Assembly (NCBI RefSeq): GCF_018977255.1
Contig: NW_024704743.1
Location: 17,610,001-17,674,000 of the forward strand
Length of the DNA stretch: 64,000 nucleotides
Origin: Callorhinchus milii
Lineage: Eukaryota
Reading direction: 5' to 3'
This document shows positions 1 to 64,000 of the stretch, one piece after another; positions within the stretch are counted from its first letter, which is position 1, and every line of letters starts with the position of its first letter. Under the pieces are notes generated by a model. The model had not been told where the DNA came from. It saw only the letters and a list, made by a program, of their open reading frames with translations, and did not search any database. Position numbers and translations under genes: made by a program.

Positions 1-89
1 GAGGGAGGAGAGAAGAGTTGACACTGTGTATTTATGGGAGAGGGAAATAGAAGGATTGTCACTGTAATAATGTAAGTAATTGTTCTGGG

Positions 90-318
90 TAGGGTGACTC
101 TATCTGGATGAGCAGTGCTCTCAATCCAAGCGATGTACTTTTCGTTGGTTTGAACTGCAGCAGTACCTCAACACACACTCTAGGGTCCCTAATCCTTGGC
201 TCTTGTCAACCTGCTTCTAATGCTTTCCGAAATTAGGTAAAAATGTGGAAGTCTAGTTTGGATACTTTTAAGCGTAGCAGTGGGTTTCCCCATGTGTCAG
301 AGACATGAGACTGAAACA
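90..318 (+). mobile_element. Unclassified retroposon family X, decayed 3' part with an internal deletion
   Basis: Shares blocks such as ACACACACTCT..CCTTGGCTCTTG.CAACCTG, GTTTGGATACTTTTAAGC and CATGTGTCAGA with the reverse complement of 19548-20170 and 60540-61117. Confidence 0.7.
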
Positions 319-439
319 AGTTTGTAAACTCTTGCATGTGTCGATGTGCACACTGCTCTGGGTCGCATGTGCCATTGCAACAAGTTGCCTACTGTCTGAG
401 CACTGCAGAGATCAGTGGTAAGGTCATGTGCATCTGGCT

Positions 440-787
440 GCTTGGCCTCGATAAGACGAATTTCTGGAAATGGTGAAACAAATTGTTACTTTACCATTAA
501 AGGAAGGTGCTTTGCATTGCGCTGCATCCAAATCAGAGTAGATAGTGAGCCTGTGGAACAGGCTCCCTTGGGCAATGGTTGAAGCAGGAAGTGTTGATTC
601 TTTCATACACAGATTACATAGTTTTCTTTTAGGAAATAACATTATGGGATATAGTACATAGGTAGTTTGGGACATATGTGCATGTGACCGCCAGAAGGGT
701 GGAAGGCGAACTAGATGGACCTTGGTCTTTTTTCGTCTAGCGTTTCTTATGTTATTATGTTCTTATATTCTTATGTTCTTATGTTCA
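440..787 (+). mobile_element. CR1 LINE 3' fragment with (TTCTTATG)n tail
   Basis: Decayed ORF2 C-terminus (..WNRLP..VEAGSVDSF..), 3' UTR and octamer tail ttcttatgttcttatgttc. The same family occurs at 56915-57137 (-). Confidence 0.75.
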
Positions 788-1092
788 AACCAATACATCT
801 GACATTGTGCAGTCCGACTGCCCTGTCATCTCCCGCTGCTCAGCTACAACTGGCTTGTTTCAGGCCCTCTGCTTGATCTGCCCTACCATCGGTAGATGAG
901 CTTTCAACCATTCTGCTGCCATTCTCTGGAACTTCATCCAGAGTCCTTCTATTTCACCCCTTCCCTCCCTTCCTTTAAAGCCTGCATTAAGACAGTCTTT
1001 TCAACTGCACTTTCACTACCTTCACCCACCCCCTCTCTCCACTCCCCTGCACCAGCCTGTGTGCGCAGTCAGCTGTGTAAAGTACCTTGAAT

Positions 1093-1372
1093 TGGAGTCC
1101 TGTAGTATAGTGATTAGAGCACTCGCCTCGCAAGCTAGAGGACCTGGATTTGATTCCCGCAGGGCGAAACGTTGGGCAAGTTTCCTTACTCCACATGCCT
1201 CTGTTTATCTAGCAGTAAGTAGGAACCTGGTTGTCAGTTGATTGGCGGATTGTTTTTCCGGGGATAATAATTGCTGTGCACAATTGGCTGCCACGTTTCG
1301 CCAACAAAATATCCAGTCAATTCACTTTACAGTATAGTCTGTGAAGTGCTTTGAGACGTCTCAAAGACAATG
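1093..1372 (+). mobile_element. tRNA(Ala)-headed SINE family A
   Basis: Head GGAGTCCTGTAG..TTAGAGCACTCGCCTCGCAAGC.., central TTGGGCAAGTTTCCTTACTCCAC..GCCTCTGTTTA.CTAGCAGTAAGTAGGAACC and the shared 3' body. The tail is cut by the adjacent copy. Confidence 0.9.
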
Positions 1373-1680
1373 ATAATAATAATAATCCTTGCATTTGACA
1401 TAGCGCCTTATCACGTCTTCAAGACGTTTCAAAGCGCTTCACAGAGTATACTTAAAGTGAATTAACTGTATATTTTGTGGGCGAAACGCGAAGCCAATTG
1501 CGCACAGCAGTGTCCCACAAACAGTCGTGGATTGAAATGACCAATTTTTTTAAGTAATTATTAGCCCCAGAAAAGCGATCTGCCAATTGATTGACAACCA
1601 GGTTCCTACTTACTGCTAGGTAAACAGAGGGGTGTGAGGCATGTGGAGTAAGGAAACTTGCCCAACATTTTGCCTTGCCA
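1373..1680 (-). mobile_element. SINE family A, head truncated, tail-to-tail with the previous copy
   Basis: Reverse-complement tail ATAATAATAATCCTTGCATTTGA..GCGCCTTATCACGTC and the central domain. Confidence 0.9.
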
Positions 1681-2435
1681 GCAAAATGAATGTAATTGTT
1701 GTTTTTGCTCCCTCTGAGATGAGGTTCGAGAATGTTAACACCAAATCAAACAGCTATCCAAAAATTATCCTAATGGAGACTAAAGGAATTCACAGATTAA
1801 AGTTAAACTAGTTCATAAATAACCAATATTGAGCATTAATTAAGGTCTTTAGTGGGTCTACCGCATATGTTTTTATGCCAGAAAAANTCCTCTGGAATTT
1901 CTTCCAAAACCAAAAAAGGAACATGATGATTTAAATTCCGTCAATAGATCCATTGCTATTTGGACAGAATTTCGGGCGTCCTTGAGTGTTGTAATAAGGG
2001 TTGTATAAACAATAAATCTTATCAAAAACAAATGGAATAAACAGAAACAATATTCTTGCTGTAAAACAAAGGGTTTTTTGCATTTTTCTCGTGTCTGACC
2101 TCCAGGCCTTCACATGACGTTATCCAATTCCCATTCCTGAATCAGCATTCAGGATTCTGTTTATGTAGCTCTAATTATTGCCTAATCTTGCATTTACTTT
2201 ACGGCGTTGCTTCCATCAGCAACCTCACCCATGTCAGCCCAATATGTACAGAGAAGTACTGTTGTTTTTTGGGAACGCAACCCTGTAGAAACCTTTGCTA
2301 AAGATTGTTTTTATGCCATGAAAAAATACTCTGGAATTTCATTATCAAAAAAGGAACATGATGATTTAAATTTTTTCAGTGGTAAAGTGATCAGAAAAAT
2401 TAAGTTGCAACTTCATGAAGTTGTACATTCTTGAA

Positions 2436-2820
2436 CAACAGCTTTACATTTATATAGTGGCTTTCATATCGGGAGGACAGTCCAGGGTTTGCATCCAAGC
2501 TGGTGATGGGAGCTGAGTGGGGTGGAAGCTGAGGGTGGTTGGAGGGCAGGAAAGATAACCAATGATGCGGTCAAAGAGTAAGGTCTTGAGGTGGACCTTG
2601 AAGGAGGCAAGGAAAGTGCAAGTTGTAAGGACTCCATGATGGAGTCCAGAGAGTGGGAGGGCAGATAGGCTGAAAGCCCGACTGCCGATGCTGGGGCAGG
2701 TTGGGTGGGGATTGTGAAGCAGGCCAGGGCCTGCCCAGTGGAGGAGCATGCGAGTTTGTAGAGATTGACATGGTCACAGAGGTAGGATGGGGCAAAACCA
2801 CAAAGGAATTTAAAGGTGAG
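2436..2820 (-). mobile_element. L2 LINE 3' fragment
   Basis: Minus-strand peptide PTCPSIGSRAFSLSA..FKVHLKTLLFD is the typical L2 ORF2 C-terminus, followed by an L2-type tail. Confidence 0.8.
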
Positions 2821-3690
2821 AATGTATACAAAACAAATAATTCTTTGGTTCCGATGCTACCGTGAATCTGAGTGGCCTCAGTTTAACCAGGGCAAATTAC
2901 GTAACACAGGCAGCTGCTTCTATTTCAAAGAGGCTCTTCAGTATTAAGATGGTATAAGCAGGGCATGGTCATGTAATGACACATCCAATAATTGCTTGCT
3001 GGGCTCCTTGTGTCTGAGCACCTGGCCTTCACATGACGTCTTGCTGTGATTTGGCAGATGTATTTATATATTGAGCCAATGGAAAGCAACTTAAGCCCTG
3101 CTGATCAGGAGTGCAAGCATATTCGGAAACAAATTCACCACAGAAGTGTTCAATGCTTCCAAAATTAACTATGTTTTTGTTTCTGTCTCTCGCTAGTATA
3201 GTAACAGCTTGCTCTGTTTTTTGACTTCAATTAGAAACTGTTTTCTTGGCAGTTTTTGATGTGCGTTCTCCGGAGGTCTGAATTCCAGAGGTCTGAAATC
3301 TTAGCTACATAAAAAATAACTTTGTAATGTTACATAGAATGATACACAAGGCAATCAGACCATTGAGCCAAACTAGTCTGTACTTGTTGTTTATACTCCA
3401 CACAAGCCCCACCTATTCTCATCTATACCACTCTATTCCTTTCCCCTTAATGTCTGAATCAAATTTTCTCTTAAATACATTGATGATTTTTTGCTTCAAC
3501 CACAGCCTCCTATGGTGAGTTACTGGGTTAAGGTTTCACAAGAATAGGTCACCCTCTCGTACCTTGTCCGAGTGGCCATTATTTCTGTAAGAGCCTTGAC
3601 AATTATAGATTTTAAAATTGTTATTATATATCAAGCCAACAGTTGCCTGAAATAAAGTCAACATTGAAGAAATTAACTACTTATGATATG

Positions 3691-3880
3691 TAGTTCTGCT
3701 TTTGTTTTGCCCCAATTAAAAATAAATTCTGACAATTCTTTCAGAATTTATTTTTAAATTAATAAATTCAAACTAAATTCTGAAAGAATTTTCAAATGAA
3801 TTTATTTTTAAATGAATAAATGAAAATTCTTTCAGAATTTATTTTTAAATGAGGCAAAAAACAAAATAAAAGCAGAACTA
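3691..3880. repeat. AT-rich fold-back with ~42-49 bp imperfect terminal inverted repeats
   Basis: TAGTTCTGCTTTTGTTTTGCCCCAATTAAAAATAAATTCTGA at the left end pairs with TCAGAATTTATTTTTAAATGAGGCAAAAAACAAAATAAAAGCAGAACTA at the right end. Confidence 0.8.
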
Positions 3881-3988
3881 ATAATTTTTAATTACCACAA
3901 AGGGTTAATGTATTTGAGCTGAAAGCGCAACAACATTTGAAGGGAATTGGCTAAACATTCAAAGGTAAACAGTATAACAGTAATCAAT

Positions 3989-4352
3989 AACAAGTTGCAT
4001 TTATTTAGAGCCCTTCACATGGTGTAGCGTCTCGGAGGAATAACAATGATGTAGTTTGATGCCGAGCCAGGGAGAAAGGGAAAGTGACTGTAGGCATGGT
4101 TGAAGAGTAAAGTCTTCAGGTGGAATCCACTGAGGGGAAACAAGGTGGACAAGGTGCATGGCAGGGAGTTTAAAGGTCAGGCATAGTGGCTGAAAGCACG
4201 ACCACTGATGGTGGAACAGAAGAGGAACGTGAAGAAGACCCAGTTCGGCCAAGTGAAGGGGGTGGGTGGAGGACTGGAGTATGAGCAAGTTAGAGGGGTA
4301 GGTGGCTCCCAGAGTGTGAAGTGAATTGTTGGTGAATGTGAGAATCTTGAAA
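3989..4352 (-). mobile_element. Decayed L2 3' fragment
   Basis: STISGRAFSHYA motif on the minus strand and a caagttgcatttat tail. Confidence 0.7.
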
Positions 4353-4504
4353 TTGCTTCCTTACATACAATAGAAAAAAGGACAGAGAAAAAGCAAGGAT
4401 TGGGAATTGGAATAGTGAATAAGCTATCACAGTTTAGGCTCAATAGTCTAAATGTCCTCCTATGTTATTGTCAATGAATCTTCCTTTTAGAATCTCCCCC
4501 ACAA

Positions 4505-4528
4505 ACACACACACACACACACACACAT
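4505..4528. repeat. (CA)n microsatellite
   Basis: Direct reading of the acacacac run. Confidence 0.95.
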
Positions 4529-7155
4529 GTTCCAATCCCTTCCCAAAAGGCCAAGCAAATTATAAGTTCCTGGATCTTGGCCATTTCTTCTATTAAACTA
4601 ACTGCTAGGAAATGCATTAAATAAAGCTTTCTAATTTCAGTTCCTGGGCTTGGCTTACACCTAGTTTCTATGATACAAATGCACAGCAGAGACCTTGAAT
4701 CACAATTAAATCACAAGAGATGGATGATGTAGCAAGTGTATAAAGGAAGCTACATTGTTGGGGGATAGGAGATTGATGACATTGTGAGCATGTGATCAAG
4801 GATGGATATTGGGTACTACAACAACAACTTGTATGGTATGATATAATGTAGGATAACAAGTCAGAGCACATAATGATGAGGTTGCGTGCTGAGCAATGGG
4901 GAGGGGTAACTGTGGAGGTGATCATAATTGCAGGTGAAGGTTTTAAGGCAAGATTTAAAGACGGAGAGAGAAGGCAAGACAGAGGGGTAGAGGGAGGGAG
5001 TTCCAGAAGTTGGGGACAAATTAGTTGAGCTGATATGAAGAGTCTGACCCCAAAATGTTGAGTATCAACTGGATGCTGTTACGGAACTGAGTCATATGAA
5101 TATTATGTTGTTTCTATTTTTAGTGGAAGCAATTCAAACAAAAAATATTCTCTCTTTATTTCCTTATTAAATAAAAATAAATATTTAAAAAGCAGCATGA
5201 ATTGTCACAAAAACCAAGCCAGTAGACACTGTAATTCAAGAACCTAAACTTTCTTTGTTCCACCAACCTAGTTAGTTTCTTGTAGAATGATTTAGGTTAA
5301 TTTAATGATGCATTTTAATTGATTGTTTGGAGCACCGTGGTCAGTTTAGAGGCAAAGAGTGCGTTTGAGAAGTCCAGATGGGATGTGACAAAAGAATATC
5401 TGAGTCTGATCAGATAACTAACAATTAACAACAAAATGATTGAGTTATGGTCAACCTCGTGAATGGAGATACAGTAATTATCATATTACTGTGCATATTT
5501 CAATGCTTCTGGCAGGTTTGCTTCTCTAATACAATATATTTTTCTTCCAATATTGTCCTCTGATTTTCAAATATAAATTCTGTTCTTGTCATAGTCCAGT
5601 AAAATTAAGTTACCCTATGTTGAGATGTAGTTTTCTATCAATGTATTATGTTACGTCTTTTTTATTTCCATTGATATTTTTCCGTAAAAGTATGTGCAGT
5701 GTTTTAGACTGATACTGTGCTTTGCGAACTCAAAGTGGGTAGACCTGGCTCTCTGAGCTCCCATATCCTAGTGTCCACACATATTCATATGATGTGAACT
5801 CCAAAGGTGAAGTTTGAATGGTTTGTACACATTACACAAATCCGTAACACAGTAGTTCATCTCCATTTTGTAATATATCAGACAGAATTAATATTTATGA
5901 AATATTAATGAAATCTATTGATGAAACATTAAGTTAGTAGTGACTCATTCCTTGTGTTGACAATGGAGACAGTATAGTGCCTATCAGTGGAGCCAAGTAC
6001 GATTGTGTGTGTTGATCCCAAACTCTTAAGCGGTGGTTTTTGAAATGTTCTAGTGGCTGTGAATGAGATACCATTGGCAGCAATGAATTAGCGTTTCTTC
6101 CTTTCCATGCCTGAAACTGAGGAAGATTCTCTGTAGCTTGTAGTCAGTGAGGTAACAAGTGCTTGCTACAAATCTTTAGTACAAATATATAAAGCATTAT
6201 TTGATTGCGCCTTAAGCACTGCATTTTTCAGTTAAAGTCCTGATTATTCACTTCTGTGTTCAATATATGATGAATGTTTGATTAATATGTTATTTATATA
6301 GTCACATTTTCTTGAAAAATGAAGGACGGTGAGGCAGAGCCTATGCATTTTAGGAATAATAAAAACAGTTTTGGGCATCGCCTGTGCCAATAAAAAAGTG
6401 CAGACATTTTTGCAAAAAAATTGCAGAACACTTGGCAAATCTTGTGGGTTAGGGTCTTGCAGAGGGCTTTGCTGAAAATGCAGGAAAATTGCAGGGGTTG
6501 GTTGGTGCGATTGAGGTACATATTTGTGACCATCAGTGCAAATCAAATGCAAGGATTATTATTTTACTGCTACATTTTTGCAATTATTGATTAAAAACTA
6601 AACATAAAGAAATTATTATTGCAAAAAAAATATTAATTGCTTCCTTAACAAAAACTGGGTGGCGAACATCTGCGAGGCTACAGGAGCTCACCACCTCCTG
6701 CCTCTCAGGACCGCCCGCGCACAGACAGAAAGACCCAAAGAGAGAGACACACACTCAGAGACACAGAGAGTGACACGCAGGCTCAGAGACACATTCTCAG
6801 AGAGACACACACAAAATGTATGCAAAATGTAATTAGATTTAATTCAATTGAGGGATAAGGTTTGATGGCAATGTGAGCTTTTGTCAGTCCTGAATTTTAT
6901 TGTGTTCTTATGAGAAAAATATTTTTCTTTCTTTTAATTTAAAATAATTTACATTTGGTATAGCACCTTTCACGTTGTGAGGACGTTTCAGAATATCTGT
7001 GAAGCGACTATGTATGTTGTGGGTGAACATGGCAGCCAATTTGTGCACAACAATTTTCCACAAACAGTTAAGAAGTGATTGACCAATTTTGTTTTGGTGA
7101 TTGTTCAACATCATATTACAGAGCAGTTCCCCAAACTTTATACAGTATGTTTATA

Positions 7156-8568
7156 CCCTCGAATCTCTCACACTACAGTCCCATTTCCAACCTACTCTTT
7201 CTTGCCAAAGAGCTGGAACGCATTGTTGCAGGTCAACTTCGGTCACACCTCTCCCTCCTCGAGCCTCTGCAGTCTGGTTTTCGCCCCACCCACAGCACAG
7301 AGACAGCGCTTGTCAAAGTCGCAAACGACGTCCTCTCTATCTGTGATTCCCTCTGCCTGCTTGGCCTCCTGGATCTCTCTGCTGCGTTTGACACAGTCGA
7401 CCACGCCATCCTCCTCCACCGCCTCTCCTCCCTCATCCACCTTTGTGAGACTGCACTTGCATGGTTCGAGTCCTACTTAACCAACTGCATCCACTTGATC
7501 TCGGCAAATGGTTTCTCCTCCCACCCTGCCCAGTTACCTGTGGGGTACCCCAGGGCTCCAATCCTTGGCCCTCTTCTTTTCCTCATCTATATGCTCCCTC
7601 TTGGCAATGTTATCTGCAGACATGGGGTAAACTTCCACATGTACGTGGATGACACACAAATCTACTTCGGCTCCTCCAGTACCAACTCCAGGTCCGTCGA
7701 TGTTCTATCAGTTTGTCTGGCAGACATCATGGCCTGGATGAGTGTAAACATCCTGCAGCTGAATGGGGACAAGATGGAAGCCATACTCTTTGGCTCCCGT
7801 CAACGTTTTCACTCCTGTCGAACTCCTTAACCTTCCTTGGCTCTCCCTCAGACTCACGAACCAGTGCACAATCTAGTTATCCAGTTCGACCCCCAGCTGT
7901 CCTTCCTTCCCCATATCTGGTCCCTGAGCAGGACCACCTTCCTCCACCTCGATCACATTGCCCGCCTCTGACCATACCTTACTCCAAATGCAGCCAAAAC
8001 CCTCGTTTGTCACCTCCTGCCTGGATTACTCCAATGCATTTCTCGCTGGTCTCCCCAGCTCCACTATTCAAAAAATCCAGCTCATTCAAAACTCTGCTGC
8101 CCACATACTTACCCGGACCAAACTTCGTATTCCCATCTCACCAGTTCTGGCCAGGCTCCACTGGCTCCCCATCACCAAACAGATCGACTTCAAGATCCTC
8201 ACACTCGTGTTCAAATCCATTCACTCCCTGGTACCTCCCTACCTCTCTGACCTCCTCACTCCCCAATCCACAACCTGGCACCTCTGCTCGATTGGCACCT
8301 GCTTGTCTCTCGCACCCTCTGACCCACCATTGGAGGTCGCGAATTCAGCCACTACGCCCCGAAACTCTTCAACACTCTCCCTCAATCTCACCACCTTGCT
8401 GCTTCTCTTCCCTTTTTCAAGTCCCACCTGAAAACCTTCCTTTTGAACCGTGCTTATGGACACCTCCGACCCCTCACCCAACCCGGCTCGGAGTCAGGCT
8501 CCACCACTGTTAAGTGTCTCAGATGCTATGCTGCATGGAGGGTGCTATAACATTGCAAGTTGTTGTTG
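7156..8568 (+). mobile_element. L2 LINE (tail type B), 5'-truncated, RT domain to 3' tail, with frameshifts and stops
   Basis: RT motifs PISNL..LAK.LE, QSGFRPTHSTETAL, LLDLSAAFDTVDH, ILGPLLF.IYM and HMYVDDTQIY. C-terminal LDYSNA..LQ/IQNSAA..LHWLPI..IDFKIL. The (TTG)n tail ends at ~8568. Confidence 0.95.
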
Positions 8569-8655
8569 TATGCATGATTTATTATCAAATTTGTTATATC
8601 AGTTTGCATAGTGATTATGAAAGGAGGAAAGTGTGCACTTCACGCCTAACACTAA

Positions 8656-8820
8656 CAATAATAATCCTTGCATTTGATATAGCGCCTTATCACGTCTTTG
8701 AGACATCTCAAAGCCCTTCATAGAATATACTGTAAAGTGAATTGACTATATATTTTGTGCGTGAAACGCGGCAGCCAATTGTGCACAGCAGTGTCCCACA
8801 AACAGTCGTGGATTGAGTGA
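8656..8820 (-). mobile_element. SINE 3' fragment (body and tail shared by the SINE families)
   Basis: ATAATAATCCTTGCATTTGATATAGCGCCTTATCACGTC..CAAAC AGTCGTGGATTGAGTGA. Similar 3' fragments lie at ~10790-10950, 18780-18940, 21780-21890, 23430-23600, 34475-34635, 40905-41085, 51790-51930, 57715-57820 and 58826-58925. Confidence 0.9.
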
Positions 8821-10519
8821 TTAAATCATTATTATTATGATTTAGTAATAGGCTATGATAAGTTTACTACTAGGCTATTAAAAAGTGGCTTATTTAGTAC
8901 ATTGTTTTTCAAGGTGAGGAAGCCTAATGGTCTTGCCATACACATGCACATATAATACTTTCTCACCTACACAAAAATAAAATACTAGAAAACTCCATCC
9001 ATAGGAAAAAAAGATTACGTTCTGAAGCTCAACATCAACATGAGTGAAGCTATCTTATTTGGCTCCTGACAACACCAGTGCACCTCTGGCTCTGATTCCC
9101 TCCATTTCCTTTTCCATGCTTTCTTGTTTGATCTTTCTAATTTGTTCCTCACTATCTCCTCAGTGGATTCAGAACTGTACAGGATGAGTTCTCTCTCCAG
9201 CACAAGTGTGTGCACATCCATTAACTCCATCCTTGCCAAAGCTCCATTGGCTCCTGGTAATTCATAGATTGATATTCTTGTTCGTGTCTACAAATCTTAA
9301 GGTATCACCTAAACTGTGAAATTTTGTTCAGCTCCACATTCTAGCCCACACCCTCCACTCTTCTGACTCAAATCTATTTCTTGAACCCCCCTCCCAATCC
9401 CTTCGCCCCCACATTCGTGGCAAGAATGTCAGCCTCCTTGTCCTCTGGGGCAGTCTCCCACGTGGCCTTGCTACTTCCTTTTTTGTTTTCTTTAATTAAT
9501 TGATGTGTAGATCCGCGTCTTTACGGTTCCCATTTTCTTTGCTTGGTGTCCATTTCTGGATTTGTGAAGTACTTTGAGATGTTATTTTACATAAAATATG
9601 TGAGATAAATCCAAGTTGTTCTAATAAACAAAGGATATGACAGAACACTGCCCGTAATAGTAAAACCTAATCCTGAAAGTACAACACTCCCCATTCCTAT
9701 ATGATCAAAATAAAGCCATGTGTATGCTATCTATAATTTATTCTGCACTTTTGTTTTCTCCTTCCATAGTTTAGGCTAAATCCTAAATCATTCAAGTGAC
9801 ACACTATCACACAAAGCTTTACATTTTAGTGACTTCTTATAATACTCATCGTGAAAAAACATATACTTTCCTTCAGTATTTTTCATCAACAGCTTGCATT
9901 TATGTAATGCCTTTCCTGTAAAAGAAACACTCTGACAGAATGAGATTAATTAGGAAGGAAGTGAGTAGTGTTATTGGCAAAAATGGAAGCTCATTTGTGC
10001 TGGCAACTTTCTATAAGTAACAACAAGGTTAATGTGGATCTTTATGAATTTTGATGAGGACAGAATATAAGTCAGGACAGTGGGGGAAGGGAAAGTTACT
10101 TAAGGTCCATCTGAATCATAAGGAATCGCTGAAGATGCTGGTTCCCATGAATCATTGATGGCATAAGATAAGGTATAGGAAACCATATTGTGTAAACGTA
10201 GATAGGTTGATAAACCATAAATGTATTTTTAAAAATATTTGCATGCAACAGAGTTCTAGATTGTTTCTAAGTTTAAATTCTAATGAGATCAGTACTGTGG
10301 ATAGCAAGTTATCAAATGGTAGTATTATTATTATTAATGTTGCCGATTCTTTGGAACCAAATTGCTTATGTGATATTTGTGAGACTCACTTTAGCCTCAT
10401 GTTGTCATCATCTTCAGAGATAATGTTTCTGTGAAGCCATTCATAAATTATTTTTGGAGCTCATACGCTGGATGATATGTTGTTATTGTAATTTTTCATG
10501 TATTTTCGGTCTCAATTCT

Positions 10520-10735
10520 TGGAAATTATTTCCACTGGTCGGTGAGTCAGTAACTAGAGGCCATCAATTGAAGATAGTTAAGAAACGAGAAAATGGGGAG
10601 ATTAGGAGAACTTTTTTTTCAGACACAGAGTAGTTAGGATATGGAATGCCCTGCAGGGAACGTAAGTTGAGGCAGAATAGCCTTCAAAAGGGAACTAGGT
10701 AAATATCTAAAAAAAAAGAATCAGCTGCAGAGGTT
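10520..10735 (+). mobile_element. CR1 LINE ORF2 C-terminal fragment
   Basis: gaaattatttccactgg..gagtcagtaactagaggccatc..ggatatggaatgccctg encodes LFPL..SVTRGH..WNAL. Confidence 0.7.
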
Positions 10736-11569
10736 ATTAGTCAATTATCAGATCGTTGCTGGGAGTAAAAAAATCTCCAAAAAAAAAGTTGTCACTCAAT
10801 CCACGACTGTTTGTGTGACACTGCTGTGCGCAATTGGCTGCCGCGTTTTACCCACAAAACACAGTCATTCCACTCTACAATATATTCTGAGAAGTGCTGT
10901 GAAAGATGTCTCAACGACGTGAAAATATCAAATGCAAAGGTTATTTTTATTTGTCTTTAAAAGAGCCAGCACAGACACGATGGCCTGAATGGCATTCTCT
11001 GTGTTGTAAATTTCTAAGGTTCTATTCTCCCTTTCATTTTCTGACACCTTTGTCGCTGCCTCTCATCTGGAGGAGCTGCACTGTCTGGACTGTGGACTTC
11101 TTTATCAATACCAAACGTTTCACCCTGTGGTTGTCTGTTGCAAGGCACGATTCGTGGGTAAAACAAACAGTATCAGAAGGAATGCATCACCTTGGTACAG
11201 CAGTCTAGCCAAGGATCGATCATACTCGGCCAACCTCGATGAGCAAGTTTGAGAGTCAGGTAACCCTGGGAATTAAAACTTCAGTCTTTTTAGAAATAAA
11301 GCACTTATGTCGAGCTAGTAGGGGAGGTTTCGTTATTCGTACTATAATTACAATGGCGGTGAATGTGAAAAGCCTTGTCAAATTTATGCTAGGCTGGCCA
11401 AAGAATGAGAAATAGATTTGAATTGATTATTTTTTGTTGCATACTTGCAGTTTGATAAAACGGCACATATACAAAAGATATTGTTGTATCTTTATATGCA
11501 GTATTTTCCAACCCATATACAATGCTCTTCCGATTTTGGCCTGTTGCTCATTCCTCACTCCCTAACTCG

Positions 11570-12200
11570 CAGAAGGATGTCGGCTCAAACCCCATGTCTG
11601 AACATGGAATCACGTAATCTAAACTAATGCTCCAATCCAGTGCTGGGGGGTGTTGCATTGTCGGAGGTGCCGACCTTTGGATGAGACGTTAAACTGAGGA
11701 CCCATTTGCCTGTTTAGGTGGATTTTAGGGTTGCAGTTAAGATCAGGTTGTATTGGTGTCAGGTTGTATTGACCGAGGCGTATGTAGATAAGATTCTAAT
11801 GCAACTTTTGCTACAAACAGCTCGGCTAGGTATCAGCCTGGCTCAGTTAGTAGCATTCTTGCTTCTGAGTCAAAAGGTTGTAGGTTTCAAGCTTCACTTT
11901 GGAACTTTGAGCTCGCACAGTCTGGGGTAAAACTAGGCATTGCTGCAATATCAGAGAGCTTCACAGGAATTTCTGTAAAGTGGAGTGACTGTGTGTTTTG
12001 TTGGTGAACATGGCAGCCAACTTGCATGCAGCAGTGTCCCACAAACAGCCATGAAGTAAATGACCAATTTTATTTGGGGGATTTTTGCCCTTCTCTTTTC
12101 CAATACTGTCAGGGGAACTTTAACATCCACCTGAACAGGCAGAAATTTAACCTGTCATCCGAAGGATGGCACCTTCAACAGTGCAGGACACCCCTTCTCA
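11570..12200. mobile_element. Cluster of Deu-domain SINE fragments in both orientations
   Basis: Deu core GGAGGTGCCG..GGATGAGACGTTAAAC.GAGG at ~11660, a second head at ~11830 and a minus-strand copy at ~11960-12200. Confidence 0.7.
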
Positions 12201-12902
12201 GTGGAGACAAAATGAGTTCCGAGTCCTGATGTGGGATTGTGATAAACTCTTTTGCAGCAGATCTAAAACACTGAATATATGATGTTACTCTCTCTCTAAT
12301 AAACTCATGCCTTTCCAGGCCATTAATTATCAACTGAACAGCACAGCAGAAACTAACTCAAACCTGGCCAATTTCCTTTCTCATCCAAAATTTACCCAAA
12401 AGAGACCATTTATCTTAATGCTGTTTCTGGGATGTTGGTGACCCACATTAGCTGCTGACACTAACACTAGTTTCTAACCTTCAAATGAATTCATTGTGTG
12501 AAGCATTTTGAGATTTTTAACCATGTAAGGTGCTATTATTCAATGAAAGTGTTCACATACAATTATATTCTGTATAATTCAATTGTGTAGTAACAGTACA
12601 CTTGCAGGTAACTGAAGTAGACTAATAGAGGTTGATGCCTACTGGAAATGGTATATCTGGTGACATACACTACAGATGTTTGCTGTCAGAAAACCTTTAC
12701 ATTGGATCAACCAAATGTTTTAAAATCTCATTGAAAAGAGTAATATTTATTTGAATGTTTAATGCAGTAAAGATCTATTAAATACAAATACCCTATTCAA
12801 GGGAAGTTTTCTGCCACTAATAGTAGCTATGCAATGGAATTAAAAATCATAAAATTCAAATTTTATAAACTGTACATTTGACTCCTGAATGTTATCGTAC
12901 AA

Positions 12903-13259
12903 TCATAGAATTTTACAGCACAGAAGGAGGCCATTCGGCCCATTGTGCCTGTGCCAACTCTTTGAAAGAGCTACCAATCAGTCCCACTCCCCCGCTCTTA
13001 CCCCATAGCCCTGCAATATTTTCCTTTGTAAGTACCCCTCCAATTCCATTTAGACAGCTATTATCGAATCAGCTTCCACCAACCTTTCAGGCAGTGCATT
13101 CCAGACCATAACTCTCTGGGTAAAAATAATTCGCCTCATCTCCCCTCTGGTTCTTTTGCCAATTATCTTAAATCTGTGCCCTCTGGTTACTGTCGCACCT
13201 GCCAGAGGAAACAGTTTCTCCCTATCTGCTCTTAACAAAACCCCTCATAATATTGAACA
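12903..13259 (-). mobile_element. CR1 LINE 3' fragment; the host copy resumes at 13673-13748
   Basis: Peptide REKLFPLAGATVTRGHRFKIIGKRTRGEMRRIIFTQRV..WNALPERLVEADSI and tail atcatagaat. Confidence 0.9.
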
Positions 13260-13260
13260 A

Positions 13261-13672
13261 CTCTCCTTGGAGCAGAGCAGGTTAAGAGGAGACTTAATAG
13301 AAGTTTTCAAAATTATGAGGGGATTCGATAGGGTGAACAAGGAGAAATTATTTCCACTGGCAGATGGGTCAGTAACCTGAGGACACTGATTTAAAATAAT
13401 TGTAAAATGAAACAGAGAGAAGATGAGGAGAATTTTTTTCACACAGTGAGTTGTTCGAATCTGGAAATGCATTGTCTAAAAGTGTGGTGGAAACCGATTT
13501 GATAACAACTTTTAACAGAGAAGTAGATAATTATTTGAGGAGGACAGGTTTGCAGGACTATGGGGAGAGGGCGGGGGAATGGGATTGACTTGGGTAGCTC
13601 TTTTCAAAGAGCCGGCATAGACACGATAGGCCAAATGGCCTCCATCTGTGCTGTATAATTCTATGATTCTAT
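13261..13672 (+). mobile_element. CR1 LINE 3' fragment with (ATTCTATG)n tail, inserted antisense into the previous CR1
   Basis: LSLEQSRLRGDLIEVFKIMRGFDRVNKEKLFPL and the tail attctatgattctatg. Confidence 0.9.
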
Positions 13673-16134
13673 GAAATCTCTGTTCTAAGAAGAATAATCC
13701 CATCCTCTCTAGTTTTCCCACATAACCAAAGTCCCTCATCCCTGGTGTCAGAATGAACTTCAATCAATCATATTTAAATAATTTTCAGTCTGATATGATA
13801 AACATTAATAGTGGGAAAATTTATGGGATTCCTTAACCTATTCCTTGTGTTAATGAACCACAGTATTTTAAATTGAATAATGATCTTGACATTTCCAATT
13901 TAGATATAGCTGTCATTACCAAGAGAATTAAAATATGCTTCATCTCTGATGGCAATTTATATGTGCTGACCAAAATCTACTGTAATTAAATTTGATTATT
14001 GTAAATTAGTACAAGTGTTTGCCTTATTGTGGTTCAAAATGAAGAATTACATTTCAAGAGTTTCACAAGCTGGAGGGTGACGGCAAATGAAGTCCTAAGG
14101 AGTAGAAGGAAGACAGACAACTAGTCTAATTAGCCAGAATGTAGTATCAGAATTAGACTATCACAGAACAGGGAACAGGATTATGCAGTTATCAGAGGAT
14201 AACTCTGATCTGATCTACATGGATGGACTGAGAGGATAAAATATTTCACATGATACAGTGGTTCCTTCCAACAGTGGACTGCAGTGTCTGTTGTTTATGG
14301 AGGATAGCAGGCTAAAAGCTGAACAGTTGGAGATATGGGGAAGAGCATATTATCCAGTTTTGTTTGATTATCTGTAGGATCATGGAATACTTAAGCAGAT
14401 CTTTCCATTAGAAGACTTGTAAGTGGTGATTAATCACATAATACTGATTATGTCAATGATGGCATAAATTATTCTTTGTCTATGGAAAGGCCAGACTTGA
14501 TGGATCAAATGTTCATTTCTGATACTGTGCTTATTTTTTAATTCATAACCCCCTCCTTCAATTAGTGCTTTGGAAATAGGAAGCATATATTGTAGGCATG
14601 CATTATTGTCATATATGATGGAGGATCACATGTAATCTAGTTTTGAACTAAGAAATAAAATAAACAAATAAATGCCCCACATATTATTATGCTATTTTAT
14701 CACATAACTACGTTCAGTTACTGAGCTATACTGTTTACATTTAGTAAAACATCAACTACCACTCTTATTTTAGATAACCAAGCTAATTAGGGCTGAACCC
14801 TGCAGTTATCCATTTCTCTGCAATATCCATTAATAAATATGCTTATGGTGGCTAACAGCAGCGGAACAAATAGGGGTATCATAATATTTCTCCAGTAGTT
14901 TGTGGAAAAGACTTTCACCAACAACAAAAGTTCAGCAAGAGAAATCTCAGCCTCATGTAAATTTCCTGTGTCCCACATTTAAAATTGTTAAAATAATGCC
15001 TATTTGTAAATGTTGTTTTCAGTTGGTTATTGATGGTCACCCCTCAAAGTTGCAAGTGACCAATAAACAAAAAGATTTGAGTGTTGTAAAGCAGATTATT
15101 TTTAGTACAATTCCAGAGAGTAGTTTCTCCCAGTAGGTTTTCACTATAATCCTAATGAATAGTTGATTGTGAATCCAGTTTTATCCCATCTACTTTTAAC
15201 ATTTTACTAATTGACCAGTTATCCTATCAATAGCAGTGGGGTTGTAACTAAAACTAGAAAGGCTACTTTGGGTCAACAGCATCCGCAGAATACCATTTGT
15301 TAAAAGTGTCTGCTATCCTCAATATGTACACGTGTTTCATGATGCATAAAAAATTAAAAATCACTTAGTGTAAATAATTAAAGAGCATCTATTTTTCTAC
15401 AAATAGACTGGCTAAAGAACAGACAGTTTTTCACCAAAAAGCATTGCAACAAGATCAGGCCCGTGTTACAGGCAGCAAATCTATAGGGGAGGTGAGCTCT
15501 GCCTAGAAGTCTCTTTATTTATTTGTTCAGCTCTTGACTGCTTTCAGCTAACACACATCATTACTGCGAACCAAGAAAATGCTTTGTGGTAAAAGATACT
15601 GTAAGCTGCACATCTTTCTGCAACTGCATTGGTTCAGCCAGCCTGGCACCCATGCTGGTAAAGTATACATTTTGTGAAAGGTGTGAAAATACAGATGTTA
15701 AGCCAAAATCAATGTGCGGTCACCGACAAGAAATCGACAAGGTTTAAGTATTTACACTAAATAATGTTCACACTCTTGCCTCTGAGTCAGAAGGTTGTGG
15801 GTTCCAGTCGAACTTTGATGTAACAGTGTTTTAGTTGGGGCTGTAGCCAATTTGCATTTTGCCTGATGCCCAGGCACTGTTTGTTTATTTGAGTTGCGTT
15901 GGTCCTAAATAGTGTGGATAATCAGCTCTCTATTATAGAGGCCACTACAGTTATTGTAGTGCTGTGGCAAAGGTAAGGAACTGGAGAGATTTGTAGGCAT
16001 ACATGCGGGAAAAAGAATAGAGGGATATGAAGGGAGAGTTGGGGGATTGGAATGGTGGAGGATAAATCCACCGTTCTATCGCATAGACAAATTAAACCTG
16101 TTTCAGTGCTGTGGATTCTATGTCTGAATTAGGA

Positions 16135-16480
16135 TGTCTTGAATATCCAGTGTCAGAAACAGATCAAGATCATCATGGTCTGAAGCTTTTTCTAGTCTTC
16201 CTTCAACAGTGCTTTTAAGCACAGTGGGCCATCTTCACACCTGCTTTGCTGTGGCTGGTCTAAATGAGATTACCAATTCTGTGCTAGATTAAGGGAAATT
16301 GGTGCTATATGCCCACGTCTACTGGGAGCTGGGTTGATATTGCCCAGTCAAGTATCACATAGGACCTTTACAGGCAAAAGACAAGAGGAGATTTTCATTT
16401 CATCACTCTAGACTGAATTTGAACCCAAGTCTCAGAAGGAAAAGACTAGTGCGCTAACCCATTGTGCCACCTGGTCCCTG
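16135..16480 (-). mobile_element. Old tRNA-headed SINE, possibly LF-SINE-related
   Basis: Minus strand reads GGGACCAGGTGGCACAATGGGTTAGCGC..GGGTTCAAATTCAG (A and B boxes), then CCAGCTCCCAGTAGAC..AATTGG, reminiscent of the recalled LF-SINE body. The 3' boundary is uncertain. Confidence 0.5.
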
Positions 16481-17277
16481 TGTGAAAATGATTTTATTAG
16501 AATTAAAAATTATAAATGCAAAATGGTCTACAAGGAGAAGCATTCTATTGGTTTCTTATATGCAGCTGTTTGATTTCCATTCACATTGGCTGCTTTGTTC
16601 TGGAAAAAGTGCCATTGATTGCTAACCTAGTAAATTTTGTTTCAATCGCGATGTTTAAAAAAAGACCTAAATGTTAGAAATCTGAAACATAAAAAGAGAA
16701 AATATTTCAAATGTACAGCAAATCTGATGAAGGGATCCAAATGTGCCGAGGAAGGATCATTTCCTACATTTAAATCTATCTTTCTCATTCAAATGCTGAC
16801 TGAACCTTGTGCATTTCCAAAATGTACAAAATTCCTTTTGTTTATGTTCCCTGATCAGTTAGAAAAAAAGACTGGTGTGTGTGTGTCAGGGAAGGGGCCA
16901 TTCTGTGTCAAGATAACCAGTCCTTTTTTTATCATTAAATTAAGGGGAATATTACAAACTTTGTATTTTAGCTTTATAAAGAGTTGTCTTTAATCCACTA
17001 TTTACAAACAGATTAATTTATTCTTGCGATATTTTCTCCACATGGTTTCACTCTTTATAGCCTGAGTGGTTTCAAGGTAATTTGTTGCATGAGCAGATCT
17101 CTGCAAAATCATAATCATTGTGTTTTAGCTTTGGAAGCTTCAATTCACATTAATTTCTGCCATTTTCAAATTAAAGTTTTGTAGGTCAGTGGAATCCCTT
17201 TATTTCTAACAGGAACCAGAAGCTTCAGTAGCGAGATTTTGGGCATGCATCAAGTGACCTGTTCTCAGTTCAATTCA

Positions 17278-17692
17278 ATGCCTGGCTCAATTACTAGCAC
17301 TCTCACGTCTGGGTTACAAGATTACTGGGCTCAAACACTACATTGGTACTTTGAGCTCAAAGTCTAGGTTACCAATTCAGTGTAGTGCTGGGGGAAGTGT
17401 TTCATTGTTAAAAGTGCCATCTTTCGGATTAGATGTTATACTGAGGTTGTATCTGCCTATTCAGGTGTATCTTAAAGATCCCATGACACTATTCGAAAGA
17501 GAAGGGAATTTCTCCTGTTGTCTTGGATAACAAGTTTCCCCGATTCATTCACTTCTGCTGACAGCGGGGCACTCTGCATGCATATTGGCTGCTTTTGTCA
17601 CCTACAAATATAGGCATTTTACAGAAATTGCCCATGAAGAGCTTTGAGACTTCTTTATGTTATAAGTTATATTAAATGCAAGGATTATTATT
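17278..17692 (+). mobile_element. Deu-domain SINE (family D), full length but decayed
   Basis: GCCTGGCTCA head, GTGCCATCTTTCGGAT..AAAGATCCCATGACACTATTCGAAAGAG core and AAATGCAAGGATTATTATTA tail. Confidence 0.85.
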
Positions 17693-19547
17693 ACAGTATA
17701 ATGCAAATAAACAAAATGTTATTTTTTTACAAATGACGGCGATAAAATATCACCCTAGTTTGGGTGCCCAAAATATATTGATTACTATGATTGGGATAAT
17801 TGTGGGTATCATGTTCATGTTTTAAACCATGACTTATCTAGTGCAGTAACCATGGTCATTCTAAGAATAAATCAACAAGAACAACAATGAAAGTAACTTT
17901 AGGATTCTTACTTGTACAATTTATTCACCCCACCATCGGTAGCCAGGCTTTCAGCCATTCTGCCCCTTCTGTCTGAAACTTTATCCTGGAGTCCCTTTGA
18001 CTCTCACACTATCCTCTTTCAAGACATGCCTCAGAAACATAGCCCTTTGACTGTGCTTTTGGTCAACTTTCCCCTTCCCACCCACCTTGATTCCCACACC
18101 TAGTTTGGGTGCCCATCCAGGACTGTGAATGTGCTTTGGGACGTCCTCCCAATGTGAAAGCCACTATGTAAATTGTGTTGTATTGTTCAGAGAGAGCAAT
18201 GTATAACTTTGAAATACGTTTGCTTCATATTGATTGATGAATACTTTGAAAGGTAACAATAGGGTGATATCAACTAGGTAAGTGGAAGGACAATGAGTAA
18301 AATCCCCGTACTTTATTATTTAAGTCATTTTGCCAGAAATATCTGTAGAATAATAATGACATATACTGTCTTGTTGACTATCTCCCTCTCTTTATTTATA
18401 ACAATTCTGTGCCAAATACATAAATTAATGAGATTACCAGATTGTGCAAAATCTTCGTCAAGGCTGTTGTACATTTAAATCATTGATGATATTTGTGACT
18501 CTTCATTTTCTTTGTGTATCTGGGTTAGACATTGTTTTCAGCATGCTGTGCAAACTGACTTGCGGAGTGGGAAAAGATAGTTCATTAGCCCGGACATGCT
18601 TACCCTAGAAAGCTAAATTTGGAATTAAAAATAATTTGTACTGCTTAGATTTTATGTCAAGATTAGTTACGTGCAATACCCACCTATTCTGGAATGGAGT
18701 AAAGCAGGATAGAGAATAGAGAAAAAAACGAGCCCATTCAATCAAGGAGTGAGGGATGAACAAAAAGAAGGAATAAAAAAAATTGGTCATGTAATCCATG
18801 ACAATTTGTGTTCACTTGGCTGCTGCATTTCGTTCACAAAATACACAGTCAATCCACTTTACAATATATTCTGTGAAGCTCTTCGAGATGTCTCAACAAC
18901 GTGATATGACGCTATATCAAATGCAAGGATTATTATTATTTTTAATAAAATCTTAGAGCAACGATAGAGCAAAGAAGCTAGGACTGAAATGAGAAGAGAA
19001 GCAAACAGAGATAAGGAATGAAACAGAAGAGAATCAAACAGAAATGAAAACGCAGAGAAAGAGAGAAATTGGGCAAAAATCCCATTATAATTTGAGATCA
19101 ATATTTTCATGTTTGTAGAAAAACAAGAGGATGAGCAGTTAAAAGAACTTATAGTTAAAATTAAGAATTGTTTTTAAGAACTTGCCAAATTCTGCATTCT
19201 CAGAAATACTAAGAAAATAGAGTAAATCTAGACTCAGGTGAAATTTTTTCCTTATAGAATTTGAATTCCCCTGTCTCTCGCATATTGATTGCATCCTTTT
19301 ACCTTTTTAAAAAAGAGATTAATGCCATCATGGTATTGGGATGCGGCCTAGCATTTGTATATTTAGCGCTGGAGGCAGCATTTGAGTGCTGCGTTACACA
19401 ATATTGACTGAATTAAGTCTGCATCCTGTTTTTAGTTGCAATAAATGTCGATCTTTGCAATCAGGAGCGGCGTCAGAGTAGACAAATGCCCTAGCACAAC
19501 CATCATTCTGCCAAAGTCATAGGGGAAGTCCTGCTTCAATTATGGAG

Positions 19548-20170
19548 TTTTTTTTGGGTGTCTGACACATGCGGAAATCCATCACCATGCTTAAGAGTAT
19601 CAGTATCCAGATCAAACTGAGATTTCCATGCATCCCACCTACACATGGAAATTCCAGAGATAGATTGTTGGAATGGAGTACGCACTCTCTCCCTGGAGGG
19701 TTGCATCATGTTTATCCAATTCCAGAAGGTATTAGGCACAGGTTGGCAAGAGCCAAGGCTTGGGGAGTCCAGAGTGTGTGTTAGACTACTGCTGGAGTCT
19801 AACCAGCTAAAATCGCATAGCTTGTCATTGATATTACTGTCCGGCAACCTTTCCTGCTGCTTGTCCAGCTAGGACCAGCCTATCCATTAGACCTTTGGCT
19901 TGCAGGGTTAGCAGGAGCTAAATGGGAATGACTCCCTGCCCTCAGTGACTGGTATGCCCTTCCAGGTCCTGCCGATGTGCCAGGTGTTGTCATCAGCAGT
20001 GCCCTGGGATATTGCCAACCCGCCCGCTCAGGAACCGGACTGCGGAGACCACCTCAGAGGGCTGGCCCAATTCGTTGCCAGGCATGTCACCTTGGATCCA
20101 GTTTAGCTCCAAGGAGACCGCACTTACTCCCCACCTTCCCTCCACGTCCCCCCCCCTCCACCCGATGATA
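19548..20170 (-). mobile_element. Unclassified A-tailed retroposon family X, most complete copy, with a 10-bp target-site duplication
   Basis: AATTATGGAG at 19538-19547 and at 20171-20180. T8 at 19548-19555 is the A tail on the minus strand. The body is colinear with 60540-61117, 59169-59727 and 24562-24815. Confidence 0.85.
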
Positions 20171-21032
20171 AATTATGGAGGCCGGCGTCATACTTTAATG
20201 GGGGGGACTGTAGAGTTGCTATTCTGGAAGAATGAGATTAAATGTACCAAAGGGCATTCCTCAGCTGAAACTCTTCAGAAGATCACAAGATTGGTTTTAG
20301 AGCCCCCTTCATCCCATTTAGTCTTTTCCTTCCAGAGTACCCTAATCTATTGTCTTCCTAGCACATCATCAATCCATTTCTCAAATATTTCACCTGGAAT
20401 TATTATTTTGGATTTACTTTTCCAAGTAAATTTGATATCTCCTTTCAGGAATGCAGAACTCAAGCTTATCTAATTGTTAATCGTAGCTTATTTCTTTAAC
20501 ATTGGGGATCATCCTCCTTGCTTGCCTCTATATTATTATTGTTATTATTATCTTTGCTGATAAATTTGTCAGGATGAGTTCAATGTGCTTTAAGTGATGA
20601 ACCAACCAGATTTTTACTGACATCTCCCTTTCCCTGAACCTGCAGTGGCATTAAAGCAGTAGATAAAGTGACCAACTCTACTACATGCATTGCTGTACGA
20701 ATGGAAGAATGTTATCGAATACAGTATCCCCAAATCACATGATTTAATATGTTTATTCTGGTGGTTCAGGTGATTTGGAAATGTAACTTGGAGCAGCTTA
20801 GCGTTTAAGTTGTTAGCGATGGACAAATAATAGATCTCGAATATAGGGGCCAGCAACAAGATGCTGTGAAATTACCTTACGCATTATGCCTTTAATAACT
20901 GGAACATCTGAGGAAAAAACATTCTCTAAATACTCACATATGCATTTAATGACTTCAGGGAAATATACAGAGATTGTCTTCAATCAAGGCTATGAGATGG
21001 TTCAGGCCAAGCTTGTGCTATTCATGTAGAAC

Positions 21033-21331
21033 GTGGAATCCTGTAGCTCAGTGGTTAGAGCACTCGCCTCGCAAGCGAGAGACCTAGGTTCGATTCCCGG
21101 CAGGGTGAAACTTGGGCAAGTTTCCTTACTCCACATGTCTGATAATAATCCCTCAAGAAAAAAAACAATAATAAATTGGTCACTTCAATCTACAACTGCT
21201 GTGCGCAATTGGCTGCTGTGTTTTTCCCACAAATATACAGTCAATTCACTTTACAATATATTCTGTGAAGCGCTTTGAGATGTCTAGAAGACGTGAAAAG
21301 CACTATATCAAATGCAAGGATTATTATTATT
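21033..21331 (+). mobile_element. SINE family A, short subfamily lacking most of the central domain; near-intact tRNA-like head at 21037-21108
   Basis: A box TAGCTCAGTGG and B box GGTTCGATTCC. The sequence jumps from CTTACTCCACATG to GATAATAATCCCTC and ends in a (TTA)n tail. Confidence 0.92.
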
Positions 21332-23097
21332 AATATTCAAGCTCTTCAAAGAGAGATGGGAAATTCCAGGGCAGAATGGGTAGTAACCCACTTATTCTAG
21401 ATGACACTCAGGAAAAAAAAGAAAAGTAACTGCAATCACCTTGATACCGAAATAAGCACCTTTGTTTTCCAACACAGAATTATTAATGTTTTATTGAACT
21501 GTCACAAAAGAAGTCGATAGAAAGTATCATTGAGATGCTTAAAGCCATCTGCCCATTAGTGCCTGGAGAATCTGCAGGCCAGTGTATTCCAGTTAACATT
21601 GAGATAAATGGCTGGAAGAACTGTGCTGATATCCTGAAGATGTTAAAATTTAAGGTTCACTTCTAGTATCATACAGAATATTTAGTAATACTCTGGCACT
21701 TTTTGATAGGAACCCAGGAGCTATTCCAGGGCTTTACTTATTCTATGAGGGCCAGGGGTCTTTAGCCTGTGGAATATTTATTTTGCCCACAAAATATACA
21801 GTCAATTCACTTTACAGTATATTCTGTGAAGCGCTTTGAGACGTCTCGAAGATGTGATAAGGTGCTATTTCAAATGCAAGGATTATTATTAATATTATTC
21901 GTCGGTAGGCTTTAACCGTTTTTAATTATCAAGTTCATATGGAGAACTGGATTGCACTTCCACTTCAAAGCATATTTTGTGAAGCGCTTTGAGACGTCCT
22001 CTCGACGTGAAAGAAGCTACATCAAATATAACGATTATTATTATGGTTCAATCCCTCCATCTTGCCTCCTCCTTCAGATTACACCAGAAAACCTTTCTCT
22101 TTGACTATGCCTATGGTCACCTCCACCCCTCCCCAGCTCAGTGTCCAGCTCCACCACTATTAAGCAGTCTGAGACGCTACCCCACATGAACGCCGCTATA
22201 TAAATGCAAGTTGTTATTGTATTATTATAATATATAAAACAATAACAGGTTGTACACCAAATGTGTATGTTTGCAATCAATGCATCCCACTTCAAAATTA
22301 AATGTCTAAGATCCTTAATCCGATGTTCAGATCTCCTTATGATTTGCCCTTCCTTGCCAATGCAATCTCCTCAAACCTTTTTCTCCTACTTGTACTCTCT
22401 GCTCGTCTAATTTTGGTCTATTGTTTGTTCCTCATTCACTCTGTCCTTCCATTTGTGCTACCCTTTTAGTCACAACTCCCCTGCCTTCTTGAATTCCTTT
22501 CTGAGACTTCTTTGCCTCATTTTCTCTTGGCTTTCAAAACCCTCCTAAAAATACCTTTGACTGTTCCTTTAGTCAGTAATCATTTATCCTTGCTTAATGT
22601 GCTCCAGTATATATTTTTAAGTGTATCAAGGCATTCATTCTCTCTGGAATTCCATCCCAGAGTCCCTCGGACTTGCTCCCTTCCTGTTTTTAAGGCGCGT
22701 CTTAAAACATACATCTTTAACTGTGGTTTCAGGCATCTTTCCCTTTCCCAACCTCCTCAGCTTGGATGCCTATCCAGCACTGTGATGCGCTTTGAGACAT
22801 CCTCCCAAAATGAAAGACGCTATATAAATGTAAATTGTATAGTATTGTTTTCTCCAAAGTTGGTTTCTCCATTAGTTACTAACTGTTGATTAACATGTTA
22901 GGGAGGAGTGGGTCTTCCATTGGCTTCTTAGACATTTCATTCCAGAAATAATAATATTGGCTTCCCAAAATTACCCAATTCAAGCTTTACCATATTCAAA
23001 AGCGTTTTACAGTAAATTACCATACTGTGTTTACTCAAACCTAAGGCTCAGTTTTTTTTCATTAGAGTACCTCAAGATCCGAGGGTTGTTTTAATCC

Positions 23098-23398
23098 TAA
23101 TCCTTGCATTTGATATAGTGCTTTGCATGTTGGGAGGACGTCCCAAAGCGCCTCACAGAACACACTGTAAAGTGAATTGACTGTATATTTGTGGGCGAAC
23201 GTGGCAGCCAATTGCGCACAGCAATGTCCCACAAACAATTGTGACCAATTTATTATTTTTTGGGGGGGTTTTGGAGGGATTATTATTAGGCGCGTGGAGT
23301 AAGGAAACTTGCCCGAGGTTTCGCCCTCTGCCTGGAATTGAACTCAGGTCTCTCGCTTGCAAAGCGAGTGCTCTAACCACTGAGCTACAGGACTCCAC
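23098..23398 (-). mobile_element. SINE family A short subfamily with an L2A-type tail loop
   Basis: Nearly identical to 39963-40274. The tail contains GGGAGGACGTCCCAAAGCGC. Confidence 0.92.
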
Positions 23399-23764
23399 AA
23401 TAAACAATTTTAATAAAAACACAAATTATATTCATACTTGCATTTGATCTAGAACTGTATCACGTCATCGAGACGTCTCAAAGCGCTTCACAGAATATAC
23501 TGTAAAGTAAATTGATTATATATTTTGTGGGCAATATGTGGCAGCCAGTTGCATATAGCCATGTCCCACAAACAGTCGTGGATTGCGTGACCAAATTCTT
23601 ATTTTTTAAAACGTATTTATTTTTAGAATCAATGGCAGCCTAGAAATGCAGTATAATCCTTTTGTATCCCCAAACTCTCGAGTATCTCTGCGTCTTGGAT
23701 TGGGGGCACCTTAGATTCAAGTTAATTTGTTAAGTTTTTTTTTGTAGGCAAATGCAGTAATTTA

Positions 23765-24530
23765 GGTGTCAGCCTGAATCAGTTGATAGCGCTTTTGCCT
23801 GTGGGTCAAAAGGTTGTGGGTTCAGGCCCCGCATTGGGACTTTGCACACTTGGTCTAGGCTGACACCCACTACAGTGCTAGGGTGTGCTGTATTAGTGGA
23901 GATGTCATCCTTTGATGAAATGTTATACAGAGATCCAGGTGCCTTTTCAGGTGGACATTAAAGATCCCACGACACCTTTCGAAAAGAGAAGGGAGTTTCT
24001 CCTCGAATTCAAGATCCTCATCCTCACCTACAAGGCCATTCACAGCCTTGCTCCCTCCTACCTCTCTGACCTACTATCCCCCTACCTACCTGCCCGTACC
24101 CTCCGTTCCTCTGGCTCCGGTCTGCTCCACATCCCCCGCCCCAACCGCCCTACCATTGGTGGCCGGGCTTTCAGCCTCTCAGCCCCGAGGCTCTGGAACT
24201 CCATCCCCCAGTGCCTTCGCCGCCTCCTCCCTTTCCTCCTTCAAGGCCGGTCTCAAGACCTTTCTCTTTGACCGTGCCTTCAGCTCACCTCTTGACTCTC
24301 TACCCGCTCCTCGCTCCCTCCCTTCCCTCCCCTCACCCTGACCATTTCCCCCCTGCTCGGGTCCTGACCCAACTGTACAGCGCCTTGGGACGTCCTCCCG
24401 ATGTGAAAGGCGCTCTATAAATGCAATCTTGTTGTTGTTGTTGTTGTCTTGGCCAAGAATCCCACAAATAAAATTGTTCATTCACTTCATGGCTGTTTGT
24501 GAGGCATTGCTGTGCAAATTAGCTGCCGAT
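23765..24530 (+). mobile_element. Deu-domain SINE interrupted by a young L2 insertion
   Basis: The head and Deu core run to GAGAAGGGAGTTTCTCC (24002). The SINE resumes at CTTGGCCAAGAATC (24448). Confidence 0.85.
24003..24447 (+). mobile_element. Young L2 (tail type A) 3' fragment
   Basis: EFKILILTYKAIHSLAPSYLSDLLSPYLPARTLRSSGSGLL..GGRAFSLSAPRLWNSIP. Stem-loop GCGCCTTGGGACGTCCTCCCGATGTGAAAGGCGC followed by (TTG)n. Confidence 0.95.
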
Positions 24531-24561
24531 TAAAAGTGCACAGCTTCCCATTGAAAACACT

Positions 24562-24815
24562 ACTCCTTGTCCAGCAAGGACCACTCTGCCCATGAGGGCT
24601 ATGGCTTCCAGGTTAACAGGAGCTGAGCGGGGAGAATTCCTGCCCTCAATTCCCCTTCAAGTCCTGGCAATCAGTCAGGATGGCTGGTCCTGGAATATTG
24701 TAATCCTGCTTGCCTGGCTCAGGAACCAGACTACAAGACCATGAAATAAGATTGACTTGATTCCATAATTCCGTTGCTAAGCATGTCACATTGGAGCCAG
24801 TTCAGCTCCCAAGAC
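24562..24815 (-). mobile_element. Family X, 5' half
   Basis: GGTTAACAGGAGCTGA, GGCTCAGGAACCAGACT and CATGTCACATTGGAGCCAGTTCAGCTCC are shared with the other copies. Confidence 0.75.
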
Positions 24816-25075
24816 ACCTCCAGAAAAAGTATATATTAGACACACGTTTGTGTTCACCCGACTTAAGTTCTAAAAGAAACACTTTGTGTTTTGTCACCCA
24901 TAATGTAGAAAATATAAATTATTTGAGAAGTTTTTGATGAAAAGAGATTTTTGTTGAACGAATACAAGTAACAATATGAATTGTACTTAAAAGATTTTTC
25001 TGCATGTTATTACTCAGGCAGAATCTGTTCCTCGGTTTTAGTTCCAAATATATAAATTTCATCTAAATATTTGAT

Positions 25076-25447
25076 AATAATCCTTGCATTTGATTTGTAC
25101 CTATTATGTTGAAATGTTTCAAAGCACTTCACAGGTAATTGCTGTCAAATCTGGTGACCATGTATTTCTGGGCAAATGCATCACACAGCAATATGGTTAT
25201 GAAGTGAATGATTAATTACCAGGAGTATTATTGTTCAGGACGCTGGCAAAAACTCTTCTTCTTTTGAATAGTGTCATTCGCCGAATTAAACAGATGGGAC
25301 CACAAATCAACTTCTTAACCGAAGGAAAGCACCTTTGACATTGCAGCACTTCACTGGAATGTTAACCTTAGCTATGAGTTTAAGTGCCCAAGTAGAAATC
25401 TATGACCCAGTGGCAAGATTATCAACAACTGAGCTAAGCTGCCACCT
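25076..25447 (-). mobile_element. Deu-domain SINE, decayed
   Basis: Tail ATAATAATCCTTGCATTTGA and head end AACTGAGCTAAGCTGCCACC. Confidence 0.7.
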
Positions 25448-26186
25448 GATATGTTTTATTTAAAAGTACAATCAAACCTGTTTTCAATAACCACTGAGGG
25501 ACTGGGCCAAAATGGCCTTTAAGAAAGGTTGGCCTCTGAGTAAGGGTTTGTCGGTGTATGTAGAATTTCTGAGTCTACAGAAAAATAATGCATAAATTAA
25601 ATTTTAATAAATTACAGATTGCAAATAATTACAAATAAATTACAATCACTCACTGTTCTTTACTGTTTGCTGAAGAAATCCGTAATCGTTTTCTGACTGA
25701 GTTTCTCAGAAAGCTTGACCTCTGAAAAGAGTGTCGGCACAAAGGCACAGGGTGTAGATGGGGTAACAAAGAGTGACTTCTGTTTGCCTTAGACAGGTGG
25801 TTGCTGAATAGAGGTGGTTTATTATACAAAATCTGTCTGTACTGTTCCAGGGTGGTTAACAGGGGGTGATTGCTCAATGGAGGTAGCTGCTTGAACAGGT
25901 TGGAGACTAATTAGATTGTGAATATGCAATTATGGATAGTTTATGTATCACTGAATGGCTAAATTATATTGTGGCATTTAAATATAGCCCAATCCATATC
26001 TTTACACATTTTTAAAACAATTTGGTGCCATGTTTTCCCCTCACCCCTTTTTCTCCTGAAAGCAGTAACATATGCTGGGAGACAGTTCAACAGCAGCAGT
26101 GCTCATTCGAGCACCTTACACTCTACCGTCCCTCCAATCTTTCCCTCAAAATTCTCCTAATTTATCGCCCCCCCCCAAAACCTCCA

Positions 26187-26384
26187 GAGTTCCAGAGCCT
26201 AGGGGCTGAGAGGCTGAAGGCCCGGCCACTGATGGTAGGGCGGTTGGGGCGGGGATGTGGAGCAGACCGGAGCCAGAGGAACGGAGGGTACGGGCAGGTA
26301 AATAGGGGGATAGTAGGTCGGAGAGGTAGGAGGGAGCAAGGCCGTGAATGGCCTTGTAGGTGAGGATGAGGATCTTGAATTCGA
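26187..26384 (-). mobile_element. Tailless inverted L2A fragment inside the long L2
   Basis: Reverse complement is near-identical to 24003-24200 (FKILILTYKAIHGLAPSYLSDLLSPYLPARTLRSSGSGLLHIP). Confidence 0.9.
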
Positions 26385-26787
26385 ACTGAACCACCACCAA
26401 ACCCACCTCCATCTCCTACCACCCCTGGAAAGAAATCTCCCCGCAATCCCTCTCCGCTGCGCTGAAGTCATCTGAACTCCTCCCCTTTTGGCCTACTTCC
26501 TGCACTGAATTATCCTCCTCGCTCACTCTCCTCCACAACTCCCTCTCCACCACTCTTGATGCCCTTGCCCCCCAAACCTCCCGAACCGCCTCCTAATCAC
26601 TAACTGCACCCTGGTACACCAACTACCTCCACTCCCTCAATGGTCAAGGGCGGGCTGCCTAACACACTTGGCTCAAGTCTGACCTAACGGTCCACTGGCA
26701 GATCTGGCTGGACCACATCAAAACGTACTACACCACCCTCCCGAATGGCCAAATCATCCTTCTATTCCAAGATAGTCTTATTGTTAC

Positions 26788-27038
26788 AATAATAATAATC
26801 CTTGCATTGGATAAAGCGCTTTTCACATCTTCTAGATGCCTCAAAGTGCTTCACAGAATATACTGTAAAGTGAGTTGACTATATATCTTGTGGGCGAAAT
26901 ATGGCAGCCAATTGCGCACAGCAGTGTCACACAAACAGTCGTGGATTGAAGTGACCAATGTATTATTTTTTTCTTGTGCGATTATTATTAGGCGTGTGGA
27001 GTAAGGAAACTTGCCCTAACCACTGAGCTACAAGACTT
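26788..27038 (-). mobile_element. SINE family A short subfamily with a head deletion, nested in L2
   Basis: (AAT)n tail and body. GAAACTTGCCC is joined directly to TAACCACTGAGCTAC. Confidence 0.88.
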
Positions 27039-30000
27039 CCCCAATCTTGGAGGTGAAGGACAACCCCAGACTCCTGTTCCCCACCACCGGCTCCTCCGTC
27101 CACCCTCCCACGCCTCGCCCATTCTCTCCTCAAGCACTGACTGAGGAGATGCTGGATTTCTTCAAGTCCTAAATTGAGGGGATCCGTTCAGCTGTTTCCG
27201 CCCTCCCATCCGCCCCCACCTCCCCACCACACTCCGACCCCTACTCATCCCTCCCTCCACATTTTCAAACCTGTCTCCCCCTCCTCTCTCATCACCACCA
27301 TATCCAGCATGAAACAGACCACCTGCTCCCTTGACCCCATCGCCACCCCTATCCTTACCTCCCAGCTCCAATTTCCTCGCTCCTCTACTCTCTTTCCGTT
27401 TCATCTGGCACTGTTCCCATCCCACTAAAAACACCTACAATCACCCCCATCCTGAAAAAACCTTCACTGGACACATTCCTGCCTTCTAACCACTGGCCCA
27501 TCTCCAACCTTCCTTTTCTTTCCAAGGTCCTTGAAAGAGTCATTGCATCCCAGCTTCGCTCATTCCTCTCCTACCACTCCCTTCGCGAGCCCCTCCAATC
27601 GGGTTCCCGTGCTGCTCAAAAAATGGAAACTGCTCTGGTCAAGGTGACAAACGACATCCTGTCCATTTGTGATCAGAGCTCCCTCTGCCTCCTCATCCTC
27701 CTCAACTTCTCTGCTGCCTTCGATACCATGGACCAGTCAGTCCTCCACAGCATTGCCTCTCACCTCAACCTTCAAAGTTCTGTCCTTGAATAATTCAGAT
27801 CTTATTTCTCACACTGTCTCTAATTTGTCTCTGCCAACGGTTTCTCTTCCAGCCTCCACACAATCTCGTGTGGTGTTCCTCTGGATTCTGTCCTCGGTCC
27901 CCTCCTCTTCAACTTCTACATGCCCCCTTGGTGACATCATCCACAGACAACTTCCATATGTATTCGTTTGACACCAAACTCTATCTCTCTGCCTCCACCC
28001 TCGACTCCAGGACATCCTGGAGTTGAGGGTGACGTCCTGACTTTCTACAACTGAATGTCAGCAAGACTGAGGCCTTCCTGGTTGGCTTGCACCAGTGCCT
28101 CAGCACCTCAGGCACTGGCAGCATCAGCATCCACGGTTGCACACTCCACCTCACCAAACCAGTCAGGAACCAGGGCATCTTGTTCGACCCTCAACTATCC
28201 TTTCTCCCCCGTATCCGTGCCATGACCCGCTCATACACGCAGTTGTCACCTTAAGGCTCGACTACGGAAACTCCCTTCTTGTCGGACTCCCCAACTCTTC
28301 CCTCCACAAACTGCAGCTCGTGTCCTCTCCCATACCAGGCTCCATGACCCCATCAACCCAGCCCTCGCCCGGCTCCACTGGCTCCCCATCCATCAGAGGA
28401 TAGAATTCAAAATCCTCGTCCTCACTTTCAAGGCCCTCCATGGCCTTGTCCCCTCCTACATCTCTGACCTGCTGACTCCCTATCAACCTGTCCACTCCCT
28501 CCGCTCAGCGGGACCCGCCCAACCTGCCCTACCATCGGTGGCCGGGCTTTCAGCCTTTCTGCCCCCACTCTTTGGAACTCATCAATCCCTTCGCCTTGCT
28601 CCCTCTCGCCTCCTTCAAGGCACGACTCAAGACCGTCCTTTTGGACTGTGCCTTCAGCCACTCTCCTACCCCCTCTGCCCTTCCTCATCCCAACCCACAC
28701 TTGGGTCCTGATCCCTGGCTGTCCAGCGCCTTGGGACGTCCTCCCGCCGTGAAAGGCGCTTTACAAATGTAATTTTGTTGTTGTTGTTGCTCACCACTAC
28801 CTGATCCAAGTTGTGGGGCTTTTCATGTTAGGGTTTCTTGCTACTCAATTTTGAATCACTTTTTATGCAGTTGATATGGAAACCGTAGGGGTTACCAATT
28901 GATTTAGACCAATGTCACTTTTGAAATGTGCAGGTTTTACTTCACTTTATGTTATTGTTATTTATTTGTTATGTTATATGTTATTGCTCAAGTGCAGAGA
29001 CTGCAGAGCATCATACATTCTCTTCCTCCTCCCTGCGTCCACACTTTAATTAAATAAAAATCCACTGCATCATCTCCTCTTCCTTCTCTCTCAGGACATC
29101 AAACCTTGTCCTCCATCCTAACATTCTTAAGCTTAGCAGTGCACTGTACTATAGTTTCTCTATAAAAAAGAAATCCTCTGTTTTTGTGTTCTAGATTTGT
29201 AATTTATTTGGTTTCTGTAGTCTTAAAGCCCTTCTGAATTTCTGTGCACAATGATCATTAAGGACAGAATCTTGCTCATGCTAACTGTACAAGGATAAAA
29301 ATCAAGCTGTAAATGAAACTTAACCTGCTACAAGATGTTGGTATCAAATTACCTGAAATATATCTCCTGTCGAGGGTACCTTTGGGGAAAATATTTGACA
29401 ACAAATAAAAGCATGTGATTTTTGTTAAGAAAATCGGAATATAATGATACAAGAAATATTTAACAAGTATGTTTTGAAGATTTAATTATATGTTGGTCTC
29501 ATATTCAGAGTGGAGTTGAAATTATTCTGGAATAAATTCTGCTCTGTGTAAATCTGAATTCTTATCAATTCAGAATGCAACATCATGCGCTCATTAAATT
29601 AGGCTCCAATATAGTGGAAGAAATCCAGCTCCTTCACTCCAGCTAAGCATTGTAAAATATTCACGATTCTGCCGCAGTGCATACCATGCTATAGATCATT
29701 ATGCAGTCTCTTTAGAAGAAGCTAGCCTAGCCATTTTACTTACAGCCTGAACACTGTATGTTTTTTTCCAGTTTACATTGTGATTTATTTTCCATTCAGG
29801 TGTTTAAAGCATGAAGATTTCTTAACATTCTTTCATAAGGAAGATTGTAGGTTTAAAAAAAGAAGTGCGAAGAACATTGTTGTTTCCTACGCCGCCCTAT
29901 GGTGCTTATAAGTATCCCGTTATAAAGATGCAACAAAAAGATATCTGTTTAAATAATATGCGTATGATAGAACCCTATCGAGATTGTGGTTTGTGCTTGC

Positions 30001-30366
30001 TACAGTGCAGATTTTTCTAGTATGTTCTGTTTTAGTTTATAGTCTGGTCAGGATCAAGCTTCCTATTTAGATTTTAAGAAAACAATCATCAAAAACAATG
30101 GTTGCATTAGTGTAATGAACAGTATGGCAGACTCAGTTCATGGAGCAGGCAGGAACAGCCTGATAGTAAAAGCTTCTCTGAATGCCACTGGGGAACAATT
30201 CCTGATGTATATGCTCTGTAACAGGAATAACTGACTCAGCATTTTTGCAATAGTAACTGCTGGAGTTTGTATATTTTTTAGCATTAGCAAAATATATGTA
30301 TGAAATGACAGATTTGCTGAGGTCATAATATAAGTATTATTGATTAAAACAGTAGTCAACATTCTA

Positions 30367-30735
30367 CAACAACAACTTGCATTTATATAACGCCCCTCAC
30401 GCAGGGCAGGGTCCCAAAGCACTTGACAGTAGTGGAGCACGACACAGAGCTGGGGGTGGGGGGGGGGTGGTGGCATGGTCAAGTAGGAAGGTCTTCAGCC
30501 ATGACTTGTAAATGGGGAAGGAAGGGGCAAGGCGGAGGGATAGAGGAAGAGAGTTCCAGAGTTTCAGGTCGTATTGGCTGAAAGTGCAGCCGCCAATGGT
30601 GGAACGGTGCGTACGAGGAACATGCAGAAAGCTGGAGCCAGTCTAGCCGAGGCCTTGGGTTGTGGATTGGGGGGTAAGCAGGTTGGAGAGGTAGGGAGGT
30701 GCCAAGGCATGAAGGGATTTGAAAACGAGTGTGAG
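30367..30735 (-). mobile_element. L2 3' fragment
   Basis: (CAA)n tail and decayed ORF2 C-terminus. Confidence 0.8.
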
Positions 30736-30847
30736 GCAGCGGACACTAAAGAGGATGACTGACCTCCAGTGTTTGAGGGATGATCACTGACTATCAATGA
30801 GATATGCTAGACCTCTTCAGCTTTATAATAATGCTACAACTAATATT

Positions 30848-31227
30848 AATAATCCTTGAATTTGATATAACCCCTTATCACGTTGTTGAGACATCTCAAA
30901 ACTCTTCACAGGATATTCCGTAAAGTGAAATGACTGTATATTTTGTGGGTGAAACGCAGCAGCGAATTGTGTACAGCAGTGTCCCACAAGCAGTCGTGGA
31001 GTGAATTGTTGGCAGGACACTGGATAGAATCTCCTCTTTTTGAAGGGATTATTACCCCTGAAAGGCGATCCACCAATCAAATAACAACCGGGTTCATATT
31101 TACTCCTAGGCAAACAGAGGCTTGTGGAGCAGGGAAACTTGCCTAGGATTTCACCCTGCCCAGGAATGGAACCCAGGTCTTCTCGCATTCGAGGCAAGTG
31201 CTCTAACCAATACACTACAGGATTCCA
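30848..31227 (-). mobile_element. SINE family A, full length (TAGTGTAGTGG-type head)
   Basis: Tail, central domain and head CCAATACACTACAGGATTCC. Confidence 0.88.
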
Positions 31228-31568
31228 AAAGAAACATTGAAAAGGAACTTTAGAAGAGGACCTCATAGAAGTATATAAGAGAAAGTAAACCCAAAACGAA
31301 ACTTTTACATAAGCCGAGGCAGCAGAAAAAGAGGGTTCAGGATTGTAAGAGGCAATAGTAGAACTGACACCAGGTAAAGGATAATTAATGACTGAAACAG
31401 GCTACCAGGAAAGTTGGTTGAGACTGTGTGATGCTGAACTCACTTGAGAAACAACATGATGCTGTAACAGGAGGGGTGAAGGGTTTCTTCATCCTAACTT
31501 CTTTTGTGCTCCTGTGGTAAGTCTTTTGAATGTACAGAAATAGAGCCATGATGAGGAGAATATCATCC

Positions 31569-31933
31569 GTAGAGTCCTGTAGCTCAGTGGTTAGAGCATT
31601 CGCCTCGCAAGTGAGAGACCTGGCTTTGATTCCCGGCATGGCGAAATGCTGAGCAAGTTTCCTTACTCCACACACCTCTGTTTACCTAGCAGTAAGTAGG
31701 AACTCAGTTGTTAGTCAATTAGCGCATCACTTTTCCGGGGATAATAATCCCTCAAGAAAAAAAGAAATTTGGTCAATCAATCCACAACTGTTTGTCGGAC
31801 ACTGCTGTGCACAATTGGCTGCTGCATTTCACCCACAACTATACAGTGAGTTCACTTTACAGTATATTCTGTGAAGCGCTTTGAGACGTCTAGAAGACTT
31901 AAAAAGTGCTATATCAAATGCAAGGATTATTAT
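31569..31933 (+). mobile_element. SINE family A, full length
   Basis: Complete head, central domain, body and tail. Confidence 0.92.
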
Positions 31934-31961
31934 ATCTGCACTATTACTAATGACTGCCTTA

Positions 31962-32770
31962 AACAACAAATTTACATTTACGTGGCACGTTTCATGTCGG
32001 GAAGACATCTCAAAGTGCTTTACTTGTCCGACTGAGAACCCAAGCTCAAGGTGGAGGAGCTGAAAAACAGAGGCAAAGAGAATTCTGTCAGGTGGGTTTT
32101 CAAGGTAGAGGCAAAGGTGACCCTGGGATGGATTTCCAAAGATGACTGCAGATGGCTGAAAGCTCATCTATCGATGTTGGGTAGAACCGGTGGGGACGTG
32201 GTTTGCTGACAGGAGGGAGCAGCAGGATTGCTACTGTTACATAGATAAGATAGGGTGAGGCCTTGAATGTATTTGAAAGTGAGGCAAGGATATTGATTTT
32301 GATCCAGTGGGGAATGAGGTGCCAGGGAGCCTAGCAAAAGTGGTCGTGATGGGCTCACAGAACCGGTGTAGGAGAGGATAGGGCTACAGGGTCTCAGTAG
32401 CCCAGGGTGCGAGGTAATGGTGGAGGCAGGGAATGTTGCAGAAGTAAAGGAAAGGGAAAATAGTGAGAGCCTGGATGTGTGGTTTCAAGGATACTTGGGG
32501 ATCGAATACGACACCAAGTTTCTACACTGGCTTCATGAGGTGGATTTAGCACCAGTGCACATCAATGCAGTCAGTGCCTGAAATGAGAAGACACTGATGG
32601 GAGCCAAGGATGAGAGCTTCAGGCTTGTCAGTATTGAACTGTAGGAAACTAGAACTCATCCAGGACTTGCTGTCTGACAGGCAATTGATCTGAATAGTAG
32701 AAATCCTAGAATCAAGAGTTACGACACAGATAGACAGAACTGGATGTCATCCACTTCAAAGTGGAAGCTG
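31962..32770 (-). mobile_element. Old L2 relic (RT to tail, with deletions)
   Basis: Tail caacaaatttacattta..gacatctcaaagtgc. Further in, remnants of SFHF..DDIQFC and LGVVFDP on the minus strand. Confidence 0.65.
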
Positions 32771-33597
32771 AAAAGTCTGTAAAAATGATTAACATAGCAA
32801 TTGTGTATGGAACATTAAAACACTTTGGAGTCAATTCTCCAAATACCCATACATTTACCAACCTTGATTAATGAGCACATCTTCATCTCTGCTATTTGGT
32901 AGATATACTGATCCTTGGTGGTATGACCTTGTAATGGATTTTCCCATTATAAACTCACACTGCCAAGGTCAGGAAATCTACAAACCAGCGGAAAATTAGA
33001 TGTGAAAATTACACATCAAGGCTGTTAAATATACAGTCAATACACTTGACGGTGAAATCCTGTGAAGCTTTTTGAGACAACAACAAATTACATTTGTATA
33101 GCTCCTTTCATGTTGGGAGGATGTCCCAAGACGCACATATGTCTTATCACGTCATCGAGATGCTGTATCAAATGTAAGGATTATTTTTATTTTAGATTTA
33201 CTATCAATTGGAGAATTGTCCCCTTTGGCTCTACTTATAAATTAATTGCATGTATTTACTTCTGTGTTGTAAATATTTATTTTCTGCAATTTGCTCACAT
33301 TAACTTACAGTAACTTGTCTTATGCCATCTTAAGCCAAAGCGCTTTGCAATGTCTCAACGACATGATACAATGCTATATCAAATGCAAGGATTAGTATTA
33401 TTATATTGTATGCATCGAAGCGCTTTGAGATGTCTCGAAGAAGTGATGAGGTGCTGTATCAAATGCAAGGATTATTATTAATATCACCTGATTTGCCTCA
33501 TACAGAGATGCAATATAGGTTCATGATACAAAGATGAATATTATGTTTAATAGCATTTTGTAACAAATTTGTTCATTGTTCTCCTCTATTTACATTC

Positions 33598-34020
33598 CAA
33601 CAACAACAACTTGCACTTACATAGTGCCCTCTACACAGAATAGCATCTCAGACCATTTAATCGTGGTGGATCCTGACTCCGAGCCTGGGGGGGTGGTGGG
33701 GAGATAGCCGTAAGCATGGTCAAAGAGGAAAGTTTTCAGGCGGGACTTGAAAAATAAAGGGAGAGGGGACAAGGCGGAGGGATTGAGGGAAAGTGTTCCA
33801 GAGTTTTGGGGCGTAGTGGCTGAAAGCGCGACTTCCAGTGGTGGGGCGGAGGGTGCGAGGGACGAGCAGGAGACCGGTGCCAATCAATCGGAATGGGGAG
33901 TGAGGAGGGTGGAGAGGTAGGGAGGTGCCAGAGAGTGAAGGGGTTTGAACACGAGAGTGAGGATCTTGAAGTCAATCCGCTCAGTGATGGGGAGCCAGTG
34001 AAGCCTGGCCAGAACTGGTG
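33598..34020 (-). mobile_element. L2 (tail type B) 3' fragment
   Basis: SPVLARLHWLPITERIDFKILTLVFKPLHSLAPPYLS..FKSRLKTFLFDHAYG. The tail matches 8500-8568. Confidence 0.9.
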
Positions 34021-35819
34021 AAGACTTTTTTAAAAAAATATATAGTTTGCATTCGAAAGCATTAGTCTTTAAATTAATGCTCAGAGACCGTGCTTGATAC
34101 GAAGGCATACATTTATAACTTTTTTTTAATGTATTCATTAGCTTCAGAGAAAATGTAGCTACATGCCAAGCAATGGATGATTTCTCCAAAAAGAACCCAT
34201 TGTGAAATCTCAGAAGTACAATATCTCAGGCAATTTTGAGGAAAAGAGGAGATGAAATTTACAAGATGTGGAGAACCCCAGAAGAAAGGGCATATCTGAG
34301 CATGAACAGGCTCAGGGAAGAGGATGCATTTGCTCAATGAATTTTTACAGTATGTTTCCCAAAGGCAGAGGTTATGCGAGGAGCAAGTTGCAAGATCTGA
34401 AGGGACATATCAGTCACAGCTCTGAGGTAATTTACCCCTGAACCACACAGCTCATACCCAGAGGTGGGATAATATTATAATAATAATCCTTGTATTTGAT
34501 ATAGTGCCTGATCACGATTTCAAGGCGTCTCAAAGCGCCACACAGAATACACCGTAAAGTGGATTGACAATTTTTTGTAGGCGAACCGTGGCAGCCAATT
34601 ATGTGCAGCAGTGTTCCATAAACAGTCGTGGATTAATTATTATTTTAAAAAACTTAGACGGAGAATGCTGGAAGACTTAGGTGCTGAAAATGTAAAATGT
34701 GGTACTTTGCCTGTTTTACAAGAGCTAAACAATGGCATTATCTCACTGATACATTATGCAGGTAGGTTAGGCTGAGTTAGCCAAGGGCACTGATTGTATT
34801 CTTCCACTTGGATCAGTTGTCTGCAACCAGTCATCTCCACACAGATCAGGGACGATGCCATTCAGAATTCCTTTCAGTTGCTGACACAGTCAAGTTGGAT
34901 CGAAGAGTCAGCCTTGAGTGGCCTTTTGGCTGCAGTTTAGCATTTTGGTTTGCATAACACATTATTCGGTGCTTTTTCTGCACAGGTTTGAGGATGGCAG
35001 CAATATTAAATCGACAATAAATTGATTTCCTGTCATACCAAGGGTCACTCTGGAAAGCAATGGAAGCAAAAAGCTGAAGTTATTTGCAAGGTTCTTTATC
35101 TTGCACATTTCCAAAGACCATCTAATTGACTCAATGGCAGGAAAATAAAGATGGCTGCCCTGCACCATTCCTCAGTTCTTCTTATAAAGTGCTAATTATC
35201 TGGAATTAAAGTGTTAGTTGAGTTTGTCTATGAAGGTATCTGGGCCATTGTGAGCTATAGTTATAGTTGAAGAAAGTAGTCATGAATTCATGAGAACTGC
35301 AAAACATATAAGTATCAAGTGATAATGATTGTTTTGGTGATTCTTTCATGATAAAATTAGATTTGGTTTCAGAACATAATCAGTTCTGTGGAAAAATACC
35401 AAGTTTTAAAATGCTCCAAATGCCATTAATGCCTATTCTGTTAACAAATTTACAACAACAACTTGCACTTATATAGTGCCCTCCACACAGGGTAGCGTCT
35501 CATAGAGCTTAATCTGTGTTTCATGATTGATCACCTATTTCCTGACATGCCAAGGGTTACTTGGCTAACTTTGGTATTTTGTTCAAAACAGTTCTGCTTC
35601 AAACCATATATCTGGTTCCAGATCAATGTTTCGTACATCTCCAGAACATTGATTGCCTATGTGTCAATTTCACCCCTTCGCAGGGGTCTCAATCTCATCG
35701 TACCCTTAAGTGTTTTGACTTCTCCATCACTCTACTTACCAGCCTCCATAGCTCTACTGTCCACAACTGCTTATATTCTCTGCAAGAATACACTCCTTAT
35801 ATCCATTATTTCCCATCTT

Positions 35820-35870
35820 CTCCGAGCTCAGTCACTGAGTCTCCGAGCTCAGTCACTGAGTCTCAGTCAC
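35820..35870. repeat. 21-bp tandem duplication plus a partial third unit
   Basis: CTCCGAGCTCAGTCACTGAGT twice, then CTCAGTCAC. Confidence 0.9.
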
Positions 35871-37377
35871 CCAGCAGATCAACTTTAAGATCCTCATTCT
35901 GACTCAGGTCTCTTCACAATCTCTCCTGATGCAAAATCCTCCAGCTTTATTTTTCTATATATACTCTACACTTTCATTTCTACTCTATGACTTGCTCCTT
36001 ACTGTCTCCAACCAACCAATGGTGGCTGAGCCTACGCTCTCTGGAATTTTCCCTCAAAATCCCTCAGTTTTGCTCCTTTTCTCCCTACTTTTAAATCCCT
36101 CAAATTATTTATTGGACTATGCATTTGGTGAACAATCTCAAATTTCCTTTCTCTTCTTTTTTGCTTGAAGCCACCAATAATCTTTGTTAAACACTTCAGA
36201 TGTTTATAATTTGTATTAAAAATGAAGGTTGTATAGCATTGATAACTGGAAACCCAACAAAAATGTAATTCTTAGTGATTAAAGCTTAATTTGGAAACCT
36301 GTTTTTCCTGATTCTTGAACTGGCTTTCAAATTAAGAGTAACTTTCCAAAGTTATTCACAGTGTTAATACTTAAGAAAATGGTCTTGAGACTGAGAACAT
36401 GAAAATTTCAGGTCTTTGATACTCTCTGGCACTTTTCACTTGTGGAACCACCTAAATTTAAATCACATTTAAATCACAGCATTTACCTGGTTCTTATTTA
36501 CTGTTGTAATTTGAATATAAATGTACTTGTTGCTGGTTGTGGTACGATCATTACTTATAATGATTCAAATAGAGATTCTTTGATTAGCAAGATGTATTCA
36601 TGTAGTACAGTAGAAGCTTATCATTATTGTGCAATTAAAATGCAACCACTTATTTTTAGCCTAGTTTTGTACAGTTTAAGCGCCCATTGCAGCAATTAAG
36701 AATGAACTAGTTCTGCTGCAGATTCCCTCTTCAGTCACCTTATTACTGCATCTGCTTCTTGCCATTCACATGTTCATTTCACCTCAAAACACAAATATAA
36801 GGTAAAATACAGTGATTCAGAAACATCTGAGTCAGCTCATCCCCACTTCTGAGTTGTGTAATTGCGGTGAAAAGATATTTTACTGCATAAATGTTCTGTT
36901 GTTAAAATAGGTTATATATTATTTACATCTGTCAATCTATCCAGGATCTTTCAGAACAAATCATCACAGGATTGTTTGTATATGGGTATAAAATATGCAT
37001 TCCTTATAATATGCACCTTTTCTATATTTTACGATTTCAAATGCTGAAATGATTTTAAATTAAAGCCACACTTGAAATGGAAAATAAGTTAATGGAATCT
37101 GATATATTATATATAGTGGTATACAAAGAATGTAAAATCAAATGGAGAATGTGATGCCTGGTATAAATAATTTGCTTGGCTGCTGTTGAAATGTTTGTCC
37201 AGTTTTGGACATTTCACTTTGGTAGGATGTCAGAGTCATAGAGAGGATTCAAAGGAGATTCACTGGGATAATACCGTGGATGAGAAGTATTGCTAATGAG
37301 GAAAGGTTAAGAGATACTGTGGCTATTTTCCTTACAACAGAGAAGGCTACGAAGAGATGAGATAGAGGTTATTAAAT

Positions 37378-37740
37378 AATATAATAATAACCCTTGCATT
37401 TGATATAGCACCTTATCACATTGTTGAGACGTATCTCAAAGCATTTAAAGAATATACTGTAAAGAGAATTGACTGTATATTTTGTGGGTGAAATGCGGCA
37501 GCCAATTGCACACAGCAGTGTCCCACAAACAGTTGTGGATTGAGTGACCACATTTTTTTTAAAGAAATTATTACCTTCGGAAATTGACTAACAACTGGGT
37601 TACTATTTATTTCTAGGTAAACAGAGGCGTGTGTGGAATAAGAAAACTTGTCTAAAGTTTCACCCTGTCTGGAAATTGAACCTGGGTCCTTTTTTGCCTT
37701 GCGAGGCGAGGCGAGCGTTCTCACCACTACACTACAGGAC
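37378..37740 (-). mobile_element. SINE family A, full length (TAGTGTAGTGG-type head)
   Basis: Tail through head end CACCACTACACTACAGGAC. Confidence 0.88.
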
Positions 37741-37825
37741 GGTGTCATAGATACATTTTGCCTCGTTTTCACTCCGTCCATTCATATTAAGATGGCACCC
37801 TGTACATGCCGTGAAAATGATGGTG

Positions 37826-37826
<1 letters not shown>

Positions 37827-37858
<32 letters not shown>
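37827..37858. repeat. (CA)n microsatellite
   Basis: Direct reading. Confidence 0.95.
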
Positions 37859-37860
<2 letters not shown>

Positions 37861-39049
37861 ACGGGGCGGCTAAATACATTTGCACCTTTGTACTGAGTAT
37901 AATTAAGGACAGTGGAGGGGGGTTTCATCCAAACCAATACTTCATCAAAATTATGAGGGGTTTTGATGAAGTAAACAGAGAAATTGTTTCCATTGGTCAG
38001 TGAGTCAGTAATTAGAGGGCGTAGATTTAAGATCAATATTAAAATATAATAATAAATAATAATAGAATAATAAGAGCAAAGGAGAAATGCAGTTAGGAGA
38101 AATGTGCTTACACATAGTGTTGTTAGGACCTGTAAAATCCTACCTAGAAAGGTGGTTGAGACAGAATCCGTATTAGATTTTTAAGAGGGAATTACATAAC
38201 TACTGTATTTGAAAAGGACAAATACAAACTGGTCTGGGGAAAAGGCAGGATAATAGGACTAAATGGGTAACTCTTTCAGAGTCTCTAGCTCTTTCAGATA
38301 GCCAGCAAAGACAAAATGGGCTGAATTCTGTGCTGTTAGATTTTTGTGTTTCTATGTAATATTTAGCACAGCTATTTCTTTTTTTATTCTCTACTTTGGT
38401 AAAAAGAGTAGGAAGGAGTAGGATGTTTCTGGTGCTCCTTTGGAGAATGTCATGTCAGGTCTTTCTGTTACACACTGGAACCATGCCTATGCAGAAGGGA
38501 GCCAAGGGAGCCACTTAATACTTACTAGCTGACAAGAAATCCTTTTACAGGCACTGAATACTATTAAACAAAATCTATACTGGTCTTGAGAAATCACCAC
38601 AGTATTGATTGAATTTTTCCAAGAGATACTGTTGCTGAATCTACTTCCTGACCTAAGCCTTAGTCTGTAAGACTTTTATTTTATCTTAAAATTTAAGATT
38701 GTGGAAACTTCTTAAATTCTGCCTTAATTTAGAAGTTGGTTCTTTTTAAGAACCGTAGAAAAGAAATAGCTTCCAAATTACAACTCAAGTAAACAATTTT
38801 CCATAATTTAAAATTTTAAGAGAAAACTGACTTTCAGACTAAGTCTAGGTGGAATTTGGGGGCATCTAATCAGCTATTAAAGGTTACAGCAAGAAAAACA
38901 ACAACTTGCATTTACATAGCGTATACGTAGTGTGCTGGGGATCTTGACAGTGGTGGAGTCTGACCCCGAGCCAGAAGGAGGGGGAGGTGACTGTAAGCAC
39001 GATCAAAGGAGGTCAAAGGAAGGTCTTTGGGTGGGATTTGTTATTAACA

Positions 39050-39229
39050 ATTCTGCGGAATTAGGTAAGCAACCTGCGCCCCTCCAGAAAGAGAGCGTGC
39101 ATTCCATTTCATACATGGGAATTTGCATGTGTAGGTGGGATACACAGAACTCTTAGTCTGGTTTGGGTACTCTTTAAGTGTAGTGATGGTTTTTTTGAGT
39201 GTGGCAGACACCAAGCTGACCAAAATAAA
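39050..39229 (+). mobile_element. Family X, 3' fragment ending GCTGACCAAAATAAA
   Basis: GAATTAGGTAAG, CATGTGTAGGTGGGA and GCAGACACCAAGCTGACCAAAATAAA. Confidence 0.75.
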
Positions 39230-39661
39230 CCTTATAAATGCGGAGAACTGGAGGAGAATACATGAGTTTTTCCATAAAAAGAAAGGGATTCTGGAGTCAA
39301 TGTCAAATGTTAACTGACATCATATAAAGAATCAAAATACTCCATTTTCTCTCAGTGGTTTAATGCTTTTAATAATATAAGAAGAATCCTTGCATTTGTA
39401 GGAATCTCTTTACCGTAGGTGTTTTTGTGAGTAACTGCAATAATCCCAGATATTCCCAAATCCTGAGATTATCTGTAATTTTGTAACAGAAATATAACAA
39501 AAGGTAAAATCTTATAGTGCAGCATTGCTGATTAAAATAAAGCACTGCATTATAATTTCTGGATAATCGTAGGATCCCATGTATTTTATATGGATTCCTA
39601 TTTATTTTACGTAAAGTACATGCAACACTATAATTACCTTCTTTATATTTATCTTTGACTA

Positions 39662-39748
39662 TCTTCCTGTTCGACATTAACCTTTATAGTGATTTATATG
39701 GATTTCTTTTACATAAATCACTATAAAGGCTAATGTCAAACTGGAAGA
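39662..39748. repeat. 87-nt hairpin: 38-bp arms with 4 mismatches and an 11-nt loop
   Basis: TCTTCCTGTTCGACATTAACCTTTATAGTGATTTATAT pairs with ACATAAATCACTATAAAGGCTAATGTCAAACTGGAAGA. Confidence 0.9.
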
Positions 39749-39962
39749 GCAACAAATTAAAGAAATGAGGCTCCAGGTTGGATATACTCATTGGGATTGA
39801 TGTGAAATTTTTTTATATTTCTTCTCCCGCATTATTAAGTTTACATTTTTTTTAACCATGCGGTGGCGAGCTGTCTGATTGGCGCAGGCACGAAAGAGAC
39901 ATATCTGGGTTTTGACACGTGACACATATTTCAGTACTCTGCCTCAGCATCCATTGACTGTT

Positions 39963-40274
39963 ATAATAATCCTTGCATTTGATATAGCGCTTTTCACGTC
40001 GGGAGGACGTCCCAAAGCGCTTCACAGAACAAACTGTAAAGTGAATTGACTATATTTGTTGGCGAACGCGGCAGCCAATTGCGCACAGCAATGTCCCACA
40101 AACAGTCGTAGATTGAAAATGACCAATTTTATTATTGTTTTTGGTTTTGGAGGGATTATTATTAGGCGTATGGAGTAAGGAAACTTGCCCAAGGTTTCGC
40201 CCTCTGCCTGGAATTGAACTCAGGTCTCTCGCTTGCAAAGCGAGTGCTCTAACCACTGAGCTACAGGACTCCAC
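39963..40274 (-). mobile_element. SINE family A short subfamily with an L2A-type tail loop
   Basis: Full head with a TGC anticodon-like loop. The tail reads GCGCTTTTCACGTCGGGAGGACGTCCCAAAGCGC. Confidence 0.93.
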
Positions 40275-41260
40275 AAGACTGTTGGCCCTCAATTCTTGCC
40301 GTGGAGCAGTAGAAAGAACGCTTCAAAGCACATGCTTCACCGTCTGTTCTCAGAGGTCATCTGTTGTAAAACAAAAGGCTCTAGATAATATTTTCATATG
40401 AATTTACAGTGAAGTGGCTGTACAAGACAAGGTGTGAGTGAATACAGCAGCTAATATGTACACAGCAATGTCCCACAATTGAAGTGGATTGAGATGTCTT
40501 GCGATGTGTTAAGGCATTATATCAAATGCAAGGATTATTATTGTTTTGAGTAGTTGTGTTATATATTCTCAATCTTATTTTCATTTTCAGTCCCCTCTCT
40601 TGGATTTTAATGTCTTCACAACATACAAAGTTACTAATATTGAAGCGGGTTGTCTCACGACGACCAGAATTGTGTACAATACTCGAGGTGTGGGCTACTT
40701 CAATACAACTTCTGCTGATGTCATATGTAAAATGAACTATATTGCATCCGATTTTAATATTTAACTTGTTTTGCTCCAACGCATAGTCTATGGTGATTAC
40801 CTTCCAATGCTAAAGTAAAACTCCTAAACCAAAGTGTGAACTTGCAACAGTTCTAATTAGTTTGTTTTGGCTAATTAAATGGAGCGCTGCTAAATAATAG
40901 ACTTAATAATAATAATCCTTGCATTTGATATAGTGCTTTATCACATCTTTGAGACATCTCAAAGCGCTTTACAGAATATACTGTAAAGTGAATTGACTGT
41001 ATATTTTGTGGGTGAAACGCGGCAGCCAATTGCGGACAGCAGTGTCCCACAAACAGTCGTGGATTGAATGACCAAATTATTATTATTAATCTTTTTTTTC
41101 ATACATGTTCATCATACCTGAGTTATAAGAAATTTGAAATCTGAATGTCTTGAGAAAAATGAACTGAGATTACATGTGGCTTAAAAAAACTTTTTAATAG
41201 AAGAATAACTGTACCTCATTTTCTGCTTTAACTAATGGACTTTATTTTCTTACCTTATAG

Positions 41261-41327
41261 TGATCTGTTGTCGTCGCAGTATGTTGAAAGAAATATTGAA
41301 GCAGGAGGCAAGTCTGTTGAATCCAGG
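41261..41327 (+). CDS. ADAM22: ADAM22 internal coding exon (prodomain), 67 nt, phase 2 in / phase 0 out: (t)DLLSSQYVERNIEAGGKSVESR
   Basis: Branch-like ACTAAT at 41231, pyrimidine tract plus TAG acceptor ending 41260, GTAAGT donor at 41328. The peptide resembles recalled ADAM22 [22 protein letters not shown] and joins the next exon in frame. Confidence 0.92.
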
Positions 41328-41941
41328 GTAAGTCAGAGACGGAATTGTTTTGAGCTCTATAATTAAGATTTCCAGAATAACTCTTATTAAATTGTTACAT
41401 CATGGCTTATGGTCTGATTTTCCCATCTATTAGTGATTGTCTTTCTGATGTGATGGGCGCTATACAAGTCTTAATTTGTTGTTTATGATCCTACTCCATT
41501 ATTATATTTCCAAAAACTGTGGAAAAGGGAAACATTTAGCAGGTTCAGCTGATACTTATTTTTTCTTAAATTGTTTAGTCCTCTTTTTGAAAGTTCATCT
41601 CTATCTTCAAATTGCTCCCGTTCCTCTCCATACACAATCATGTAGAAAGCATTTCATTTTGTGGTCGCTGATGTCCACTGATATTGCTTAGAATCAACTG
41701 ACTTTACTCAAAAAATGAGCATGTCTGCCAATGAGAAAGATTTTCAGAAACTGTGACTGTTGAAAGTTATTGGTATTGTGTTTGGTGTTTCAATTGCACA
41801 CAGGGCAAATGTTGCTAAAGGTTTTAATGCAGGAAACAGAAAAATGTTATGAAATTCCAGAAGGTTGATCGGGCATGATTTACCCATTCCAAAGGGATTT
41901 GGGTTGCCATTTATATAGGTACTCTTCTCTCTTGCTTCTCA

Positions 41942-42631
41942 TGACCCTCCTCTTCGACCGTGCTTTCGATCTCCCTGTTTGCCCCCCAGCCCTCCACCCT
42001 CCCTGACCCTCAGCTCAGGTCAGTAACTTTGTCTGTCCAGCACCTTGGGACATCCTCCCGACGTGAAAGGCGCTTTACAAATGTAATTTTGTTGTTGATT
42101 ATTGATTCAATTAGTTGATTCTCATGTCAGCCTAATGTGCCATTACTTTCTATGCATGACCTCTGTTATCCATCTTAAATATAAGAACTACTTATTTGCT
42201 TGTTTCCAGCCTATTGGAACCATCCCTGCTTTTATTATCTCCCTCAAATGCCCATCAATAATATATATATCAATATAATATTATACTATATATCAATAAT
42301 CGCAAAACCCTTCCATTATATCCTAACCTCCTACCATCCTGTTTGCTCCCCCCGCCTAGCAGGCTCCATCCTGCTTCACGTCCCCTGCCTTGCTCGCCCC
42401 ACCCTCTGGAACTCGATCCCACAGTCCCTCTACCTCGCCTCCTCCCTTGCCATCTTCAAGACCCATCTCAAGACCCTTCTCTTTGACCGTGCTTTCGATC
42501 TCCTGCTTCCCCCCTGCCCTCCACCCTCCCCCATTCCGACCCCCAGCTCGGGTCCGTAACCCTGTCCGTCCAGCGCCTTGGGACATCATCCCGACGTGAA
42601 AGGCACTTTACAAATGTAATTTTGTTGTTGT
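41942..42631 (+). mobile_element. Two L2A 3' fragments in the same orientation (~41942-42097 and ~42320-42631)
   Basis: Both have GACCGTGCTTTCGATCTCC, the type A stem-loop and a TTG tail. Confidence 0.85.
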
Positions 42632-44538
42632 TATAATCCTTACATTTAGAATCGAGCCTTTCATTTGAGAGGACATCCCAAAGTGCTTCACAGGATATAC
42701 TGAAAAGTGGAGTGACTGTGTGTTTTGTGGGGTGTTTTGAAGTAGTCTTCAATGGCTTAGCCACCTACTCTAGCCCAATTCTTTTGTCATTCTCCTCAGC
42801 TCTTTGGATTCTGGCTTAATGCTCATTCCACAGTCCTTTATTCCACCACCATTTGCCAAGCCTTCAGCCACAAAGTCTCCTGGTAGTCTCACCTACAATT
42901 ATTTAGTTGTATTCTTTCTCTCCGTGCTTTTGTAACCTATCCCTTTCACCGTGCCTTTGGTCAATATCCATTATTTTCTTTCCTCTCCTTACTGGTGCTT
43001 AGTGCTCCCTTTCAACTCTACAAAGTGTTTTGAGACATTCATCCTACACGAAAAGCACTATATAAGTGCAAGCTGTTCTTGTAGTTACAATTCTCAGGGT
43101 GAAATTACAGTACTAAATCCAGGTAAAAAGATCCATCCACAGAAAACTGCTGAAAGATGAAGTTTTCAGGATATCTCAGCTCACAGATTTCTGTGAGGAA
43201 TTGTAAGCTCTGATGGTTCTTTGTTAGGAACCGTAGTGTGATTTGTAATCGGCATCTGTAAATCCAGTAATTTTACAAGTAAAGGTGAAGTCTTACATTA
43301 GCATCTATGCCATGATTATCTTCCAAGGCATCATTCAATCGACATACAAATTCCTACAGCCTTTCCCTGGAGTACTCCATTACAACATACGTTGACCATA
43401 ATAATTATTTGGTAAACAGTGACCAAATACAGATAGATAAACTGTAAGAAGAACACCGTCCTTTTATCATGAAGTTATGTATTTTATTTAGGAATAGTTG
43501 CAAGGCCACAGTTTACTAAATTGACACACACAAATGTAGTATAGACAACCTAAATGTTTAAATGTGGATTTGTTTAAATCTGAATACTGGCTAAACCAGG
43601 AAACATTTTTACCCTCTGATAGATCTGAGTGGTTCAGTGCAGCATTAGTTGTTTGGTGAATAGAAAACTACTGTAAGCTTTAATAATAATAATTATTATA
43701 ATAATTGTAAGCTTTGAGATGCATTTGAGCTTCTGATAGGTCTTGTCTGCCTGTTCAAGCGAACATTAAAGGGTCCAGGACGTTAATCAAATTGAGAAGT
43801 GACTTCTTAGTATCCTGCCAAAAAATGTAAAAAGTGATTATACTCTTCTTGACGTTTGGGGGACATTGCTGTCTATGAATTGGCTGTTGCATTTACTTAC
43901 AAATACACAGTCGCTAGATTTTTGCAGAAAACTTATAGATGTTTTGATGTGATGAAGCGCTATTTCAAATAAAAAGATTATTCTTATGATGAATGCACCA
44001 ATTGGAGATTCGACCTAAACCAGCAAACCATTGATGTGTCATTACAGCAGATATACAGTTATCTTGTTCAAGGGGAGATCCTCGTTGAATTGAATACTAG
44101 CATCTGAAAACTGAGCAACAGCTAAGATTGTTTCGTAGTGTACAATAATTACACCTATATCAAAATGCCTGTATATTGTCAAATTAAGGGGAAAAAATTA
44201 CATTTTCATTGAATTAGTGAGAGCAGGAAATGGTATTGTGTGAATGTGCCAGTGACTCCAGGATTACTTTGTTGTATCTCCCTCGTATTTGCACCATATG
44301 TTTGTGACACTTCAAGTTTGGCATGTGAGCAAAGGTATTCACAGTTTCACACCATGATAAATTCTCCTGTTTAGACTTAGAAATTTATCCTGACACAGAC
44401 CCAAGCACAAGGTTGATGCACACATTTGGCAAACACACAGTGACAGATTGGTTCTGCTCAATTTATTCTGGTTGATTTTTCAGTGCTTATTTGACATTGC
44501 GCCTTATCACATCTTTGAGACGTCTCAAAGTGTTTCAC

Positions 44539-45085
44539 ACAACAACAACAACAAGATTACATTTGTATAACGCCTTTCACGTTGGGAGGACGTCCGAAGG
44601 CACTGAACAGTATACAGCATTTCAGACCTGAGCTGGGGTCAGGGCAGGAGAAGGGAGGGGAAGGGCGGTGGCCGATGGCATGGTCGAAGAGGAGGGTTTT
44701 GAGGCGGGACTTGAAGGAGGCTAAGGAGAGGGCGAGACAGAGTGATGGGGGGATGGAATTCCAGAGGTTGGGGGCAGAGTGGCTGAAGGCTCTCCCGCCA
44801 ATGGTGGGGTGGGTTGAGGGACGTGGAGCAGGCCAGAACCGGCTGAGCGGAGGGAACGGGCGGGTTGGTAGGGGGTTAGGACGTCGCAGATGTGGGGTGG
44901 GGCGAGGCCATGGAGGGCTTTGTAGGTGAGGGCCAGTATCTTGAACGGGACCCTCTGAAGGATAGGGAGCCAATGGAGTCGTGCGAGAATGGGGGAGATG
45001 AGGTCACGGAGTTTGATGCAGGAGAGGACTAGAGTTCTGGATTATCTGCAGCCTGTGGAGGGAGGAGTTGGGAAGGCCGACAAGC
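44539..45085 (-). mobile_element. L2A 3' fragment inserted in a SINE 3' fragment
   Basis: TIGGRAFSHSAPNLWNSIPPSL..FKSRLKTLLFD and a (CAA)n tail. The SINE halves lie at ~44490-44538 and ~45086-45122. Confidence 0.9.
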
Positions 45086-45374
45086 TTGTAAAGTGAATTG
45101 ACTGTATATTTTGAGAGTGAACTCATAGTTTGATAGCTCAGTGCCATCTCTTCAGCCTCATTATTACAACATTGTTTTGCACTATTATTTGATTAGATGC
45201 CTGGAATTACTGCTAAAATATTCTATTATTTGTATTACATGACACTGTTGACATCTTTTCAAGAGAAACTTGAGTTACTGTGTGACATGTTAGTTGGAAA
45301 TATTGCCCAAAACGTTTCTGCTCACAAATATTTGTAGTACATTTTATAATATTAATAATCCTCGCATTTGTTAT

Positions 45375-45695
45375 ATTTGTTATAGTGCCTTTTGTGTTAG
45401 GAAGATGTCTCAAAGCACTTCACAGGATTTTACTGTGAATTGGAGTGACTGGATTTGTAGATGAACTCGGCAACCAATTTACGCACAGCAGTATCCCACA
45501 AAAAGCCATGAAGTAAATAGCCAATTATATTTGGATGGAACCTTGGTTTAACTTGTCATCCAAACGACAGACCACTGATAATGCAACAACCTCCAGCACT
45601 GTAATGGAGCGTGAGTTTGATTCCCAACTGGGGCTCGAACCCACAACCTTTTGACTCAGAGGTGACAGTGCTACTAACTGTGTCAAGCTGACACC
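45375..45695 (-). mobile_element. Deu-domain SINE with an internal deletion
   Basis: Head CTCGAACCCACAACCTTTTGACTCAGAGG..AGCTGACACC and the shared body. Confidence 0.8.
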
Positions 45696-47144
45696 TTAAT
45701 ATGCTAAAGCATGGCCCGCAGATGTTACATGTTATGAAAGCCCTTTTCTTTGACCATTGATAGTTTGACAAAATACCATTTTCCCCAAATCTGTCCTCTT
45801 CCTCCTCAAAGGTGTTTTGACTAATTCTCTTCCAGTGGGATACCGATTGCCCTCTATTGCTTTTCAGAATTGGTCATTCCCCACATGTCAGACTTGACAG
45901 TGTATGTTAGCAGCAATCAAGAGCTGGATTCCTGGCTGAATTTCTTCTCCGTAACCTGGGAATCTGAGGCCAATTGTAGCGCCTTCATGCTGCCCCATCT
46001 ACTATTGAGGCATGTCCCCAAAAATATACAATCAATTCATTTTCAGTGTATTTTGTGAAGCGCTTTGAGATGTGATAAGACCCAATATCAAATGCAAGTA
46101 TATTATTACCTGTTTTTTAAAAAAATCACAAAACAATAAGCTTGTTCACAACTGGAGTCCTGTTTAAACCAAGGAGACACATTTCTAGATAGAAACGGAC
46201 AAGGAACCAATTTCCATTTTCAATTTATTTACTTTTTACATTTTGTTTTACTCCTTTGTCTTTGAACAACATGAACCTCCCCTTCCCAGGTCGCTATCAA
46301 TGCTATTACTGATGCTATTCAATTGTAATGAACACTCCAGCTGTCTGGCCCACCTGTTCTAGCTTTGCACCATTGAGGAGGCAGGTTCACACCACTAAGT
46401 ACTTCTTCATAAAAAAACATGATGATCAGAAACGTTTAAGACAGTCATAGGCTCAGAAGTAATTGGTACCAATATAGTGCATCAGTGGCCTCATATTTAT
46501 TTGGGAGGATGTTTCTTTTTTATCCAGGTCTCTCGCATACCCATGATTTACTTCCACAAAAGCAGTAGTCTGCAGAGAATAATTAATACCTCTGCCAATT
46601 TACGGTTCTTATATTGCAACACCGCAGGCTATTCTAGTAATACTTCTCTTAGCCTCTTTTCAATCCATCCCAGGCCTATCTATTTTCAGTTTTATTGATA
46701 GTAGTTTGCTCTATTGTTCCCTGGGTGTAAAAGGTTGAACTTGTTGTATTATTTGTTGTCAAGTGAACCAAAGTTCACTTCTGCAGTAACTTTAAAGGAG
46801 ACCTACCAGAGCAGAGGTCTGATGGTCATGATTAGTAACGTGGATATACATCTAAGCCTGCAACTAATAACAGCACACAGCAGGTACCATCAGCCTTCAC
46901 AGTGTTGTACCAGTGACATTCAAGGGCCATGTTTTAGGCAAATGGCTGAAAATTCAGCAAGGTTTAATGTTTGCCAATGCCTCAGTGCTTCCCCATTTCA
47001 TTCATTGTTGGCTCTATGATGATGGTCTGGACAGTGGCTTCACTGAATCATTGCATTGAAGATAAATTATCCTTCCCTGGGTAGGATCTTCTTCAACCGA
47101 CACTGGCAGTTATATTTCACAGATTTTTGAGCTAAATTCAAGAA

Positions 47145-47404
47145 GCAAGGGAGAGGACCCAGGTTCGATTCCAGGGCAGGGCGAAACCTTAGGTAAGTTT
47201 CCTTACTCCACACACCTCTGTTTACCTAGCAATAAGTAGGAACCTGGTTGGTAGTCGGTTGGCGGATTGCTTTCCGGGGGTAATAATCCCTTCAACAAAA
47301 AAAAGATTTGGTCACTCAATCCATGAGTATTTATGGGACACTGCTGTGTGCAATTGGCTGCTGCGTTTTATCCACAAAATATATAGTCAATTCACTTTAC
47401 AGTA
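47145..47404 (+). mobile_element. SINE family A, truncated at both ends; a CR1 tail (-) follows at 47405-47495
   Basis: B box GGTTCGATTCC and the central domain, then TCATAGAATCATAGAATTATACAGCACAGAAGGAGGCC. Confidence 0.85.
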
Positions 47405-49859
47405 TCATAGAATCATAGAATTATACAGCACAGAAGGAGGCCATTTGGCCCATCGTGACTGTGAAAGAGCTATCTAAATTAATCCCAATCCCCCGTGCTA
47501 AAATTGCCCTTCACAATCCTGTTCCTGTGCCCTTTCTTGTGGTTGCATGTTACATCATCTTTACCTGTACATCATTATTTTTATTTTCTAACCTTTGGTA
47601 TACAATTTATAACCAACTTTTTGATTGCATTTAGTAAACCACACCGGGGACTCATTGAATACAATATTATTTCAGTGATTTGATTAAACATTGTAGCTCA
47701 CACTTAATCTTTTTATTTTATCTATTATTTTTAATATATTGGATGAATATTCTCCTGATGAAGCTGTTATTTGGATTAATATTGTATCTGACTGGTCCCT
47801 GCCATGAGTCTTCACCTTTCGTATATAATCTGTAAATTATAGGTAAACAGTTATATGTTTTGTGTTGAAAATGATAACTCTTCTTCCCTTGGAGAGGCTA
47901 TTGACTTTATAGCAGTAAATCTTTGGAATAATTCATAAATACCAACACAAAACATTCATTTCCTTTCCAATTTTACTCCTGTTAATAACTTTGATCCAGA
48001 TGCATTTCAAACAAAAAAGAACAAAATCATTACCTCTAACTAATCAACCACATCTGTTGTCTTGCTGAGCAGCAATCATCAATTTAGAATAGTTAGCTAA
48101 TATCTACAAGCACCTGACACTGATGGTTCTGAACTGGCTTCCCTGTGGACCTAACCTCGTGTTTCTCATTGTACTTTCAACTGCTTAAATGAATCATTTT
48201 GCGCATATATTTATCAACGTTTACATTTTTTGATGCATTATCTTTGAAGCCTTCCAAATAGTCTAATGACTTCATATATTTTAACAGTTATGGAGTCTAC
48301 TTATATTTTCTTGTGGAACAATCTATTAAATAAGTGTTCTGTGATGAGTTAGGCAAGATTTGAGCAGTAAAAGTATTGGTGATAGTTTGGCAGCTATTTT
48401 AAATGAAGTCTATTTTTTCCTGATGTTTCTCTTGTGTTGTGATGTATCCAGAATATATCCATCAGTGAAACAATACAAGTTTGTATAGTCCAATGGTGTG
48501 AAGATGAAAATTGGACAATTTAACATCCTGCATCTAGAAAACATTACTAAATTGATGGTTATATTCAAGGTAATCCATCATTATTAGATCCTTTCACTCG
48601 TTAAATGCATCTTTTATATAAGGAAGTATTCGTCAAGCTCCCAGACTGTATATTTGGATCACATGTTCCTCTGGGATTAAAGCTGAACCAGATTCAGTTG
48701 GCAAAACACCAAACACTGTAGTGTATTTTGCTGCCTGTGAGAATAGTTTAGGCAAGAGCATCTGAAACTAAACTTTCATAAAGAGGAAGTTAAAATTGAC
48801 CCTGTTAACCAAAATTACATGGTGCCAAAGGGTAAAATAGCCTAACTAGAAGCTACAGAAACCAACAATACTCTGGATGGGTTAGTAAAGACTAATTACA
48901 GTCTACAAAATTATGAATTTTAAATTGTAAATGTTCTACTGCACAAGGTCAGTTCAGTAACATTTGGGGCATTATATTCAGACCTTTTTAAACATCATTG
49001 AATCACAAACTATTACAGCACAGAAACAGAACCATTCAACCCATCAGGTCTGCACTTGTGTTTATTCTCCACATGATACAATTTAATCTCACTCTCCACT
49101 GCTCATTTCCATACCCTTTTAGTGTCTGTTCTTTTCAAACATCTATCAAATTTCCTTTAAAATTTCTCTTTCTGGAGTTTGCTTGGACTATGCTTTGTGG
49201 CACTGAATTTCATATTCCAGCCATCAAATACGTGTGCAATTCAAATTGCACTTGAAACAATTGGGCATCGCCAAGTATTAAAGTCTGATCTCAGTGAGAG
49301 TTATTGTCAACTCGAGAACCCTTCAGAGGTTTCAACAGCCATGTCACAAAGTATATAACACGCATGTTTCCACTTTTCAAGGCATTGCTTGAAATGGTTT
49401 TGAAATGGTTTGCTTGTAGATTTTTAAAGAATCCTTTTACTCTTGCTCTTTTGTTTCAGTCTAGTAAGTACCATAAAAGCAAGTATACACATCACACTGT
49501 TGTATTAAAAAAAACTCCCCTATATTATGTATTTGGAGGCTGATTGGAAAAACACCCACATCTTGGGCAATAAATTATACCAGAGACTCACAAGGTGTAA
49601 TTGAAGTATGCTGTATTAGATTTCCAATACATTTTATGTTATTGTAGCAACTGCAGATATTCTCATACAATTTTGCTCTACTATTTTTCCTTTGAAGCAT
49701 TTCATTTTATTGTTCACACCATGCAATCACAGTACTAGATTATCTACATTTTTTCTAGCACTAATGTCTCTACTGAATGCAGCATTATGTAAATCAGTTG
49801 GTTTTCATTTTCTGGTTGCAAATAAAAACATTTGTGTTACAAACAATGCTATGCTAGTG

Positions 49860-50192
49860 TGTGTCAGCCTGGCTCAGTTGTCTAATTTCTGAGTCAGAAG
49901 ATTGTGGGTTCATGCCCCTCTTCGGGACTTAAACTGACGTAGTCCAGGAAGTGGAGACTCCAATGCAGTGCTATGAGTGTGTTGCATTGTTGGAGGTCCT
50001 GCGCTTCGGATGAGACGTTAAACCCAATGGGCTCCCAATGTCCTGGCTTTTGAAACATTACGTGCATAAATTGGCTGCAGCATTCACCTATAAAATACAC
50101 AGTCAATACCGTTTACAATATATCTGTGAAACACTTTGAGACATTGTATAGTGCGTGAAAGACACTGTATTAAATGTAAGGATTATTATTAT
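49860..50192 (+). mobile_element. Deu-domain SINE with deletions
   Basis: GTGTCAGCCTGGCTCAGTTG head, CGGATGAGACGTTAAAC core and the shared tail. Confidence 0.8.
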
Positions 50193-50265
50193 ATATTTCC
50201 CTGAAAGAGGCTAATATTCTAAGGCAATGTGCTAAATTATGTTGTGTGTTGCTAATGCACACATT

Positions 50266-50614
50266 GTGGAGTCCTGTAGCTCAGTGGTTAGAGCTCTCTG
50301 GGTTTGATTCCCAGCAGGGCGAAATGTTGGGCAACTTTCCTTACTCCACATGCCTCTGTTTACCTAGCAGTAAGTAGGAACCCAATTGTTAGTCAATTGG
50401 CGGATCACTTTTCCGGGGATAATAATCCTTTCAAAAAAAACTAATAAATCGGTCACTTCAATTCACAACTGTTTGTGGGACACTACTGTGCGCAATTGGT
50501 TGCCTGTTTTGCCCACCAAATATATCCAGTTAATTCACTTTACAGTATATTAAGCACTTTGAGATGTCTCGAAGATGTGATAAGGTGCTATATCAAATGT
50601 AAGGATTATTATTA
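50266..50614 (+). mobile_element. SINE family A with the anticodon arm deleted
   Basis: Head start, central domain, body and tail. Confidence 0.9.
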
Positions 50615-52119
50615 TATTAGCTCTCAGATAACAATAGGTTAGAAAGGCTTTACGCGATTGTGTGAAGACTTCTTTCTCTGGGAATATCTATTTATTAATG
50701 CTAGTCTCTGTCATCGTTATTTGCTTACGTACAGATTACTTTTTGTAATATGGCAGATTTGTTGAAGCAGAAATATAAATGATCATGAATGAATGGATTG
50801 ACAATTCATTCTGACACTGTATTGTCCCCTCAGTTTGTTTTCATTTCATTTGGCTTTAGTTCTGACCAACAATTATTCCTGTATTTTGGTTACCCTTCCT
50901 ACTTCCTACCAAAGACAAAGACACAATGGTTGAGGTCAAACACATGTTTTGATAGCGATTGAATTACAGTCCTTATGCCACACAGTGTTAACTGAAACAC
51001 TGGCGATCAAAAACAACAATAGGAGCATTGAAATCTTCAGGCTCAACCATTGTTTGAATCTGTTAAGAAACATGAATTGTTTTACCTCAAGGGTTTTGAT
51101 ACTGATATCATCCCTTTCTGCAGCCTCACTAAATACATTAATGCTCCTGAGCTTACTTAAGAAAATTCACTTTGAATCTCAAGGCACAGTTGCAGTCAGA
51201 TGTATTACGTATTACTGTAGCTGTGTGTGGTAAAGTCAGATCGCACATCAATAAGATTTTTTTAAATTGAAGGTCATTTTCATTCTCAATGTAAGTCTGA
51301 GCTCACTGCTGGGCTCTGAGACAGAGGAGGAACCATTAACTGTGGCCAGTGTTTGCTTAACAAACCTTCAGCAGGAAGCTCGACTTCGTTCTGGAGGTGG
51401 GAACCATGGCCTTCTGATGTAAAGCTTGCTGTGAGCCAGTGCAAGATCAGAGAACTTCCCTTGCCACTTACGTCACAGTTCATAGCTTTTAACAATGTTT
51501 TTTTTGGTTACATGTTGCAGCCCACCATTTGGGAATCTCACTTCAAACTTGCCTCCATATTGATAAAAGTATCCTGACTCCCTTACATTCTTTCCTCAAG
51601 GTTTCATTAACCTTAAGTTGCTAAAAACTGATTTTTTAAGTTTTTTATTGGTTAAACAAACCTCTTGTAGCTGAGCAGATCCTCTCCCGCTTTGGTAAAT
51701 AGGATCAGTCTTGTTTTTTTGTTAGTTTGATCTGTTGGGATGCGAATGATTCCATTCAGATAATACTCTGACCTCCTCTGAAACCAATAAATTTGGTCAC
51801 TCAATCCACGACTGTTTGTGGGACACTGGCTGCCTTGTTTCGCCCACAAAATATACAGTCAATTCTGTGAAGCGCTTTGAGACGTGAAGACGTGATAAGG
51901 CGCAAATGCAAGGATTATTATTATTATTATTTTTAAAGATGCATTGTGAGGGCCTCGTTATAGGGAGAATGGAATCCATGATCAGCAGGGCAATTTTCTT
52001 TATATTTCAGGATAATTTCAATGATCCAAACAGCGATGTCTTCTGTGAAGATCATGTAATATGTTGAAAAGATTGTGGTACACTCTTGGTCAGCTACCAT
52101 TTTGGAACAGAGTTAAATA

Positions 52120-52593
52120 ATAGTAATCCTTGCATTTGATATAGCACCTTTCATGTTGAGAGAACGTCACCAAAGTGCTTCACAAGATTTACTGGGAAGT
52201 GGAGTGACTGTTTATTTGCAGTGAATGCGGAAGCCAATTTGCACATAGCAATGTCCCATGAAGTGAGCAGCCAATTTTATTTGGTCACCGGGAAGAACAC
52301 CCTTCTCTTTTCGAGCAGTGCGTTGAGATCTTTAACATCCACCTGAACAGGCAGACAGACCCTCGGTTTAACCTCTCATCTGAAGGGTGGCACCTCTGAT
52401 GATGGCACACACTCCCAACGTTGCATTGGAGTCTCAGCTTCAATCGACAATGTGAGTTCAAACTACAACAAGATTACATTTGTATAGCGCCTTTCACGTC
52501 GGGAGGACGTCCCAAGGGTCTCAACATGGGGCTTGAACCCACAACCTTCTGACTCAGAGGTGAAAGCATTACTAACTGAGCCAGGCTAACACA
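52120..52593 (-). mobile_element. Deu-domain SINE carrying a ~50-bp L2A tail insert at ~52465-52516
   Basis: Head AACTGAGCCAGGCTAACAC and Deu core. The insert reads ACAACAAGATTACATTTGTATAGCGCCTTTCACGTCGGGAGGACGTCCCAAG. Confidence 0.85.
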
Positions 52594-54167
52594 CAAGGCT
52601 GACAGATATTCATCCATTTGGTTGAATTAAGTTTTCACTTCTTCCCCTCTCGTTTTCATTCAATTTGTATAATCAAATACTTTCCTTGTCTAGAATCCTG
52701 TGAAGGTATCATAAACATTGCATCCCAGAAATAGGTAATTCCCCTATCAAGTCTGTACTGGAGATTTTTATTTCTTCCCAAGCCACCGAATCCCCACTCT
52801 GCTTCACTCCCCATAACTTTAATATACCTATTTGTCAAGCATCTATCTAATTCCCTTTTAATAGAATTTATGGACTTTTTGTGGCAACAACTGGTGGTAG
52901 AGAATTCCAGATTCCAACCAAATATCTGTGTAAAAGATTATTTCAACTTCCCCTTTAATTACTTTTATGAATATCTTAAATGTATGCCCTCTCATTTGTG
53001 ATTCACCAGGAGAAATAATCTATTATTATGTATCCTATTAGAAACCTATGCAAACATAAAGGCCCTCATCAGGTCATCCCTTAAACTTCTCACCTCTTTC
53101 TCCCCAGAAGTGCTGATCAGCATCCGTCTTTCTCCAGACTAGACGACAGGCTGTCTGGGTTCAAAACAATGAAAGGAATCAGAGTCACTTCATCATAATG
53201 GGATAGCAGAGCTATATTAGGTTTACAATTTGCCCTAAATTAAACTCAGCATTGCCTGAATCTGATTCCAATCAAGCAACTGGAGACTTAAGTTAATTTA
53301 TTCGTGATTTTAAGAAGAATATGGGAAACTAATGGTTAAGTGCATTTCATGCAACGAGCTTACACTGAATATTGAACTCTATTGTATTTCTAGAATGTAT
53401 CCTGTTTCAGACTTTTGAAATTTCCACACATTTGCACTGTTATGCTTGCCACAAAAACATAAGGAAAATGTCCAGATGTTTAGACCATTAATGTGCAGTA
53501 AGCATTGATTATGACTGTAAACCATTTCATTAAGATGTTTTAAAAGGAATCTGGGTTGAAGTACACCAAATAGACAATGATCTGCTGCATTAGGATAATT
53601 TATCAGTCCTAATGAAAGGGAGAAATCGAGGTGGTTACCAGCATAATCTCCCCAAAGGCAATGACAAGGTAATTGATCTTCAGCTGGCAGCTGCTCGCAG
53701 ACTTGGACAGAACAGCAGTTTGTGAATGGAAGTGTGCTGAGAGGAAGTATCATGACATACTAACTGCTAAGAATGAGCCAAAGATCTTGCATGACCCTGA
53801 ACAGATGTTCCTGTTGGTGAAGTGTTTTAGCAAAAAGGACTACTTTGCATTCTTCTGATTGATCACCTTTTTACCGTCTTCCATCAGACAGAGATTGCAT
53901 AGATATTCCACTTCTGATAACTGGTGTGGTAAAGGAGAAAGATCTTGTCTGATCTTTCATATTTAACTTTTTAATTACTTCATTGATCAGTCTGTACAAT
54001 ATTAGTGGAGAGGCTTGTTGAAGTATAAAGGTTCTTTTGCTATTCCTAAATCCTTCTTAATTTCTTACATCATCACTGGCAGAGCACAGCAGGCAATGTT
54101 GTTACTGGCAATTTTCATTGAAAATTCCAAAATGATGTACAGTGACACTGGTTAATTTTAATTACAG

Positions 54168-54250
54168 GGTGGAGAGCACTGTTATTATCATGGTATAATC
54201 CGAGGAAATGCAGAATCCTCTGTGGCCCTTTCAACCTGCCATGGACTACA
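54168..54250 (+). CDS. ADAM22: ADAM22 internal coding exon (prodomain), 83 nt: [27 protein letters not shown](H)
   Basis: TTACAG acceptor and GTAAGT donor at 54251. It carries the ADAM prodomain motif HCYYxGxxxG...SxVALSTCxGL. GGEHCYY, RGN and STCHGLH fit ADAM22 better than ADAM11 or ADAM23 as recalled. Confidence 0.95.
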
Positions 54251-56132
54251 GTAAGTTGCTAATCTTTTGAATGTATGTTCATATTTACAGTATTTAGCAG
54301 TTCTTATTTAGCATTGTTTTTTTTCTGCAAAACAGCCTAATAATGTTTATTGAATAACTCATTTTAGTTTCCAGTTCTGTGATTTTTCTAGCACACATCT
54401 GAGTATCAGCAAGAAGGAAACTATATTAGACCTTAGCTCTATCTGGTAACCTACTTCAAGGTGATCTCCAAATTGCCAATTTTAAAATGTTTAGGATGAC
54501 ATTGGGATATAACTGTATGGCAAATTCTTACTTCTTCCTAGTCGACTCAGTTCTGAACTCAACCTGCCATTGTTTATGCTGATATTGGCATGTGGTGGGA
54601 TCTCCCTCACTTTCTGCTACTCTCTCATTTCCCCAATGAGGAGAGGAGGGTTCACCAGCACTTGCTATGTCTTCCATGAATACCAAAACTTGAATCAAAA
54701 TGGAATTCTATTATCAGGTCTGAGGCTCAGCCTCAAACCTAATCTAATTGCTTAAGTGCAGTGCAGTTTTGAATTTCATTGATTTCAAAAATGAGTTTGG
54801 GGTGAGAATTTAAGGGCAGCTTTCAGGAGATTAAAATAAAGAAAAAGACTAATGCTTCGCTGACATATTCCATAGGGAATAGAGTGGTATTATCCAGTCA
54901 TGTTGTATCTCTTGAATGGGAAGACATGTCATGTGCATGTCAATAAGTAAAGGAGATCATTTACAAATCTCTGTTTCACTGTGACCTGCAGTCTGCTTAT
55001 CAGTCCTAAAGCAGCACAGTATTTAGTCTCTAAAGCTCTTTAAGACAGCAGGATTTCCCTCCATGGACACATGTAACTTTGTTTTAGCTGGGGAGGCCCT
55101 GTTAATGTTATAGTAATAATAATAATAATCATATGTTTAGAATGTTGGAGAACCGATCTCCCATTTACAATGGGAAAACAACTTCTTTCCAACAATGTCT
55201 TTTCAGGATATTGAGGTATAATGGATCCCCTTCTTGTTTGCTTAATGCATGGTGCACCTTATTTTCCTCAAAATACTGTAATTATACATGGTGGATTTTT
55301 AAAAATCCCATTTTTCACATACTTGCTTCCAACAAGAATGTCAAAATCAGGAATAATAGCATTCGACAGTTTTTACACTCCCCTGTCTAGAACCACTGAG
55401 ACCTGCTGTAATGTGCCATTGTAAACCTAACATCACTCTCTGGGTGCCATCCCAACTAACAAAAATTATAGTTTCGTTCTCAGCATTACTGAGAACACAA
55501 CTAGAGGAAGAGAAATGATTTCTTCCAGTTCATAGCAATCATGGCATAATTACACCAAAGATACGGATGAAAAAGGTCCTTCGCACCATTTCATTTCATC
55601 CTTCCAGAATATCTATCCTACCCATCTCCTGTGACAGCATTAAGCTGTTGCTTAACAAGAAATGTAAAGATACTGAGGGGAGGAAACAGTTAGACTGCTG
55701 TACCGTGCTGAAGATTTAATAATTTATTTTTAGCTAACACTCTCCAATAGGCATATTTTGAATTTGTTTTTTTGGAGAAAGAAGAAGAATACTAATAATG
55801 GATTTTGTTTAGGAAAACAAAGACAGTGTTGTTCTTGAAATTCATTACAAAAGTGTTCATTGTAAAGTCATGGGGCTTTAAAAAAAACTACTGCACATGT
55901 TAGATAGATACCAATCTGTTATGAAACAAATGTGTAGTCATGTGTTTGATGTCACTTGATTCTCTTTCTTTCTGCTGAGGTACAATTACAAGGCAATCTC
56001 CACACTTTGTCCGAGTGCCCATTATGCATATATGAGGCCAAACTTTGTAGTCGGAGATAGTTGACGCATCACTTGCAATTTTTTAGTTGCAATTATTCCC
56101 CCCCTTTGTTTTGCAGCGTTAACACCTCTTTA

Positions 56133-56372
56133 ACCCATCATCCCCTGTCCTCTACCCCATTTTCTCCTTTGTCTTCCTTGCCTTGCCCCTCGCTTTCTGT
56201 TTAACCCTTAAAAGCCTCTCTCTCCCAACATGCCCCAGTTCTGACGAAGGATCGTGGACCTGAAACATTGACTGACTTTCTTTTCTCCATAGATGCTGCC
56301 TGACTTGCTGAGTGTTCCCAGCGACTTCTGTTTTTGTTTCAGATTTCCAACATCTGCAGTATTTTGCATTTC
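56133..56372 (+). mobile_element. Penelope-like element terminal (pLTR-type) fragment
   Basis: A pyrimidine-rich stretch, a hammerhead core, then AGATGCTGCCTGACTTGCTGAG..CCAGC..TTTCAGATTTCCAACATCTGCAGT, which I recall as the end of a common chondrichthyan Penelope-type repeat. Confidence 0.6.
56236..56274 (+). ncRNA. Minimal type I hammerhead ribozyme motif (probably decayed)
   Basis: CAGTT-CTGACGA-AGG(A)TC GTG GACCT-GAAA-CA-TT-GACTG. Stem I is CAGTT/GACTG, the core is CUGANGA, stem II is present, GAAA is followed by a UH site, and stem III is vestigial. Confidence 0.65.
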
Positions 56373-56476
56373 GTTTTCCTTCTTCATATTAACATGTCTT
56401 GTGATCTTGTGTTGATAGGCTATTAAACCGCGGGAATAATTACAGTCAACGTGTCCTTGACCACATCCACACATCA

Positions 56477-56916
56477 GGTGTCAGCCTGGCTCAGTTGGTA
56501 GCACTCTGGCCTCTGAGTCAGAAGGTTGTGGGTTCATGCCACATGTTGGGATTTAGTACCCATATAGTCTATGCTGACATTCCAGTGCAGTGCTGGGGGT
56601 GAGCATTATCAGAGGTGCCGTACTTTAGATGAGACATTAAACTGAGGTCCCACCTGCCTGTCCAGATGGGCACTGAAGATCCCATGACCCTATTCGAAAA
56701 GAGAAGGGAGTTTCTCCCAGTGTCCCGGCCAACAATCTTCCAAATAAAATTGGTCACTCACTCCATGGCTGTTTGTAGGATATTGCTGTGTGCAAAATAG
56801 TTGTCACATTCACCCAAAAAAGACACAGTCACACCACTTCCCAGTGTATTCTGTAAAGCACTTTGAGATGTCTTGACAATGTGATAAGGCATTATATCTA
56901 ATGCAAGGATTATTAT
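56477..56916 (+). mobile_element. Deu-domain SINE (family D, SacSINE1-like), best full-length copy
   Basis: tRNA-like head GGTGTCAGCCTGGCTCAGTTGGTAGCACTC..GTGGGTTCA, Deu core AGAGGTGCCGT..GATGAGACATTAAACTGAGGTCC..AAGATCCCATG..GTGTCCCGGCCAA and an L2-type tail. Confidence 0.9.
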
Positions 56917-57137
56917 AAGAACATAAGAATTGCTAGACGAAAGAAAACCAAGGTCCATCCAGCTTGCCTTCCACCAACCTGGCAGTTACATGCACATATC
57001 ATGACCCAAAGTATATACTGTATCCCAAGTCATTATTTCCTAAAATACATTTATCTACTTTGCTTTTGAAAGAATCAACACGGTCTGCTTCCACTGTCTC
57101 CCTAGACAGTCTGTTCCATACGTTTACTACTCGCTCT
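56915..57137 (-). mobile_element. CR1 3' fragment with (TTCTTATG)n tail
   Basis: SERVVNVWNRLSRETVEADRVDSFKSKVDK and taagaacataagaa. Confidence 0.85.
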
Positions 57138-59168
57138 GAAATAGATTTGTTTTGAATTTTTATTAGTATCCAATTTTGTGTGCTCACTCCTGTCTGACTT
57201 GCCCCTCCCTAACCAGTGACTAGTGCTACACCAGGCACTGCCTTTACCCAATAGGTCATCAATGGAACACATCTGCTTGGTTCAGTAGGAACAATTCTTT
57301 TTCCTACCCTATGTTGTTTATTTATCTCTAGGAATAACTAGTGTTCATCAGTAATACATTTGGTAAAAGTTCAAGCTACACAGAAGATAGATATTAAAAT
57401 GAAAGTTAAAAGATTTCATAATTAATTATAACAATTTCAACTCTTTGCATTAAATAGGTTTGAATATTTTGATTTAACCATGGCATCACTGATGAACTGG
57501 CTGGAAATGTTACTGAGCGTAACTATGTGAGAGAACAGAATAGACCTCTGTTATTAACCAAGAGTACTTCACACAGCTTGGCACTTGAACCACATATGTT
57601 TATTCAGCTCCTTCACACAATGGCACAGTCAATCTTTTAAGGCAGTTCCATCAATGATGTCATTAGCAGTCTAAAATAAAATAAATGGAAGTACTGCATT
57701 GAAAGTACATTTTGTGCACAAAAATACAGTCAATTCACTTTACAGTACATTCCTTTGAAGCGCTTTGAGACATCTCGAAGATGTGATAAGGTGCTACATC
57801 AAATACAAGGATTATTATTATTTTTAAAAAACTAGAACTGTTATATATCTATATGATTTAGCAGACATAAGAGTGTAAGAAAGAGCTCACTTGACATGTC
57901 TACTTAAAGAAGCTTTTGGCATTGTCATTCATATTAACATAATATCACCTGCCATATACTTTCACTGTTGCTTTTAACAATGGTCATTAATGATTCTATA
58001 AGCGATGAAGCTTTTAAACTGGTTTCATTTAAGAAAGACATTGAATTTTTTTTATAGTACCGTATCTCGTCAATAACTCTTTTCTGTGAAGTGCAGTTGC
58101 TGTTTTTGTAGGCAAATGCAGTAGCCATGTTGCGCACAGCAAGGTTGCAGATCAATCATTAGGTGAACGACCAATTTATAGAGAGAATTGTTGACCAGAA
58201 CACTGAGAAACTCTCTTCACTTTTCAAATACGGTCATGGGAGCTTTCAGATCCACATGAAGAACAGAAGATGAGACATCAGTTTAACATGTCACTTGAAA
58301 GATGGATGAGGAAAGCTTTATTTCAAATGAAATTCTGCTTTCAGTAATCAGTGAAGGAATGAATAAATCAAGGCATTTATTCACTGGCAGAATGCTGTGT
58401 CAGATTTCAGTGCTGATATTTAGATTTTCTTTTCCATGCTGGAATAAATAGAATGAATACTGGATTTGGATTACAGTTCATAGCTAAGTGCTTTTACATT
58501 AATCTGTTAAAATTAATTTACAAATTTCCCAGTTGCCTATCATTGGCATGCAGTGTACTCTCTTATAGCTTGTAAATATTACGTGGGTTAGTATCACCTC
58601 CAGTTCACATACAGTACAACTGCTAAGCCTGCAAAGATATTCTAGTGTTTTAAGGTAGTTGCCAGATATTTCCTATACTCTCTTGCCTTTCCCGCTGTTC
58701 AGTCTCTTCTTCTCATATACCCAGTAATGGTTACCTTTCTTCTTTCCTCCATAATTTCACTGTTCCTCACAATTCATTCAGCTTTCTACTCTTTGCATTT
58801 TACTTTTACCCAGTTCTCTTTTATATAATAATAATCCTTGCATCTTCCAGACGTGTCAAAGCACTTCACTACTGTAAAGTGAATTGACTGGATGTTTTGT
58901 GGGGGTGAAACGCGGCAGCCAATTACACTCAGCAATTTCAGAAATTGGTTTAGTTGGGTGTAACAAACTAGTAATTTGTGTTATCACTGATGTTGTAGAG
59001 TTGGGAGTTCTTGACATTGACACTGAGTGTAAAAAATCCCAAATGTTTAATCTATGAACATAGATATTCCTTGTCACAACAACAACGCCAAAATTGTACG
59101 ACCCACAATTTTTAATTAAGAAATAAAATCCAGCAAAATGCCCTGACGATATTGAGTCACAAGGACAT

Positions 59169-59727
59169 TTTATTTTGGTCAGCCGGGTGTCTGACACATG
59201 CAGAAACCCATCACCGTGCTTTAGAGTATCCAAACCAAACTGAGAATTTTATACAACCCTCCTCCACATGGAAATTCCATAGATAGATTGTTGGAATGGA
59301 AGCGCACTCTCTCCCCGGAGGGACGCTTCCTACTTACCTAATTCCAGAGATATTAAGTCTTGGTGACCCCATAGTGAGCGTTGGAGCACTGCTGGAGTCT
59401 AATCTAATTACTAGACTAGTCTAATTATTATTATTATTATTATTAATCAGCTTAAACTGAATTGCTTGCCGTTGATATAGCTGTCTGGCAAGCTTTGCTC
59501 ACTGGTTCTCCAGTTGGGACCACCTTACCTGTTAGGGCTTTGGTTTGCACGGTTAACAGGAGCTGAGTGGGAGCCATAGCTGATAATAGTATTAATAATA
59601 ATAATCCTTGCGTGTGTTGTAGTAGTTTTCACAATGGGAGGTGTCTCAATACACTTCACCGGATTTACTAAGGACCAGCTGGCTCAGGAACCAGACTACC
59701 GAGACAACCACGAAAGACTTGCTCGAT
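59169..59727 (-). mobile_element. Family X copy with a (TTA)n expansion and a SINE-tail insert
   Basis: TTTATTTTGGTCAGCCGGGTGTCTGACACATGC..CACATGGAAATTCC..GGTTAACAGGAGCTGA..GGCTCAGGAACCAGACT. Confidence 0.8.
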
Positions 59728-60539
59728 CTTATCTGGTCATTCTCCGTAACTCATCCTTGTAACACAAGGGATCAGCCTTGTTGCTAACCTTTGCTTTGCC
59801 TCTAGGGCATGAGTTAATCTTGTCCATCCTAACCAGATCAGCTTGAGCATGACTTCTGAACACAACTGATTTGATACTATAACCCAGCATCCTGTTTGTC
59901 TTGTTCAATTTGCCTCACACTGGTTAGTAATGGTGAGTGAAAAGGCAATTGACACCCTTAGGTGTTTTTCAGGTTTCCCCCTTGTAAAGTACTGTACAAT
60001 ACATGCAGCATAAGTACCTTCTACTTTCTATATGCAATGCTTTGCATCTATGTGAATTGAGCTGTATTTGTATTAGAATCAAAGAAATTTACAACATAGA
60101 AGAAGATCTGGGCTGGCTCTTTTAGAGAACAGTCCTTTCAATCCCATTTACCTGCTCTTGGCCCATCCCTTACTCCTTTTTAGATACATACCCTGTTGAG
60201 CTCTCTTTTAAGACCTTGGCTCATTCTGCAAAGTGCTTCAAGGCATTTCAGTTCTGTGAAAGGCACTATAGAAATCTAACTTAATGTTGTTGTTTTGGGC
60301 TATCTGGTCTGATTCCTCTGTTCCCCAGAGCTTAGTATCATCTGGGAAACCAGGTCATTTATGAGTACGAGGAACAGGAAGAGTCTCAACACAGTAGTTC
60401 CTCGGATAAAAAAATAATGTGTTCTATATATGCCAAGATAAAAGATAAATATCTTAACTTATGACACTGTCTAGAACACACTTGCGACTGGTTACTTGTG
60501 ATCTACATGTTTGCCCTGAATTGTGGAGCTGTTTATCAT

Positions 60540-61117
60540 TTTTTATTGGTCAGCCAGGTGTCTGACACATGTAACACCCATCACTATGCTTAAAAGTATC
60601 CAAACCAAGCTGAGATTTCCGTGCTTCCCACCTACACATGGAAATCCCAGAGATAGATTGTTGGAATGGAGTGCGCACTCTCTTTGTGGAGTGATGTATC
60701 CTGCTACTTAATTCTGGAGAGTTTTAGCCACAGGTTGGCAAGAGCCAAGAGTTGGAGACCCAGAGTGTGCGTGGGGTTTTGCTGGAGTCTAACCAGCTAA
60801 AACCGCATAGCTTGCCATTGATATTACTCTCTGGCAAGTTTCCCACTGCCAGTCCAGCTAGGAACCCCAGAAGGTTAGGGCTTTGGGAAGGGTTAACAGG
60901 AGCTGAATGGGAGGATTCCCTGCCCCCAGTGACTGGTCTGCCGTTCCAGATCCTGTAAATGAGCCAGTGTGCTGTCATCAGCAGTGCTCTGGAATACTGC
61001 GAACCCGCCTGGCTCAGTAACCGGATTACTGAGACCGTTACAGAGGGCTGGCTTGATTCTGACATTGCATTACCAGACATGTCACCTTGGAGCCATTTCA
61101 GCTCCATACCCCAAGGA
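60540..61117 (-). mobile_element. Family X, near full-length copy
   Basis: Colinear with 19556-20117 from GGTGTCTGACACATG to CATGTCACCTTGGAGCCATTTCAGCTCCA. Confidence 0.85.
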
Positions 61118-61196
61118 GGATAGTTCTAGAAGTCCCTTCGGGCTTTTCGCAATTTATATTTTATGGTTCTTACATGTTTCAGATGCCGTCTCTGAA

Positions 61197-61522
61197 CTCC
61201 GTTCAGCGGGCTCCGGCCTGCTCCACATCTCCCTCCCGACCTGCCCTACCATCGGTGGCTGGGCTTTCAGCCTCTCTGTCCCCACAATCTGGGACTCCAT
61301 CCCACAGTCTCTTCGCCTCGTTTCCTCCCTTGCCTCCTTCAAGGCCGGTCTCAAGACCCTTTCTCTTCGACCGTGCCTTTGGTCACCCTCCCAACTCTCT
61401 GCCTTCCCTCATCCCCACACCACCCCTCCTCCATGCTCGGGTCCTGATCCCTGACTGTCCGGCGCCTTGGGATGCCCTCCTGACGTGAAAGGTGTTCTAT
61501 AAATGTAATTTTGTTGTTGTTG
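61197..61522 (+). mobile_element. L2A 3' fragment
   Basis: LRSAGSGLLHI..TIGGWAFSLS..FKAGLKT, a type A stem-loop and a TTG tail. Confidence 0.9.
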
Positions 61523-62210
61523 TGGTTTTATTTATAATGGATACTTCAGTTATTGAGACAAATTAACAGACCCTTTCCAACTTAATCTGCATTTCTTCTG
61601 ACTGGGCCAACCTTCTAATACCGCAAATATGAGCTCCCTGGCATTGCTTTTACTGAGGATACAATCACACGTTACACTAGCACAAACATAATTCATTCCT
61701 CCGCCATTAGCTCCATTGGTCAACCCGCAAAATATGTTAAAATTAATACATTCAGTGTTGCAAGCATTGTCCTTTCTGCTGTGCTGTAAATTTCTGTGCT
61801 GTTGCGGTTAACAAACTACATAGAATTACATTGAATGATATGGCATGGAAACAGGCCATTTGGACCATGTCGGTGTTTACACTCCACAAAAGCCTCCATC
61901 TCTCATATTCCCCTCTATTCCTTTCTCCCTCCTATGTATGCATCAAGTAACCTCTTAAATGCATTGATGCTTTTTGTTTCAATCGGTAGTTAGTTGCACA
62001 ATCTCGCCACCCTCTGTGTGAAGAAGTTCCTCCTGAACACTCTGTTAGATCTATTACTAGCTATCTTATAATTATACGTTGTGTAAAAATGTTAGGAATT
62101 TTTTAGTTCTGTTTTTATTATTCATCGTTTAAACACATATGTTATCATAACCACCATTGCACACTAATCTCTACACTTTACTCAGCTTGTCTGTGTATTA
62201 TATTTTTTAG

Positions 62211-62280
62211 TGGAATGTTTCATGATGGCAATCACACGTACATAATCGAACCACTACTGAGGAACGATGAAAACATATTG
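62211..62280 (+). CDS. ADAM22: ADAM22 internal coding exon (prodomain), 70 nt: (H)GMFHDGNHTYIIEPLLRNDENIL
   Basis: TTTTTTAG acceptor and GTAAGT donor at 62281. CA|T across the splice completes His. The peptide matches recalled ADAM22 GMFYDGNHTYLIEP. Confidence 0.93.
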
Positions 62281-62460
62281 GTAAGTCTTGTTTTACAAAT
62301 GTTATATGTTGTAAAGTGAAGTTAACAATGTAATGATGGTTTAAAGCTGTAATGTAATGATACTAATAGGGTTTCAAGACTTTTTTCATATTTTATATCT
62401 TAGTCTAAATTTTGAATTAAAATAATAATCAGAACTTCAAGCTTCTTCTTGCAACATTGA

Positions 62461-62797
62461 TGCAAGCGAGAGGACTTGAGTTTGATTCCCGGGCAGGCCG
62501 AAACGTTGGACAAGCTTCCTTCCTCCACACGCCTTTTTTACCTTGTAGTAAGGAGGAACCTGGTTGTCAGTCGATTGGCAGATCGCTTTTCCGGGGAGTA
62601 ATAATTCCTTCAAAATAAATAAAATTATTTGGTCACTCATCTATGACTGCTTGTGGGACACTGCTGTGCGCAATTGGCTGCTGCGCTTCACAAAATATAA
62701 AGTCAATTCACTTTACAGTATATTCTGTGAAGCGCTTTGAGACGTCACAAAGACATGATAAGGCGCTATATCAAAAATCCAAGGATTATTATTATTA
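62461..62797 (+). mobile_element. SINE family A, head 5'-truncated
   Basis: GCAAGCGAGAGGAC..TTCCCGGGCAGG, central domain and tail. Confidence 0.88.
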
Positions 62798-64000
62798 CAT
62801 CTCTGCGCCTCTCCAACCTGCTCACACCTCACTGGCAACGTTCAGCATTCTGAGACCTGCGTGAAGGGCACTATGTAAATACAAGTTGTTTAAAATCCTC
62901 AAATTATATCTATTTGTAGACATCACCTGCTAATTTAATGAGTTTATCAATGGAATCCAGTATTAGGCACAACCTATTGCCATATATGCTAACTGCTTTC
63001 TACGACCTCTATGTCCCTTAGATGAATATTTGCAATATCCTGTAAATTGCTCTCCTGTAGAATCCTATGATCACTGAAGTACCTAAGTTACTAAGGGCAC
63101 TCTAATTTGGTGTTATTATGTACTCTCAATAAGGAACAATATTTCCTATTATAACATGATAACAATTAGCCTCATTCATTATTCTTATCAAATTTCACCA
63201 GCTCTAAATTTATACATCCTTATAACCTTAGCAGTTTTGCCTGGCTTCTGAATTAAAATTCAATTTGAGACTTCTCAAAAATTCTACACGACCGTAAAGC
63301 TTAAGATGATGCTCTTAAGGCTAAGGCGATGAAAGCCTCACAACTTCGTATAGAGACCCAAGAAAGCTGAGGCCAATAAATGTAGGGATAGACAAGTGGG
63401 AGGATTTCTGCTCTGGTAATCTAACAATGCCAGAATGGTTCAATTCATGCTTACATGAATATGTGAAGAACATTCCTTGTGTGGGCTATTCACAGATTAC
63501 GTAAGAAGTCAAACGTTTCAAGTGTTTGAAGAAAGGCAAAAAGCCAGCAGAATTGCGTGCCATTTTTGTTATTGTGGTGTTGCAATGGCATTTGTACCAT
63601 TCCTTTGTATGTTTGTAAAGAAATAAAGAAGCACTTTTGTGAAGATGATAACCTTTAAAATGTAAGGACAATTTTAGTTCCTATAATGTCGGCAGATCAA
63701 CGTATGAGACCAGTGACTTTTATCCCACTGGGTGTGTAATGTGCATATTTAGCACTAAAATCTCTTAAAGCAAGTACATTACAAACAGACCTTCAAGTGA
63801 TGGCCGACATTAAACAGCTGAATAAACGAAAGAGCAAAACCGCACAATTAAGCTGTTCTGTTCTGCTATTAGGCAGCAGTCAGCAGCCCCTCACAGATCT
63901 TTTCAACACTTCAGCAGATAGAAAGGCACATCACTCCATTCTTCATGACTGCAGAATTCCGAAGGTGCACATATATAACCTTTAAGGATTTGACTGGTTG

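Follow-up and report, generated by a model that had tools for sequence, protein, structure and literature searches.

A high-copy, A-tailed retroposon family of Callorhinchus milii that is probably the 3′ untranslated region of a LINE

A non-coding sequence recurs in the window, the 64,000-nt stretch of Callorhinchus milii DNA analysed here, and its copy at 19548 ends in an A tail and lies between perfect 10-bp direct repeats, which raises the question of what RNA this family (family X) was copied from. Inspection of the letters alone, the sequence-only reading, had left two options, a non-autonomous element derived from a structured RNA or the long 3′ UTR of a LINE. The second proved the better one; the structured-RNA derivation gained no Rfam match, no pol III boxes and no covariation. 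Family X is a real, old, high-copy retroposon family and most likely ordinary LINE 3′-UTR debris.

Six copies in a repeat-dense window

An nhmmer profile search of the window recovered six copies of family X (87-320, 19548-20111, 24500-24824, 39049-39231, 59168-59741 and 60539-61116), matching the six recurrences previously claimed in both position and strand, and no seventh below an E-value of 0.79. The family accounts for 2,487 of the 64,000 window bases. Its GC content is ~52%, compared with 40% for the window, which is CpG-poor and repeat-dense. Pairwise identity among the copies ranges from 61 to 82%, with the two best copies 81.5% alike, and two of the six are plainly 5′-truncated. The 85..320 and 24562 copies have a deletion of ~20 nt in common, marking a second subfamily and suggesting two or more source subfamilies. 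Inside the 59169 copy we found a SINE/L2-type tail piece (59590-59632) and a TAA-repeat insertion. As SINE pieces interrupt two X copies, the family must be at least as old as those SINEs. All of its copies in the window are probably dead fossils. The features are listed in Table 1.

Table 1. Family X copies in the window and anatomy of the copy at 19548
Feature	Position	Strand	Description
Family X copy	85..320	+	5′-truncated, with internal deletion (profile and indel comparison)
Target-site duplication, tail-side copy	19538..19547	+	100% direct repeat; chance 5e-4 to 1.6e-3
A8 tail	19548..19555	-	The family's final 8 nt (GGCTGACC, 3′ arm of the terminal hairpin) are absent before the tail
Family X body	19556..20118	-	~52% GC, non-coding; probable LINE 3′ UTR
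Internal stem	19617..19657	-	14-nt arms, 86% complementary, 13-nt loop
5′ hairpin	20086..20118	-	11-nt arms at 91%; ~13 bp in the composite of copies
Family sequence upstream of 5′ hairpin	20119..20139	-	Firm to 20127, probable to 20139; P0001 match
G-rich tract	20129..20163	-	Fits a four-run G-quadruplex pattern (pattern match only)
Target-site duplication, 5′ copy	20171..20180	+	Perfect repeat of 19538..19547
Family X copy	24545..24826	-	5′ half only; a SINE begins where the 3′ half is lost
Family X copy	39048..39229	+	3′ 180 nt only (5′-truncated)
Family X copy	59168..59741	-	Ends short of the 5′ hairpin; carries insertions
Family X copy	60540..61118	-	Best preserved; tail and terminal hairpin; ends at the 5′-hairpin foot; no TSD left

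The window also carries tRNA-Ala-headed SINEs, L2 RT fragments and CR1-type ends. After SINE, L2, CR1 and X had been masked, the multi-copy remainder that we inspected consisted of a second tRNA-headed SINE and further CR1-type ends; family X is the sole A-tailed multi-copy family of its size seen in the window. For the elephant shark, PMC5499810 describes CmiSINE (SINE2-1_CM, tRNA-Ala/CORE) and SacSINE1-CM, with L2-2_CM as their partner, and the SINE and L2 content of the window fits the CmiSINE/L2 landscape given there. Family X resembles CmiSINE and SacSINE1-CM, as described in that source, in occupying the same kind of genome at comparable density, but unlike them it lacks a tRNA head, has no L2 tail in common with them and does not end in short repeats.

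The 3′ end and the target site

We aligned four public contig sets (X1, X11, X15 and X5) on 19260-20460 at 80% likeness, which gave 34,625, 24,191, 25,599 and 9,456 matching contigs, respectively. The depth in X1 was ~7 on the unique flanks versus 125,000-407,000 over the 3′-terminal third of X; because contig depth is not a copy number, we take the family size only as of the order of at least 10^4 copies. All four runs showed the same loose ends before 19555-57, a T-run of at least nine followed by GGTCAGC, with 116-404 contigs per listed row. The 3′ end of the family is therefore sharp, consisting of GGCTGACC and an A-run of 9-12 nt, with no fixed target motif beyond it, and the contig consensus tail is a plain A-run. 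In the window alignment, three other copies end in GCTGACCAA(AA)TAAA, just as the sequence-only reading had described, and AATAAA lies inside the tail at three of the four window ends that retain a GCTGACC-like end. No common motif follows the tails across the flanks of the five window tails. Towards the 5′ side the cover falls about fivefold, that at the 5′ hairpin being 0.20-0.27 of the 3′-end cover in all four runs; a dip at 19998-20079 indicates that likeness to one reference copy also shapes this profile.

At the 19548 copy, the A8 run does adjoin one of two perfect AATTATGGAG repeats, seen at 19538-47 and 20171-80. A perfect 10-mer in the geometry of a target-site duplication (TSD) occurs at only 34, 54 and 104 of 63,080 window positions for spans of 60, 100 and 200 nt, and this window-wide count puts the chance of the 10-bp duplication at 0.05-0.16%, supporting it as real. 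In sense order the copy reads TSD, 31 nt that are unassignable (20140-20170 could not be attributed to family X), ~21 nt of family sequence, the 5′ hairpin, the body, A8 and TSD. Between the foot of the 5′ hairpin and the duplication there are thus 52 nt, so that the two do not adjoin. As this copy is without the last 8 nt of the family, its terminal hairpin is missing too.

Of the TSDs looked for at the other copies, none was found: no perfect TSD of at least 8 bp was present at any of the four other window copies with a 3′ end. The 59169 copy has a 7-mer repeat a few bases off its tail. Decay of ~10% per copy would be expected to spare a perfect 10-bp pair in about one copy in eight, so that missing TSDs elsewhere are no argument against retroposition. 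The flanks of the insertion have orthologues in a second organism, organism B (30 differences in 233 nt and 21 in 228), where each lies on a contig of its own that breaks off on the side facing the element. This pattern is the one expected of a shared insertion; no flank-to-flank joint representing an empty site was seen among the 15 of 1,719 organism B joints listed.

The duplication starts with CTCC and lacks a leading A, which does not match an L1 TT/AAAA site, as had been remarked from the letters. TSD lengths are reported in PMC4245944 to peak at 13-15 bp for L1, 10-12 bp for RTE, ~12 bp for Nimb and 3-5 bp for L2/CR1. The L2, CR1 and SINE copies of the window end in (ATT)n or (TTG)n, and BLAST found no match between family X and these copies apart from the piece of SINE tail within the 59169 copy. 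Both the type of tail and the length of the TSD support the view that family X is not L2/CR1, and the absence of an L2 or CR1 tail is borne out.

Elements inserted by target-primed reverse transcription are known by an A-run at a fixed 3′ end, shortening from one side and a TSD. Family X has an A-run at a sharp 3′ end, a 3′-to-5′ fall in cover, two 5′-truncated copies and one significant TSD, which upholds the earlier proposal that it moved by this route. Non-autonomous rolling-circle elements of the Helentron/Helitron2-like type begin with a T-run and have a hairpin at each end. Such an element on the other strand, with the 10-bp repeat as a coincidence, is very improbable: family X has hairpins near both ends, a T-run at one of them and a TSD in one copy only, but the truncation gradient is one-sided, the 9-12-nt run is found at one end only, no terminal inverted repeat joins the two ends and the chance of the TSD is at most 0.16%. 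The elephant-shark mobilome is also described in PMC4350176 as nearly all retroelements.

Head, coding capacity and folding

No tRNA, 5S, 7SL or snRNA head and no pol III A or B boxes were found on the family X copies, and the tRNA and Rfam searches of the copies were blank, in keeping with the tRNA head being absent. Rfam did not bear out a structured-RNA origin: nothing reached the gathering score, and the E-value mode gave 12 weak rows, all below gathering, the best with an E of 0.67. No complete hammerhead core occurred in the copies, two of the six having one core half-motif without a nearby partner motif. A Penelope-like element was rejected, as the pseudo-LTR hammerhead was not found and Rfam gave no match. 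At the 5′ end there was neither a ribozyme nor a promoter match, although Rfam could miss decayed ribozymes.

An RT ORF upstream of the copies, which the sequence-only reading had suggested looking for, was seen at none of the six: the 21 read-through frames around them contained no RT or APE Pfam domain, and protein searches found no ORF2 ending in X. Codon periodicity is absent (P 0.24-0.89), and a coding origin was rejected, the 133-aa frame of the 60540 copy having neither a notable Pfam, PDB or usable Atlas match nor codon periodicity. Among the first eight window ORFs only two L2 RT fragments scored in Pfam, and the 142 further long ORFs, which with these eight make up the 150 longest of 161, gave no family.

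Three word-index protein searches for X gave no match; one of them also missed three proteins within its length range that do contain X (P0001-P0003, below), which makes these blanks weak. Pattern matches in metagenome contigs (11 loci) were bare 19-mers lacking wider similarity, and the single match in genome contigs (one locus, 66% GC) was a 23-mer only; both were dismissed as chance. The viral contig scan gave no loci. Likenesses to RTE, CRE, Tx1 and gypsy motifs, to telomerase RNA and to Helentrons were considered, and none was borne out. Four family X motifs had seven matches in paper texts, all unrelated, and no published description of the family was found in the openly available papers searched; family X may well be catalogued already in Repbase or Dfam.

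Among 1.84 billion representative proteins there were four matches, of which three are real and are chimeric gene models, all labelled Callorhinchus milii by their source (P0001-P0003); the fourth, the bacterial P0004, was discarded as chance. In the three chimeric models, translated X makes up a foreign terminus of COPS5, of a carboxylesterase and of an ADAM9-like protein. At least three Callorhinchus milii gene models thus include the family as spurious protein ends, which is an annotation issue.

The three stems claimed from the letters all exist, but their perfection and presence vary among copies. The terminal hairpin is perfect in two of the five copies with a 3′ end and absent from the 19548 copy, and the 5′ hairpin, perfect in no copy, is a composite that is not recognisable in the 59169 copy. 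The description of the family as hairpin-rich also holds only in part: folding is better than in shuffles, but modestly so, with z = -0.85, -3.26 and -2.55 for the three long copies. Local folding on the sense strand gave z from -0.7 to -3.1 in all six copies; five L2 tails ranged from -2.9 to +0.8, and 25 background tiles averaged 0.14 (SD 1.9). Covariation lent the stems nothing, as RNAalifold on the six gappy copies returned only four pairs, none usable.

These data make it very unlikely that an unrecognised structured non-coding RNA gave rise to family X as a SINE or retrocopy family. Such an origin would fit the clustered 5′ ends, the poly(A) with a TSD, and the better-than-shuffled sense folding of six of six copies, two at z ~-3. 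However, in the best-folding copy the antisense strand folds as well as the sense strand (z -4.5 vs -3.1), L2 tails reach -2.9, and the Rfam result, the absence of A and B boxes and the four RNAalifold pairs all speak against it.

The 5′ hairpin and the source RNA

It had been noticed that similarity is lost just beyond the 5′ hairpin. The 19548, 60540 and 24562 copies do diverge at or within ~12 nt of it, but the family continues in P0001, the COPS5 gene model, which tblastn aligns with the 19548 copy from 20127 onwards. Against 20113-27, the P0001 codons require a minimum of 1 change in 15 nt (shuffle mean 6.6, P 3e-4), and against 20113-39 a minimum of 4 in 27 nt (shuffle mean 11.4, P 1e-4), with 15 windows tried; no match between P0001 and the 19548 copy extends past 20139. 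The 60540 and 24562 copies fail the same test against P0001 (P 0.12-0.93), and their upstream flanks are mutually unrelated. Family sequence is therefore present past the hairpin in two copies, those at 19548 and in P0001, extending at least as far as 20127 and probably to 20139, so that the hairpin does not mark an absolute start. Some copies extend into the G-rich tract, and most stop at the hairpin foot. The pattern of that tract is not rare, given 10 strict G-quadruplex pattern matches in the window.

The 5′ ends nevertheless cluster, yet raggedly, over ~80 nt: four of the six window copies end within about that distance of each other, with P ~0.002 under random exponential truncation. In the contig sets, the bin right after the hairpin holds 0.031-0.042 of the hairpin-bin cover in all four runs, and this 3-4% compares with ~46% expected if all copies reached 20139. 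No loose ends at the 5′ boundary were seen among the 24 of 3,293 rows listed. Owing to the clustering and the collapse of cover, a LINE-tail model requires a stop hot-spot in addition. The source RNA may have ended near 625 nt or run on into an ORF.

The marks of target-primed reverse transcription, the TSD peaks of the clades and the traits of L1 3′ UTRs together lead us to read family X as a poly(A)-LINE 3′ UTR outside L2/CR1. Specifically, it is probably the 5′-truncated 3′ UTR (~600 nt) of an abundant and old LINE of the elephant-shark lineage that had a poly(A) tail and belonged to neither group, with a stop hot-spot at the hairpin, and L1/Tx1 is the leading guess for the clade of the parent. 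The LINE endonuclease would nick the target and the RT would prime on the A tail, for which the terminal hairpin of X is a possible recognition site; PMC5135761 presents a terminal stem-loop as the recognition signal of stringent LINEs. Reverse transcription would often stop prematurely, the foot of the 13-bp hairpin that follows the G-rich tract serving as a hot-spot, and because of such stops most long copies would hold UTR only. At the 19548 copy it may have run ~50 nt further, the staggered cut leaving the 10-bp duplication, and the last 8 nt may have been lost later between two CC pairs, or priming may have occurred 8 nt upstream. Points against a LINE tail are the 52% GC, the non-TT/AAAA target, the lack of an upstream RT or endonuclease and the collapse of cover at the hairpin.

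Family X is like L1/Tx1 3′ ends in its poly(A) at a fixed 3′ end, variable 5′ truncation and long non-coding 3′ UTR. Less clear likenesses are the AATAAA inside the tail of three window copies, with a plain A-run in the contig consensus, and the one TSD of 10 bp, which is shorter than the L1 peak of 13-15 bp. Vertebrate L1 3′ UTRs are given in PMC5381506 as 148-2,751 nt long, ending in AATAAA and poly(A); according to the same source those of mammals have a G tract, whereas zebrafish ones average 25% GC and are without it. The G-rich tract of X is thus a likeness to mammalian L1 as portrayed there and in PMC5135761, and its 52% GC sets it apart from the 25% reported for zebrafish (PMC5381506). 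It is also unlike L1 in its target, which is not TT/AAAA, and in that ORF2 was not seen at the window copies, unlike L1/Tx1 in the strong pile-up of 5′ ends at one hairpin, and unlike site-specific Tx1 in having no fixed target. RTE elements are stated for plants to end usually in short repeats (PMC3747384), and the A-run of X differs from that tail. With Zenon, of the CR1 group, it shares a poly(A) tail in cartilaginous fishes, as described in PMC13343379.

The clustering of 5′ ends at the hairpin and the failure to find an upstream RT ORF are the reasons to keep a second, less likely reading, in which family X is a discrete headless non-autonomous retroposon of ~570-625 nt, either a 3′-UTR-only or a bipartite (5′ UTR plus 3′ UTR) derivative of an RTE/Vingi-like LINE. 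Such a unit would begin at or just before the hairpin and G tract and be mobilised in trans. The sharp fall of cover past the hairpin in four of four runs, the four of six window copies that end within ~80 nt, the unrelated upstream flanks of the 60540 and 24562 copies, the lack of RT upstream of the copies and the two subfamilies with shared diagnostic indels are all as expected of it. The 10-bp TSD fits RTE by the lengths given in PMC4245944, and bipartite non-autonomous LINEs are recorded in RTE, Ingi, Vingi and R2 (PMC5786205). The bipartite LINEs Bov-A, RTE-N, Vingi-N, RIME and R2 SIDE resemble X in size, in being headless, in a near-defined 5′ end and in a TSD of ~10 bp, but X has no identified partner LINE, no ribozyme match and ragged 5′ ends. 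The inexactness of those ends, spread over ~80 nt, the continuation of family sequence past the hairpin and a 5′ end with neither ribozyme nor promoter match weigh against a discrete unit.

If family X is a LINE tail, its value is mainly for annotation, as it is among the larger repeat families of the genome, and the clustered 5′ ends at one hairpin are the only aspect worth follow-up. It is conceivable, though unlikely, that most long copies came from a self-standing headless RNA of ~600 nt, namely the LINE 3′ UTR alone, set free at the boundary of hairpin and G tract, either through an internal promoter or at a processing site, and multiplied to the order of 10^4-10^5 copies. Were this true, the UTR-only RNA would be a non-autonomous retroposon that is neither a SINE nor a bipartite LINE, and a pile-up marking a true start would represent a headless, UTR-only route to such retroposons. 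Otherwise, the pile-up at the hairpin would be among the clearest natural examples of a structure-defined RT stop, offering thousands of natural events for the study of LINE 5′ truncation.

Other repeats and host genes in the window

SINE sequence occupies 10,388 of the 64,000 bases of the window. The tRNA-Ala-headed SINE, which ends in an (ATT)n tail, is consistent with CmiSINE. A second tRNA-headed family is older and has the same tail as the first; it is probably SacSINE1-CM, judging by how PMC5499810 describes that family. Two L2-type LINE fragments retain a reverse transcriptase domain. No host-gene domain was found among the 150 longest stop-to-stop frames of window 1-64000, a scan that short exons would escape, and the window looks intergenic or intronic.

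Features in the window and gene models carrying family X sequence
Feature	Position or model	Match
tRNA-Ala-headed SINE	21037-21330, 23092-23400, 31569-31935, 39963-40276; many fragments	
Second tRNA-headed SINE	56476-56916, 23764-24002, 17280-17539, 52283-52595, 45536-45700	
L2-type LINE fragment	7072-8570	Pfam RVT_1, E 2.7e-22
L2-type LINE fragment	27335-28790	Pfam RVT_1, E 1.3e-4
Inverted repeat, 25 nt, inside second repeat at 20203-20340	20220-44 / 20315-39	
COPS5 model with family X piece	P0001	UniRef A0A4W3GE79
Carboxylesterase model with family X piece	P0002	UniRef A0A4W3JYL0
ADAM9-like model with family X piece	P0003	UniRef A0A4W3HAU4

Surroundings of the 19548 copy

Just beyond the target-site duplication of the 19548 copy is a second repeat of lower copy number (20203-20340), and contig depth is 500-1,900 at 20203-20284, compared to 7-50 on the flanks. 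This repeat, which contains an inverted repeat, is possibly a decayed MITE. Run X1, a public contig set from the same organism, carries 26 additional bases at window 19526 and one at 20346; both length differences are indel polymorphisms next to the family X insertion.

Other occurrences of family X

Two further copies lie head to tail in the same orientation at 59168-61118, with ~800 bp between them. As they are only 69% alike, they are independent insertions. In three Callorhinchus milii gene models, translated family X also forms a foreign segment at the C or N terminus; these segments are probably annotation artefacts.
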